NCBI GenBank assembly: GCA_004431415.1 | Contig: QPMI01000153.1 | Location: 1 to 61,693, forward strand | Direction of reading: 5' to 3' | DNA length: 61,693 bases | Origin: Cyanophora paradoxa CCMP329 | Lineage: Eukaryota > Plantae > Glaucophyta | Shown: one piece after another, positions 1 to 61,693 of the stretch | Position numbering within the stretch: position 1 is the first letter of the stretch | Layout: each line of letters opens with the position of its first letter | Position numbers and translations under genes: made by a program | The notes under the pieces: model-generated | What the model was told of the DNA's origin: nothing | Seen by the model: only the letters and a program-made list of their open reading frames with translations | The model's database searches: none

Positions 1-2
1 AG

Positions 3-119
3 AGGCTGCCGCAGGAGTACGCCTCGGCCGTGCGCTCGCTCTTCTACGGCAGCGGGCCCGAGCTGCGCGAGAAGCTCTGGCTTTACATCGAGCTCTTCGT
101 CGAGCTGACCTCGGAGTGA
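3..119 (+). CDS. 3' end of a hypothetical viral protein (partial)
   Basis: Frame 3 reads RLPQEYASAVRSLFYGSGPELREKLWLYIELFVELTSE* with GC3-biased codons. Confidence 0.5.
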   Translation, partial: RLPQEYASAVRSLFYGSGPELREKLWLYIELFVELTSE

Positions 120-148
120 AAAATATTTCTAAGGGGCAGGCGTAAAGG

Positions 149-943
149 ATGGACCCCTCGGCGATGCTTGGCTTCGAGGCGCTGGCCGTGGACGGGCCGA
201 ACCCCGTGGGAATCCCGCAGCCCGGAAGAAGGGCCGCCCCGCGAAGGAGGGCAAGGAAAAGGGGGAGAAGGCGCCGAAGGCCGACAGGATGGCGCTGCCG
301 GGCGACGGGCCCGCGGTGCCGCCGACGGCGCCGAGCAAGGGCGCGGGCTTCAGCGTGCAGGAGCACATCGAAATGACGAAGAAGAAGGAGCAGAGCGTGA
401 AAAAGGCGCTGGGAATCGACCTGCAGGAGCGGCCGCGGGACGAGGCGCAGGTGGACGTGGACGAGAAGAAGCAGGTCCTGCGACAGATCGCGCAGTACCG
501 GCGCTCGTTCGGGGGCGAGCTTACGTCACGAAGAAGCTGAGCCTGGCCACGCCGCTGGACGAGCTGAAGGAAGAGTACGAGGAGATTCAGCGCGAGCTGA
601 GAGCGCGGGTCGCTGGAGGCGGCGCGCCTCTTTCTGATCGCGGGCATGCACTCGCTGGAGCACCTGAACAAGGCGTACGATCCGATCGGCCTGAAGCTCG
701 ACGGGCTCGGCAGGCGACGCTCTCTTCGATGGACCAGGTGCAGCCGATCTTAGAGGACTGGTGATCAAGTACTCGCGCTACGTGACCCTGGGGCCCGAGG
801 CGCGCCTGGGGATGGCCTGGTGCAGACGGTGCTGGCGTGCACGCGGCGAACGCGAACCCGGAGTAATGAAGGAGGTGACGGAGGCGGCGGCCTCGACGGC
901 GGCGGAGCCCAGGGCGGTGGGCGGCAAGTTCAACGGCCTTTGA
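149..943 (+). pseudogene. DUF5767-like NCLDV conserved protein, frameshifted
   Basis: Stitched frames give KKLSLATPLDELKEEYEEIQRE...LEHLNKAYDPIGLKLDGL...PILEDW-IKYSRYVTLGPEARL. This resembles the NCLDV pattern 'LN..YDPF.LKLDGW...YEKY...PE.KL', recalled from memory. Confidence 0.55.
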
Positions 944-995
944 GTGTAAACGCGTGTAATCAATTGCACAAAAATTCACAATTTATTCGTCCGAG

Positions 996-1767
996 CTACT
1001 GCATGGGGCTGCGTACATAGACTCGGGGTTTAGGTAGGGCTCGAAATCGCCTCGTTGTCGTAGGCTTGAAGGCCAGCTCGGGGGCGCGCCCGGCGAAGCG
1101 AAAGGCGCCGACCTTGCACTGCTGCACGGCGAGGAAGGACCACTTGAGGCCGAACTTGCCCTCGGGGATGGCGTAGGCGGTGTCGATTTTAATGAGCGCC
1201 GCCACCAGGTCTCCGGTGCCGATGGTGGCGCGCTCGGTGATGAGGTAGTTGGACATGTCGACGACGGGCACGGTCTTGCGCTTGCCCGCCATCGTCTGGG
1301 TGCGGATGCGCATGTTGAGGTACTTGTAGAAGGCCTGGCCCGACTCCTTGTCGACCTTGATGCGCACGCTGGGGGTCTGCAGCACCGAGATCTGATCCTT
1401 GGAGAGGGAGCGGCCGGGCGAGACCTTGAGCTTGGCCTGGTTCTGCTGCACGAACTCGCAGAATTTCGCGTCCAGGGCCTCCAGCAGCTTGAGGAACTCG
1501 TCCGCGGCTGGTTCGTCTGGCCGTCGACGGCGCTGAGATCGGTGAGGTCCAGCGTGTAAATCCGCCGTTTTCTTCCATGACGAAGCCTTCTTCTCGTCGC
1601 TCCACGCCTTGCCTTGCTCTGTGTTGATGCACGGTTGATCGTGACCATGGGCGGCGCGTACATCATGAGGCCTGCAGGCCGTCGTACTTGGCTTGATGCG
1701 GCCGGTGCGTCGATCTCGAAGGCGAGCTTGGCGGGGTCGATCTCGTTGGCGTTGCGGACGGTGCCAT
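996..1767 (-). pseudogene. NCLDV-type OB-fold ssDNA-binding protein (gp2.5/DUF2738-like), frameshifted
   Basis: ATG at 1767 (MAPSAT../..NANEIDPAKLAFE). Later segments: YTLDLTD...EFLKLLEALDAKFCEFVQQNQ...GDLVAALIKIDTAYAIPEGKFGLKWSFLAVQQCKV, with the C-terminal 'KFGLxW...Q' OB-fold signature. Confidence 0.55.
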
Positions 1768-1879
1768 GTTTGCGTTAGCTTAGAGTGTGCTTCAGCCTAG
1801 CGCTAGAAATATTAAGGGCGCCCACCCGACTTCAGCTGACCTCGGGTGAGCGCTCAGGTGATTCAGGTAAAACACGTGT

Positions 1880-2170
1880 TCAATTCACCATCAGATCCTC
1901 TACGACGGCTACACGAATCGAGCTAATCTTGAACCTGCCTACAATGCACTTCTCTCTCCACAGTACGATCTCGTTCTTGAGGGGAGCAGTTGAATCCAAT
2001 CATACTCATCGCCTTGCGGTGCTCCGACGAAATGTCGCGAAGGAGCTTGCAGAAGTAGAACGTGTTTCGGTCGAACTCATCGTCGTATATGACGTATGCG
2101 AGATGCCGAAGGTGAGACAGCAGGTGAAGTACGTGGGATGCACATTCTTGATTTCTCTTGGCTTTGAAGT
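1880..2170 (-). pseudogene. Small hypothetical ORF, frameshifted
   Basis: Stitched AYVIYDDEFDRNTFYFCKLLRDISSEHRKAM.../LKNEIVLWREKCIVGRFKISSIRVAVVEDLMVN*; lower GC than flanks. Confidence 0.3.
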
Positions 2171-2266
2171 GTGAGAGAGGGCGCGGCGGGGCTGCGGTTT
2201 TGAGGCCGTTCAGGTGAGGTCAGGTGAGCGCTCAGCTGAGTTTCAGTGAGGCAACTTGAAAATTCG

Positions 2267-2330
2267 GCGTCATTTACGTCCGCGTCATTTACGTCAGCGT
2301 CATTTACGTCACGGAGTTGGGACTCGGCCC
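2267..2330. repeat. Three tandem GCGTCATTTACGTC units (partial copy of the control repeat)
   Basis: Directly visible; same unit as in 3117-3692. Confidence 0.9.
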
Positions 2331-2403
2331 TGGCCCCGGCCCAGGCCTCGCCCGTAAAAAAAGGACTTGGACTTGGCGCCATTTTCTAAAGCTCTGCTGT
2401 ACC

Positions 2404-2950
2404 ATGGAGCCCGCTATCTCCCAGCTAGTCTCTCAGGCGCCAAGCTCGACAAGGCCCTGAACATCTACCTTCAGCTGATCGAGCTGGCCTGGCCCGAGCC
2501 AATGATAGCTCAGGCCTGCAAATCGCTCCACGTGGCGTTCGATGCGCCGTTCTCAGTGACCCGGATCAGGTGACATCCTGGACCAAGGAGGAGATAAAGG
2601 CCGACTTCGAGGCGCTTTTCTCATTTATGAGCAAGAAGTATGCCGAAATCGAAGCAGCTAAGCCTCAGCAGCCGAAGGCGGTGAAGCCCAGCCGAAGGCC
2701 CTGCCGGCGACCAAGGCACCGAAGTTCAAGGCGCTGGGCCCCTTGCAGAGGGCGAAGGCCAAGGCGACCTGCGACCGCGTAGGCCCAAGGACATAGCCAA
2801 GGAGGCAAGCGCCACAGGCCGGACTGGCCGGCGCCGCGCCCTACCGCTACCTCAAGCTGGACAAGAGCAACGATACCGGCTTCACCAGGAGGAGTGGCCT
2901 GAGCCCTCAGGTGGCTGGAGCCAAGGGAGATCAAGGCCGGAGGCGGTATC
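2404..2950 (+). pseudogene. Hypothetical viral protein, frameshifted
   Basis: ATG preceded by ATTTTCTAAA. Fragments LDKALNIYLQLIELAWPEPMIAQACK and SWTKEEIKADFEALFSFMSKKY. Confidence 0.45.
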
Positions 2951-3039
2951 GAGCTAGCGCTAGCGCTGGCGCGGCGGCGGTGCAGACTTGGAGGAGCAGG
3001 CCCTGCTAGATACCATCAACTTGGGCAAGGTAGAGCTGT

Positions 3040-3692
3040 GATATCTAGCTAGCTAGCGCTTGCTAATTAACTCAACTGAAGTTACCTACATTTACTGAAG
3101 GGTTGCGGAGGTTACCGAAGGTCGCGTCATTTACGTCAGCGTCATTTACGTCACGGAGTTTGCCGGCGACTCGGACTCGGGCCCAACTTCTCCGGTAAGT
3201 TCGAGACTTGGAAAAATAGGGTATCCCTATTACTTATCGTTATTATTATTACTATTATCGTTATTCACATTGAATGAATGCTTAAATCTATAAAAGCTGT
3301 ACCAGTATCGGTGGCTACTAGTACTAAGCTAGTAGTACTAAGTAGTACCAAGTAGTACTAAGTAGTACTACGTAGTACTAGCGGTACTAGTAGCTACTGG
3401 TCGTGACGAACTTACCGGGAGAAGTTGGCCCGAGTCCGAGTCGCCGGCAAACTCCGTGACGTAAATGACGCGACGTAAATGACGCGACCCTTCAGGTTAA
3501 TTAATTAAGCAAGCGCTAGCGCTAGCTAGCTAGATATCGATACCACCTAGCTAGTAGCACTAGGACACTAGGACACTAGGACACCGGGGGTACCCCGCCG
3601 AGTTCAAGTCTCGAACTTACCGGGAGAAGTTGGCCCGAGTCCCGAGTCGCCGGCAAACTCCGTGACGTAAATGACGCGGACGTAAATGACGC
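3040..3692. repeat. Long inverted repeat (about 3040-3210 vs 3407-3538) around an AT-rich AGTACT-repeat core, plus a third copy at 3605-3692
   Basis: GCGTCATTTACGTCACGGAGTTTGCCGGCGACTCGG...CTCCGGTAAGTTCG and its reverse complement. The core carries (AAGTAGTACT)n-like repeats. Confidence 0.9.
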
Positions 3693-3759
3693 AAATCCAT
3701 TGGAGCTACGTTCGCACACTCCGGACGCCTCCCACAATTTTCCAAGGTACCCAGCAAGC

Positions 3760-3960
3760 ATGGACTTCACCGATTGCGCAGGTATCAAGCAGGAGCCTGA
3801 GGACCTTCTCACCGCCGCCGCCTCGGCGCCCAAGCAGCGCCGCCGCCGCGGGCCCAAGTCCCTCTGCTCCGAGCCCGAGATCCTGGCGGCTCCGGCGCGC
3901 GGGCCGGAGACCGTGGACCTGACCCTGGAGGAGCCGGCGCGCGCCCGCCGCGCCTTCTGA
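3760..3960 (+). CDS. Small hypothetical protein (MDFTDCAGIKQEPED...), basic KQRRRR stretch
   Basis: ATG after AATTTTCCAAG; ORF 3700-3960. Confidence 0.4.
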   Translation: MDFTDCAGIKQEPEDLLTAAASAPKQRRRRGPKSLCSEPEILAAPARGPETVDLTLEEPARARRAF

Positions 3961-4056
3961 TCCTTGCGGCGGCGGCGGCCGCGCTCTACTACGCCGCCCG
4001 GCGCCTGGGCCCGCAGCTCTCGGGCCTGGTCCGGAACCTTTTCTAAGTCTTGCCCA

Positions 4057-4397
4057 ATGGAGGCCCTGCTAGATCTCATGGCCTTTGCGTTGCCCATCTT
4101 CTTCCTGGTAGGCCTCAGCCGCATGGAGCGCGAGGCGCGCCAGCCCGAGCGCGTCGAGCGCGGCCTCACCCCGCAGAGCAGCGCAACCTCACCGAGTGGG
4201 ACCTGGCGCTCATGGCCGGCCGCATGCTCGACGGCAACCGGCTCGAGCCGGGCCACCGCCTCAAGCTAGAGGACGGCGGCACGGCCCTCTGGGACGGCGA
4301 GGCCTGGAAGCACGATTCGACGGGCGAGCCGATGAAGCTGCTCGCCTCCGGCAACAAGTACTGGCGCGGCGACTCGATGGAGTTCCGGCGCCCGTGA
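4057..4397 (+). CDS. Small protein with N-terminal hydrophobic anchor, frameshifted
   Basis: MEALLDLMAFALPIFFLVGLSR... joined to LTEWDLALMAGRMLDGNRLEPGHRLKLEDGGTALWDGEAWKH... Confidence 0.5.
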
Positions 4398-4443
4398 TTG
4401 CTAGTGATTTTCTGGTCCTCTTCTACCCTTCTACCAGCAAAGA

Positions 4444-4726
4444 ATGCCCGACCCCTCGCCCGACCCGCCGCAGGTGCCGAGAGCGCGGGCAGCTCGGACG
4501 AGTACTCCGAGCTCACGGATCCCGACCCCGACGAGCCGGCGACGCCTTCGCGACGGAGAACGAGCGCTCCCTCATGCGCGTCTACGAGGCGCTGCGCGAG
4601 GCGATCTACTGGGAGGATCCCCGCCTGGGAACCCTGATGAACTTTGCAAAGTTCGCCGAGTTCATGTTCGCTATGACCGTGCCCTTCACCCGAGTCGTGC
4701 TCTGGGATAGGAACAGGAACTGGTAA
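4444..4726 (+). CDS. Small acidic NCLDV-like hypothetical protein, frameshifted
   Basis: ...DAFATENERSLMRVYEALREAIYWEDPRLGTLMNFAKFAEFMF, similar in pattern to small conserved algal-virus proteins. Confidence 0.45.
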
Positions 4727-4752
4727 AGCATTGAATACAACAGTACAGAGCC

Positions 4753-5127
4753 CTACGAGCTAGAGCTGCTATCGCCCGAGTCCAGGCGCGCCTTCTTGGC
4801 CTTGGAGCGGCGGAGGCGGGAGACGTACTGCAGGCGCAGGTTGCGCACTAGGAGCTCGCCGGCCGTGGTGCCCGGCAGCCCGGGAACCGAGTCCGTGGGC
4901 AGCAGCTGTCCCTCGCGTATCGCCTTGTACGTCTTGCGCTTGTTGAATGCAACCTTCTCCGTATCCTCCGCGACCGGGACCTCCAGCGCCAGCGCGCGCT
5001 TGGCCTTCTTGGTGGAGACTGCGTTCGCACGCTCCAGCTTCACTCCGGGCTCCAGGGGGGTAGGGGCGACTGCGTTCGCCACCGGGTTCTCAGCGAAGGA
5101 AACACGGGGGGAAGAGCCGCCGCGCAT
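4753..5127 (-). CDS. Basic hypothetical protein, 124 aa
   Basis: Intact ORF with ATG after TATTTTCTAAAG. Confidence 0.55.
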   Translation of the reverse strand: MRGGSSPRVSFAENPVANAVAPTPLEPGVKLERANAVSTKKAKRALALEVPVAEDTEKVAFNKRKTYKAIREGQLLPTDSVPGLPGTTAGELLVRNLRLQYVSRLRRSKAKKARLDSGDSSSSS

Positions 5128-5139
5128 GGTTCGCTCGCT

Positions 5140-5541
5140 TTACCTAGCCTTTAGAAAATAGTCGAGCTGGGCGCTCTGCAGGCGCGCGCCCTGGTAGGCG
5201 CCGCGCAGCTGCCACGCGAGCCAGATCGCAAGGAGCACGGCGGCGACGCCGGCGGCGATCTTGGCGTAGTGCCAGCCCTTCATCGCAAGCTCCGGCACGG
5301 CCGCAACCGCCTGCCCGACCTTCACGCCCGCGGCGCCCGTCCGATCGATTCCCGTCAGCGTGCTGCCGAGTGCGCCCGCGGCCACGTCGGCCCAGGGAAG
5401 CTTGCCGTCGTTCTTTAGGATGAGCTCGTTGTTCTTGCGCTCGATCGTCGTGCTGATCGCCGCGGCCAGGTTGAAGCTCGGCGGCGGCTGCGCGCTCTTC
5501 GGTCCGAAGACCTTGGTCAGCACGGCGTCCACCCAGCCCAT
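5140..5541 (-). CDS. Small membrane protein (MGWVDAVLTK..., C-terminal TM helix)
   Basis: Intact frame; hydrophobic IAAGVAAVLLAIWLAW. Confidence 0.6.
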   Translation of the reverse strand: MGWVDAVLTKVFGPKSAQPPPSFNLAAAISTTIERKNNELILKNDGKLPWADVAAGALGSTLTGIDRTGAAGVKVGQAVAAVPELAMKGWHYAKIAAGVAAVLLAIWLAWQLRGAYQGARLQSAQLDYFLKAR

Positions 5542-5567
5542 CTTTGACCTAGACTTCGAAAAACTAT

Positions 5568-6040
5568 CTAAATGACCAGGCCGCGCAGGTACCAGACCAT
5601 CAGGAGCGAGCCGCCCAGCGCCACCAGCAGCGGCAGGTGCCCGTCCACGGCGCGCCGCATGCGGTTGTCGCACAGCTCCTGGCAGCTCAGCCGGTTGGCC
5701 TCGTCGAAGTAGGCGCTCACGGCGTAGGGGCGGCGGCCGGCGGGTGCAGCCCCGGCCCAGGCACGGGTAGGCCTCCGCCTGCCGCCGCGCGGCCAGCGCC
5801 GCCGTCGCCGCGTGCGCCGCCTCCCTCTGCCCCGGCGCGATCGCCACGAGGGGCAGCGCCCCCACGCTCCTGCCCTTGCCCGCCCCTTGATCGTTTTCAG
5901 CGACGGCGGCGCGGATCCGCCGCCTTCACCCTGGCCCCTCCGCCGCCGCCCGCCTTAGCCCTCGCCGCCTCGCCGATCTTGCTGCATCGCGAATCCGATT
6001 TGAACACGGTGCACAGCAGCTTCTCTACCGCGCTCGACAT
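5568..6040 (-). CDS. Small Cys-containing membrane protein, frameshifted
   Basis: MSSAVEKLLCTVFKSDSRCSK...RLSCQELCDNRMRR...PPLLVALGGSLLMVWYLRGLVI*. Confidence 0.45.
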
Positions 6041-6070
6041 CTTCGAACGTGTAACGAGAATGAAGAAAAT

Positions 6071-6322
6071 TTAAAAGGGAACGCCAACGGACTCGGAACT
6101 CGGAAAAGGGGAGGGGAGAATGAACTTTGAAAAGTTAGCGCCCGGCGGGGCGCATGCCGGCCGCCGCCTGCGAGGCGCCGCCGGGGCGTAGAGGGACTTG
6201 GCGGCGTAGCCGAAGCCCACGCCTATGACCGCCGAGGCCGTGGGGGTGCCGCCGAGGAGCCAGGTGAGGGTCGCGGCGAGGGCTCCTAGCGAGTAGTGGG
6301 CAGGATAAGCTTCGAAGGCCAT
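6071..6322 (-). CDS. Small hydrophobic protein
   Basis: MAFEAYPAHYSLGALAATLTWLLGGTPTASAVIGVGFGYAAK; 3' end uncertain. Confidence 0.5.
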   Translation of the reverse strand: MAFEAYPAHYSLGALAATLTWLLGGTPTASAVIGVGFGYAAKSLYAPAAPRRRRPACAPPGANFSKFILPSPFPSSESVGVPF

Positions 6323-6370
6323 CGCGGGACCGAATTGAGGGAGGGTTGAGAAAAAATACCGCCTCGGGCC

Positions 6371-9300
6371 TCAGTGGTGCAGGTGCCGGAAGCGCGCGTT
6401 GTCCTCGGCCTCCTCGCGCGCCGCCTGCTCCTCCGCCGCGTCGATCTTTGCCCGCGAGGCCTCGCGCGCCGCGGCCGACGCGTAGTCCTTGAGCACGGGC
6501 ACGCGCCGGTAGCTGTAGCCGAGGCCCTTCGCCAGCCCCGCCGACTCCGCCTCGAACGCCCGCCAGCGCTCCGAGGCCTCCGCCCCGGCGATCTGGCCGG
6601 CGCGGAAGCCGGAGTCCAGCTCGGCGCGGAAGGCGATGGTGGCCTGCAGGCGCTGGGCCCAGAGGCCTGGCGCCGCTCCTCCGCCTCGCGCGCCTGGCGC
6701 GCCGCCAGCGCCTGCCGCTCGGCCTCCTGCTGGCCCCGAAGCCCTGGATCGCGGAGAGGACGGCGCCGGGGCCGGGAGGGGCTGGGCCGTCGGCGCTCGC
6801 GGAGGAGGCCGAGCTCCCGTAGCCGCTCGGCCCGCGCCGCCGTTCGTCGGGGTACCCTGCCCTTGGATCAGGAGGGGGCGGGGGAGGGGGGTACGGGAGG
6901 GAAGGCGGGGGTACGCGGGCCGGACCTGGCGCGGCAGCATCTCGTCGATGCGCTGCTGGCCGGGGCGCTGCTGGGGGCCGTGGCGGGGGCTGGGCGGGAG
7001 GAAGGCCGGCGCCGAGTTGCGGGTGCGCTTGCCCTTGCCCTTGGTGTGGGGCTTGACGAGGAAGGGCCCGACGTCGGGCGCCGGGTCCTTGAACTGGGCG
7101 ACGGGGATCGCGATCGCCTCCAGCGCCGGCTGGCTCTCGCCGAGGGAGAGCGGGGCCTTGGGGACGATGCCGCGGATGTAGTCTGCCAGACGCCGCCGAG
7201 CTTGTAGGAGTAGGGGCGGCACCAGGAGCCGAAGCCGGCGAGGGTCTCGTCCAGCCGGCCGTTCTCGATGTCGGCGCCGACGGCGGCGGAGGTGTCGGGC
7301 CCTCCGTGCGCGCGATGTACTCGACGATGCCCGCGACGCTCGTCATGTAGCCCTCCGTGTTCGGGCGGCGACGTAGGTGGTGGGGTCGACGGCGCAGTGG
7401 GCGATGATGAAGCGGGTGAGGGACAGGAGGCCGTCTCCTGCCAGAAGCCGAGGCGCTGCGCCCGCAGCCACGCCGGCTCGAAGGCCTGGATGCAGGAGGC
7501 CTTGCCGTCGGAGAGCGCGTGGATGATCTTCCACGCGAAGGTGAAGGCCGCGACCATGAGCGCCGGCAGCTCGTTCTCGCGGATGTCGGAGTGGAGGTAG
7601 GTGCGCTTCTTGGCCGGCTTGTGGTCGAGGGGGATCAGGACGACGCGGGCGAAGAACTCGAGCATGCGGTTCTCGAGCTGCGCCGGGGCAAGTGAGAAAG
7701 GGCGCCGGGAAGGGGAAGGGGGGCAGGGGAACGGGCGCACCTGCGGGAAGCTGTTGCAGACGATGACAAGCACCTTGCGCGTCGCCTTGGTGCGCACATC
7801 GTCGCCGCGGACGTTCTTGAAGTTGCGGGAGTAGGCGTCGCCGGAGCGCATCTTGAGCTCCTCCTCCGAGCAGGCCTTAGGGTCGAGGCCCTCCGCCATC
7901 ACCATGCAGATCGCCTCCTCGCCGCCGTGCTCCGAGAAGGCCGAGCCCTTGGAGGGCGGTAGACGCAGACGCGGCCCGGCGGCAGGCACTCCGTCATGAT
8001 CTGCGTCACCATCGACTTGCCTGTGCCCGACTGGCCCTTGATGATGCCGCAGTACTGCAGCATGGCGCCCTCGGACGGCGGCTCGATCTCCGCGCGCGGC
8101 TCCCGGTCGAGACGGGCTTGTCGCAGAAGTTCCACGGCCCGACGAGGTTGAAGGCGTAGAGGACGGCCGCCGCGTAGCCGAACTCGTCGGCCGTCACGTA
8201 GCCGTTGTCCGCCAGGTGCTTGACGACGTTGGGCATGAAGGGGTGCAGCATGCCGTACACGGTGGGCCAGTCGCAGGTCTCGGTCGCCTCCTCGATGCCC
8301 GCGGCAGGCGCCCCTGGATGTAGCAGGTGTTCATGTAGCCCGCGTACCGCTCCCGTGCCTCCTCGTGCGTCATGACGAGGACGCAGGCGCTGCCCGTGCT
8401 GTCCTGCGGCGCCCGCACCACGAAATCTGCGCAAGGGGCGTCGGCGGGGGTACGGGGCGGGGCGCAGGGTACGGGCGGCGCACGCGTGTCGCAGGCGAAG
8501 GCGAAGCCGGGGATGACGGGCATCTCGGGGCAGACGTCCTCGAGCTGGAGGGACTCCTCCACGAACGTGCGCGTCGCCCGAGAGCACCTCTTCGAGAAGG
8601 TGAACTCGAAGGAGCCGGGGTTGGACTCGTAGGTCTTGTGGAAGGTCATCGCCAGCAGCTGGATGACCTCCTTCATCGTCCGCGCCCGGCGTGCCTGTTC
8701 GCGCTGACCTTGTCGTACACGAAGAGGTTCGGGAGCTCGACGTAGAAGGTGGGCGGGGAGTTCGGGCCGTAGGGTCTCTGGCGCACGATCCGCTGCGCGG
8801 CAAAAGGGGTTAGCGGGGTTCGAACGCGGGGAGGGGGGCGCACCGGCCGAAGGCGGCTCGGGCCCAGCGCCTTAAGCAGCTGGGCCACGGCCGCCTCCGG
8901 CCTCTAAGGGGCGGGCGCGCAGCTAAGGGGGCGGGGCGCACGTTGTTCTTGACGAAGAGGCGGAGCGCATCCTGAATGGCCGCCTCCTTCTTGGACTTGT
9001 TGTCCTTGCTGTACGTTGTCACGTCGTCGTACTTGGACATGTCGATCTCGGGCGCCTCGCGCGGCTGCACCGCCAGCTCCGCCCGCGCCAGCTCCAGCCT
9101 GGTGGCGCGCGGCGGCTCGCCGTCGCTCTCCGACGCCTGGCCGTCGTCGTGGTCCGCCTCCGCCTCCGCCCGCTGATCGCGCAGCAGCTGCCGCTCGCGC
9201 TCGCGCCGCTGCTGGGCCGGCGGGAGAGGCGGCCGCGCGGGGGCCGGAGGGGGCGGAGGGGGCATGTGGCCGAGGGAGGAGGCGGCGTGGCGACGGGCGT

Positions 9301-9801
9301 GCCCGCGGCGGCGAGGGATGGGCGGGCGAGGGGGTACCTGGACGGAGGGCGGCGGGCGCTGCGAGGGCTGCGAGGGGCGAAGGACTGAAGGCCGAGGGTT
9401 GCCGCTCGGGCGCCAGGAGACGTCGGAGGCGGCGGGCTGGCGGGGGCACGGGGCGGGCGGGCGGCGGGGGAGACGAGGGGCGGCCTGGGCCGGCGTCGCC
9501 GGGCTCGTCGTCCGAGAACTCCTCGATGGGCGGCGGCGGGCGCCGTCGAGGGAGGGGAGGGCGGGAGGGGTAGAACTCGTCGACGGGGGCTCGGGCTCGA
9601 AGGTGTCCCCCGCCCCGCCTCCACCGTCGCCGCCAGCTCCGCATCGGGCTCGCCCTCGCGCTCGCGCTCGCGCTCCAGCTCCATCGCGTACTCCTCCGCC
9701 ACCTCCAGCTCGCGCGAGGCCTTCGCGTCCGCCGCCGCGCCAGCGCGGCCTCCATCTCCATCTCGCGCTCGCCTCCAGCTCCTCCTCTGTGGCAGGGTCA
9801 T
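6371..9801 (-). CDS. D5-like superfamily 3 helicase, multi-exon, with low-complexity N and C extensions and frameshifts
   Basis: Walker A GQSGTGKS (8013-8036), degenerate Walker B (CMVMAE), motif C VIVCNSFP and Arg-finger region FARVVLIP. GT-AG introns at about 7678-7740, 8427-8483, 8793-8843 and 8904-8941. Confidence 0.65.
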
Positions 9802-9829
9802 TCCTTTGCGCCTCTGGAACGCCCTAGGC

Positions 9830-11486
9830 TCAGAAATTAGGGCGGGGAGGGCGCACCGGCCGCCTTGGGGCCGCCGCCTCCATCTCCTCGCCGAGATCGC
9901 GCCGCGCCGCCGGGGCACCCGCCTCCTCCTCCTCGAACCGCAGGTCGATGTAGGCGCCTTGCCCTTGCCTTGCCCTTCGCCTGGGCCTGGGCCTGGCCAC
10001 GCGCATGGCGCGCGCGAGGCCTCCGCCGTGATCATGCTGCCGCCGGCCCGGGCGCCCGAGGCGGAGGCCGTCGCCTCGCCGATCGCCGCCTGGAAGGCCG
10101 CGGCCATCGCCTGGCCGGCGCGCGGCAGGCTCCGCGCCCGCTCCAGCTCCTCCTCCGTGAAGTCCAGCGCCCGGGCCGCGGCGGCGGCCTCGGCCTCGCG
10201 CTCCGCCTCGGAATCCGAGTCGGAATCCGAGGACTCCGCGGCCGCGAGCATGGGCGGGGCGGGAGGCGGCGGCGGCGGCGGCGGCGGCCGCCTTGTCGAA
10301 GACGGGGACGAAGAAGGTGAGGGCGAGGGTGCGCCGCGGCACCACGTACTTCACGGCGCCGTGGATCATGGGCCGCCCGTGCGAGTCCGGCATCGAGCAC
10401 CGGCGGATGACCTGCGAGGGGTTTAAATGGCATCTAAATAGTCTAAATAGCATCTAAATAGCATCCAAATAGAAACGGCGCACCTGCACGCGGTCGCCGA
10501 TGGTGACGCCGGGCACCTCGAACTCAGGAACCAGGTCGAAGGCGCAGATGCCCTGGCGCCCGTGGCGGTCCCGGCACGTCCGGCAGGCCGCCTCCAGCAC
10601 GATGCGGATGGCGTAGGCGTCGGTGAGGACGCCGGTGTCCGGCCGCTCGCCCCAGACCGCCGAGCTCTCGTGGCGCGTGATGAACGCGCGGCTGTTCCGC
10701 ATGATGCAGCGCGCCTCGACGCCCATGATGCCCTTCGCCAGCCTCTGCGGGCCGGCGGGGTCGGCGGGAGGGCGGCCGCGGCTGCACGGGCGGCCGGGGG
10801 CGCACCTCGGGCGTGTAGGCCGGGTCCGAGCTGAGCACCAGCAGCCAGAGCAGGTGCGGGGCCGCCTCCGCCATGCGGTTGAAGTAGAACTCCTCCGGGC
10901 CCGCCAGCAGGCCAATCGTGCGCCACTCGCCCTTGGCGATGTGCCGGGGCACGGCGCCCATGAGCAGCCGCAGGCGCTGCGCCGCGAACAGCCGGCGGGC
11001 GTCGGAATCGCGCCCGGGCTTCGGCTTGCTCGGCGTGTCGAAGTTCTCCTCCGTCATGTTCAGCGCCGCGTGCATCGCCCGCACGTCCGCGTCCTGCGAG
11101 CGCGGCGGCGCCTCAGCCGCTGCGAGCCGGGCGCGTGAGGGAGAAAGAGGCAGCGAGCACCTCCGCGAGCCGCAGCCGCGACAGGACGGAGTCGATGGAG
11201 AACTGCACCGACGGGCCGGGGCACCCTCGGCGTTCAAAGTCCGCGCCGCGGCGAGCTTGCGCTTGCGCTCGGCCAGCTCGGTCTTGCGCAGCACATCCTT
11301 GCTGCTCGGGCTGAACTGCATGCCATCCTCCAGCGCACGCGCCTGCGCCTCCTTCGCCTGGTCGCTGATGCCGGCCTCGAAAACCGTCCAATCGACGCCG
11401 AAGCTGTCGCCGACGCAGAGAACGTCGTACAGCGTGTTCTTCGCCAGCTTAGCCGGGATCTCCGGAGGGAGCGCGAGCCGAGACAT
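9830..11486 (-). CDS. Hypothetical multi-exon protein within the element
   Basis: Coding-like segments (MSRLALPPEIPAKLAKNTLYDVLCVGDSFG..., IVLEAACRTCRD) separated by GT-AG introns, one containing CATCTAAATAG-like tandem repeats (10430-10472). Confidence 0.5.
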
Positions 11487-11789
11487 GCTGCTGCCGCCGA
11501 TGCTGCCGCCGGTGCTGCGCGCGCTCTGCTGGGAGTGCTGCGCGCGCTGCGAAGGTTCTGGCGCCAAGTTCCCAGCCGATTTGAACGAGCGGCCTGCATT
11601 GCATCGCCGGACTGGGCAGTCAAAAAAAAGCGAGAAACCGACCGGGGTTCGAGCCCAAGGGGGGTACGCATTTTGAGGGGGGGGAAGCGGGCTTCAAGTC
11701 TGAGTCTTCGCGAGTTGGGGAGGGAACAAGCCAGCGGGGTACGACGTTGAACGGAATCCGTTGAGACATCGCGGGCAGTAACACTCGCG

Positions 11790-14700
11790 ATGCAGGCGGC
11801 GACCTTCCGCTCGTGCGCGAAGCAGCAGCAGCCCGGCGAGCAGGACAGCATAGCCCGCGATCTCGGCAGCCTGTCGGCGGAGGAGGCGCTCAACGCGATG
11901 ACCTGCGATAGCGTGTTCAACTCGGCCGGCGTGCCGCGCTTCGAGCCGTTCGGCGGGCTGAAGAAGATCCAGAACACGGACGGCCACCCGAAGCGCTTGA
12001 AGACCAAGGGCCAGTTCACGCCGGTGAATAAGTTCAACGAGGTTCGCGGTTTCGCCCGCACCGCTTCGGCCCCGGCTCACATGCCCGGCTCGCGTGCCCC
12101 GCGCGCAGATCGTGCCTTACAGCATTCACGAGCTGCCGGAGCATGTGAAGGCGAAGTACGGCTTCACGCACGGCGATGTGGCGCTGTTGCTGATGTCCGA
12201 CAATGCGGCGGCGGGCTGCTTCAACAGCATCGCGCTCCATCGCGATTTCCATCCGCGCGCGATCTTCTCCGGCACTCCGGAGCAGAAGGAGTTCTCGCGG
12301 ACCTCAAATCCGGCAGCGGCGGCGCCCACGGGGTGAGGGCCCTTCCCTGCGCTCGCGTGCCCGCGCTTGCTCACGCGCGGGCCGCTGCAGCTCTTGATCG
12401 CGCGGGATCAGTGCCTGGCGTCGGTGACGGAGAAGGAGAAGGCCAGCCCGTCCGGCCTCGGCGTTCGGTGCGATTACGTCATCGTCACCAAGCGCATCAA
12501 CCCGACGTACGCCAAGAAGTACGACCTCAACTTCGTCTACGTGAAGGAGGGGCCGCCGGCCTCGCAGTACACCGTCACCGTCCAGGCCGGCATCTGCGCC
12601 GGCGAGACCATCCAAGGCGCGTACCACGGCGTCGGCACGCTCCCGTCCGGCGGCTTCTTCGACGTCGTTGATCACATGTTCCTCTCCTGCGCCGATGACA
12701 TTTACGTGCGCGAGAGCCCGCCCTTTCCCCTTTCCCCTGCCCTGCGCGCGCTAAGGTCGCGTCCGCAGGTCGGGGAGAACCGAGCGCGGAGAGCCCGCTG
12801 GGCTACGCGTACTGGCTGGTCAGCGTGCAGAAGGTGCTCTCCTGCGCGGCCCTTCTGAAGTACGCCAGCGTCTGCGACTCCGGCATGCGGCCCCAGCTCC
12901 AGCTTCTCGTGGATCAGGGCCGGAGCGACGAGACCCGCCAGCGCCACCGCGATCTCGCGCGGACGGCCGTGCTGAAGCTGGAGGAGGTTCTGCGCGAGGG
13001 CCACCAAACGGGCCGGCCCGCGCCCGTGAGATCCTCTCGGCGGCCATCTCCGTGATCGTCGGCGAGCTCTCGCACACGGTCCGCCGCCGCCCCGCTTAGC
13101 CCGCCTCTCCTCCCTGACCCGGGCCCTCGGAGCGCAGGAGGAGTCGGACGTTCTCACGGCGCGGGCGGACGAGTTCCAGCGCCAGGCGGAGAAGATCAAG
13201 TGCTGGTACGAGAAGGTGAAGAAGGCGGAGGAGACGGACCTGCGCGACTGGGGCAGCAAGAGCGGCGACGCCGAATTCGACCGCGACAAGCTCAAGCGCG
13301 TCTTCTTCTGGATGCGCATCTGCGCCAAGCTGGAGGCGCTGATGGACGAGTGGCACATCGAGGGCGTCCGTCTGGCGAAGGCGATGATCGCCATGGAGTG
13401 GGCCACGGCCACCCGGCGCGCAAGGAGTGCAGCATGCTGGCCAAGGAGATCGGCCGCCGGGGCCGCTACATCAAGGAGGTGGCCTACGGCATCGAATGTG
13501 CGTCCGCCCCGCCCTTGGCCTGCGCCCCGCCCTTGGCCTGCGCCCCGCGCTCTCCCGCTCACCCCCTCTCCCGCAGTTACCATCCCGCTCGTCCAATTCT
13601 TCCAGCGCGAGTTTGTGCTGATCCAGGCCTCCATCATCAAGATCGGGTCGCTCTCCGCCAAGGAGGTGGACGAGGCAAGGGACGAGGGCCAGGCGGAGGC
13701 GGAGGCGCGCTGGGACGATGCGGCGTTCAGCGCCGTCTGGGGCGTCGGGGACAACGCGCTCTCGCCCCCGCCCCGTTCGGCTTCAGCGGGCGGCCCGCGC
13801 TGGCGTTCGACGAGCACGGCCTCCCCGAGCTGGCGGAGGCGGACGCCGTCGGCTTCAACTGGGCGACGTTCGAGGCCCGCATCGACGAGAAGGCGAAGGA
13901 GGCGCAGATGCGGCTGCTGGAGGAGGCCTCGTCCCGGCGCCGGTGCCCGCGCCCTTCCCCCTTCCTCTCCTCCTCGGCCCCTCTCACCGCCTCCTCCAGC
14001 CCCCGGCGTCCTCGGCTCCGGCGCCCTTGGCTCCGGCGCCCTCGCCCCGGCCCTCTGCCCCACCTACGGAGAGAGGTGCGCCCACGGCGCCGATTGCGCC
14101 CTCAACGGCTCCCACCTCCTGCCCGCCAAGAAGGCCCGCCTCGGCCTCTTCTCACCCCACCCTCTCAGCCCGGTGAGTGACTCTGAATCGGAGGGCTCGG
14201 AGGCCTATAGCACGCCCCGCGACCCGACGCCCCGCCCACAAGGCCGGCGCCTTCGGCTTCTGTGAGTGACGCCCCGCGCAGGCCCTGCCGACGCCGCCCG
14301 TCGCCAACCGCACCGTCTTCGTCCAGGTGAGTGCCAGGGCTGCCGCGAGTGGCGGCTCGAGAACTTCTCGGCTCAGGTCCCCGCCACGCAGCAGGCCGGC
14401 GCGATCCGGCCTCGCCGCCCGTGACCGTCGACGTCGAGGGCGGTATGTTCGAGATGGAGCTGGAGCCGGCGCCCTCGCAGGCCCTCGCCACCCAGGGCTC
14501 GGCCCGGGCTCGCCGCCGCCGTCCCAGCCTCCTCCCGCTGGTGCACGCCAACTCCAACATCTTCGAGGGCTGCTGAGGCCCTGAAACGGTGCGCGCAGGC
14601 CCGTCCCGCCCTCCCAGAGCAAGTGGTCCACAACGCCATAGTGGACGCCATGTGGGATAACAGGGGCCGCCTCCCCACCCTTCCGCTACGTCTCTATGGC

Positions 14701-14800
14701 CCTCCGCGGCCTCGCCTTCCCGCCCCCCTGCACCGAGCAGCTCAACCAAATCCTGCGCGGTCTGATTCATTACAGACTCGCCTACCCGGCCTGGGCCTGA
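11790..14800 (+). CDS. Large hypothetical multi-exon protein within the element
   Basis: Successive coding-like exons (MQAATFRSC..., IVPYSIHELPEH..., CDYVIVTKRINPTY..., KRVFFWMRICAKLE...) bounded by GT..AG; 3' end uncertain. Confidence 0.5.
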
Positions 14801-14904
14801 GCTACACCAAGCTACGGTGAGTCCGACCAAGCCCTGTCCCGGGTCCCGGGAAAATTTATATTAAGATTCCAAAGACCTGGACAGAAGTAGTCTGACCAAG
14901 AGAC

Positions 14905-14955
14905 GTGTCCGGACCCTCCCAATAATCATATAGAGTATTGGAAAGGTCCGGACAC
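14905..14955. terminator. Stem-loop between convergent genes
   Basis: GTGTCCGGACC...CCAATA..TATTGG...GGTCCGGACAC abutting the YqaJ stop codon. Confidence 0.5.
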
Positions 14956-15620
14956 TAGAGGAGGGCGTACGACTTAAACTCGCGCAGCGCCGCCTGCTCC
15001 TCGCTGAGGTTCTCTGACTTCATTCGATCGCTGTAGGGCTCGGGCGGCGTGCCCTCCTTGACGTGCATCCAAAATAGATGTAAGCACTTCCTCATGAGCT
15101 TGATGTACCTCTCGTCCCGTCTGACGTACCACGTTTGCACGCGCAGAGGAGTGAAGCAAAAAAGTTCGGCCCACTCGCGGCCCGTTATGTCCAGCAGGCC
15201 CTGGAGCTGGGGCATGTAATAAGTTGGGACCTTTTCGTAGAGTTCTTGTTTGTAGGGGCATTTTATTTCAAGTATACGATCGCTTCCAATCAGCCCGTCC
15301 GGGCTGCCCGCCAGGAAGGGCAGTTCCTTATGTTCGTGCAATCCAGTATGTTGCACGTCCACGTTGTTGTTCGACGTTTTGTAGAGAGAGACCGCGAAGG
15401 GCTCATAGTCATGCCCGTAGGTTAGCGCAGGGTTGTCGAAGTTGTTTTCCTCCGCTATGCCGCTTAGCTCCGCCCAGAGGCGGGCCCTGGATTTCCAGGG
15501 ATTTATGCCGCACGCAGCCGCAAAGTTCGAGGCAGTTAGCTTTTCGCGGCGCGCCGCGTGCCACGCCGCGCTCCCCTGTTGCAAGTTCTCGCAAGTCTCG
15601 CAATCTGTATCGGTATGCAT
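14955..15620 (-). CDS. YqaJ-like viral recombinase / lambda-exonuclease family nuclease
   Basis: QGSAAWHAARREKLTAS, YGHDYEP, FLAGSPDGLI, LEIKCPY and YYMPQLQGLL motifs. Intact, intronless and lower GC. Confidence 0.93.
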   Translation of the reverse strand: MHTDTDCETCENLQQGSAAWHAARREKLTASNFAAACGINPWKSRARLWAELSGIAEENNFDNPALTYGHDYEPFAVSLYKTSNNNVDVQHTGLHEHKELPFLAGSPDGLIGSDRILEIKCPYKQELYEKVPTYYMPQLQGLLDITGREWAELFCFTPLRVQTWYVRRDERYIKLMRKCLHLFWMHVKEGTPPEPYSDRMKSENLSEEQAALREFKSYALL

Positions 15621-15670
15621 GACTTGGTCTCGCAGTAGCGTTTAGAATTTCTTGATGTGTGCAATTGCAA

Positions 15671-16375
15671 ATGTCGGATGCAGAGGAAGCGCCCAAGGAC
15701 GTGATCGCACAGTTCATAGATCAGGTCAAGGACCTTAGACGCTGGGTGGTAGAGCAGGCCTCGCGACCGAATCGACAGCGCCAACCCTGGCCGGTGCTGG
15801 AGCTGGCCCGGGCAGGGTGGCTGGACAGCCATTACAACTATGGCGGGGCCTCATACGTCCGGAGCCACGACGAGGGCAGGATTATCGACGAGTTCAAGCG
15901 CATCTGGTTCGCCCTGGGCTCCAAGCTCAGCATACTCTCGACCCTCCGGACCACATTCGCATGCAAATCCTCGAGCGGTACGCGAAGGCAAGGGACTCGG
16001 AATGGGACGACGTAAATTTGCGCGACCTCTCGCGCTTGCGCTCGGCTGTGACGGCGTACGTCACGAACTATGAGTATCACACCAAAAAGCCCCAATTCGA
16101 AGTTGAGCCGATTCCGGCAAATCTGGTACCCCTGGGCTGGGAAGAGTACCCGAGTACTCGTGGAACAGGGGCCTCAACCCCCGGCGCCAGGCCCTGCCAG
16201 CCCCGCCCGCCCCACCGATAAACGCCCCCGCCCACGTGACGTCGGGCGAGACATACGCGAATGGGAGGAGTGGAGCAACGACCCGAAGAACTGGCTACCC
16301 GAGGAGGCGGAGATGCGCAAGCGCGCGAGGCTGATGCCCGGCTACAAGTACCCGACCGCGAGTAGGGGTACAGGT
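15671..16375 (+). CDS. Hypothetical protein, frameshifted
   Basis: Three overlapping coding-like frames starting MSDAEEAPKDVIAQFIDQVKDLRRW. Confidence 0.45.
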
Positions 16376-16401
16376 AGAAATTCTCAGCGAGCCGCGAGCG
16401 A

Positions 16402-17115
16402 ATGTCGTACGGCGATCAGGAAGCATGGTTCAAGCTACACCGCCTCTTTCCTGATAAATTCGGCAATGCGCGCTACCCCTCAACCTAATGACGCGAGTCA
16501 ACCGGCGGACGAGGGACTTCAAAATCGAAGTGTTCTCTTCCTCTCCCGAGAGCGGCCGCTCCGCGGACAACGACGCTATGGCATGGCTGTACGGCTTTGT
16601 GCAGCCTCGGGTTGGTACTAGCCCGGCCACAGTCGAAATAGAGAGCTACTACAACGATTACGGGCCGCAGGGGGGTACGGGACGCCCGAGCAGAATAACG
16701 CGATGCGGGGGTAGGCAAAATCATGCTGCGGGCGGCTGTGAACGCGCTGCAACGCTCCGGGCTCATTAGCTCGTCGGACCCGGGCCAGCACCCGTTGGAG
16801 CTCAGGGCCCTCCCAGACGCAGTGGATTACTACCAAAGGGAATTGAACCTGCGTGAGAGACAGGTCGACTATAGGCCGTCCCTAATACCCATGGAGGGTA
16901 CAGTGCAGAACATCATCGACAACACGTACAACGTGGCCGTTCGCTGGCGCAAAGCGGCGGCGGATCTCGTAAAGGGCAACTACAGGGACCTCGCAAACGA
17001 AGACAACCCCGTGGGGGAGTACATGGAGCTGGCAAGCGGGAGCATCGTACCCCGCCGGAGGCCCCCATGGCCCCACCCCGACCTCGAGTGGGGACCGTCT
17101 CACTTCGGCCAGTGA
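16402..17115 (+). CDS. GNAT-fold acetyltransferase-like protein, frameshifted
   Basis: (R)GVGKIMLRAAVNAL matches motif A and LELRALPDAVDYYQREL matches motif B. Confidence 0.55.
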
Positions 17116-17399
17116 GGGGGTACAGCATTCAGTTAGAGTCTGAGCATAGTTAGAGGCCGGAGGCCCCGAGGGGTACGTCGGACGTGTTAGTCCCCGTGCC
17201 TCCCCGAATGCAATATAACAATGCAACCTCCGCAACGCGTGACTCATCAACCTCCGAGGGTTAACAATACATTGACAGCGAAGGGGCAAGCTCGAGAGCT
17301 CAACGCTTCACAAAGGCCCACCTATATACTTGCCGCAGTGCAAGGCACTGTGACAAGCTAAAAGTGCACGGGGTGAAAATTTCGCATTGCAAATTGCCA

Positions 17400-18340
17400 C
17401 AACACACGTGTACGAGTTATTCCAAAATTCAGCTTAAAAAGCTTGAGCTTCAGCTCAGCCGCTGAGCTGCGGCTGCCTCAAGCCTTGAAGCCGCTGAGCG
17501 GCAGGGCGCCGGCTTACTAGATTAACGTTAGTACTGATCATGACCACCCGCGCCGAGATCATGATCATGACCGTCGGACGCGCCGAGATCAATGACTGAT
17601 CTTGACTCTTTCAAGTTTGCGCATGCGCATGCTATCTGAACACTTCATGATCATCACAGAAAAGCTCGCAATTGCAAATGCAATTGGCAATTGCAGCTGC
17701 TGCACGCATGCAAGCTTAAGCTGCCGCAGTGCAGTTGTCACAATGTAATTTGTATGGTCCGATGGTCACTAATTATAACTAGTAATCACAAGCATGATCA
17801 TGATCATGATCCGAAGTTCAACTTTGTGTAATTGGAAACTCTGATCATCATCATGGCATGGCATCATGGCATGATCATGACATGTAATTATATCGGGCGA
17901 AACTTGAAAGCTAATTATATGTATAAGCCTTCAAGGCTTGAAGTCAAATAAGTCTCATGATCATGTGATCACTGAGCCCGGAGTCATGATCATGATCAGC
18001 TGCAGAGTCTGGGAAGCCTTGATCATGAAGCCTTGCTTCAAGATTCAATGATTGCAATTGATGAAGCCAGCTTGAACTTCCGAAGTTCGGAAGCCTCGCG
18101 ATATATCATATGCATGAAGCGGCCTTGATCATGAAGGCTGAATTTGAAGCTCGATATATATATATATATATATATAATAATTACATAACTATATATAGCT
18201 ATAGCTTTATATGTATACCTACATGTAGAAGCTAGCGCTTCGACTAGCTCTCGCGGCGATCGAATTCCGGTCCGAAACTAACACGTACTCGTAATTTTAA
18301 ACTTGAAACTTTGCATATGCATTTCGAGTTCGAAATTTAA
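17400..18340. repeat. AT-rich low-complexity tract built of short palindromes (TGATCA/TCATGA/AAGCTT/GCATGC, (TA)n)
   Basis: Directly visible; no ORFs in the ORF track. Confidence 0.8.
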
Positions 18341-18560
18341 AGCCCTTTTTTGTGACGGGGGTACAGTGACAAGGGTTGTTTGCGAAGAGAACGAACAAGA
18401 AAGGGCGAGCGCTAGCACTGTGATTAACTATAGCTAGTGAGCTACAAGCGATTTTGCAGCCCTGATACTTCGACTCCGAACTCTGCCACTGGGCTACAGA
18501 TTAGCTGGCAGCCCCATCGTCGAGCACCTGGCCGATCGGTCGCCTACTACAGGTCGCTGA

Positions 18561-21500
18561 ATGAGACCTGGTGCGCCCTACCGCTACGTACGCGTGGCAG
18601 AACTCGCTGCTGAAACTGCCGCAGGGTCAGCTGCCGCCACGGCGGCGGGGCAGAGCAAAGGCCAGCCAGCAGGCGCCCCTGCATCAGCAGGGCCCCCAAA
18701 GCAACAGGCGGCGCCGCTGCCGGATTTGGGTTTCAAGGTTTCCGATCCGGTGGAGGCCGCCGGCCTGGATGTTTTTCTTGCACGCTGCAGAGATTCGAAC
18801 GAACAACCAAGCAGAGAAGAGGGTAGGTGCAGCACGCAACAATAAGCGACGGTGACGCTCGGCACAGGGGTGCGCTTTCGGGCCCTTTTTGTGCAGAACT
18901 TCGGCGACAAGGTCGTGAAGCTGCGGAATGCGCGGCTTGGCGTCAACGGCGCCTCTGCTGTCGTCCGCGTCATCAAGAATAAGTGCGCGGGGGGCGGGGT
19001 GTGGGGTCGCGCCCGGGGGCCGACGGGGGGCGGCCGCCCCGCAGGTCGCAGCTTGAGCGGCTGGACCTGTACCAGAACAACATGAGGGACACTGGGATCG
19101 CGTATATGTGCCAGTTCCTGTCGGTGCCGAGCACGCCGTGCGCGGCCAAGCTCCGCGCCGTCAACTTCGGCTGGTGCTCCTCCGTCCGGGTCGCATCCTC
19201 GCTCTCCTGCTTACGCGCGGCCTTTCGCCGTCGTCGCACCTAAGCAACGACGCCGGTGACGACGCCGGCCAGGCCATCGCCCAGTTCATCGCCCAGAGCC
19301 CGGTAGCGCCGGCCCGGCCCCCGCCCCGCCCCAGCCGACGCCCCTCGGCAGACGCTCGCCTCGGTGGAGCTGGGGAGCCAGGCGGAGCACCGGATCGCGG
19401 TGCGGGCGGCGGCGCTGCTTGGCGGGGCTGGGGCCGAGGGGCGCGGGGCGCAGAACCACATCACGCGGCGGGGCCTGGACTACATCGCGCGGGCCCTCGT
19501 CGACCACCCCTCCCTCGAGCACCTCGGCCTCGCGCGCACCCCGCCCGCCCCGCCCCGCCCCCCACGTGACGCGAGGCAGAACCGGAACGCGCTGGGGGCC
19601 GGCGAGTCGAGCATCGACGGCCAGTTCGTCCTCGCGCAGGCCCTCCAGGCGCGCCCCGCCGGCCCCCGGCGCCCCGCGGGGGACCTGAAGGTGGCGCAGC
19701 GGAACTCGTCGCTGACGTCGCTGGCGGTGGGCTGGGCGGGCCTCGGGGCGGCGGAGGCGCTGGACATGGCGGAGGTGCTCCTGCGGGACAACCGCACCCT
19801 CGCCACCCTCCTCCTCTCCGGCAACAAGCTCAACCCGCAAGTCGGTCCGCCGCCGCCTTCCCCCCGGGGGCGGGGGCGGGGCGCGGGGTGACGGGGGGGC
19901 AGGGGCGGCGCTGGGGCAGGTGGTGCGTGTGAACGGCGCGCTGCGGGCCCTCCACCTCGCCGAGACGGGCCTCGGCGTCCGTGGCCTCGGGCCCCTCGCC
20001 GCCGCCCTCAAGGCCCGCCCCCGCCCGCCGCCGCCCCCCCGGCCCCGCTCACGCCCCCGCAGGAGCCCATGTGCGGCCTCACGACCCTCGACCTGGAGGC
20101 GTGCGGGATCGAGACGCAGGGGTGCGGCCGGCGCCGCTGTGGCGGGGCCGGCGCCGACGGTGCGCAGGGCGGCTGAGCTGGCGGAGGCGCTGGGGGAGAA
20201 CCGGACGCTGACGGCGCTGAACGTGTCTGGGAACAACATCCAGCCCGACGGCGGCGTCGCCCTCGCGCGCGCCCTCGCCCGCAACCCCGTCCTCGCCTCC
20301 CTCTCCGCCAACAGCAACTCCCTTCGGTGCGCGCCGCCCCCGGGGCCCGCCACGCCGGCCGGCGGCCGAGGCCGGCGCGCAGGGACTCGACCGCGCAGGA
20401 GCTCGCCGCGGCGCTCGCCACGCCGGGCTGCGTCCTCTCCCACGTGCCCCCCCCGCGCCCCGCGGCCCCGGCGCGAGGGCTCACGGGGCGGCAGCTGGAG
20501 CTGAGCTCGTGCAAGATCGGGGACGCGGGGGCGGTGGCGCTGGCGGCGGGGGCGGCGAAGGGCGGCTCGCTGGTGGTGCTGAAGCTGCGGGACAACTTCG
20601 TGACGCAGGGGAACGCGCGGGCCCTCCTCGACGCCCTCGAGCCGGCCACCAACCTCTCCACCATCGACGCCCGCCCCGCCCCGCCCGCCCCCGCCCCGCC
20701 CCCGCCCCCGCCTGACGCCCGTGCAGCTGCGGGGCAACCAGCTCGACTTCGCCACGCTGAGCGGCGTGGACAAGCTCGCGAAGCGCAACTTCTCCAAGGT
20801 CAAGGTGCGCCTGCCGCGGCGGGGCTCCCGCGCAGGCCGCCCGGCCCGACCCGGCGGCAGGCCGCGGAGCCGGAGAAGCTGAAGGACGAGATCGTGCGGC
20901 TCATCCGCGAGAAGGACAAGATCGCCGACGGTGCGGAGGGGCGAGGGGTGGGGCGGGGCGGGCGGGGAGGGGGGCGAGGCGGGGCGGGGGGCGCAGTGGA
21001 GCAGGAGCTGTCGAAGGAGCGGGCGGCGGTGCAGGTGGCGCGGCGGCGGGTGGAGGACACGTACGCGGACATCGAGACGACCAAGGTGGAGGGCGAGATG
21101 CTCGCCCAGGAGGTCGAGCGCCAGACCGCCCAGGCCAAGCTCGCCACCTCCGAGGCCCGCGACAAGTACAAGGCCAAGGCGCCCGCCCCCCGCCCCCGCC
21201 CGCCCCCGCCCCCCTCACGCCCCCCAGATCGACGAGTACGAGAAAGTCCGGGGAGACTACGAGAAACAGTTCAAGGAGCTCCAGCAGATGACCGAGCAGG
21301 AGGAGCGCGTGCGCCCGCGCCGCCCCGCGCCCCGCCCCGCGCGCCGCCCCGGCAGAGCGCCGAGGGGCGAGCAGCAAGAGGAGGAGTTCCTCAAGGGGGT
21401 GGAGCGGGTGGAGGCAGAGACGAAGGAGCTCAAGGCGAGCACGGCGCAGCGGGTGAAGGAGCTGCGGGAGGCGGCGGCGGACGCGAAGCTGAAGAAGGAG

Positions 21501-21699
21501 GAGCTCATCCGGCAGGCCATCCTCCTGCGCGACGAGCTCCAGCGCCTCCGCGAGGAGGCCAAGGCCAAGGAGGCCGCCACCGCCGCCGCCGCCGAGGCCG
21601 CCGCCGCCGCCGCCCTCGCCAAGGCCGCCCCAGCGTCAGCAAGGCGCGGCCCGCTCCGCTCCCGCTCCCCCCTCCCTCCTCCTACCACCTCCCCCTCGC

Positions 21700-21732
<33 letters not shown>

Positions 21733-22095
21733 GCTCACAGCGCCGGCCCCGCAGTCGGTCAAGGTTCAGTCGCCGGACGGGAAGCGAGCATGTGCGCGGG
21801 GCGGGCCTGCTCCGGGACGAGCGGGGTCTGACGGGGTGCGAGCAGCGGCGCCCAAGAACGCGGCAGTGAACTCGATGCTGGCGGCCTCCATCAAGCTCAA
21901 GGCCGAGTCGAGCGCCTCCGGCAAGGCCGAGCGCAGCAAGAAGGCCCGCCCGGTCCCGCCCCCGCACCCCACCCCCCGCCCCGCTGACAGGCGAGGCAGC
22001 TGGCGCAGCTGAACGCGCAAGCCGAGGCGGAGAAGCAGCGGGGCGGCGCGGCGCAGGACGAGGACAACGACGACGTCGAGTACGATGCCGGCTAG
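18561..22095 (+). CDS. RNI-like leucine-rich repeat protein with C-terminal coiled coil, multi-exon
   Basis: LERLDLYQNNMRDTG, LATLLLSGNKL, LTALNVSGNNIQPDGGVALARAL and LELSSCKIGDAGA repeats, followed by E/K-rich heptads. Start approximate. Confidence 0.85.
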
Positions 22096-23143
22096 CCCCC
22101 CTCGGAACCTGCGCTTTCTTTCACTGTCAAGCGGAGCCGGAATGCAATCGAGCGATGAGGCGAGCTGAGCAGCAAAAGCTAGCTGGCTAGTGCATGTGTA
22201 TGTAGCAATTTGATCCAGCAGCGCTGCGGCCGCTCGAAGGACCGCTTCCGGGTCGTGCTCACGGGCAGATGCAACTCGACAAAATGTACACGATTCAAAT
22301 CTACATATACCGCCGGCATCGTCAAGGTCGCCCGCTTTGCGGTTGCTGCGGACCCTGCAGCTTCTCCATCTGGTAGCGGTCTGCCGCGAGGTTGGGTACG
22401 GGCGGGGGCGCGAGTGGTGCGGTGAGGGCGAACCGGCGAGCTCGCGCAGACGGAAGCGGGATAGATTGAGGCGGAAGGCAGCGCGCAGCAGGGGTCGTGC
22501 AGCGAGTACGCCTTCAGCACGCTGTACAGCTTCTGCTGCCTGCCGCCAGTTCACCATTGGAACCCGCCCCGCGCTGACCAGGGCGCGCGGCCCTGGCACC
22601 CGGGCCCTCGCTCCTGCATGTACAGGACGCATACGTGTGTGTGGAAGGTCCGGCCAAGGATCTCCGGTGCTCGGATTCAGACGTGGAAGCGGTAGTATAA
22701 GTGACTGTCGCCGCGCGACGGTGCGACGGTGACTGTCGGCTGCCGACGCGAGCGGAGCTGGCCATGGGTCTAGAGCTTGAGGTCGAGTCTGCGGTGCTGC
22801 CATCATCGACCCGAGAATGATCCACGGGGGATGCGAACCGGCCGACATCCATCGACCCTCGGCGTGCCGCAGTGCGGCGCGCGGCCGCGGCGCCATCATG
22901 GCCGACCGCGATCGAGCGCCCATGGCCGAGCGCTGCCCGCTGACGGCCGAGGCAGCTGGCGCAACTGAACGCGCAAGCCGAGGCGGAGAGGCAGCGGGGC
23001 GGCGCGGCGCAGGACGAGGACAACGACGACGTGAGTACGATACCGGCTAGCCCCCCTCGGAACCTGCGCTTTCTTTCGCTGTCAAGCGGAGCCGGAATGC
23101 AATCGAGCGATGAGGCGAGCTGAGCAGCAAGCTAGCCGGCTAG
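21981..23143 (+). repeat. About 210 bp direct duplication of the LRR gene last exon and 3' UTR (21981-22190 and 22937-23143)
   Basis: Near-identical sequences; the second copy has indels. Confidence 0.9.
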
Positions 23144-23286
23144 CGCTCACGAGGAGGGCTCTCCAAAGTAGACTCGCCGGGATTCGAAGGTCGGACCGAC
23201 GGGGGGATGCGGCTTGACAGGGGTACGAGGGCTGCTGTCTGTTAGTCCCGACTCGACCGCAGCAGAGCGGTAAACGATAAACAGCC

Positions 23287-24333
23287 ATGGCGCTCCTCCA
23301 GGTCAGCGGGCTGGCGGGCTTTGCTGCTTGTTCCGGGCGTAACGATGCTTCTGCAGGTCCTCCCTGGCATTGCCAGCATTCCGGCCGGCGTGGGCCCGTA
23401 CGACCCGCTTGCCTTCAACAATGTGACGGAGTTCTTCCTCCGCGAGTCGGTCCTCTACGCGAATAAAGATGACATCACCCAGCTGGGCTACGACTTCTTC
23501 TGGCTCAGCTTCGGCTTCCACGCCGCGGGCATGCTCCTGTACTTCCTGATGACCATCTTCTTCGGCAAGGGCCGCCGCGCTGTGTACATCCTCCAGGTCG
23601 CCATCTGCGCTATTGGCGTGATCACCTACTTCGCCATGGCCCGCAACCAGGGCAACGTTGGCCTGAAGAACGATGCCTCCACCGGCGTGCGCACCTTCTA
23701 CTGGGCTCGCTACGCGCAGTGGTTTGCCCCGCTTCTCTTTCTCTCCTTTGTTTCTACTGTGTGCTGATGCGTGCTCACGCGCAGGGCGTTCACCTACCCT
23801 CTTATCATCTTCACCCTCGCCATCCTTGCTGGCCAGGCCCAGATTGAGACCACCGTGATCGCTATTGCTGCGTCCCTCTTCTACGTTGCCACCCGCCTCC
23901 TCGGCGCCCTGTCCCAGAGCTCTTCCCGCTGGGGCTGGTTCGGCTTCTCCTGCGGCGCTGCCGTCCTCACTTTCCTTACCCTGTGGGGCAACATCCGCCG
24001 CGCTGCGTTCGTGAAGGGCAAGAAGAACGGCGACATCTACACCTACGCCCTCTTCCTCATCACCGTCCTCAACTTCACCTACCCGACCATCTGGGTCATC
24101 GGCGAGGGGTGAGCGCTTCCGAACCACTTTGCGCTTTACGTAATGGCGTCTTAATCTCTCGCAGCACCCGCGCCATTACTGTCGATGCGGAGATCCTCCT
24201 CTACGCCATCTTCGACGTCATCCAGCAGGGCGTCTTCGGCTTCGTCGTGCTCATGTCCGAGACCATCGCCGCTCTCCCGACCGGCTCCGCGGCCATCGCG
24301 GCGCCGTACGGCTACGGCCAGTCCGCCCTGTAA
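23287..24333 (+). CDS. Microbial (type-1) rhodopsin homologue lacking the retinal-binding lysine
   Basis: Four exons (introns 23302-23356, 23722-23784, 24109-24164). Motifs FYWARYAQWAFTYPL, RWGWFGFS, YPTIWVIGEG and LYAIFDVIQQGVFG. Confidence 0.9.
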
Positions 24334-24822
24334 GCGGATTCCAGCCGTGTTTGCTGCCTAGAATCTAGCTAGATAGTCTCTGGGCAATAAACGATTTCAG
24401 CGTTTGCCCAGCCCCCAGGCGAGACCGGATTTGATGGGTTTCTAAGAGGATGGGATCGGGTGTGGCATTGATAAAAAGCTGAGTTGGAGCTGGAAAACGT
24501 GTCCGGAAAGTTGGCGATTGTGACTGGGGCAGCCTGATGCTCTGCTGGGGATTCCCGTACGCGTGTGCCGGAAGACAGGGATCGGCCGTGGCCCGCGCGC
24601 GCGCGGGCGAAGAGGGAAACAAAAGGCGAAGGGAATGCATCGCTTTGAGAGGAAAAAGGAGAGGGGGGAATTCGGAGGCATCGCCTCGAGATCTAGCTAG
24701 GGACTCAGAGATCGAGAGCTCGAGGAGTCCTAAACATTTTCAGTTCTACCCCCAGGTCGGCCTGTTTTTCTCCTCGATCGGCGCCGTCGTCGCCACCGTT
24801 CGCACACGCGTAATCTCAGCAT

Positions 24823-27776
24823 ATGCCTCCGAAGCGCAGCAGTAAAAGGGGTTCCGAGGCAGTCGAAAAGGACGAGGACGCCCCCGAGACCAAGATGGCC
24901 AAGACCGCTGACGCCCCCGCCTACGCCCGCCACGGCATTGAGGAGATTCGCCGGTTCGTTCGTGACCCTGGCCGACGCGATTCCGCCCCCAATGGGCGCT
25001 TCCGGCCTCCACTTCGCGATCCGCTCCTCGGGGGTCGCCTCTCTTTGGCCGCGAGTCATTCATAGGCTCTTCACTTTAAGAGACCCCTCAGCTCTTGCCC
25101 GAGAGTGCCCGGACGCGTGTGCCCTGGCGATTCGGCATCTGATCCCGTCGCATGCTCACTCTGCCGGCGTCATCTGGTTCTCGCCAGTGTACATAAACTG
25201 CTGTGTCCGAAGGCAATTTTAACCGCCCGTTATCTTGGGCGCGGGAGACGTCGCTTCTGGGGACGAGCCCCACCCATGCTGACTGACATCTCTCGCATGC
25301 AGTGTTTTCACTCCCCGGAGCTGCACCATCAGCAATGGTGAGCGCAACTTGCACATCTCTCTGGCAGATCGATTTGCGGAGAGGGCCCCGAATGTGATAG
25401 CTCCTGCTCTGCGATTGTCAGCAGCGTCATCGCCAGGCTTGCCCAAGGCGAGGATTCCCGCCTGACACATTCGCGCGCTCGCAGATCTCATCCTCGGCCC
25501 CGGCCCCAATGTTGGCCGTAAGACCAAGGTTCGCGGCCCGCCGTCGTTTTCCGGTCGGAGCACACTTGAACGATTTTGTGCAGATCGTTTGCACTCTCGG
25601 TGTCAAGACCGCCGAGGTCGATATGCTTTGCAAGGTGAGCCCTCGGTGGGCGCTCCCGGAGCCCTCTGCAGCTGCCTCACCTCGCCATTTCCGCAGATGA
25701 TCGACGCCGGTGTGCTTTTGAGCGAGGCGGGGCCGGCGAATGGCCGCGGCGGCGCTGACTGAGAGCCGGGGTCGCAGGGATGAACATCGCGCGCCTGAAC
25801 TTCTCGCACGGGGACCACGCGACGCACGGGGCGGCGATCAAGAACATCCGCGAGGCGGTGGCGAAGAAGAACGCCAACGTCGCCATCCTTCTCGACACCA
25901 AGGCGCCCCGGCCGCCTCGCTGGCCTGCGCCGCGCCTGACGCGCGCCGGGGGCAGGGCCCTGAGATCCGCACGGGGCTTCTCAAGGGGCACCAGGCGGTG
26001 GACATCGTGGCGGGGCAGGAGGTGAAGCTGGTGACGGACTACAGCGTGGAGGGCGACGGCAAGGTCATCGCCCTCTCCTACAAGAACATCACCAAGAAGG
26101 TCCCGCGCCCCGCCCCGCCCCTCCGAGGGCCCCCTTGGAGCGAGCGCGGGCCGGGCAGATCAAGCCGGGGAACACTGTGCTGATCGCGGACGGCTCGCTG
26201 AGCCTCACCGTCAAGGAGGTCGGCGCCGACTTTGTCCTCTGCACCGCAAACAACGGTGCGCGCCGCGCCGGCCGCCGCTGCCGGCCCGCCGAGCCGGCGC
26301 GCGGCAGGGATGAAGCTGGGTGAGAAGAAGAACTGCAACCTGCCGGGCGTCGAGGTCGACATCGAGACGATCACCGCCAAGGACCGCGAGGACCTCATGT
26401 GCACCCCGCCCCCGCCCCCGCCCCGGGCGCCCCTGACCCTGCCCAGCTTCGGCGCGGAGCAGGGCATCGACATCGTCGCTGCCTCGTTCGTGCGCTGCGG
26501 CGCGGACATCAAGATCATCCGCGACGCGCTCGGGGAGAAGGGCAAGGTGGGCGGGGCGGGGTGGGCGGGGCGGGGCGGGGTGGCGGGGCGGGGCGGGGGC
26601 GGGGCGGGGGCGGGGCGTTGAGACGGGGCGCAGAACGTGAAGATCATCGCGAAGATCGAGAACCAGCAGGGCCTCGTCAACTTCGACGAGATCCTCGAGG
26701 CCGCCGACGGCATCATGGTCGCCCGCGGTCCGGCCCCGGCCCCGGCCCCGGCCCCCTCCCCGCCCCACCTCACCCCCCCCCCCCCCCCCCCCCCTTCCCC
26801 CCCCCAGGTGATCTCGGCATGGAGATCCCCACCGAGAAAGTCTTCCTCGCCCAGAAGCTCATGATCAACAAGTGCAACCTTGCCGGCAAGCCCGTCATCA
26901 CCGCCACCCAGGCCCGCCCGCCCGCCGCCGCCGCCGCGTGGGGGCGCTGAGGGGGCGGCAGATGCTGGAGTCGATGATCAAGAACCCGCGGCCGACGCGG
27001 GCGGAGGCTACGGACGTTGCGAACGCCGTGTTCGACGGGACGGACTGCGTCATGCTCTCCGGCGAGACGGCCTCGGGCGACTACCCGCTCGAGGCCATCG
27101 GCATCATGAGCCGCGTCTGCCTCGAGGCCGAGAACGCCGTCGACTACCAGAACCTCTACCTCAGCATCAAGTCGGCCACGAAGCAGTGCGCGGGGGCAGG
27201 GGCGGGGCGGGGGCCGGCGGGGGCCGACGGGGCGCAGCCCGCTGCTGCCGGTGGAGGCGCTCTCGAGCTCGGCGGTGGCGTGCGCGGTGGACATGCAGGC
27301 GAAGCTCGTCGTCGTCATCACGGAGACGGGCAAGGCCGCCCGCTTCATCTCCAAGTACTGCCCCCCGATGCCCATGTCCGCCCCCGGCCCCGCCCCGCCC
27401 CGGCCCCGTCGCCCCTCACCCGCCCCCAGCGTCGTCGTCACGGGCTCCGCCCAGGTCGCCCGCCAGGCGCACCTCTCCTGGGGCCTCGTCCCGATGGTCA
27501 GCGAGAAGGGGAAGAGCGAGGAGGTGCGCTGGGGGCGGGGCGGCGGGGTGCGGGGCGGGGTGCCTGAAAGGGCGGGGGGCCAGATCGTGGCGGAGGCGAT
27601 GACGTACGCCAAGAACGCCGGCTACGTCAAGCCCGGCGACAAGGTCGTCTGCCTCCAGGGTCCCCTCCCCCCGCCCCGCCCCGCCCCCACCCCCGCCCCT
27701 CCCGACCCCCGCTGCAGGCGCCTCCGCCAAGATCGAGGCCGGCACCACCGACTGCATCCGCATCTACACCGTCTAA
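24823..27776 (+). CDS. pyk: Pyruvate kinase, multi-exon
   Basis: [80 protein letters not shown] and MLSGETASG. Confidence 0.97.
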
Positions 27777-28129
27777 GCGCCCTGAGCGTGGTCGCCGCCG
27801 GGCCGTCGATGGGCGCTCTTCGCCCACAGCCGCAGACGCAGCATATCTGTGTGAACTGTCTAATTTAAATTTACACGGGCCCGGGGAATTATCTGTGCAG
27901 AATCAGTGGAAATGAGCCGGAAACCGAGATTAGGAAGCTGCGGTGACCGAATTCTCACGAGAATGCGAAGGTGGGCCGGGCGCTGCGGGGGGCACAGGGT
28001 CACCCTCAGAGCCTGCGCATGCCAGGCTGGAATCTCAGTCTCGGTCGCCCGCGGCCGGCGGCGGCCGCCGCGGCCGGGCTCCCGGACTCCGACCCGGAGT
28101 CCGGATCCGGCCGGTTTCTGCATTTGACT

Positions 28130-30579
28130 CGGTTATCATAATATCATCGTGGCATGCGCATCGAATCCCGGGTCCGATGATCGGCGGGTCGGATCCGATG
28201 ATGCGCGCGCATCATGGCATGCGCATGCCTAGCTAGCGCCGCGGCGCGCGCCGCGGGGCGCGCCGCGCGCGCGCACCCTATTGGGGAAGGGTAAAACACT
28301 TCCCCTGTCCCTGTCCCTTGCCAGTTGGGCCCAACTTGGCAACCCTACCCCAAATCCCATTTCCCCGACCTCCGCAAAACCCGGGCCGCGCGGTATATCC
28401 TGAAAGCACATCTCAAGGGGACTCCGAAACCATGTCTCCCGGTCCCGTCCGACCAAAGGGTGATCCAGGAACAGGCACCAACACCCGGGACAAAAATGGG
28501 TCCAGCGACGCACAGGGAGCAGATATACGGGCCAGACCAGCTCGAGGTCGTTGCGCGCATCATGTCCGACATTCCGTACTGCAAGAGCGAGGCCGGGCGC
28601 GAGCGCGGTCGCGTGGGAGGACGCCGCGCGCGCTAGCCAATCACATTGGAGAGTCCGTTAACTTACCCTGCAAAAACCTCTTCGAGTACCCCCAGCCGCT
28701 TTCTCCCCCGGGCGCCGCAGCTCGGCTCGGCTCAACAATATTAATGGTTACGTATACGCCTCTCGCGTGCGCGGCAGTTTGCTGTGGCTCACGCACGCTT
28801 CTCCCCTCCCCCCCTCCCGCGCGCCCATGGCCAGCTGCAGCGCTTCCTCTTCGAAATTCAGCTCGGCGCGCGCGCGCCGGCCGCGGCTTCAACTGTTCAC
28901 CCGCGCCAACCCGCGCAATTGCACAAGCCGGCCGCACTTGGCCGCGGCCGGCTATGCCACTTGCAATTGCAACAAGCCGACGCGCGCCCGCGCGGCGCGC
29001 GCGCCGCGCGACGCAGATCTAGAGCGCGCCGCGCGACGCAGAGCCGTCACGGCGTAAGGACCCTCCGGCCGCTTTCTGAGCGGAGCGTGAGCAGTGACGC
29101 ACCCGCAGCACATGCGCACTCGTGCACCCGCCACGCCTCACGTGCACGCGCGCGACGGCCGCGGGGCCGGGCATGCGCAGCCTGGCAGCTGCAGGAGCTC
29201 GAGCACGTCCAGACAAGGTTCCCTCCCCCGCCCCTGGCCCGGGGCCCGCGCCCTACATAGCTCTAGATCTGGCCCGGGCCCGGGACCTACCTCTAGAGGA
29301 CAGCTCGCGCGCCTCGATCGCGGCCGAGCTCGAGGTTAAATGCCCTTCCCCGGACCCAACTGACGCGCGCGGCAAGTCAGTGGCCCTTTATTTAAAGCTC
29401 AGCGGCTCAGCCGCTGATCATGAGCGGCCGCGGCTAGCCGCGGCCGCGGGCCCTAGCCTGCATGCGCAGCTGCGCATGCAGGCCTACTAGGCTAGGCCTA
29501 GGCGCCCGGCCCGGCTGCCGCAGTGCCGCATGCGCAGGCCCGCAGCTGCCGCAGTGCAGCGCATGTTAACGTGCATTTCAGACACGACCAACGACATCTG
29601 GACTAGCCCTAGCAGCTGTTTGGCTAGCAGTGGGCCGCCGGTCGAATCCATGGGCTCAGACAGATAGGCAAGTGACGTCGAAAATCGAAATCGAATACCG
29701 AAGCTCGAGATCGAAACCTAGGCCTACTTACCCTACGGGCTTAAGATCAAAAGATCAAAGGTGCGGGCCGTGCCCGGAGGCTCGCCCGTTCCCGCCACGG
29801 ACTGGCCCTAAGGGAGAGGAATGCTGCCCGAGGGGGCCGGAACCCCAACGAGCCCCGGACCGGGAGACCGGTACCGGGCCTCCCCCGCTCCCGAAGGTGC
29901 GTAAGGTGGAGCCGCATCGCGTCGCGTCGGATCGAAGCTGGGGTACTGGGGCCATCGCAATCCGTGCGGATCGCCTGCGCGACGCCGCGCGCGAAATCAA
30001 ATTAATAAGACATGCGAAATCGAAATCGAAGGGGGCGCACTGGTGCCCAATGTGAGTGCTGCTCGCTGAAGAGCGCACAGAGGGATTGGGTGGCCTGCCA
30101 GAGCGGGGCGCGTGTAGATCTAGATCCATACGAAACGTTAACCCCGGCGAAGGGGCGCGCAGGACCCTGCGCGCGCGACGTCGGCGCTCAATCGCGAGAG
30201 ACGCTCAAGCTTAAATTTCTACAAGCTTGATCGCGTGCGCGCGCGCTGCGCATGCATATGCCGCGATATGCGCGTACCTGAGCGCGGCCTCGGTCGGGGA
30301 AGGAGCTGCGCAACGCATCGCGGGTGGAGCCTGGCGCGCGCGTGCGCACACGCATAAGAATTGAGAATAACAAATTTAAAGAATTCAATGATTCGAAAGA
30401 TTCCGCGAGCGCACTCGTCGCCGCCGAAATGTTAAACTTGAAATGTTCAAGGTTCATGATCCGAGTGATCATGATCATGATCCTATGATCATCATGGCAT
30501 GCATGCGCGCGGCGCGGCGCGCGGCGCGCGCCGGCGCCGGCGCGCGCCGGCCGCGGCGCGCGCGCCGCGCGGTACGGTA
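28130..30579. repeat. Non-coding region rich in short palindromes and (GC)n runs, probably nested repeat remnants
   Basis: CATCATGGCATGC..(GCGC)n blocks at about 28200 and 30490. GCTGCCGCAGTGC motifs are shared with the 17.4-18.3 kb tract. Confidence 0.5.
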
Positions 30580-30841
30580 CCGTAGAACACATAAATACCG
30601 CGCCCACTTAATTACCGCGGTACCAAATTACCGCGCCGAGAATTTGTTAAAACGCGGTAATTTGGTCCCGCGGTAATTTGCTGCGGAGAAGTTGCCCCAT
30701 ACAGTACCCCCCATAATTACCGCCCCAAACAAGCCTCAAATTTGTAAAAACGCGGTAATTTGGTGCCGCGGTATTTTGCTAAATGGCGGGCCGGGTTTTA
30801 AAACGCGGTAATTTATGCCGCGGTAATTTAGTGCCCGACGG
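30580..30841. mobile_element. MITE of Tc1/mariner/pogo type, TA-flanked
   Basis: TA|CCGTAGAACACATAAATACCGCG ... CGCGGTAATTTAGTGCCCGACGG|TA imperfect TIRs, with many internal AATTACCGCG units in both orientations. Confidence 0.7.
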
Positions 30842-31199
30842 TATACGCGCGTGCCACGGTGCCGCGGCGTGCGTAGCACTGCGCATGCGTACGCATACCG
30901 CGGCATACGTATACGTATACGTATATATACGCGTAGCGAACGGAGGCTAAGAGCCCGCGTCCAATTTTTTCCTGAGCCGGCGCGTGTACTTAGGATCCCC
31001 CGCGATTGCATTTCAGAAAGGAGGTACGTACCAAGAAACACTAGAGGGGGGTACTTGTCTCGAAGCAACCCGCTTGCAATTGCCCCCTGCGGGCCCCCGA
31101 CGATCTTCCGGCCGAAGAGCGTGAGGAAGCCGCCCGAAAAGCAGGATAGCAGCAGTTACGTAGCGCTTCGGATGCGGTCGTGAGGCTCGGAGGGTGCAT

Positions 31200-34100
31200 C
31201 GATGGACGGGTCGAACGGCGGCCCTCCCGGTTCGTAGCGTTGCTCTGTCATCTCGCATGTTCGCCTAGGCAGGAAATAGATCGTTCCTCGTCAGCCAGCC
31301 GCCAGCCTGAGCGAAGAATTCGCATATCGCGGGTCTAGCTTTGTGCTTGGCAGGCTTTCCTGACGGCTGGGCCTAGCTGTATTGGCTTGGTCCTGACGCA
31401 TTGTCCTTGGCAGGCTTTGAGATCTGCCTGACGAAGCGGCGGCTGAAGCGCTCAGCGAATCAATCGTACTTTCACGATCTTGACTACCAGTCCGCGGGCG
31501 ACGGGAAGTTCATCTACCGCATTGTGCGTGCTATGCGTTGCTTGTGATTTCGTGTGCGACCCGCGCCCGCAGGTCCGGCACAATCGACACAAGCTCCGAA
31601 TCAAAGCCAGCACAATACCGTCCTCGTGGAAGGGCAGAACGCTTACTCTGCGCTTGAAGTATGAAGGTAGATACAGGAAACGTTTTCCGCCGCGTTACCA
31701 GCTCACGCGCGACCCCAGACACGGATCAGTTCGTCGAGGAGCGCACGGGGTGCTTTTTGGTGTTTGGTGCGTGCTGCGATGCTGGAATTCAGCTATGCGC
31801 GTGCAAGATCCTGACCTGTGTGTGTGCAGATGAGGGAAATGAGCGTACAGGGCGCCCGTCCAACGTGGTCCAGCTGATTGTCACTGATGATCCTGACAAT
31901 TTGGAGCCGTCATTTGCGATAGAGAGCAGCAGGTGCGAGCTGTTTTTCAGCGTCGTAGAGAGGAACTTACGTACCTGGCGCGCGCGCACCTCGTTGCAGC
32001 CATGTTCACGGGTGCAAGCGGTTCGAGTTTCACGTGCAGGCGGAGTTCGAGACGCGGTGGACGTCGCGTATCGTCGTCTTCACGACCGCGCACGAGCGGA
32101 AGCGCAAGAAGGGTCAGGGTAGGCGCGGGGAGGGCTCTGCAACGAAGGGGAAGCGCTCCCGAGCCTCGAGCGGTGCGCGGCACCCCGGGGAACGAATCGC
32201 GCGGGGCCGAGCCGCGCGCGCCGCAGCGATGCCAGAGGAGGCTGAAGATGATAGCGACGATGACGACGGCGCCGCATCGGGAGAGGACGCTCCCTCATCG
32301 GGTGCCGTGCAGCGCCTGCGGGCGCACCTGCCGCGCCGCCGCGCCCCCTCATGGTGGGCCCCGCAGTGGCTGCTTCGACGCGATCGTACGGAGGAGCGAA
32401 CCTGCGGTCGAACGGAAGGGGCGCGGCCTCTCTGAGCATGCAGGGCGGCCGGAGCCCGGCGCCCAACATGGCGGCCTCGCCCGGCGCGAGGCCACCTGCC
32501 CCCGGCGGCTCCCCCACCCCCTCCCTTCCGCTCGCGGGGCCTGGGCAGAACCCTCCCGCGTACTACGTCTACCCGTACCAGCAGCCGCCGGGAGGGCCGA
32601 TGCCAGTGCAGCAGCCTGGAATGGCGCCCGGTCCCGGGGGCATCCCGAACGGCCTTCCCTCCCTCAGCTCCTATCCTCGGCCCATGCCGCCCCCCGGTGG
32701 CTTCCCGCCCCCGCAGCCGAACGGAGTGCCGCTGGGGCCGCCGCTTGCAGGGGCGGCGCCGATGCTGCGGAGCGGGCCGCTGCGGGGCGGGCCGGGGCCG
32801 GGGGAGGCGTACAATCCAGAGTCGCCGCTGCGGGAGTTCGCGGAGATCATGGACAAGGAGGCCTCAGGGCCCGCCGCCCACCGCGCCCCGCCTGGCGCCC
32901 CGGGACCGCCGCCGAGCGCGCACCTGGGCAGCAAGGGGCCGGACGGGGCGGCGCCCTACCAGCCGTACGACTACGGCTTCTCGCAGCAGCACGGGCAGTC
33001 GGTGGGGCATGGACCGGGCGGCGTGGGCCGCCTCCCCTCGTCGCTGCGCGGCGCCTCGGCAGCGGCAATCGTGGCGAGCGGGACGAGCTTGGACTGGGAC
33101 GCGGGGCACGCGGCGGGGTCGCCGTGGGGCGCGGAGGCGCTGGGGGGCCCGTCGACACCGTCGCTGCTCGAGCAGGGGCCGCATTCGCCGATGATCCCCC
33201 TCGTCGCCACCGCCTCCATCGGCTCCCTCTCGGGGGCCCTCCCCAGCACCCCCTCCCTCCCCACCTCCCTCTCCGGCGCCCTCCCCGTGCCCCCGCCCCC
33301 CGAGCACTCCGCCGCACCCCTCGACCCATCTTCCTCCTCGAGCGCCGGCGCCGGCCCCTCCACTGCAGACGGCGGCCGCGGTGCGTGGGGCGGGGCGGGG
33401 CGCGAGGCGGGCGGGAGGCTGAGGGCGGGCGGGGCAGAGCGGGTGGACGAGGAGGCGATCCAGAAGCTGTGGAAGTCGTGGCGCGAGCTGCTCCACATGG
33501 AGCCGAGCGAGAGCAAGGCTCGCCCCGGCGGCCGCCCCCCCGCTGCGCCGGCACCGCGTGACGCGCGCGCGCAGCGCCAGGAGGCCATCACGTACACCGA
33601 GGCGATGGACCGGGACGCCGAGCGCTGCGCCGCCGCCCCGGACTCTTTCGCCGTGCGCCCCCCGCCGCCGCCTCTCCGCCCCGCCCGACGCTCTGCACGC
33701 CAGGCCCAGGTCCAGAGCGCTGTGATGCGCCGCCCGGGGCCGGAGTACGAGCCCGGCGTCGGCCAGCCCTCCGCGTCGGTCCCGTACTACTGCGTGCGCG
33801 GGGGCGGGGGGTGGGAGGGATGCGGCGCGGGGGTGACGGGCGGGCAGCTGGCGGCGCCGTTCGTGCCGACGGACGAGGAGGCGCGGGAGCTGGTGGAGCG
33901 GCTGGACACGTTCGTGCGCTCACAGCAGTGGCCGGCCCTCCTCCACGTCCTCTGCGACCCCCGAATCCTCTCCACCGTCCTCTACCGCCAGCGGTCAGCC
34001 CCGCGCGCCCCGCCCGCCCCCGCTCCGCCCCGCCCCGCCCCCGCCCCGACCCCAGCCGCCAGATGGGGCCGCATACGCCTCCGCAAGACCATCGGGCTGC

Positions 34101-35953
34101 TGCGGCACTACGAGGGGACGATCGCGGTGACGCGCATGGTCCGCAGCGTCGTGAGCGCCGTCTGCCGCGTCACGCCGCGCTCCTTCTCGGTGCGCGCCGC
34201 CGCCGCGCGCCGCCGCAAGCGGTCCGTGAGGGCCCCGCAGAACCGCGAGGACGCGCTCCTCCAGATCGAGCATTGCTGGAACGGTGCGGGGCGCGGAGCG
34301 CCGGGGCCGCGGCGGCGCGCGGCGGCGGGGGCTGAGGGGCGGCGCAGCGGCCCTCGCCTTCACGAACGAGAACCGGCTCGTTTCGATGCACGAGCTCTTC
34401 GACGCCTCGTGGGACGGCGCGCCTCGCGCCGGGCGCCCGGCGGCGCCGCGCTGACGCGGGCGCAGACGTCTGCGAGCTGCACGGCAAGGCCGCCGAGCTC
34501 GCCGAGGCCTTCTCCGACAACGCCGAGCAGGCCCGCCCGCCACGCCCCCTGCCCCCGCCCCGCCCCTCACCCCGCCCCAGGGCGCCGAGCTGGCGGCGGC
34601 GTGCCTGGTGCACAAGGCGGCTTCCTTCCAGCAGTTCAACCTCTTCCAGGAGGCGATCGAAATGTACTACGACGCGTGGGCGCGGCTGGTGGAGTTCGGC
34701 CTGGAGGCGACGCAGCAGCGCATGGTGAACACGATCATCCGCAACCTCGCGGAGATCCACGGGGCGATGGGCCAGGCGCGTGAGGGCGAGGCGTTGCTGG
34801 AACGGCTGCAGATGGCGACGGCCGGGCCGACGGAGGAGGAGCTCGTTTTTAACGCGACGGTGTGGCGCGCGTGGGGCGACATCGCCACGAAGCAGCGCAT
34901 GATGAAGAAGGCTGCCGGCCTCTACGACAAGGCCCTCGCCTGCTTCGTGTCCGTGCCCCCGCCACCCCCGCCCCCTCCTCGTGCCCGTTCCCGGCGCGAG
35001 GGCGGGGCGCAGCAACGTCGAGTCGGGCCACCGCGGGCCCGAGTACATCCACATCATCCTCTCCAAGATGCAGATCCTCGTGTGGCAGGGTCCGCCCCGC
35101 CGCCCCGCCCCACGCCGCCCCGCCCCGCCCTGCGCCGGTCTGAGGCCGCGCCAGGGCGCTCGTACGCGGCGTGGCAGCTGTACGGCGTCGCGTGGGACTA
35201 CGCCAAGTACTTCGCCGACTTCGGCACCACGGTGCGGCGGCGCTGCGGCGGGGCGCGGGGAGGCGGGGGCGTTGCGAGCGGGGGCGTGGGGCGGGCAGGA
35301 CTTCGACCACGTGGGCCTGTGCGTGCGGACGTGGAAGATGCTGCTGCCGGAGGCCCCGCGGCAGCTCTTCGCCGCCATCGCCCGCGAGTTCCTCGCCCTC
35401 CAGAAGACCACCCACTTCGCCTCCGAGACCCCCATGATCGCCTACTCCCTCTTCCACCTCGGCAACCTCTCCTCCGAGCTCGGTGCCCCGCCCCGCCCCC
35501 GCCCGCCCCGCCCCCGCCCCGCCCGCCTGACGCGGCGCAGGGCTCTGGGGCAAGGCGGTGGCCGCCTACCTGCGGAGCGAGGAGATGCTGACAAACGTGT
35601 ACCCGCAGTACCTGCCGGTGGGGCACGCCATCCGGCGCACCCTGCACAGCTCCCTCACGCACGCCATCGACTCGCTGCGGGCCGGCGAGGCGCCCCTCCC
35701 CTCCCTCCGCACCGCCTCCGACGCTCGCCTCGCCCTCGGAGCGCCTGACGGGCACCCCGGCGGGCGCGCCAACGGCCGCGACGCGAGCGGGAGCGAGGGG
35801 GCTGGGGAGGCGCCGTCGCCGGCGGCCATCATCTCGACGCCGGGGGCGCCCGAGGGGGTCAAGCCGGAGCTGGCCGGCACGCCGGCGACCATCGCGCCCA
35901 TCGCGAGCCCCCTCCAGATCGTAGACAGCCCCTCCACCTCCATCCTCAGATGA
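31200..35953 (+). CDS. Large hypothetical protein: N-terminal beta-rich domain, basic/acidic and Pro-rich linker, C-terminal TPR-like helical region
   Basis: Exons such as GFEICLTKRRLKR..., HERKRKKGQG, a Pro-rich block, and IIRNLAEIHGAMGQAREGEALLERL / KKAAGLYDKALACF. Start uncertain. Confidence 0.65.
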
Positions 35954-36078
35954 TGCCCACCTGACAGTACATTGCGCAATAGAAGTGACTCTCCCCTGCA
36001 GGCCATCGATATCGGGGCCGCTCGCGGGGTGTGGGGGGTCGGGAGGAGGTCGGGGTCGGGGGCGGGGCGGGGCGGGGG

Positions 36079-37761
36079 TCAGGGGCGGGCGTGGTGGCGG
36101 AGGCACTCGACGACGCCGCGCTGGAAATTGAGGGCCCCCGCGGCGATCGCGCAGTGCCACAGCTGGTGCGAGTTGAACGCGTAGTCGAAGAGGCCCCCCG
36201 GCCGCACCCGCTCCGGCAACTTCGTCGCGTAGAAGACGACCCCCGCCGCGTAATACGCGTACGTCTTCAGCGGGCGGTACGCCATGAAGGGCAGCTCCTC
36301 GGGCGTCGCACGCGCCGCCATGTGCGCGAAGCTGCGGGGCGGTGAGGGCGAGGCTGCGGCGGCCGCGGGGGGCGGACCTGATCAAGCCGAAGACGAAGAG
36401 GGACGTCAGGGCGGCGTACTTGCGCACCGTGTGGCCCCCGGCCGCCGCCGGAGACAGCTCCCCGCCCGCCTTTCCCTTGGGCGCTGCCGCCGCCGCTCAG
36501 GCCGCCGGTGGCGGCGGGGGCGGGGCGGCGGGGCGCACGGGGCGCGATCTGGGAGACGACAAAGATTGCGGATCTGGGATAGCGGACATCGGGGCATAAA
36601 GGTAGAGATAGATCTTTACGCAAAAGATAGCGGACAACGTGTGCAGGGCGAGGTCTGTCCACGGATAACGCGTGAGAAGGATAACGGACAACGTGTGAGA
36701 GGGCGAGGTCTGGGCGGCGTACAGATTTTTTGCAGGGCCGGCTCCCCGCGGAAGCCGTAGAGCGCGTAGAAGAGCTGTGCCGCCGCCGCCGCCGCCGTGA
36801 GGGGCGGCGGGGCGGGCGGGGGGCGGGGGGAGGGACCATGGATGCGGTGAAGGCGTGGACGATGCCGAGCTGGTCGCAGTACATGCAGGCCCCGTGCGCC
36901 CCCGCCGATCGGCCATGAAAGGTGTGGTAAAAGGCGCTGCCGGCGCCTTAGCCGCCGAGGGACCCCGCCACAAGCTTAAGGCCCCCACATGTACACTAAG
37001 GTTCATCCTCACCTGCTCGCAAAGCAGTTCCACGAGCCGACGACTGCCGCGGAAGGCGCCGCGGTGAGTAGCGAGCAGGGCGGCGCTGCCGGCGGGCGTA
37101 CGCACCGAAGAGGAGGAAGATGGCGGCGTGCTCGGTGCCCCAGATGCCGCGCAGCTCCGTGCACAGGGACCATGCCGCCAGACCCGCGACAAGCCCCGCC
37201 GCCACCACGTGCGTCCCTTCTCGCGCCCCAGCGCTTCAGACGGCGCTGGCCGCGCACGAGAGGCCGGCGGGTGCGAGGCCGGCGCACAGATGTTGAACGT
37301 TTCGTTGTTCAGCTGGAAGGCGGAGTGAAGGTAGTACCGCCACGGCCTTCCCGTGTGCCGGTAGCCGCGTAGAACGTAGGCTGAACGAGACGGAGAACGT
37401 TTATCACTTGAGCACTCGTGACGTCAGGCACTCTAGATCTGTTGAGCGAGGGCGCGTGCGGCGCACGTCTGCGGTTCCACGCGGGGATGCGGGCGTGATC
37501 CTCTGGCAGCGCGAGGGTCCGCTTGCGCGCCACTGCGTCGTGCGCCGCACCACTCGAAACCGCCGCGCTCCGGACCGGGCTGCGGGCCGCGCTGGCGCTG
37601 GCGCCGCGCCGTCGGACGGCGCCGCGGCTCCGTTCGCGCCTGCTGGCCCCGCCGGCGGCGGTGCTGCGGCCCCGCTTGTCGACACCTGCACCTTCGACGG
37701 CGGCCGGCGCGAGCGCCTTCCTCTCGCGAGAGACGGAACGGCTCGGTGGCGGGTCTTTCAT
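36079..37761 (-). CDS. PAQR / haemolysin-III family membrane protein (AdipoR-like)
   Basis: NETFNI, CDQLGIV and FYATKLPERVRPGGLFDYAFNSHQLWH motifs. Confidence 0.88.
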
Positions 37762-37880
37762 CCTTCGGATTGCCCGTCCAAGGGAGGGGGGCCCTGGGGG
37801 GAGGGGCAGAGCTGGGGTACGCAGCCTCGGTGCGGTTTCAGGCGCCGGCTCGCACGCTGGGCCGCCCCTGACCAGCGAAA

Positions 37881-40537
37881 ATGACTCCACAGCCAGCAGA
37901 TTTAGACATCGAGCTCCTCGCGAATCTGCTCCCCGAGAGCGACGCGGTCCATCTGGCCGCGCTCTTGGGGACCGGGCCTCATGACGCAGCTGATTTCATG
38001 GACACATCAGGATCAACCTCTGCAGCCTCTTCATTAGGAATAACCAGCCAGGCGCAGCGCGGGGTCTTGCCCGCTGCCAGGACAGCAGCTGCGACCGCGC
38101 CGAGCGCCGGAGTCGTGCGCCTTGGGGCGCCCACATCCGGAATTTCTCCACGGGCAGCACCTGTGCAGCGCCCCGGCGCGGGGTCGTCGGCCTCAGCTGC
38201 GCCCGCAACACCCGCTGCAGCGCGCACGGCAATGCCAGCGCCGGAGAGCCGGACCTCGTCGAAGCCGGAAAGAGCGGCAGCACAGGCAGCAATCGCGGCT
38301 TTCAAAAACAGCGCGGAGCTGGAGCGCGAGCGCAGTCGAGGAGGCGGTTCGCGAGACTCCAAAGGTGGCGGGACGCATTCAGAGACGGAGAGAAAGAGAA
38401 GAGATTACATGAATGAACAGATAGCGACCTTAAAGAGCCTGGTGCCCGGCTTCGAAGCGCCGAAGGTACGGAGGCCCCATCATAAGAGATCTTCTGAATC
38501 TTCCGCCCACATTCCCGGCAGCCAAACAAAGTCACCATCCTTGGGAAGGCTGTAGAATACATGAGCGGTGCGGTTTCGCTCCCGGGCTTCCTTTTCTGGT
38601 CCTTTTTCTTTTCCCCGGCGGGGGGCTGACAGGTCGGTGGCAGAGCTGACGGAGACGAACTCGAAGCTGCAGGAGGAGACGGAGGAGATGAAGCGCGAGG
38701 TCGAGCGGCTGCGCGCGCTCGTGCTCAACAAGGAGAGCCCGACCCGCTCGGCCGAGCCGCGCGCCGCCGCGCCCAAGCTGAAGACGGAGCGGCACGGGAG
38801 CCTCATCTTCGGGGCGAGCCCCGAGATGGACCTGGAGCTGCACCTCCAGCTCCAGCAGGTGCCGCCGGCGGGCCGGGGCGCGGGGCCGGCGCTGAGGCGG
38901 GGCGGGGCGCAGCTACAGCAGGCGCAGGAGCTGCTGGGGCAGGCGGAGGGGATCGGGCCCGAGCAGCAGGCCGCGCTGCAGCAGCAGGTCGCCCTCCTGC
39001 AGCGCAAGACCAAGAACCTCTTCGACCTCCCGCTCGCCGTCTACGAGTCCGTGCCCCAGATCATCAGGTAACGGCCCCCCCGCCGCGCCCCCGCCCCGCC
39101 CCGCCGACGCGGCCCGCAGCGACGACTCGATCGCAATCCCGGACCTTAACCTGAAGCAGGTGGGCGGGGGGGGGGCAGGGGGCAGGGGGCGGGGCGGGGC
39201 GGGGGGGGCGGGGCTGAGGGGCGGGGGGCCAGTTCATCGCGGCGGCGCTGCGGATCACGATGGAGAACCTGATCGTGACGGACCCGAACATCGTCGGCCA
39301 CCCCATCGTCTACGCCTCCCCGGGCTTCCAGCGCATGACCGGCCCGCCCCCTCCCGCCCCGCTCGCACCCTCCCCCGTGCCCGCCGAGACGCGGGGCGGG
39401 GCGCAGGGTACACGGAGGCGGAGATCGTGGGACGGAACTGCCGCTTCCTGCAGGGGAGCGCGACGGACCGGCAGGTGACGATGGAGATCGGCAAGGCCAT
39501 CCGCGCCAAGCGCGAGTGTACGCCGCCGGCCGGCCCCGGGGGCGCGGCGCGGGGGCGCTGAGAGGGGGGCGGGTGGGGCAGACCTGGCGGAGATCCTGAA
39601 CTACCGGAAGGACGGGACGCCGTTCTGGAACCTGGTGTACATCGACCCGGTGCTGGACCGGGAGGACGAGGTCGTCGTCTTCCTCGGCGTCCAGTTCGAC
39701 ATCACGAGCTCCAAGTCGCGGGGCGACAAGCTCGCCAAGATCCGCTCCGCCTCGCAGGACGCCATCCGCGAGATCGCCCACGCACAGGGCTACACCCCCG
39801 CCGACGCCGGCAACGACTGGCGCTTCCACCTGCCGGCCGCGGGGCCCCTCGGGGCGCGCGTCAAGTCGGAGGTGGGCCTGCCGGTGATGGACGCGGCGCC
39901 GAGCGAGGAGCTGAAGATCTTCCTGGCGTCGGTCCTTCACATGGCGATGCACGCGGTGTGCGTGATCGAGGGGAAGGGGGCCCCCGCCCCCTCCCCGCTC
40001 GACGACTTCCTCGCCCTCGACGAGCCCTGCAAGGCCCCCGCCCCCTCCGTCCGCCCCCCCGCCCCCGCCCCGGCGCCCGCCCCCGCCCCGGCGCCCGCCG
40101 ACGCCGCTGGGGCGCAGGGGCGCGGGTCGATCATCTACGCGTCGCGGGGCTTCGAGGAGATGACGGGGTGGAAGCGGTCGGAGCTGGCGGGGCGCCGCTT
40201 CGACGTCCTCCAGTGCCCGGAGAGCGACGCCAACGCCGTCGCCGCCGTCCGCGAGTGCCTCGCGAGCAGCAAGCCCGGCCTCCTCCTCACCGAGCTCCTC
40301 ATGCAGAAGAAGGACGGGACGCGCTTCTGGTGCGCGGGGCGGCCGCGGGGCGCGCGGGGGCGGGGCGCTGACGGGGGCCAGGAACCTGGTGTTCATCTAC
40401 GGGGTGCCGGACACGCGCGGCGAGGTCGCCCTCTTCGTCCTCCTCAACTTCGACAGTGCGCCGGCCCGCCCCCGGCCCATCCCCCCGCCCCCCCCCCGAC
40501 GCCCCCCGCAGTCACCCAGCACCGCGACGCCCGCTGA
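37881..40537 (+). CDS. bHLH-ZIP transcription factor fused to a canonical LOV domain and a second degenerate LOV/PAS domain
   Basis: bHLH-ZIP: HSETERKRRDYMNEQIATLKSLVP..PNKVTILGKAVEYMSELTETNSKLQEETEEMKREVERL. LOV1: [30 protein letters not shown]...NYRKDGTPFWN...GVQFDIT. Second PAS: IIYASRGFEEMTGW...KKDGTRFWN. Confidence 0.9.
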
Positions 40538-40859
40538 CCGCCCCGCCTCCGCGCCCCCTCCGTCGCCCCCTTTCCTTTCCTTGTATGATTTCCGATGATT
40601 TCTAGCTTCGTATACATAGCGTACATGCATTTTTCTGACCGCCTCTTCCGTTTACGTTGTGGACCTCCCATGGCCGATGATTTATTTGGTAGCTCGCTAG
40701 GTATCAGGCTTCCGTACCCCTGTAACTTCGAGGGCTGGGCTCCTGCGGTGCGACCTTGGGTAGGCCGTCCGACGGCCTGGATCGCCTGCGTGTAAAGTAC
40801 TCTTTTCTCTATAAGGAATTCAAATACAGTCTGCGGGGCTTCGCGATCGTGCCAGGGGC

Positions 40860-43800
40860 TCAAGAGGGCGGGGGCGGAGGGGCGGGGGCTGGGGCGGCGG
40901 GGGCCGGGGCGGGGCCGGGGGCCGGGGGCGGGGCGGAGGGGGCGGGGTCGGGCTTGCGGGTGTGGCGCTTGACGGCCTCGCGCTTGAAGCGCTGCACGAA
41001 GGCGGCGACGGGGATGGTGAGGGAGTCGGGGACGCGCCCCGCCTTGCCCGAGACGCCCTCGAGGCGGCCGCCGGCCTCCTTGAGGAAGATGCGGGTGACG
41101 AGGACGTCGAGCTCCTTGAGGGGGTGCTCGGGGTCCGTCCGCAGCATCGTCTCGCGGATGCTCCCCGCCGTGAGGGAGCCCGTGCCGGGGTCGGCCTCGG
41201 CGAGGGCCTCCTGGACGTCGCGGATGTACTCCTCGCGTTCCTCGAGGTGCTGGGCCCGCACCGTCTCGATGAACGCCGTCTGGTTCCCCTCCTTGTCCTC
41301 TTCGAAGAGCTTCCGGTAGAGCACGACGGGGCCCGGCTGGTCCCCCTCGAGGGCGTCGAGGAGTCCCTGGAAGCGCGCCTCGTCCTTGGCGGGGAAGAAC
41401 TTGCGGAGGACCGACGCGAAGTGCTCCTTCGACATCTTGCCCCCCGTGTCCACGAACTGGCTCGGGCCCGTGTTCGGGTCTGCCCCCGCCCTCAGCCCCC
41501 ACGCCGCCCCCCGCCGAACGGGCCCGGGGGCGCGCACCCCACTTGACGAGGTGGGCGTGGAGCTCCTGCGGGGCGGGGTGGGCGCGCGGGGGGCGGGGCG
41601 GGGCGGGGCGGGGCGGGGCGGGGCGAGCGGACGTCGAGCATGGCCATGGAGGCGAGGTGCACCTCCTCCTCGACCTCCCCGATGAGGATCTGGCCGCCCC
41701 GCTTCAGCATCCCCGAATGTCGCCCAGCACGCCCAGGCGGCGCCCCGGCGCTCGAAATGCCTCCCGCCACCCGAGGGTGCGCGCTAGCCCTCCAAGGCGG
41801 GAAAGCGCGATGGCAGAAACGTGGGCTGGCCTTGAAGAAGACGTCGACGTCTGCGTCGTACGTGTAGCGCTGCGGCGGGCCCGTCACACGGGGGAGGCCG
41901 GCGTCGGGCGCCGGCGGGGGCGGCCGGGGGCGCGCCTTGACGCTGTCGAAGAGGTTGTAGCCCCACTCGACGGCGGCGGCGTGGGTGCGGTGCTTGGAGA
42001 GAAGGTACGCGAGGATGGAGGCGCTCAGCTGCCGCCGGCGCCCGTCACCCCCCGCGCAGGGGCGGGGCGGGGCGGGCGGGGCCGGCGCACGGGCTCCTTC
42101 TTCTTCTGGGCGGCCTTGAACTTCCAGATGGCCTTGATGATGCCCTCCACCTCCCCCTTCGGGAGGCGCCGGTTCTTGATCTTCCCCTCCGCCCGCAGGA
42201 ACTCGGGCACCTCGGGGCCGGTGCCGAGGGCGGGGATGAAGGCATCGTCGCACGGCATCTTCTGCGTCAGGTGCTTCACCTCGTGCTGCAGCTGCCCCCG
42301 CCCCGCCCTCGGCCCCCGCCCGCGCCGGCGGAGGGGGCGGGGCGGGGCGGGGCACCTTCTGGAGCTCGGCGACGAGGCGGGTGACGAGGGCGCCCGTCGG
42401 CAGCGCGCTTGTCCCCTCCAAGATCCGCCGCAGCGCCGCCGGCACCCCCCTGCCCCGCCCCCTCGCCCCCCGCCCCGCACACCAGAGGACGCGCGGGGCG
42501 GCGCACGGGGCGTGGGGCGGCTCGGCGGGGCCTGCGGGAGGGGCCTGCGGGGCGGGCTGGCGCGGGGGAGGCCGTAGGGAGTAAGGTCGGGGCGGGGCGT
42601 CCACTGGGTGCGCATCTGGCCTCGACGTCAGCCTGGAAGGGCGCGGGCGCTCACAGCGGGGACAGAGGAGGCCGCACCTCCTCCTTCTCCTTCGCCAGCG
42701 CCGCAATCCGAGCCAGCGCCTCCCTGTCGCGCCGTCAGGGCCGCTGCGGGGGCGCCTGCGGGGGCGGCGGGGGCGGCGGGGGCGCCTGTAGAGGCCCTGC
42801 ATGACGCCGCTCTCGGCTTGCTGCGCGGGGGTGAGCGGGGGGCGGGGGGCGGGGCGGGGCGGGCGGGGCGGGGCGGACGAGGTCATCGGCGCGCTCGCGG
42901 GACTTGGCGAGGTCGGCGTGCAGCGCCGCCTGCGCCGCCTGCGCCTGCTCCTGCTGCTCCAGCACGTTCGAGAGCTTCTCCTCCGTCTCCCGCAGCCGCG
43001 CCGCCGCCTGGTCGTATCGCCCGTGCCAGTCGTCCGTGCTCGACGCGCTCTCCTTGTAGTGCTTCAGCGCAGCCGCCAGGATCTTGTTCGACTCGAAGGC
43101 CTCCCGCCCCTCGTCCTGCAGCCGCTCGATGTCGTGCCGCAGCTTCTCCACCGTACGCTGCGCCCCGTCGCCCCGCGCGTCGGGCGGGGCGGGGCGGGGC
43201 GGGGCGGGGTGGGGCGGGCGGGCCTCGGCCTCGAGAGCGCGCAGCTCGGTCGCCTCGAGGGCGCGGCCCTTCTCCTCCAGCTGGCCCCTGCGCCCCGCTC
43301 GCGCCGCGTGGCGAGGGCGGCCGGGCGGGGCGGAGACAGGGCGGACTGGAGGCGGGCTATGCGGCCCTCGTACTCGGCCTTCATGCGGTTGACGAGGAAG
43401 AGGGTCTCCTCCTTCAGCGTCGCCAGCTTCGCCTGCACCGGCAGCCTGCCCCCGCACGCTCGCCCCCGCCCCGCGCCCCGCGCCCCCGGCCCCGCCCCCG
43501 CGCACATCAGCCGCAGCTGCTGCTGGTAGTTCGCCAGCAGGCCGTCGTACTCGCGCTTGATCGTCGCCAGCACGGGTTTATACGTCCTGAAGTTCTCGAT
43601 GAAGCACTCTGCGGGGGCGTGAGGGGCGGGGGGCCGGGGGGCGGGGGGCCGCACCGAAGGCCTCGGAGTAGACCTGGAGGCGGGCCTCGCTGGGCTGGTC
43701 GGGGGCGGCCTTGAGGAGCCCCAGCTCGCGCTCCACGTACGTCTCCAGCTCCTGCAGCAGCCGCGGCTTCGGCCCCGCCTTCGGCCCCTCCGGCCCCATC

Positions 43801-44153
43801 CCCGCCCCCTCCTGCAGCTCCCCCGCCAGGCTCTCCGCTCCCTCGAGGAGGCGCCGCGCGTGCGGGCGGGGCGGCCCGAGGGAGCTCTTGCGCGGCTGCG
43901 AGAGGAAGCCGGAGCCGGCGGGGAAGGAGTCGAGCGTGTTGAGGTCGCCGTAAAGTGCCATCGCCGAGTCTATGACGCCAGTGTTCAGAGCAGTGTAAAG
44001 AGGAGCATGTGGAGTCAAGATACCGTAGCTGGACAGCATAAGCCGCGTCGCCGCCCCCGCCGTCTCCAGCGACGGCAGCGACCCGCCGCTCCTCGCCAGC
44101 GCGCCCGTGCTCGCCCTGATCTGCGGCAGCTGCTTGCGCGGCTTCGCCGGCAT
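40860..44153 (-). CDS. TSNAXIP1: Translin-associated factor X-interacting protein 1-like (cilia-associated)
   Basis: PKPRLLQELETYVEREL, FIENFRTYKPVLATIKREYD, GTGPEVPEFLRAEGKIKNRRL and EWGYNL...YDAD. Confidence 0.82.
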
Positions 44154-44901
44154 CGGCGAGGTCGCCGGCGCTTTCGGCGCCCCTAGCTGCAGGCTGTGCG
44201 AGGGTCAGCGCGGAGGTTGGAGGCGGCGCACGGGAAGTGGCGCCGGGCTCAGACGGACCTTGGCGCGCTCTGCGTGCTTATCATCACCCGCCATTCTGGA
44301 TGCGGGCCCGGGCTCTGCGGCCTGAAAGCAGCCGTCAGCCTCGGCCGCCACGAACTGGAGCCCCAAAGTTGAGATCCGTCTAGCTTGTAGACGTTCTGTC
44401 TGCAGCCTGCATGTTTCTCGAAGTACATTCTGGATGCGGGCACCCACCCCAACCGGCTCACCCGGGGCTGTGCCTTTGCCTGCTGCCACCGCCTGACCGG
44501 GGCGGCGGGCTAACCTCAGCCATGAGGCAGCGAGAGCGGGGCCAGCGTATCCAGCGGCTCTAGCTCTGTGCTCGCGATCCGGCTCTTTATCTTGTTCTTG
44601 GCTGCAGAGCGGACCGCGTTTGGCTCTCTGTTTGCTTTGCTCTACCCCCCACTCCCCCCCCCCTCCCCCCTCGAGCCGCTACTTGATGGGGGAGGAGTGG
44701 TGCAGAAGTGCGATCGATATCGATGTCGATCGCGAACAGATCATTGACGCACTTGCTGGGGTCGCGAAGGGACAACGAAGCAGGGAGACGTGAAATCGAA
44801 GATGAGCCGTGTGAGACCGTTCCAATTAATTAGAGGGCACGACCGATTGGAGCTCATCGCAATCGCTACTTCATTGCCGCAGTGCATCGCAGGGCCAATG
44901 T

Positions 44902-47231
44902 CTATGCGGCGGTGACGGCGACGGAGGCGATTCCGTCTGCGAGCGCCTTCGTGATCCCCTCCTGCGCCCGCTCCTTGCGCTTCTGGAACTGCCGGCCGAG
45001 CGTCGGCCGCGGCCGGGGCTCGGCTCGGCGGGGCTGGGCGGGGCTGGGCGGGGCACCTTGGCGCGGAGCTCGTGCTCGGGGGTGCTGAGGGCGAGGGCCG
45101 CCTCCGCGTCGGCCAGCGCCTGCGGGGGCGTCGGGGGCGCGGGGCGGGGCGGGGCGGGGCGGGGGCGCCTCGTGGAAGCGGTGAAGCTTGAGGAGGCACT
45201 CGGCGCGGTTGGAGTGGAGGACGCAGCGGAGGGGGTCGCCGGGCGGGGCGAGGGCGAGGGCGGTGGAGTAGAGGACGCGCGCGTAGTCGTGGTCCTCCTT
45301 GCGGAAGGCCGCCGCCCCCCGCTCCTTCGCCGCCCCCGCCCGCTCCCGCAGCAGCTCCTCCGTCGCCACCGACCCCGTGTGCTCCTGCCGCCGGCCTCGC
45401 CGCGTGGCCCCCGGCGGGGGCGGGTGGGGCGGGGCGGACGGGGCGGAGGGCGTTGAGGGCGGCGAGGGCGGAGTCGACGAAGGAGGGGCAGAAGTGGAAG
45501 ATCTCGTACCGCGTCCCCGTCCGCAGCCCCTTGATCACCGTCCTGCCCCCGCCCCCGCATCGCCCCGGCCCCACGCGGGGCGCGGCGCGGTGCGGCGGGG
45601 CGCACGTGTCGATGACCATCTGGCGGAAGGAGGAGGCCGGGTCGAAGGAGAGGCCGTACCGCACGAGCCGCTCCGCCAGCGGGCCGGCCCCCGCCGCCGC
45701 CAGCCGCTCCCGCGAGCGCCGCCCTGCCGCCGCAAGGCTCGCCAGGCAGCTCGCCTGCGCCCGTCAGGGGCGAGCCCGGCGGGGGCCGGCGGGCGGCGGC
45801 CGCACGAGGGGCGCCTTGAGCTGGTCCCGCGCCCGCAGCGTGCTGACGAGCGTCTCCTGGGGCGGGGTCAGCGGGGGCGGGGCGGGGGCGCGGGGCGGGG
45901 CGGGGGCGCCTGGTCGGGGGCGTCGAGGGGCCGGAAGGCGGGGAGGGCGCGGAAGAGGGCGATGGTCCCCTCGCGGTCCTCCCCGAGGAGGCCCTCCAGC
46001 GCCGCCACCACCGCCTCCCCCGCGCCCCCGCCCAGCAGCGCCCCCAGCGCCCCCTCCGACCCCCCCGCCCCCGCCCCGTGGCACAGCACCGCCAGTGCCT
46101 CCGCCGCCCGGCTCGCCTTGCTGCTCTCGGGGTACGGCGGCGGCGGCGGGGCCCGGATCTCGCGCAGGAAGGTCGCGAGGAAGTCGGGGATCTGGGCGGG
46201 GGGTGAGGGCGGGGCGAGCGAGGGGGCGCGCCGCGGGCCTGGAGCAGGTGGAGCTTGGCGGCGTCGAGCTCCGCCCGGGGCACCACGAGGAAAGAGAGCG
46301 CGGACACTGCGGGCGGCCTCGGCGGGGTCGGGGGCGCGGGAGGGAGCGGGCGGACCGGCGCGGTCGCGGGCCATCTCGACGAAGCGCGGGGCGAAGGCCA
46401 TGATCTCGTCCACCGCCGCCTTCGGCTTCAGGATGTCCGCCTGGTGCCGCCCCAGCGGGCTCGCCAGCTCCTCCCGGAAGCGCTGCGGCGGGCTCAGGGG
46501 GGCGGGGCGGGCGCGGGCGGGGCGGGCGGACGTCGACGGGGAGGTTGGCGCAGGCGACGAGGGCGGAGACGAGCTCGGCGTCGGCGCACGCGGCGAGCAG
46601 CGAGGCCTGCTTCGACACGTAGAAGAGCGACTGGAGGACGGAGCAGAGGTTGTGCTTGGTCATCGTGTTGCCGGCGCGGAGGGCGAGGGTGAAGGCGGGG
46701 AGGAAGAGGGCGTCGCGGGCGAGCGCCAGGGCGATCTCCTCCTTGAAGTCCGACACCAGCAGCAGCTGCAGGATGTCCGACGCGTGGATGCTCACAAACG
46801 GCACCGGCAGCCGCTCCTTCAGCAGCCGCAGCATCGCCGGCACGATCCCGCAGTCGAACGAGAGCTTCACCGTCGCCCCGATGTGCTTCGCCAGCATCGG
46901 CGCCTTCACGAACTCAAGCGTCGCGCGGCAACTCGCCGTCCACATCTGCATCTCCGCCAGCTCCCGGTCCGCCAGGCTCGAGAGGACGTCGCGCAGCGCC
47001 TCCGTCCGCTCGGGGTCCGGGCGCGCGAGGATGCAGCGATAGCAGTTGCTGCCGCGTCGTCAGAATCGGCGCATACGTGCCATGGCGCGCGCGCGGGCCG
47101 CCAGCGCCGCGGGGGCGAGGGCGTCGGGCGCACGGGTAAGGACACGGCTTGGGCTCCTCCGCTTGCGGTTCCGCTGCGGACGCCATCGCCGGAGCGTCGT
47201 CGTGCGGCGACGCGGCCGCGTCTCCCGACAT
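44902..47231 (-). CDS. Armadillo-like helical protein with C-terminal TPR domain
   Basis: AKERGAAAFRKEDHDYARVLYSTAL...LHSNRAECLLKL...ALADAEAAL (TPR), preceded by Leu-rich helical exons. Confidence 0.75.
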
Positions 47232-47510
47232 TCCCAACTTCTAGGCACTACAACTGTGTACCCCTGCCAGGCTGGCTTGCACGTGCACTTGAAAATGAAT
47301 CGCGCTGCCCCGGCCCTGGGCCTGCTGCCGTCTAGGCCTGGGCCTACGTATACTCCCTGCTGCCCCGGGCGCTCCATGGATCACTGAAGTTCTGTGCGTA
47401 CATGATGCCACACACCAAGGCCTGGGGAACTTCGGAAGGGCCAGGCTTCCGCCCTGCCAGGCCCCACGACGGGCGGCCGGGCCGGGCCGGCTGCGGCGGG
47501 CGGGGGGCGC

Positions 47511-47835
47511 CTAGTGGCGGAAGTGGCGCATGCCGGAGAAGATCATGGCGAGGCCCTTCTCGTTGGCGGCGGCGATGACGTCGTCGTCCTTGACGGAGCC
47601 GCCGGGCTGGATGACCGCCGTGCAGCCGGCCTCCGCGAGCGTCAGCAGCCCGTCCGGGAACGGGAAGAAGGCGTCCGACGCCGCCACCGACCCCTGCGCC
47701 CCGTCTCAGCCGCCCCGGCGCGCCGCGGCGGGGCGGGGCGGGGGGAGGGCGGGCCTTGAGGCGGGAGGCGGGGTCCTCGCCGGCGGCCTGCGCGGTCTCG
47801 CGGCTCTTCTGCACGGCGACGCGGGTGGAGTCGAG

Positions 47836-47868
<33 letters not shown>

Positions 47869-49566
47869 CATGCCGTCCTTGACGTAGACGATGGCGTTGG
47901 ACTTGACGTGCTTGCAGACGACGAAGCCGAACATGAGGTCCTTGAGCTCCTGCTCCGTGGGGCCGCGCGTCGTCACCGTCTTGCAGTCGGCGGCGGTGAC
48001 GCGCCCGTTGTCGCGGTTCTGGAAGAGGAAGCCGCCGGAGAGGGACTTGAAGGTCATGCCGGCCTCGCGCGGCTCGGGCATGCGCTCGACGACGAGGACG
48101 CGGACGTTCTTCTTGGGGGCCATGATCGCCCGCGCCGCCTCGTCCACCCCCGGGGCGATCACCACCTCGACGAAGAGCTTGGCGATCTCCTTCGCCGTCG
48201 CCTCGTCGAGCGGCCGGTTGAGGGCGATGATGCCCCCGAAGGCCGACACGGGGTCGCTCTTGAGGGCCTTGAGGTAGGCCTCGTGCAGGGTGGCCCCGAC
48301 GGCGACGCCGCAGGGGTTGGCGTGCTTGATGATCGCGCACGCCGGCGCCTCCGTGAACTCCGCCACCAGCTCGAACGCCGCGTCCGTGTCGTTCAGGTTG
48401 TTGTAGCTCAGCTCCTTCCCCTGCGCCCCGCTCGCCCCCCGCCCCCGCCCCCGCCCACCCCGCCCTGCGCGCCTGGATCTGGGCCGCCGTCGCGATGCCG
48501 GGCCGCAGGTTGGGCTCGTTGCTCACGTAGAAGGCCGCCGCCTGGTGCGGGTTCTCGCCGTACCTGCGCAGCGCTCGGGGCGGGGCGGGGGCCGGGGCGG
48601 GGGCGGGGCGGGGGGGCGGACCGGAGGGTCTGCTTGAGGGTGCCCGAGGTGGAAAGGCGCTCGGGGAAGGTGACGCCCGTCTGGCGGGCGAAGTAGCCGG
48701 CGATCGCCGAGTCGTACGCCGCCGTCCGCGAGAAGGCCGCCGCCGCCATCTTCCGCCGGAACTCCGCCGTCGTCGCCCCCTGCGCCCCGCGTCGGGGGCG
48801 GGGCGGGGCGGGGCGGGGGGGGCGGGGCGGGCGGACGGCGTTGGCGTCGAGCTCGGCGAAGAGCTCGGCGTACTGGGCGGCGTCGGTGAGCACGACCACA
48901 GAGCGGTGGTTCTTGCACGCCGAGCGGATCATCGCCGGGCCCCCGATGTCGATGTTCTCCACGCACCTGCCGCCCCGTCACGCCCGCCCCGCCGCCCCGC
49001 CGCCCCCCGCCCCGCCCCCCGCACGTGTCGAAGTCGGCGCCGCGGGCGACGGTGGACTCGAAGGGGTAGAGGTTGATGCAGACGAGATCGATGGGCTTGA
49101 TGTTATGCGTGGCCATCGCCGCCTCGTGGCTCGCGTTGCCGCGCACGCCGAGAAGCCCGCCGTGGATCACGGGGTGGAGCGTCTTCACCCGACCGTCCAT
49201 CATCTCGGGGAAACCCGTGTAGTCGCCGACCTCCACCACCTGCCGCCCCGCCCCGCCTCGGCGCTCCCCGGCGCCCCGTGACCTCCTCCCTCGAGCCCCG
49301 CACCGTCAGGCCAGCATCGCGGAGGGCCTTGGCGGATCCGCCCGTGGACAGGAGCTCGACGCCCAGGGAGGCCAGCTTCTTGCCGAGGTCAATCAGGCCG
49401 GCCTTGTCGGATACGGAGATGAGGGCCCGCTTGATTTGGACCGGGCCAGGGGCCGGGAGGCCGCCTGCGCCCAAGCCGAGATTGAGGGTCAGCTCGGTCG
49501 GCGTACGCGTGGCCCCGGCGGCGCAGGCGGCGCGATCGGCGCACTGGTGGGTGACGCCGTGGACAT
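47511..49566 (-). CDS. purH: Bifunctional AICAR transformylase / IMP cyclohydrolase
   Basis: [60 protein letters not shown] and GMRHFRH*. Confidence 0.97.
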
Positions 49567-49855
49567 CGTGATCCCTCGCTGCGAGCGGCGGGCACGGCTG
49601 CTGAGGCCAATACGATCGATCTCGTTCAAAGGCCGGATCCCTTCGAACGAACTGCCGAAGCGGGCGGTCTGCTCGAAGCCGAAGTTGCGGCCGATTGGGC
49701 TGCTAGCCGCCGAGGGGGTGGCTGTCCGCTGGAGGTTGGAGCAAGTGCTGCTGCTGCTGGCGGCGAGCACGCGAACCGAGGTCACAGGGCGAGCGAGCGG
49801 CGTGCAGAACATTTTTCCCTGTACCCGCCCGCAGCCCACACCCCCGACCCAGATT

Positions 49856-51845
49856 ATGGCTTCTTTCAGTGTCGGCCTGGCCGGCCCTGCCGCTCTTCGT
49901 AGCACGACTCTGGTTACATCAGCGGATGTCGCCGCATCGCCGGTTTTGCGCCCGGCCCCCGCGTGCGGCCAGGCGGCGAGCAGCTTCTTCCGAGGGGAGG
50001 CGAAGGGCCTCAGCAGCCGCACATTCTTGCCGAGCGCGCCTGCAGGTGCGCTGCACGCGGGTCGAGAGCGCGCTCCGACGCGCGTCGCACCAGCACTCAT
50101 TACTGGGATCTTTGTCTGCCGTGCGCAGCTGGCGGCTTCGAGCGCTACCAGTTCGTCATGAAGAAGGGTGGGAAAACGACGAAGGGCGCGAAGAGCGGCG
50201 GAGGCGCTGCGAAGGCGGCGGCCCGCGCCAAGGCCGCTGCGTCGATGGCGAAGGCTCAGCCGGCCCCGACGGCCGTCGTAGAGAAGGTCAAGGAGGCAGA
50301 GCCGGAGGCGGAGGAGAGCGAGGACGAGGAGGAGACTCTAGTGGAGGCCGAGGAGCCGGCACCGGCGCCGGCGGCAGCAGCACGCGCGCCGCCCGCGCGC
50401 AAGCAGGCGGCGGCGCCGTCGAAGAACGGGAGAGGCTGGTCGGCGGAGGCGACGGCGGGCCCCGGGACGGAGCGGATCGCGGTGCCGGCGGGGGCATCGC
50501 TCTCCTGGGAGATGGACTTCTACTCGCGGCCGCTCGTCGACGAGGAGGGCAAGCGGGTGCGCGGCCGGCGCGGCCGGCGCGGGGCGGGGCGGGCGGGGCC
50601 GAGGGGGCGGCCCGCAGGTGTGGGAGCTGCTGGTGTGCGACAGCACGGGGACGTTCCGGTACGCGGAGACGATGGCCTCGGGGGCGATCAACGCGACGGC
50701 GCTGAAGGAGGCGCTGGCGCGGCTCGTGGCCCGCGTCGACACCAAGCCGCGCATGCTGCGCTACTTCCGGCAGAGCATGACGAACACGATCCGCATGGCC
50801 GTCGCCGACCTCGGCATCGTCGTCCGCCCCTCGCGCCGCGCATACGCCATCATCCGCTGGGTCGACGAGCGCATGCACCCCGACCGCGGCGTCTACGCCC
50901 GCCTCCCCAACTTCAGCCCCACCCCCGTGCGCCCGCCGCGCCCCGCCCCCCCGCCCCGCCGGTCCGACGGTCGCCGCAGAAGAACCCGTTCACGGACCAG
51001 CCGCTCTTCATGGCGGCGCCGCCGCTGCCGCTCCCCGACGCGCTCCTCGGCGAGAAGGCGCGCCGGCGCTGCCCCGGGGGCGCGGCGACGGGGCGGGGCT
51101 GACGGGGCGCAGTGGACGTTCCTGAGCCTGCGCAAGGGGGACCTGGAGGAGATCATCGCGGAGCCGCGCGAGTTCTCCGAGCTCTGCCCCTTCAACGCCG
51201 ACCAGCGCGCCCTCGCCGCCGACACCATGGTTCCCGGCGTCGGTGCGCGCCGCGGGCCCCGGGGGCGGGCGGGGGCCGACGGGGCGGCAGTGCTCTACTC
51301 GAAGCGGGCGAAGGCGCTGGCCGGCTGGATGAGTTCCGTCGAGCTCGCCTTCATGACCGGTCCCCGCCCCCCGCCCCGCCCCGCCCGCCCCCGCCCACCC
51401 CGGCCCCCCAGTCGACCGCGAGCCCGGGAGCGGCAACGCCAAGGCCCTCATCATGGAGACCGGCGTGCAGGACCGGCGCGCCCGCCCACCCGCCCCCCTG
51501 CGCGCGGCGGCTGTTGCGCCGCTGAAGCTGCGCAGCTGGCTCTTCTCGAACCTGTCGAGCCCGCAGCTGCGCGAGCAGGCGGAGACCTTCATGAAGGAGC
51601 GCGACGCCGCTGCCGGGGTGCCCGCGCGCCCGCGCCCCCGCCTTCCGCCCCCGGCGCGGGGCGTGACGGGCGGGCAGCTGCACTTCGTGGCGATCCAGAG
51701 CCCCGTGACGGACGAGGTTCCGGGCCTCTGGGTCCTCGAGGAGGTGCTCCCCCCCCTTCCACCCCCCCCCCCCCCCCCCCCCCCCACACGCCCTCCGCCC
51801 CGCCCGCCCCCTCACCCCCGCCCAGATGACCGCCCCGGCCTCTAG
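49856..51845 (+). CDS. TAB2: Tab2/ATAB2 family plastid RNA-binding protein with transit peptide
   Basis: [49 protein letters not shown] and LHFVAIQSP...GLWVL. N-terminus MASFSVG is Ser/Ala-rich. Confidence 0.92.
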
Positions 51846-51949
51846 ACGCAGCGCCTCGCCCGCCCCCTGCCCCCACCCCCTCCCGCCCTCCCCCGTCCCG
51901 TGCAGTCCACCATCCCCTCCCCTGTCTCAATTTCAGCTTCGCGGCTTGC

Positions 51950-53423
51950 ATGCTGGCCCAAGGGGCCGGTTAGCGGGGCCCGGGGCGGGGCGGGGCGCCG
52001 GGGGCGAGAAGACGAAGGGAGACATCGGCGGCGTCCGCCACCGGGGCGAGCTCGAGGAGGCGGCCGGCGAGGGCGCCCAGGGCCCGCTGCCGGTCCCCGC
52101 CCTCGGCGAGGGCGCTGTTCTGCGTGCACGAGAGTCACGGCAGCTCGCCCTGGTGGCGGCAGACAAGGGCTCGCCTGGCGCTGGGCGAGGTGCAGGAGCG
52201 CTGCGAATGTGCGCTGCGGGGTGACGGCCGGGCCCTCCTCGGGGTCCCCCCGGGCCTCGGAGAGGCGGGCGAGGCGGCCGGCCCCGATGTGGCCCGCCAG
52301 GTGCCCTGCCAGCCTCGCCAGGCCCACCCGCCCCTGCCGCCCCCTCAGCCGCGAGCCGCGCCCCCCGCCGGGGGCAGCGCGCGGGGCCGCCTTGGAGTCG
52401 GGCGCCGCGGCTCCATTGCGGCGCGCAGGCGCTTGCGGCGCTCCTCCCGCGCCACCCGCGCCTCCGAGGGGCGCCCCACAACCGTCCCCGGCGCCCCAGC
52501 CTCCACCTCGGCCCCTGCCGCCCGCCTCAGCGCCCCGGCTGCCGCCCGGGCGAGCGAATGGCGGAGCGGGCCTTTGCCGCGGGCAGGGGTCTGATCGTGC
52601 GAGGCAGCAGGCAACGGGGGCGCCTCGGGCGCCCCCTCCTCCCCGAGGGCGAACGGCGAGGCAGGAGCAGGGGCCGGCACGGGCCCCTCCCCCTTGCCCC
52701 CGAACGCCTCGCCGACGCCAGCCGGCTCTGGCGAGGCGGCCGCCCCGCGGCGGCGCCGGGGCGCGCGGCGGCGGGCGACGAGGCGGGCGCAAAGGGGAGG
52801 AAGGGGTCGCCCTCACCCTCACCGCCCGCCTCGTCGAACCAGCCGTCGCCCTCGCCCGCCCGCCCGCCGCCGCCCCCGCGGGCCCGCCGCGAAGGCCGGG
52901 ACGGCGGGTGGCGGGGCGCTGGAGGGGGCGAGGGCGGCGCGCGGGGGCAGCACGGGCCGCTCCAGCACCGCCCCCGCCTCCCCGGCGGCGAGCCAGGCGG
53001 CGAGCTCGGCGCCCGAGGCGGCGAAGGAGGCCGCCGCGCCCACAGCGCGCGCCCGCACGGGCGGGCCCGGAGGAGCATGGGGAGGCGGTTCTGCTCAGGG
53101 TCCGCCTTGAGGCGTAGCACGGCGGCGCCCTTCATCTTGGCCGCCCCCGCCGGGGGCGGGGCCTCCAGGTCAACCCACACCGGCCCGATCACCGGCACCG
53201 TCGGGCACCGCTCTGGCCCCGCCCACTCGGAGGGCGCCGCCGGCGGGCCGGGGCGGGGCTGGGGGGCACCGGCAAGGCGCTGGAGGGCGCTCGAGGCGGC
53301 ACTTCGCTCTAGCCGCCGCTTTGCCGCCCCCCGCCGCCGCTCCGCCGCCTCCTGCTCCCGCCGCCGACCCTCCGCCTCCACCGCCTGCCGACCGGCGTCA
53401 GGGCCGGCGGGCGGGCGGGAGCT

Positions 53424-53512
<89 letters not shown>

Positions 53513-55038
53513 TCGGCAGCGACCCGCCCGGCGCGCTCGGCCTCCGCCTGCCGGGGGAGGGTTCACGGCGGGGCGCGGGCCGCGCGGGGCGCGCTGGGCG
53601 GGCGTCGGCGGCGGCGCGGCGGGCGTCGTGCTCGTCGGCGTCGGCGAGGAGGGCGAGCTGCGCGCCGGTGAGGCCTCCGGTGCTGGGGCCGCGGCGGGGC
53701 GCGCGGGGCCGGCCTCGGCGTAGAGGGCCTCCTCGGGGCCCACGCCTCGAGCCCCATGCCCCACGCCTCGCCGCCCGGCGGCCCCGGCCCGCCCCTCCCC
53801 GCCCGCCGACTCGGGGGTCCCGGGGCCGCCTCGGGGAAGGCCTCCTCGAAGACCAGACCCCGGCCCCGGGGCTCCCGGGCGCCCCGCCCCGCCCCGGGCT
53901 CCAGCCCTTCGGCGGCGAGGGCGGGGCCTGCGGCGGCAGGGCCGGGGCGGCCTCGGGTGGGGCGGGTGCGTGGGTGCGAGGGGCGGGTGAGCGGGCGGGG
54001 CCGGGGGCGGGCTCCTCCTCGTCCGAGTCGAGGGGGCAGGGTCGAGGGCCGCCACCAGCGCCCGCAGCGCCCCGCCTCGAACCCTGCCGCCCCTCGCACC
54101 CCGCCCCTCCACCCCGCACCCCGCACCCGCGCTCCGCACCCCGCTCCGCCTCGTCCGGGCCGGACGGCTGGCGGGTGGGGCCGGCGCGGCGACGGCGAGG
54201 CGGTAGCCGGCGGCCTCCTCGAGGGCGAGGTCCGCGAAGAGGGGCGGCAGGCCCGCCACCGACCTGCCCCGCGTCGGCCCTCGCCCCGTGGCGCCTGCGG
54301 CGAGTGCGGGCACCGCGCGAGGGGGCGGGGCCCGGGGCAGGGGGCCGGTCGAGGGGCAGGCGGGGCCCGTCGCGCTCGGCCGTCTCATCCGGCTCAAGCG
54401 TGGCGCTCCCGCGCGGCGCCAGGCCGCGCGCCGTCTCCCCTCGCAGCTGCCGGCCTGTCGGGCAGCCGCCTGGGGGCGGGGGCGCGGCGGACGCGCCCTG
54501 AAGAACTCAACCGCCTCGCCCCGCAGCACCGTCCCGTACGTCTCCGCCATCTCCCGCGCCAGCCGCCCCTCCCGCGCCCCCTCCGCGCCAACACCCTCCT
54601 CCGCCTCATCCTCCCCAGCATCCTCGTTCTCCTCGCCGCCCCCTGCGCTCCCGCTTAGCGGAAGGCAAACCCAGCAAGGAGCGCGGGCCGGGGCAGAACC
54701 TTCCGCGCGCTCTGCTTCCTTCGCGCCAGAAGTGGCGGCCTTCTGCTTTCCTTTTCCGTCGCCAGACTCCACGGACTTCAGCAGCTTGAGAGCTGCTGAA
54801 GTCCCCGAGTTGAGCTGCTTGTACTGAGCTGCAGCCCGGCGCGGAATGAGTTGTGGGAGCACTAGCTGCGGAGGACGAGATCAAAGACTGGGGTTGCGCG
54901 CGCCGTCGATTATCTGAGTCCTTATTTGGACGTTCTTCGTGGCAGAGGCCTGCGGAAAAAGCTTATCTTCGCCCAGTGCTCGGCATGCGCTTGCGAGCCA
55001 CTTGCAATTTGCACGTCAAGCGACGCTCGCTGCGGCAT
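51950..55038 (-). CDS. Hypothetical low-complexity multi-exon protein
   Basis: Coding-like pieces (QYKQLNSGTSAALKLLK, REMAETYGTVLRGEAVEFF, REERRKRLRAAME); boundaries uncertain. Confidence 0.45.
53425..53508. repeat. (GT)n microsatellite followed by poly-G, intronic
   Basis: Directly visible. Confidence 0.95.
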
Positions 55039-55868
55039 GGTCTCTTCGAAACGCGTTTTACACAGCGTTGTGAACCTCGCGCTGAAAGCGTCGCGCGCGA
55101 GCTGGCTCTTTCCTGCCGGCGCGTGAGCCCCTGGAATGCGAGCGTCGTCGCATACAACGCGCAACCCGTGGCAAGGAGCGCGGCGACGTCTGCCAAGACG
55201 ACGACCTCCCGGCCCGCCGCGTCGACGCGAGCCTCCAGACGCTGTATCTTCATCGATCGAGGCTTCTCGCTTGCCGCCGGCTCGCAACCGGCTCGCAAGG
55301 TGGCGAGGCGTTCAACTTCGGTTCAATGTGGTGGGGTACCAACGATAGTCCCTGGCTGAGCAGCGGCCTGGGCCGGGGCCTTCGGAACCTTCGCGGCGAC
55401 TCGCACCGGCTCATTTAAACTGTTATAGTTCTGTCACAGACTAGGGGTCCTCCGTGCACCAAGTCTCTAGCTCTTGCAAGCTCACAAGCTCTCACAAGCT
55501 TCACCCTCTTCGAACACGTCCTGTGATACGCGTCTACATAGCGCCAGCAACTTGCATTGTTCCGCTCGCAGCTCCGACTGGCCATGGCGGCCGCGACAGG
55601 ACGCGACGCCGAAGCAAGTATGGCCGCGATGCAAAGTGTATGCCGCAATCGACGAAAAGTGCGCCAGCTCACTTTGATGCAGTTGCTGAGGATTGGGCGG
55701 AACGACGAGGATCCACTCACGGCTTCTTTCGGACCGCGCCTGTTCTCAATCTGCCAGCGGGCGGGGATAATTACGCACCTCATCGGGGCCATCGACGAGG
55801 CGGCGCAGCGGCGCCTCAAGCGCAGCTCGTGCTGCTCCGTCCGCCTCCGCTCGCTCTCGTCGGCGCGA

Positions 55869-57707
55869 ATGCAGCGCCCCGTGGGGCTCCACCTGAGCGC
55901 GGAAGAGGCGGAAATGCAGGAGGAGCTCCGCGAGCTGCAGGCGGAGCAGGAGGCCGAGGTCCTCGCCCTGCACGCCGAAGTCCGCGCCGCAGTCCTCCAG
56001 CGCGGCCACCTGGCGCGCGCCCCAGGGGAGCTCCCGCCTGCGGAGGCTCCCGAGGCGCCCGGCGACCCCGAGTCGTGCGAGCGCTGCCGGGCGGCGGCGT
56101 CCCGCGAGGCGGCGCTCGCCGGCGAGCTCGCCGCCGTTCGCGGGCAGCTCTCTCGCGGCGCCGCCGACCTCGCAGCCAGGCGCGACGAGCTCGCCGTCGC
56201 CCGCACGGAGGCTGCCGAGGTTCGCGACCAGCTCGCGGCAGCCCGCGCAGAGGCGGCGGCGCTTCGCGACCAGCTCGTGGCGGCCCGCGCGGAGGCGGCG
56301 GCGGCGCGCGATGAGCTGGCGGCGGCCAGCGCGGAGCTCGCAGCAAGAGACGACGAGCTCGTGGCTGCAAGGGCAGAGGCGTCTGGGAGCCGGGAAGGTC
56401 TCGCAGCTGCGAGGGCGGAGGCGGCAGCGAGGCGCGAAGAGGAGGCGGCCACACGTGCGGAGCTCGCGGCGATCCGCGAGGAGGCGGTGGCCGCCCGCGC
56501 CGAGGCGGCTGCCGGCCGCGAGGCGGCGGCGGCGGCGCGCGCGGAGGCGGCGGCGGCGCGGGAGGCGGCGCAGGAGGCGGAGCGGCGGGCGACGGAGGCG
56601 GAGGAGGAGGCGGAGCGGGGCGCGGAGCGGGAGGCGGCGCTGGCGGAGCGGGCGGAGGCGCTGGAGGCGGAGCTGGAGGGGCGCGGGGGCGAGGTGGAGA
56701 ACCTGCGGGCCTCGCGGAGAAGCTCGTCGGGGACATGGAGCGGGGCGCGAAGGCCATCCGCCGCCTCGGGCAGGTGCCCCCGCCGAGCTCGACTGCGGGG
56801 GCGAGGGGGACGCTCGCGAGCCTCCGGGGCCCCTCGGCGCGCAGGAGAACGTGCGCCTCGCCGAGTTCGTGCGCCACGTGCAGACCTCGGCGGCCGCCAT
56901 GCTCCACGAGCCCCAGCCCGGCGCCCCCGAGGCCGCCCGCGCCCGCGCCGCCCTCCTCGCGGCCCAGCGCGGCGCCCGCCCCGACGAGGTGCGCCCCGCC
57001 CGGCCGCCGCTGCGCGCGGGGCCGACGGCGCGGCAGGTGGAGGCGGCGGCGCTGCGGGCCGAGCGGGACGAGCTCCAGGCCCTCCTCGCCCGCGCCTCCC
57101 GCGACCGGCCCGCCCCCGCCCGCCCCGCCCCGCCCCGCTCCGAACGCTCAGGCGCGCGCAGGAGCGAGCTGCTGGCGGCGATAGGCGGGCGCCGACGAGC
57201 GGGCGCAGCACGCCGCTGGTGCTCAGCGGGCCGCCGACGCCGCGGGAGAGGGTGGGCACCCCCGCTGGGGCCCCGGAGGTCGCCCTCGCCCCGGCCTCCG
57301 GGCACCGGCCCCTCGCCCAGGCCCACGGCGCCGGCGGGGGAAAGGGCGGGGGCGGGCCGGGGCCGGGCTGGGCGGGGCGGGGCGGGCGGGGGCGGGGGAG
57401 GGGGAGCTGGTGCGGGAGCTGGCGGCGGCGATGGCGCAGGAGGCGCTGCAGGGGCGGCGCGAGGAGGGCCCCGGCCCCGCCGCCCCGCGCCCCTCCCTCT
57501 CCCCCGCCATCCACGACCTCCGCTCCCACGCGCGCCCCCGCTCGCACCCGCCGCCCCCGCCCCTCCTCACCGCCCCGCCCGCAGCTCGCGAACTCGTCCG
57601 CCGAGATCAGCCAGCTCGCCTCCGCCAGCGGCTCCAGCTCGAGCTCAAGCCAGGCCCCGACGGGCGGCGCTAGTGGGCCCGCCCGCGCCCGCCTCGTGGT
57701 CATCTAG
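55869..57707 (+). CDS. Coiled-coil protein with 7/14-aa Ala/Glu/Arg repeats
   Basis: RDQLAAARAEAAAL-type repeats; start uncertain. Confidence 0.65.
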   Translation: MQRPVGLHLSAEEAEMQEELRELQAEQEAEVLALHAEVRAAVLQRGHLARAPGELPPAEAPEAPGDPESCERCRAAASREAALAGELAAVRGQLSRGAADLAARRDELAVARTEAAEVRDQLAAARAEAAALRDQLVAARAEAAAARDELAAASAELAARDDELVAARAEASGSREGLAAARAEAAARREEEAATRAELAAIREEAVAARAEAAAGREAAAAARAEAAAAREAAQEAERRATEAEEEAERGAEREAALAERAEALEAELEGRGGEVENLRASRRSSSGTWSGARRPSAASGRCPRRARLRGRGGRSRASGAPRRAGERAPRRVRAPRADLGGRHAPRAPARRPRGRPRPRRPPRGPARRPPRRGAPRPAAAARGADGAAGGGGGAAGRAGRAPGPPRPRLPRPARPRPPRPAPLRTLRRAQERAAGGDRRAPTSGRSTPLVLSGPPTPRERVGTPAGAPEVALAPASGHRPLAQAHGAGGGKGGGGPGPGWAGRGGRGRGRGSWCGSWRRRWRRRRCRGGARRAPAPPPRAPPSPPPSTTSAPTRAPARTRRPRPSSPPRPQLANSSAEISQLASASGSSSSSSQAPTGGASGPARARLVVI

Positions 57708-58499
57708 ACATGGTCCGATGTTGCTCCAAGCACCCCAGGAACCCAGACGAGAAAAGATTACGTGGCCGTTTCTTCAACGCTGAGAGTAGCATACTATGAT
57801 AGGACGCTGCCAGGCTGATCATCGGACATGCGGAAACGGCCATGGATGATACCGATAGGAGCTTACCGCCGGTACATTTCTTCGCATTTTTGAGTTCCTC
57901 AAGATCGGAGAAGCAGCTAGACGGCCTAGGCCTAAGAGCCCAGGAACGCTCGCAGCTGCAACAATTGCAAGCTTTTTTAAGTGATCCGTGAATGAGAGCG
58001 GCGAAAAGTTATACACTGCTCCAAGGAGCCACGCGGCATTCTTCCGTAATATCGCGTACGCGCCCTCCTCGGCACGGTAGTAGCCTACCCGGTACGGTAG
58101 CTAGCAGCTGCCGCGGCGCCGCCGCCTGCCGGCCGCGCCGCACGCATATCGCCTCCTCCGAGATTGCTGGGAAGAGCAGCTGGCCATGGATATCGATATA
58201 TCGATGCGGCAGCGATAGCTCGGCCAGAGAGCTACGCGGATAGCTGGCGAGAGCAGCATGCTACGCCGAGAGCCGCCAGCTGCGATGCCGCCTGCTGCAG
58301 CGTCTCACGCAATGTTTGGCGTTGGTGGGAATAGGCCGCTTCTTGCTCCTCAACATGCGGCTTCTCTTATGCTCCCACGCACTTGCTCCAATCCGAGCTC
58401 CGGAAAATCCGACGGCCAGCTTCCCCAATGGTTTGAACTCCGTTTCTCCGTTTGAACTTCAGCTGAACGGCGTCGCAGGCTGCTCTCTTACGCCCCAAA

Positions 58500-60820
58500 G
58501 GACGAGCTTGGCAATCTCCTCCTGGCGATTGTGTCCCGGACCCGCCAAATCGTCAGCATCGAGCACGCAGAGCACGCGGCGGGACGTTCAGTCGACCTGC
58601 TCGAACTGCGGGCCGAGCGCGCTGAGCTCGAGGCCGAGCGTGCGTTTCGCGCGCCCGTTCAAACGGGGACGTTGGGCGACGGCGGTGCGCAGAGGCGGCG
58701 GAGCTGCGAGCGATCATGGAGCGCTGGCTGGCGATGCGGGAGAGGCTGCAGCAGCTCGAGGCCCGCCACGCCGACCACCTCGACCTCCCCTCCCAGGTCC
58801 CCACGGCGCCCCGCCCCGCCCCACTGGCGCGCCTCACAGGGGGGCAGGGGCGGGGGTTCGAGGAGGGCGGGGCGTGCGGAAGCCCGCTGGCGTCGAGCGT
58901 CGCCTCGGTCGCCTCCAGCGTCTCCTCCGCCTCCTCCGCCTCCTCGGGTTCCTCGGGCTCCCACGCCCGGCCGCTCGCCCCGGAGCAGGCCGCCGAGCAG
59001 GGGCGCCTCGAGGGGGAGAACCGGGCGCTGAAGGAGAGCGTGCGGGTGCTGCGGGTGCAGCTGGAGGCGGTGGGGGCGCAGCACGCGGAGCTCTGCGAGC
59101 AGCGCGACGCGGTGAAGCGGCGGCTGGACGAGAACGTGCGCCTCGCCGGCCTCGCCGCCGCCCTCGAGCACGACCTCGCCGAGCACCGCGCCGCCGCCAA
59201 GGAGGCCGCCGCCGAGGCCGACCGCCTGCGCGCCCGCCTCGCCGCCGCCGAGCAGCAGGCCGCCGCCCTGCGCGACGCCCTCCGCGCCGCCGGCGAGGAG
59301 GCCGCCATCACCAAGGTCCCCGCCCTCGCCCCGCCACCCCTCCCCGCCGCCCCGACGCGCCCCCGCCGCAGGCCCGCGTCGCCGCGCTGGAGGCCGAGTC
59401 GGCCCGCCTGCGGCTCGAGTGCGCGGGCGCGGGGCGCGGGTGGTCGCAGAGGGGGAGCTGACGGGGCCAGGCTGGAGCGGGACACGGCGATGCTGCAGGG
59501 GATGGGGGCGGACAACGTGCAGCTGAACGAGGAGCTCGCGGCGCTGCGCGGGCGCGACGCCGCCCACGCCGACCGCCTCGCCGCCCTCGACGCCGACCTC
59601 GCCGCCGCCCGCGCCGACGCCGCCGCCGCCCGCGCCGCCGCCGCACAGTCCGCCCCGCCCGCCCCGCCCCGCCCCGCCCCGCTTCCGCCCGCGACAGTGG
59701 CGGCAGGGCGCAGGAGCGGGCAGCAGCTGCGGAGGAGGAGGCGGCGCGATCGCAGGCGCTGGCCGAGGAGAGTGCGGGGGAGAGCGCGGCGCGCGGGGCG
59801 CAGCTTGCCGCCCTCGAGGCCCGCCTCGCCCGCGACGCCCTCGACGCCCGCTCGCTGCCGCGCACCCCGCCGGCCTTCTCCGAGGCCCTCGGCCCCTCCC
59901 CGCCCCGCCCCGCCGAGGGGGCCCCGGGGAAGAGGCGCTGCGGCCCCTCCTGCCGCCGGGCTTTGCGGGGGCCCTCGCCTCCCCGCCGGCGCCCCCCGCC
60001 TGCGGCCGCGCAGCTCCCTGCCCCACGCCCCCTCCCCGTCCACCCTGCTCCGCACCGCCTACGAGCAGCCGGCGCAGCGCCCCGAGGCCTTTCTCGACGC
60101 GCTCCACCCGCATTTGGGGTCGGCCCCCGACCCGCTGCCCCCGCTCCCCTTCCCCGGGCGGGGGGCCTCCTCCTCGGCGGCCTCATCACCCTCCTCCGCC
60201 TCGGCCGGCGCGCGGACAGAGGCCGTGAGCGCCGAGGCCGTCGCCGCCGCCCTCCAGCGCGCCCTCCCGCCCGCGCCACCGCCTGGGAGCCCGCCCCGGC
60301 CCCGGCCCGGCCCTGCGCCCGCGCCGGCCTCAGGCACGGAGGCGGCGACGCAGGCGCGGGCGGGGGCGGGGTGGCGGCGGGGGCGAGGGGCAGTGGCTCG
60401 CGGCCCTCGAACGCGCCTTCAGCCTCGCCTCCCCACGCCCGGCGGCGGCCCCGCCACGCAGGCGCCCCTCCCGCCCCGCGCCCCGCCGCACCCTCCCGCA
60501 CTCGCCCCCCACGCCACCTCGGCGGTGGCGGGGCGTCGGCGGCTGGGCTGGCGGGCCGGTGGGCGGGCGGCGGAGCTTCACGACGGGCGCCTCGTGGCGC
60601 TCGGCCGTGTCCATGCCCGTCTCCCGCGGCGAGCCGGCCCGCTCGTGCGCCGGCCCGCCCCGCGCCGCGCCCCGCGCCCGCGCTGGGAGGGCCACTGAGG
60701 GGCGCGCAGGGCGGGGGGGACCTCAAGGGGACGCTGGAGAGCCTGCAGGCGCGGCTGCAGCGGACGCGCGACGAGTGGTCCGAGTCCATGCGCGAGATCG
60801 ATGCCCTCCTCTCCCCGTGA
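58500..60820 (+). CDS. Coiled-coil protein, multi-exon
   Basis: LEGENRALKESVRVLRVQLE ... LKGTLESLQARLQRTRDEWSESMREIDALLSP*; start uncertain. Confidence 0.65.
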
Positions 60821-61107
60821 CCCCGCCCCGCCGCCCCCGCTCTCATCATTCCCTAGCGCGTAGCGAAGCGAGCTCAACGCAGCGCTCGAGGGCAGAGGTT
60901 AGCCTAGTAGGACAGTCATAGGATAGGAGGGACAGGCGACCCTTCTCGTCGCGAAGATTTTAATAGTAGGCGGCCCCACCATGTTAGAGACCGAATAGTT
61001 CGCGATTCTAGTCCAACGCGTACGGTTCTAGCATGTCAGCCCTTTCGCTTATCGATATTGATATCGAGTATCAACCAGTTGGCGAGCTTTCGATTCGCTT
61101 AGACCTA

Positions 61108-61239
61108 CCGTAGTACTCTTTCAACGGTGCCACAGTGCTAGTCATGCCGCGCCACGATGATCTCTACCAGTGGCTCTCTTCAAGAGAGTCTTATTCGCGG
61201 GTAAAACCTATATTCAGTCTGTATTTATGCGTACTACGG
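61108..61239. mobile_element. Small TA-flanked MITE, same family as 30580-30841
   Basis: TA|CCGTAGTAC ... GTATTTATGCGTACTACGG|TA. Confidence 0.65.
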
Positions 61240-61300
61240 TAAAACTTGAAATACCATACGGAGTGGGAAGTGGCAAGGCCGGAAGGAGCACTTGTCTACT

Positions 61301-61693
61301 CTACTTGCGGGGGCGGGGTGGGGAGAGGCGGGATCCGCCGGAGGGGTGGCGGAGCGGGGAGGAGTCGCGACTACGGGCGGCGAGGGGCCCCTGCGGGAGC
61401 TGGGCGACGAAGTCGTGCAGCCAGGCGCTGTGGCCCTTCAGCAGGTCGCTCACGTAGTCGCCCTCCAGGGCGGGCCCCCGGGCCCCCGGGCCCACCCGCC
61501 CGCCCTCCTCCCCCCCGCCGCTGAAGTAGCGCTGCCACTTGGCGCGCAGGCCGCTGTCGCCGGCCCCGGGAGCCTGCTTGCCGAGAAAGGCGGCGGCGGC
61601 GGCGGCAGCGGGGGCGTGTGCGCCCGAAGCGGGACGGCTGCTGAGGCTGCTGGTGACGAGGGTGGCGGAGGCCGTGTGTGCAACGAGGGGGCC
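61301..61693 (-). CDS. 3' end of a hypothetical gene (partial)
   Basis: ALEGDYVSDLLKGHSAWLHDFVAQLP...RK*. Confidence 0.4.
   Translation of the reverse strand, partial: GPLVAHTASATLVTSSLSSRPASGAHAPAAAAAAAFLGKQAPGAGDSGLRAKWQRYFSGGGEEGGRVGPGARGPALEGDYVSDLLKGHSAWLHDFVAQLPQGPLAARSRDSSPLRHPSGGSRLSPPRPRK

What the first reader, a model, noticed from the sequence alone, without database searches (positions are those of the whole stretch)
1..17150. Endogenous small Nucleocytoviricota-related virus in an algal (probable glaucophyte) genome
Seen: tightly packed ORFs including YqaJ exonuclease, SF3 helicase, SSB-like, DUF5767-like and several small membrane proteins, with common upstream motifs. The cluster ends abruptly at a low-complexity tract before host genes. 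Known: this gene set is typical of NCLDVs and their small relatives (Yaravirus/mriyaviruses). Inference: part of an undescribed viral lineage. Capsid, ATPase and VLTF genes should lie to the left of the window.
Basis: partly seen in the sequence, partly recalled or inferred. Interest (0 to 1): 0.82.

Follow-up and report, generated by a model that had tools for sequence, protein, structure and literature searches.

The report
Dwarf provirus with spliced replication genes
This is the right-hand 17 kb of a virus-like element repeated dozens of times in the genome of the alga Cyanophora; it is likely an integrated small relative of giant viruses, and, unusually, its predicted helicase gene and a neighbour carry host-style introns while most of its other genes carry a likely viral promoter motif.

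Summary
Bases 1–17,328 are the right part of a multicopy element in Cyanophora paradoxa. Gene models of four of its genes lie on 53 contigs in a conserved order, and read depth is about 30–75 times that of the flank. The element ends at 17,328, where at least 8 different flanks join the same end, so mis-assembly with a free virus is unlikely. Its T7-gp2.5-fold SSB and YqaJ/PDDEXK nuclease, and more weakly a DUF5767 and a PEV_20-like gene, match marine gamadviruses (Mriyaviricetes). A motif learned from those viruses precedes 10 of 14 intronless ORF starts tested. There is also an internal 500-bp palindrome. No capsid, ATPase, VLTF, RuvC, HUH or integrase gene was detected in the window, and my capsid test was inconclusive. 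A preprint already reports mriyavirus-related regions in a glaucophyte assembly, and this scan found gamadvirus proviruses twice on other DNA of this genome. Verdict: new variant of a known kind.

The parts
1..17328 (.). Right part of a multicopy gamadvirus-related element; it runs off the left edge of the window
   Evidence: Depth 30-75x that of the flank contig; conserved gene order on other contigs
3..118 (+). C-terminus of a gene like gamadvirus cluster c17 (PEV_20 by gene order, inferred)
   Evidence: HMM E 0.005; tblastn hits in 10 of 52 loci, best E 4e-4
149..943 (+). DUF5767-like gene (Mriya_48 by gene order, inferred), frameshifted in this assembly
   Evidence: Three pieces hit the c18 HMM, best E 1.3e-4; c18 is DUF5767; motif score 14.6 bits
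996..1767 (-). T7 gp2.5-like ssDNA-binding protein (PEV_26 type)
   Evidence: (E 3.6e-19)
1800..2160 (-). Orphan ORF upstream of the SSB; two sequence versions occur among copies
   Evidence: N-terminal extensions of fused gene models; no Pfam hit
2267..3692 (.). Repeat region: 15-nt tandem units at 2267-2311, 3124-3153, 3458-3488 and 3664-3692; imperfect palindrome 3040-3538 with a 10-nt tandem array at its centre; candidate origin or fused termini (inferred)
   Evidence: DNA fold of 3030-3700 is -198.5 kcal/mol, z -20
2404..3040 (+). Orphan ORF, frameshifted, preceded by the viral motif
   Evidence: no Pfam hit for three pieces
3760..6322 (.). Cluster of about 7 small intronless ORFs (3760+, 4057+, 4444+, 5127-, 5541-, ~6041-, 6322-), several with hydrophobic stretches; 4444+ resembles gamadvirus c23 only weakly
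   Evidence: (c23 E 0.06, c19 E 0.3; reversed decoys reached E 0.007, so leads only)
6371..11486 (-). ~1,500-aa gene with a C-terminal D5/DUF5906-like SF3 helicase; 8 GT-AG introns of 57-149 nt
   Evidence: two contigs of the probable RNA run stop at predicted donors 11160 and 7741
9800..9839 (-). Viral-type motif (14.4 bits) inside predicted helicase intron 4, 38 nt before an ATG
   Evidence: 2 of 24 models read this ATG in the helicase frame and 1 in another frame
11790..14800 (+). Divergent orphan gene with about 8 GT-AG introns; shares a ~30-aa segment with the N-terminus of the helicase protein
   Evidence: Spliced joints matching introns 13943-13999 and 14327-14391 in run X15; tblastn 50% over 32 aa, E 2.7e-4; no convincing Pfam or PHROG hit for the exons scanned
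14901..14953 (.). Hairpin just past the YqaJ stop; candidate transcript-end signal (inferred)
   Evidence: z -8 for 14835-14955
14955..15620 (-). YqaJ/PDDEXK nuclease, intact
   Evidence: gamadvirus HMM E 7e-52; up to 128 bits to gamadvirus ORFs against 57-87 bits for the 8 phage records listed of 320
15671..16363 (+). Orphan ORF, frameshifted
16402..17115 (+). Terminal 238-aa gene; possible GNAT acetyltransferase fold (lead only)
   Evidence: model pLDDT 41; more than half of the 50 rows are acetyltransferase entries, but Z is only 3.7-4.9
17299..17328 (+). Right terminus of the element, ending in a TATA-like run
   Evidence: At least 8 different flanks leave at 17328-17335 across 4 runs
17329..18560 (.). 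Host intergenic, AT-richer low-complexity DNA at flank depth, followed by intron-rich host genes

Best explanation
The stretch is the right-hand part of one copy of a family repeated dozens of times in C. paradoxa, likely an integrated gamadvirus-related mriyavirus, whose genes fall into two classes: short intronless genes with an upstream motif shared with marine gamadviruses, and two divergent genes (a predicted SF3 helicase and an orphan) split by host-type introns and lacking that motif. Shown: many copies, conserved gene order, one sharp end, homology of SSB and nuclease to gamadviruses, the motif, and spliced contigs in a probable RNA run. Inferred: host RNA polymerase II and the spliceosome express the helicase block from the integrated state. 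The motif genes would be switched on later, probably through virus-encoded VLTF2/3. The helicase, SSB and nuclease would replicate the DNA together with a host polymerase, possibly from the internal palindrome. An end-specific enzyme would have inserted the copies; none was detected in the window, and an HUH nickase encoded elsewhere in the element is my guess.
For: SSB models on 35 contigs, helicase models on 23, and four gene families on 53 contigs. SSB and helicase lie within 10 gene numbers on 9 of the 10 contigs that name both, and the order matches the window on 5 of 5 contigs with three families. Depth is 30-75x the flank contig. At least 8 flanks join one end. All 51 loci fetched with an SSB relative carry an A32-like ATPase, 50 a VLTF3, 49 the nuclease and 24 an MCP within the fetched span; Pleurochrysis endemic virus 1a MCP is among the hits of their MCP profile. 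A motif trained only on those loci scores 9 bits or more before 10 of 14 intronless starts, against 0.3% of random host and 2.2% of random element 60-mers; the two intron-bearing genes score -5.8 and -10.5. The same exon junctions recur in most paralogous models. Spliced joints were listed only for the probable RNA run. Punuivirus shows a similar two-class layout.
Against: No MCP, ATPase, VLTF, RuvC, HUH or integrase was detected in the window (HUH and integrase only by Pfam/PHROG scans), and no Cyanophora protein was among the 120 of 435 MCP hits shown. The helicase shows no similarity to the one gamadvirus-contig helicase-like protein I could compare (hhalign probability 0.5%). Nuclease and SSB are 244-811 nt apart in 47 of 51 gamadvirus loci but 13 kb apart here. 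The intron block is at about 30-37x while the left end and the terminus are at 50-75x, so some copies differ there. The introns in other copies are gene-finder predictions. Run X15 is only guessed to be RNA, and contig depth cannot rank genes, so no early/late timing was measured. Many one-base shifts break ORFs in this copy; pooled short reads carry the extra base at the listed places, which points to assembly error but does not prove this copy intact.
Confidence: 0.65

Rival explanations
1. The intron-bearing block (about 6,360-14,800) is a separate helicase-encoding element that entered an ancestral provirus and was amplified with it; the virus proper is intronless.
For: It separates nuclease and SSB, which are neighbours in 47 of 51 gamadvirus loci. 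It has lower depth than the ends. Contigs leave the window sequence near 14,700. It has no homologue in the 52 loci searched.
Against: Two helicase subtypes (about 69% and 88% identical to the query piece) both sit 6-9 gene numbers from the SSB. A gamadvirus-type motif lies inside a helicase intron. Mriyavirus helicases are exchanged often (PMC11253617). The fetched loci reach only 10 kb either side of the SSB and mostly miss the helicase region.
Confidence: 0.15
2. A capsid-less, virus-derived replicon or satellite that kept replication genes and a few structural-module genes and spreads within the genome or borrows a capsid.
For: No virion core gene was detected in 17 kb. The MCP link is untested. 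Other notes of this scan describe capsid-less elements in this genome (unverified).
Against: The window begins in the PEV_20/Mriya_48-like pair, which in gamadviruses follows the minor capsid, VLTF3 and ATPase genes. A preprint places glaucophyte regions in a Mriyaviricetes MCP tree.
Confidence: 0.1
3. Dead relics: an old insertion gained introns while decaying and was multiplied by host segmental duplication.
For: Spliceosomal introns in nucleocytoviruses are described mainly for decaying endogenous elements and a few nuclear-phase viruses (PMC12768974). This copy has many frameshifts.
Against: Different flanks follow one precise end, whereas segmental duplication would copy the flank too. 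Paralogues are intact and near-identical. Short reads carry the extra base at the listed shifts.
Confidence: 0.07
4. Mis-assembly joining a co-cultured free virus to a host contig.
For: The junction contig holds only 30 element bases, one short of the tool's 31-base bridging rule, and no listed piece spans the whole stretch. Free copies could add to the depth.
Against: The same junction contig occurs in 4 of 4 runs at flank depth, at least 7 other flanks exist, and gene models lie on 53 contigs.
Confidence: 0.03

Closest known systems
'Gamadviridae' (Pleurochrysis endemic viruses, Phaglo-G), class Mriyaviricetes; PMC11253617 (parts 1-4 of 7 read, plus term search)
   Same: T7-like SSB (PEV_26), PDDEXK nuclease, DUF5767 and PEV_20-like pair in the same order, an SF3 helicase in a long protein, no polymerase detected in the window, and a shared upstream motif.
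   Different: SSB on a separate long branch; nuclease and SSB 13 kb apart; helicase unlike the one compared; spliceosomal introns; dozens of integrated copies. The paper's main text has no occurrence of 'intron', 'integra', 'promoter' or 'endogen'.
Mriyaviricetes-related viral regions in a Glaucocystophyceae assembly; bioRxiv 10.1101/2025.04.19.649669 (passages and section 10 read; figure and supplements not seen)
   Same: Probably the same host group and the same kind of element.
   Different: That survey states that introns were not considered. The text I read gives no ends, copy number or gene classes.
Punuivirus, latent giant endogenous virus of Chlamydomonas reinhardtii; bioRxiv 10.64898/2026.10.09.758095 (passages, including part of the abstract)
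   Same: Intron-bearing host-like genes beside intron-poor genes with a viral promoter.
   Different: Punuivirus is a 506-gene giant virus with measured latent and lytic expression. This element is far smaller and multicopy, and its timing is unmeasured.
Giant-virus endogenous elements of C. paradoxa; PMC12344493 (passages and section 9 read)
   Same: Reports methylated clusters of Nucleocytoviricota-like genes in this genome.
   Different: Not assigned to mriyaviruses (0 occurrences of 'mriya'); no element anatomy in the text read.
Intron-rich mirusviruses; PMC12768974 (passages)
   Same: Nuclear DNA viruses with spliceosomal introns.
   Different: A different realm; introns there are enriched in virion genes, while here they lie in the helicase block.

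Membership tests
Mriyaviricetes / 'Gamadviridae' | Double-jelly-roll MCP in the mriyavirus clade | tested here: inconclusive
   Not detected in the window; no Cyanophora entry among the 120 of 435 hits shown; left flank unavailable
Mriyaviricetes / 'Gamadviridae' | A32 ATPase, VLTF3, VLTF2, RuvC, minor capsid | not testable with these tools
   No hit at E 0.5 or better in the window to profiles c0, c3, c32, c20, c10; expected to the left by gene order
Mriyaviricetes / 'Gamadviridae' | HUH endonuclease (duplicated in gamadviruses) | not testable with these tools
   None recognised in the window by Pfam or PHROG scans; no HUH profile was available from my loci
Mriyaviricetes / 'Gamadviridae' | PDDEXK nuclease | tested here: met
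   HMM E 7e-52; 30-41% identity to the nuclease of gamadvirus loci
'Gamadviridae' | T7 gp2.5-like SSB (PEV_26) | tested here: met
   HMM E 3.6e-19; Foldseek 1je5, E 1.5e-7
Mriyaviricetes / 'Gamadviridae' | Mriya_48 and PEV_20 | tested here: inconclusive
   Hits to c18 (E 1.3e-4) and c17 (E 0.005); the names are assigned by gene order only
Mriyaviricetes | SF2 or SF3 helicase at the C-terminal side of a larger protein | tested here: met
   Atlas 0.97 to DUF5906/D5-type clusters; Walker A at residue 1005 of 1519
'Gamadviridae' | Helicase of the SF3_hel2 group | tested here: inconclusive
   No similarity to the single candidate available, L049, whose own group is unknown
Mriyaviricetes | Genome of 35-45 kb without DNA or RNA polymerase | not testable with these tools
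   Only 17.3 kb seen; no polymerase detected in it
Yaraviridae | Closer affinity to yaravirus proteins than to PEV proteins | not tested
   No yaravirus sequences were compared; the SSB is listed as gamadvirus-conserved in PMC11253617
Polinton-like viruses / Mavericks | RVE integrase or tyrosine recombinase, pPolB, terminal inverted repeat with target-site duplication | tested here: inconclusive
   No such gene detected in the window; the left end is unseen, so terminal repeat and duplication could not be checked

The most novel reading that the evidence does not exclude
A dwarf Nucleocytoviricota lineage that lives as a temperate provirus. It inserts at a fixed end without an integrase, probably through its HUH nickase. 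It keeps a host-disguised, spliced replication module running while integrated, and holds its motif-driven virion genes for reactivation. It would be a miniature, multicopy version of the punuivirus programme in a culturable glaucophyte.
Probability: 0.35. Interest if true: 0.75.

Novelty: new variant of a known kind. Interest (0 to 1): 0.5.

Why it matters
Mriyaviruses are proposed as the closest small relatives of giant viruses, but only yaravirus is isolated, and integration genes are described as absent from the group (bioRxiv 10.64898/2026.06.19.733378). Dozens of near-identical copies with a precise end in a culturable alga make three open questions testable: how these viruses integrate, whether they use host polymerase II and the spliceosome, and what the shared upstream motif does. 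The introns also mean that prokaryote-style gene calling would fragment such helicase genes.

Tried and rejected
Scans for close relatives found nothing for the SSB in viral and metagenome contigs or for the terminal gene in metagenome contigs. The YqaJ scan gave one 26% locus. The MCP search was crowded by marine gamadviruses, so it is inconclusive. The 15-nt repeat unit has 76 single matches in IMG/VR and no tandem array, so it is uninformative. The last 80 nt form no significant hairpin (z -0.5 and 0.2), so a Helitron-like subterminal hairpin was rejected. PDB sequence searches with the helicase and terminal-gene alignments gave nothing below E 0.3. Foldseek on the low-confidence terminal-gene model gave no match at E 0.001. 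The idea that gamadvirus helicase 'frameshifts' are introns could not be tested, because only the same contig came back. The careful SSB tree did not finish; the quick tree has long branches meeting at the Cyanophora clade, so no sister group is claimed. No YqaJ or helicase phylogeny was built. No run on record as RNA was listed; X15 is a guess. In the motif test I included one antisense frame (2382-, -6.8 bits); the count is 10 of 14 with it and 10 of 13 without. The starts came from ORF lists and gene models, chosen after I had seen AT-rich spots. Sequence look-ups in earlier findings were empty. Six literature searches showed no description of introns or precise ends in mriyaviruses. I read listings and passages only, and unseen supplements could contain such a description.
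Full report
Host and copy number. A search with the SSB-like ORF returned 20 clusters, 18 of them gene models of one eukaryote, named as Cyanophora paradoxa. A piece of the helicase returned 24 models on 23 contigs. Two small genes and the terminal gene have clusters of 13 and 8 members. In all, 53 contigs are named. SSB and helicase lie within 10 gene numbers on 9 of 10 shared contigs, and the order matches the window on 5 of 5 contigs with three families. Short-read contigs give 30-37x the flank depth over the middle, and 50-75x at the left and at the right end. These figures are estimates: the tool warns that depth is not copy number, and free copies would add to it.

The end. Depth falls to flank level after about 17,330. 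One contig starting at 17,299 runs into host DNA in 4 of 4 runs, and other contigs leave at 17,328-17,335 into at least 7 other sequences. That contig holds only 30 element bases, one short of the tool's bridging rule, and junction detection differed among runs, so 8 flanks is a lower bound. Beyond the junction lie intron-rich host genes: LRR, rhodopsin, pyruvate kinase, HLH-PAS and purH (9 of 46 frames scanned gave these families; two more hit TSNAXIP1_N and a second purH piece). The last 80 nt form no notable hairpin.

Affinity. An intact SSB paralogue folds like T7 gp2.5 and ASFV CP312R, and its Atlas neighbours are Nucleocytoviricota DUF5871/DUF2738 clusters. A profile search gave 33 more distant, unnamed relatives. 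A cluster-mate of one of them fetched 51 IMG/VR loci that carry NCLDV-type MCP, A32 ATPase, VLTF3, A22 resolvase, DUF5767 and YqaJ. Their MCP profile retrieves Pleurochrysis endemic virus 1a, and their gene order fits the gamadvirus table of PMC11253617. Of 29 profiles built from these loci, the window matches SSB (E 3.6e-19) and nuclease (7e-52) strongly, DUF5767 (1.3e-4) and c17 (0.005) weakly, and two small genes only at decoy level. It has no match to MCP, ATPase, VLTF or RuvC. In a quick tree the Cyanophora SSBs and two unnamed close relatives (88% and about 70% identical) form a long-branch clade apart from the marine ones; its position is unreliable.

Two gene classes. A motif (consensus WWWTTCYRA) learned from 347 upstream regions of the marine loci alone scores 9 bits or more in 85% of them, before 10 of 14 intronless starts here, and in 0.3% of random host 60-mers. 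The idea of testing it against marine relatives came from earlier finding e1-10581672. The two long genes that diverge from 11,487-11,789 lack the motif. The minus-strand gene maps to a 1,519-aa paralogue through 8 GT-AG introns, and the seven junctions checked recur in 8 of 12 to 15 of 15 informative models, although those models are predictions. Its C-terminal half resembles DUF5906/D5-type SF3 helicases but not the one helicase-like protein on a gamadvirus contig. The plus-strand gene has about 8 introns and no known domain in the exons scanned. In run X15, which the tool only guesses to be RNA, contigs skip 13,943-13,999 and 14,327-14,391 and stop at the helicase donors 11,160 and 7,741. 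One strong motif sits inside helicase intron 4 before an ATG, so a shorter motif-driven helicase form is possible, or the model fuses two genes.

Other anatomy. Nuclease and SSB are 244-811 nt apart in 47 of 51 marine loci but 13 kb apart here, in the same order and on the same strand. Between them lie a ~500-bp palindrome with repeated 15-nt units (z -20), the small genes and the intron block. The terminal 238-aa gene may be a GNAT acetyltransferase, on a poor model only. Many one-base shifts break ORFs in this copy. At the 12 places listed, short-read contigs carry one more base, nearly all of the depth at some of them. Assembly error is the likely cause, but reads pool all copies.

Mechanism. 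My best reading (0.65) is a temperate gamadvirus-related virus. Host polymerase II and the spliceosome would express the helicase block, and the motif genes would form a virus-controlled late set. Replication would use helicase, SSB, nuclease and a host polymerase, and an end-specific enzyme, perhaps an HUH nickase outside the window, would insert it. Timing, particles, the origin and the integrating enzyme are all inferred. The main rival is that the intron block is a nested passenger (0.15).

Novelty. A preprint reports Mriyaviricetes-related regions in a glaucophyte assembly without considering introns. PMC12344493 reports viral gene clusters in C. paradoxa, and Phaglo-G is an earlier gamadvirus-like scaffold in a haptophyte assembly. 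Two unreviewed notes of this scan describe gamadvirus proviruses elsewhere in this genome. The two-class layout is known from punuivirus. In six searches I did not find introns or a fixed integration end described for a mriyavirus; supplements were not seen. Verdict: real, a new variant of a known kind, interest 0.5.

Noticed in passing
window 5516-5589 (+): A GT-AG joint on the plus strand in the probable RNA run X15, antisense to the small genes at 5140-5541 and covering that gene's upstream region.
   Followed up: no
window 6286-6359 (-): A joint in X15 fits a minus-strand GT-AG intron just past the helicase stop; it removes the motif and start codon of the next small ORF. Read-through transcripts may mask the motif genes.
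   Followed up: partly
window 14675-15341: Summed depth is about four times that of the neighbouring block and contigs leave near 14,700, suggesting a sister family that shares the nuclease end but has another middle block.
   Followed up: no
window 11326-11408 and 13842-13924: An inverted 83-nt repeat (76%) encodes a shared ~30-aa segment in the two divergent intron-bearing genes.
   Followed up: no
window 2240-2401 and 17160-17248: Other copies skip or replace these stretches, so the repeat region and the sub-terminal region vary among copies.
   Followed up: no
proteins P0002 and P0004: Unnamed public contigs of about 3 kb encode SSBs 88% and about 70% identical to the Cyanophora one, so close relatives exist in other assemblies.
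   Followed up: partly
window 23246-23767 (+): Host gene with a microbial (bacteriorhodopsin-like) rhodopsin domain, E 1.9e-10.
   Followed up: no
window 37872-40537 (+): Host gene or genes with an HLH domain followed by PAS_9 (LOV-like) domains; a possible light-sensing transcription factor.
   Followed up: partly
L049 (IMG/VR): A gamadvirus-like contig with rearranged order: MCP, a 1,038-aa P-loop protein next to the SSB, and the nuclease downstream of VLTF3.
   Followed up: partly

Follow-up and report, generated by a model that had tools for sequence, protein, structure and literature searches.

Does a single gene of a glaucophyte alga encode both a DNA-binding domain of the bHLH-zipper type and a photoactive LOV domain, and would its product act as a blue-light switch? 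The question is raised by a locus of Cyanophora paradoxa within the 61,693-nucleotide stretch of DNA analyzed here (the window), which a first-pass annotation had read as a bHLH-ZIP-LOV fusion analogous to aureochrome. We find that one mRNA encodes a bHLH-zipper, an intact LOV domain (LOV1) and a degenerate second LOV domain (LOV2), and that this layout is conserved in four genera. With confidence somewhat above even, we read the product as a glaucophyte transcription factor that is regulated by blue light through an aureochrome-like switch, all in a single chain.

Gene structure and transcript

The gene lies at 37881-40537 on the plus strand and has a CDS of 2,040 nt in 11 exons, encoding 679 amino acids. 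An in-frame stop at 37869 stands just before the first ATG (37881) and the stop codon is at 40535-40537, so the interval first proposed was correct at both ends. The transcript and its parts are:

37814..40839, plus strand: whole spliced transcript (67-nt 5' UTR, 2,040-nt CDS, 302-nt 3' UTR; the true transcript ends may differ)
37881..38465, plus strand: exon 1 (aa 1-195), acidic/Leu-rich start, Ala/Ser/Pro-rich low-complexity arm, basic region, helix 1, loop
38352..38402, plus strand: basic region (aa 158-174) with His166 (38376), Glu170 (38388), Arg173 and Arg174 (38400)
38522..38567, plus strand: exon 2, loop end and bHLH helix 2
38644..38858, plus strand: exon 3, leucine zipper up to about 38711, then linker
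38913..39067, plus strand: exon 4, Gln-rich helical hairpin (aa 270-315) that starts in exon 3
39120..39159, plus strand: exon 5 (40 nt), start of the LOV1 N-terminal cap helix (A'alpha-like)
39233..39341, plus strand: exon 6, LOV1 cap helix and first strands, followed by the GC-AG intron
39407..39517, plus strand: exon 7, GRNCRFLQ with Cys395 (39439-39441), and Gly412 (39490)
39582..40048, plus strand: exon 8, remainder of LOV1 with Asn427, Asn437 and Gln458 (39692), J-alpha-like helix (39722-39784), linker, LOV2 start from 39899
39899-40516, plus strand: degenerate LOV2, with cap helix and first strand in exon 8 and core in exon 9
40118..40329, plus strand: exon 9, LOV2 core with Phe604 (40199) at the cysteine position
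40382..40455, plus strand: exon 10, last LOV2 strands, with Leu667 and Asn669 replacing Gly and the signaling Gln
40512..40537, plus strand: exon 11, final residues and stop codon

A 2,409-nt contig (X15 record 2) covers 37814-40839, and its length is the sum of the two UTRs and the CDS, exact to the base. An equivalent contig of 2,395 nt (X17 record 4) comes from another study. Because a single spliced contig spans the bHLH and LOV exons, both are on one transcript. The check proposed with the original reading, whether these exons are joined, is thereby answered by assembled contigs of two studies, which rule out separate genes and an artefact of splicing by eye. Eight of the 10 introns appear as joints, each supported by three or four runs. 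The remaining two, introns 4 and 8, coincide with repeat-masked sequence, and their boundaries were deduced from record coordinates (intron 8, from contig coordinates, is 40049-40117, GT-AG). The introns are 52-76 nt long and nine are GT-AG; the one GC-AG intron, 39342-39406 inside LOV1, is supported by contigs. The RNA label of the four runs is a guess, but exactly the introns are missing from them, whereas DNA runs contain 0.99 of the words.

Searches used the exons of the gene model one at a time. Exon 8 matched P0001, the EukProt Cyanophora paradoxa protein tig00000622_g2630.t1, which agrees with every exon and was then used as the reference (aa 177-679). This public model begins at Met177 (38409) and misses aa 1-176. 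Since Met177 is within helix 1, the model has no DNA-binding basic region. The omission is an annotation error that hides the nature of the gene, and surveys based on the annotation would therefore misread this copy.

Promoter and neighboring genes

Two minus-strand genes adjoin the locus:

36079-37761, minus strand: gene for a PAQR/haemolysin-III-family membrane protein, head-to-head with the LOV gene
40860-42886, minus strand: convergent multi-exon gene that adjoins the LOV transcript at its 3' end (40839); no Pfam match from its pieces

The start codons of the PAQR and LOV genes (37761 and 37881) are 120 nt apart. With transcript contigs ending at 37796 on one side and starting at 37814 on the other, the two genes share a very small promoter. 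The PAQR/haemolysin-III gene has one intron, at about 37381-37466, seen as a joint. By eye, the same minus-strand gene region contains short imperfect tandem repeats at 36580-36720, with units like GGACAACGTGTG, in a stretch that is less GC-rich.

The window contains 15 E-boxes where 9.9 are expected. For autoregulation, we found no E-box excess and no CACGTG enrichment in the window, and no CACGTG in the 120-nt promoter; the nearest CACGTG (37206) and TGACGTCA (37419) are both within the neighboring gene.

The bHLH-zipper

Exon 1 alone gives a Pfam HLH match of 29.8 bits (curated cut-off 20.7). A His-x3-Glu-x2-Arg-Arg basic region, a full HLH and a zipper immediately after helix 2 are all present, which bears out the earlier reading of a complete H-E-R bHLH with leucine zipper; the His codon is CAT at 38376-38378, as had been given. 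H-E-R is retained in all 10 family members checked. The zipper has four heptads with Leu212, Leu219, Met226 and Leu233 at the d positions, and Asn216, at an a position, is invariant in 10 of 10 aligned members. AlphaFold models helix 2 and the zipper as a single long helix. The structures nearest to the bHLH-zipper of the Cyanophora orthologue are USF2, MYC2 and Max (E 1e-8 to 4e-7, over domain and zipper), and the resemblance to ARNT/BMAL1 is weaker (E about 1e-5 to 1e-4). Dimers of H-E-R bHLH-zipper proteins bind CACGTG, and we predict from the residues that this is the target of the 679-aa protein. The Ala/Ser/Pro-rich low-complexity arm in exon 1 is a candidate activation region. The Gln-rich hairpin is confined to the two Cyanophora sequences of subfamily A (see below).

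The intact sensor domain, LOV1

Exons 8 and 9 have Pfam PAS_9 matches above the cut-off. LOV1 matches the LOV domains of phototropin and aureochrome with E about 1e-30, in an alignment that covers the cap helix too. It has the PAS fold, the GxNCRFLQ motif and the adduct-forming Cys, whose codon (TGC, 39439-39441) had been placed correctly in the first reading. The residue set is complete (Asn394, Cys395, Arg396, Gln399, Asn427, Asn437, Gln458), including the ring-contact Asn, Gln, Asn and Asn and the signaling Gln (oat LOV2 449, 454, 482, 492 and 513). The Cys is retained in 12 of 12 family sequences, and LOV1 is 71-84% identical to orthologues in other genera. A J-alpha-like helix follows LOV1 in the predicted model. 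A LOV domain with this set of residues binds flavin and forms a Cys-C4a adduct, and we infer the same binding and photochemistry for LOV1 from its sequence.

One contact departs from the usual pattern. Of the Arg pair that contacts the FMN phosphate (oat LOV2 451 and 467; typical, not strictly defining), LOV1 keeps the first and has Gly412 in place of the second. Arg or Lys occupies this position in 88% of 455 other LOV cores and Gly in 2%. The replacement may weaken FMN binding; we found no paper that addresses what loss of the second phosphate Arg does. The second LOV of eight fern LOV/LOV proteins (P0153-P0157, P0162, P0163 and P0166) shows the same rare Arg-to-Gly change, with the Cys motif kept.

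Ile361 and Ile441 of LOV1 correspond to the V416I/L496I pair of oat LOV2, which gives that domain a recovery tau of 1,000 s vs 55 s (PMC3867380). By extrapolation from this other LOV domain, dark recovery of LOV1 is probably slow, on the order of minutes, and the protein would therefore integrate light and not track flicker.

The degenerate second domain, LOV2

The bHLH, zipper and photochemically complete LOV domain of the first-pass layout stand, and a degenerate LOV domain at 39899-40516 had been overlooked. Its best match is a phototropin LOV domain (E 9e-11), and the predicted model has a LOV/PAS fold (pLDDT 88; Z 17-18 to LOV domains). It carries the substitutions Asn>Arg, Cys>Phe, Arg>Asp, Asn>Met, Gly>Leu and Gln>Asn, so that the Cys motif and flavin contacts of photoactive LOV domains are absent. 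In subfamily A, LOV2 has lost six flavin contacts, including the Cys and the signaling Gln, in all four genera, and has gained conserved surface features. Between genera it is 46-51% identical, with a loop insertion and a changed hairpin in common, which reads as a change of job and not as decay.

A glaucophyte family with three subfamilies

The same domain order is found in relatives from four genera, Cyanophora, Glaucocystis, Gloeochaete and Cyanoptyche. GenBank AML78367.1, a second sequence from Cyanophora, retains the basic region. Members score 544-671 bits against the family profile; phototropins come next with at most 312 bits, all without HLH. Trees resolve three subfamilies. Subfamily A has an intact LOV1 and a degenerate LOV2 in all four genera, and tig00000622_g2630 belongs to it, with the family cap helices, the intact LOV1 and a degenerate LOV2 with the loop insertion. 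In subfamily B both LOV domains are intact (C. paradoxa member tig00001042_g6598). In subfamily C, LOV1 has the Cys and LOV2 has Gly at that position. The Arg-to-Gly change at the second phosphate contact of LOV1 is found in subfamilies A and B.

The LOV-core tree places 19 glaucophyte LOV cores on one side of a branch and 109 others on the other side (SH-aLRT 96), from a short alignment with a midpoint root, an outgroup made up of matches from this analysis only, and Cyanophora A LOV2 below the inclusion cut. This grouping suggests that an internal LOV duplication and a triplication of the gene predate the split of the glaucophyte genera.

We found no relatives from outside the glaucophytes in the best 120 matches of the family-profile search, among 356 fetched proteins, or among the matches listed from at least 80 metagenome loci, and the ESM Atlas has no cluster for the family. 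A search with the bHLH alone matched four family members and nothing else. The searches were limited in length and words, and absence of the family outside glaucophytes is therefore not proven.

GenBank entries of the family are titled 'putative LOV domain-containing protein', and the AML entries probably stem from the LOV catalogue of Glantz et al. 2016. The family is therefore catalogued though uncharacterized. The earlier view of an uncharacterized architecture holds insofar as we found no study of it, and needs amending in that the sequences were already deposited as putative LOV proteins and this gene represents one of three subfamilies. No description of a bHLH-LOV protein was found in the literature covered, which did not extend to the tables of Glantz et al. 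2016, where the architecture may be included. 'HLH' LOV proteins named in reviews were rejected as a prior description, as the term there means the HTH protein EL222.

In 7 of 10 sequences of subfamilies A and B (P0006, P0007, P0013, P0152, P0266, P0267 and P0269), the linker between the two LOV domains contains a K[KR]xR motif resembling a nuclear import signal. In subfamily C it stands ahead of LOV1, and it is missing in Cyanophora subfamily A. Light-gated nuclear import is possible in the relatives that bear it.

Proposed mechanism and alternatives

We infer that light controls DNA binding by this protein. The zipper would hold the protein as a dimer, as in aureochrome. The flavin adduct at Cys395 would act through Gln458 and the sheet to release the cap and J-alpha-like helices. 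LOV1, once freed, may quit an inhibitory contact, pair with the LOV of the partner chain, or both, and this would raise occupancy or activity at E/G-boxes. The adduct would thus alter DNA binding or the partner choice of the zipper dimer. LOV2 may serve as a PAS contact module devoid of flavin and determine the partner, either self or a paralogue of subfamily B or C. The aureochrome mechanism involves an effector-before-sensor order, a cap helix and a linker of >30 residues, all matched here (PMC4721966). The linker from zipper to LOV is about 100 aa and poorly modelled, and the coupling is therefore not evident from the model.

An unlikely alternative, and the one that survives best, is an obligate heterodimer with a paralogue, comparable to White Collar-1/-2 or CLOCK/BMAL1, in which light alters partner exchange, import or turnover and not DNA affinity; such a pair could possibly supply the light input, or the positive arm, of a clock in glaucophytes. 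In Glaucocystis and Gloeochaete the three subfamilies, whose LOV states complement one another, are found together, the import-signal-like motif is found in most A/B sequences, though not in tig00000622_g2630, and C. paradoxa lacks PRR, TOC1, ELF3/4, GI and ZTL (PMC6374488). However, the full basic region and own zipper of tig00000622_g2630 suffice for a homodimer. We regard as less likely again the broader proposal that the three subfamilies form a light-sensing heterodimer system, independent of CLOCK/BMAL1 and White Collar, which would serve as the chief blue-light input and possibly also as the core of the daily clock in glaucophytes; tig00000622_g2630 would then be the subunit that combines one working sensor with one disabled contact domain.

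It is more doubtful still that LOV1 is a weak flavin binder, or a sensor of redox state or flavin supply, and that the protein acts essentially without regard to light, as a bHLH-PAS-PAS factor whose contact domains derive from LOV. The Arg-to-Gly change at the phosphate contact would fit this, as would the flavin pocket already gone from LOV2 and the LOV-type PAS domains of potassium channels, which are not light sensors (PMC8017926). Against it, ring-contact and adduct-forming residues are all retained across four anciently separated genera, and the fern proteins with Gly at this position still carry the Cys motif. It is very improbable that the start of the EukProt model is the true one and that initiation at Met177 yields a basic-less, ID-like HLH-zipper acting as a light-controlled dominant-negative partner, as contigs in all four runs begin near 37814-37829, upstream of the in-frame ATG at 37881, and the basic region is kept in the second Cyanophora sequence and all orthologues.

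Significance

Among primary algae, glaucophytes make up the third branch. Phototropins are missing in this group (PMC4532919), plant clock loops are mostly missing in C. paradoxa (PMC6374488), and the loops that control the glaucophyte daily rhythm are described as unknown (PMC6704402). With neither phototropin nor most plant clock loops in glaucophytes, the family is a testable candidate for blue-light input. If the favored reading of a light-regulated factor is true, the bHLH-zipper joins bZIP, GATA and HTH among the DNA-binding domains that LOV controls in nature, the bHLH-PAS-PAS layout arose again from LOV parts, and the family offers a natural template for light-controlled regulation of E-boxes.

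Comparison with known systems

White Collar-1, the fungal LOV-PAS-PAS-GATA protein, has its LOV domain first and a C-terminal GATA zinc finger, with no bHLH. The glaucophyte protein likewise combines a photoactive LOV with a non-photoactive PAS domain in one factor, possibly with a similar heterodimer logic, and no Pfam match to a GATA zinc finger was found in exon 1 or aa 177-679. The order of a bHLH followed by two PAS-fold domains is shared with the animal bHLH-PAS proteins ARNT, BMAL1 and CLOCK and with diatom RITMO1. Unlike the animal factors, the glaucophyte protein has a zipper, and both of its PAS domains match LOV first; they are LOV-derived, with Z 17-18 to LOV vs about 13 to ARNT/HIF PAS-B. 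The likeness to animal factors is probably convergence. The sole Archaeplastida case named in the RITMO1 paper is a two-PAS protein of Galdieria (PMC6600994).

Phototropins and the LLP/PLP proteins of green plants have a tandem LOV pair too and are the next-best database matches. Phototropins carry a C-terminal AGC kinase, whereas the glaucophyte CDS ends directly after LOV2. LLP has two LOV domains without an effector, whereas the glaucophyte protein has a DNA-binding domain and does not group with green LLP. The two glaucophyte LOV domains are nearer to each other than to green LOV1 or LOV2, and the tandem therefore arose separately.

Single-chain LOV transcription factors predicted only from sequence are also on record from marine plankton: LOV-WRKY, LOV-HSF and homeobox-LOV, all uncharacterized, with other DNA-binding domains and in other lineages (PMC8017926). 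The marine survey of such factors names bZIP, HSF, homeobox and WRKY types and no bHLH (PMC8017926).

Aureochromes are likewise single-chain LOV transcription factors with a zipper-type DNA-binding domain N-terminal to LOV, a cap helix ahead of the LOV core, a J-alpha helix after it (model-based here) and intact photochemical residues. They differ in having bZIP and one LOV, in photosynthetic stramenopiles, whereas the glaucophyte protein has a Pfam HLH, no bZIP, two LOV-type domains and a predicted CACGTG target, and the glaucophyte LOV cores form a separate group in trees. In its likely mode of action the glaucophyte protein resembles an aureochrome, but it does not belong to that group.
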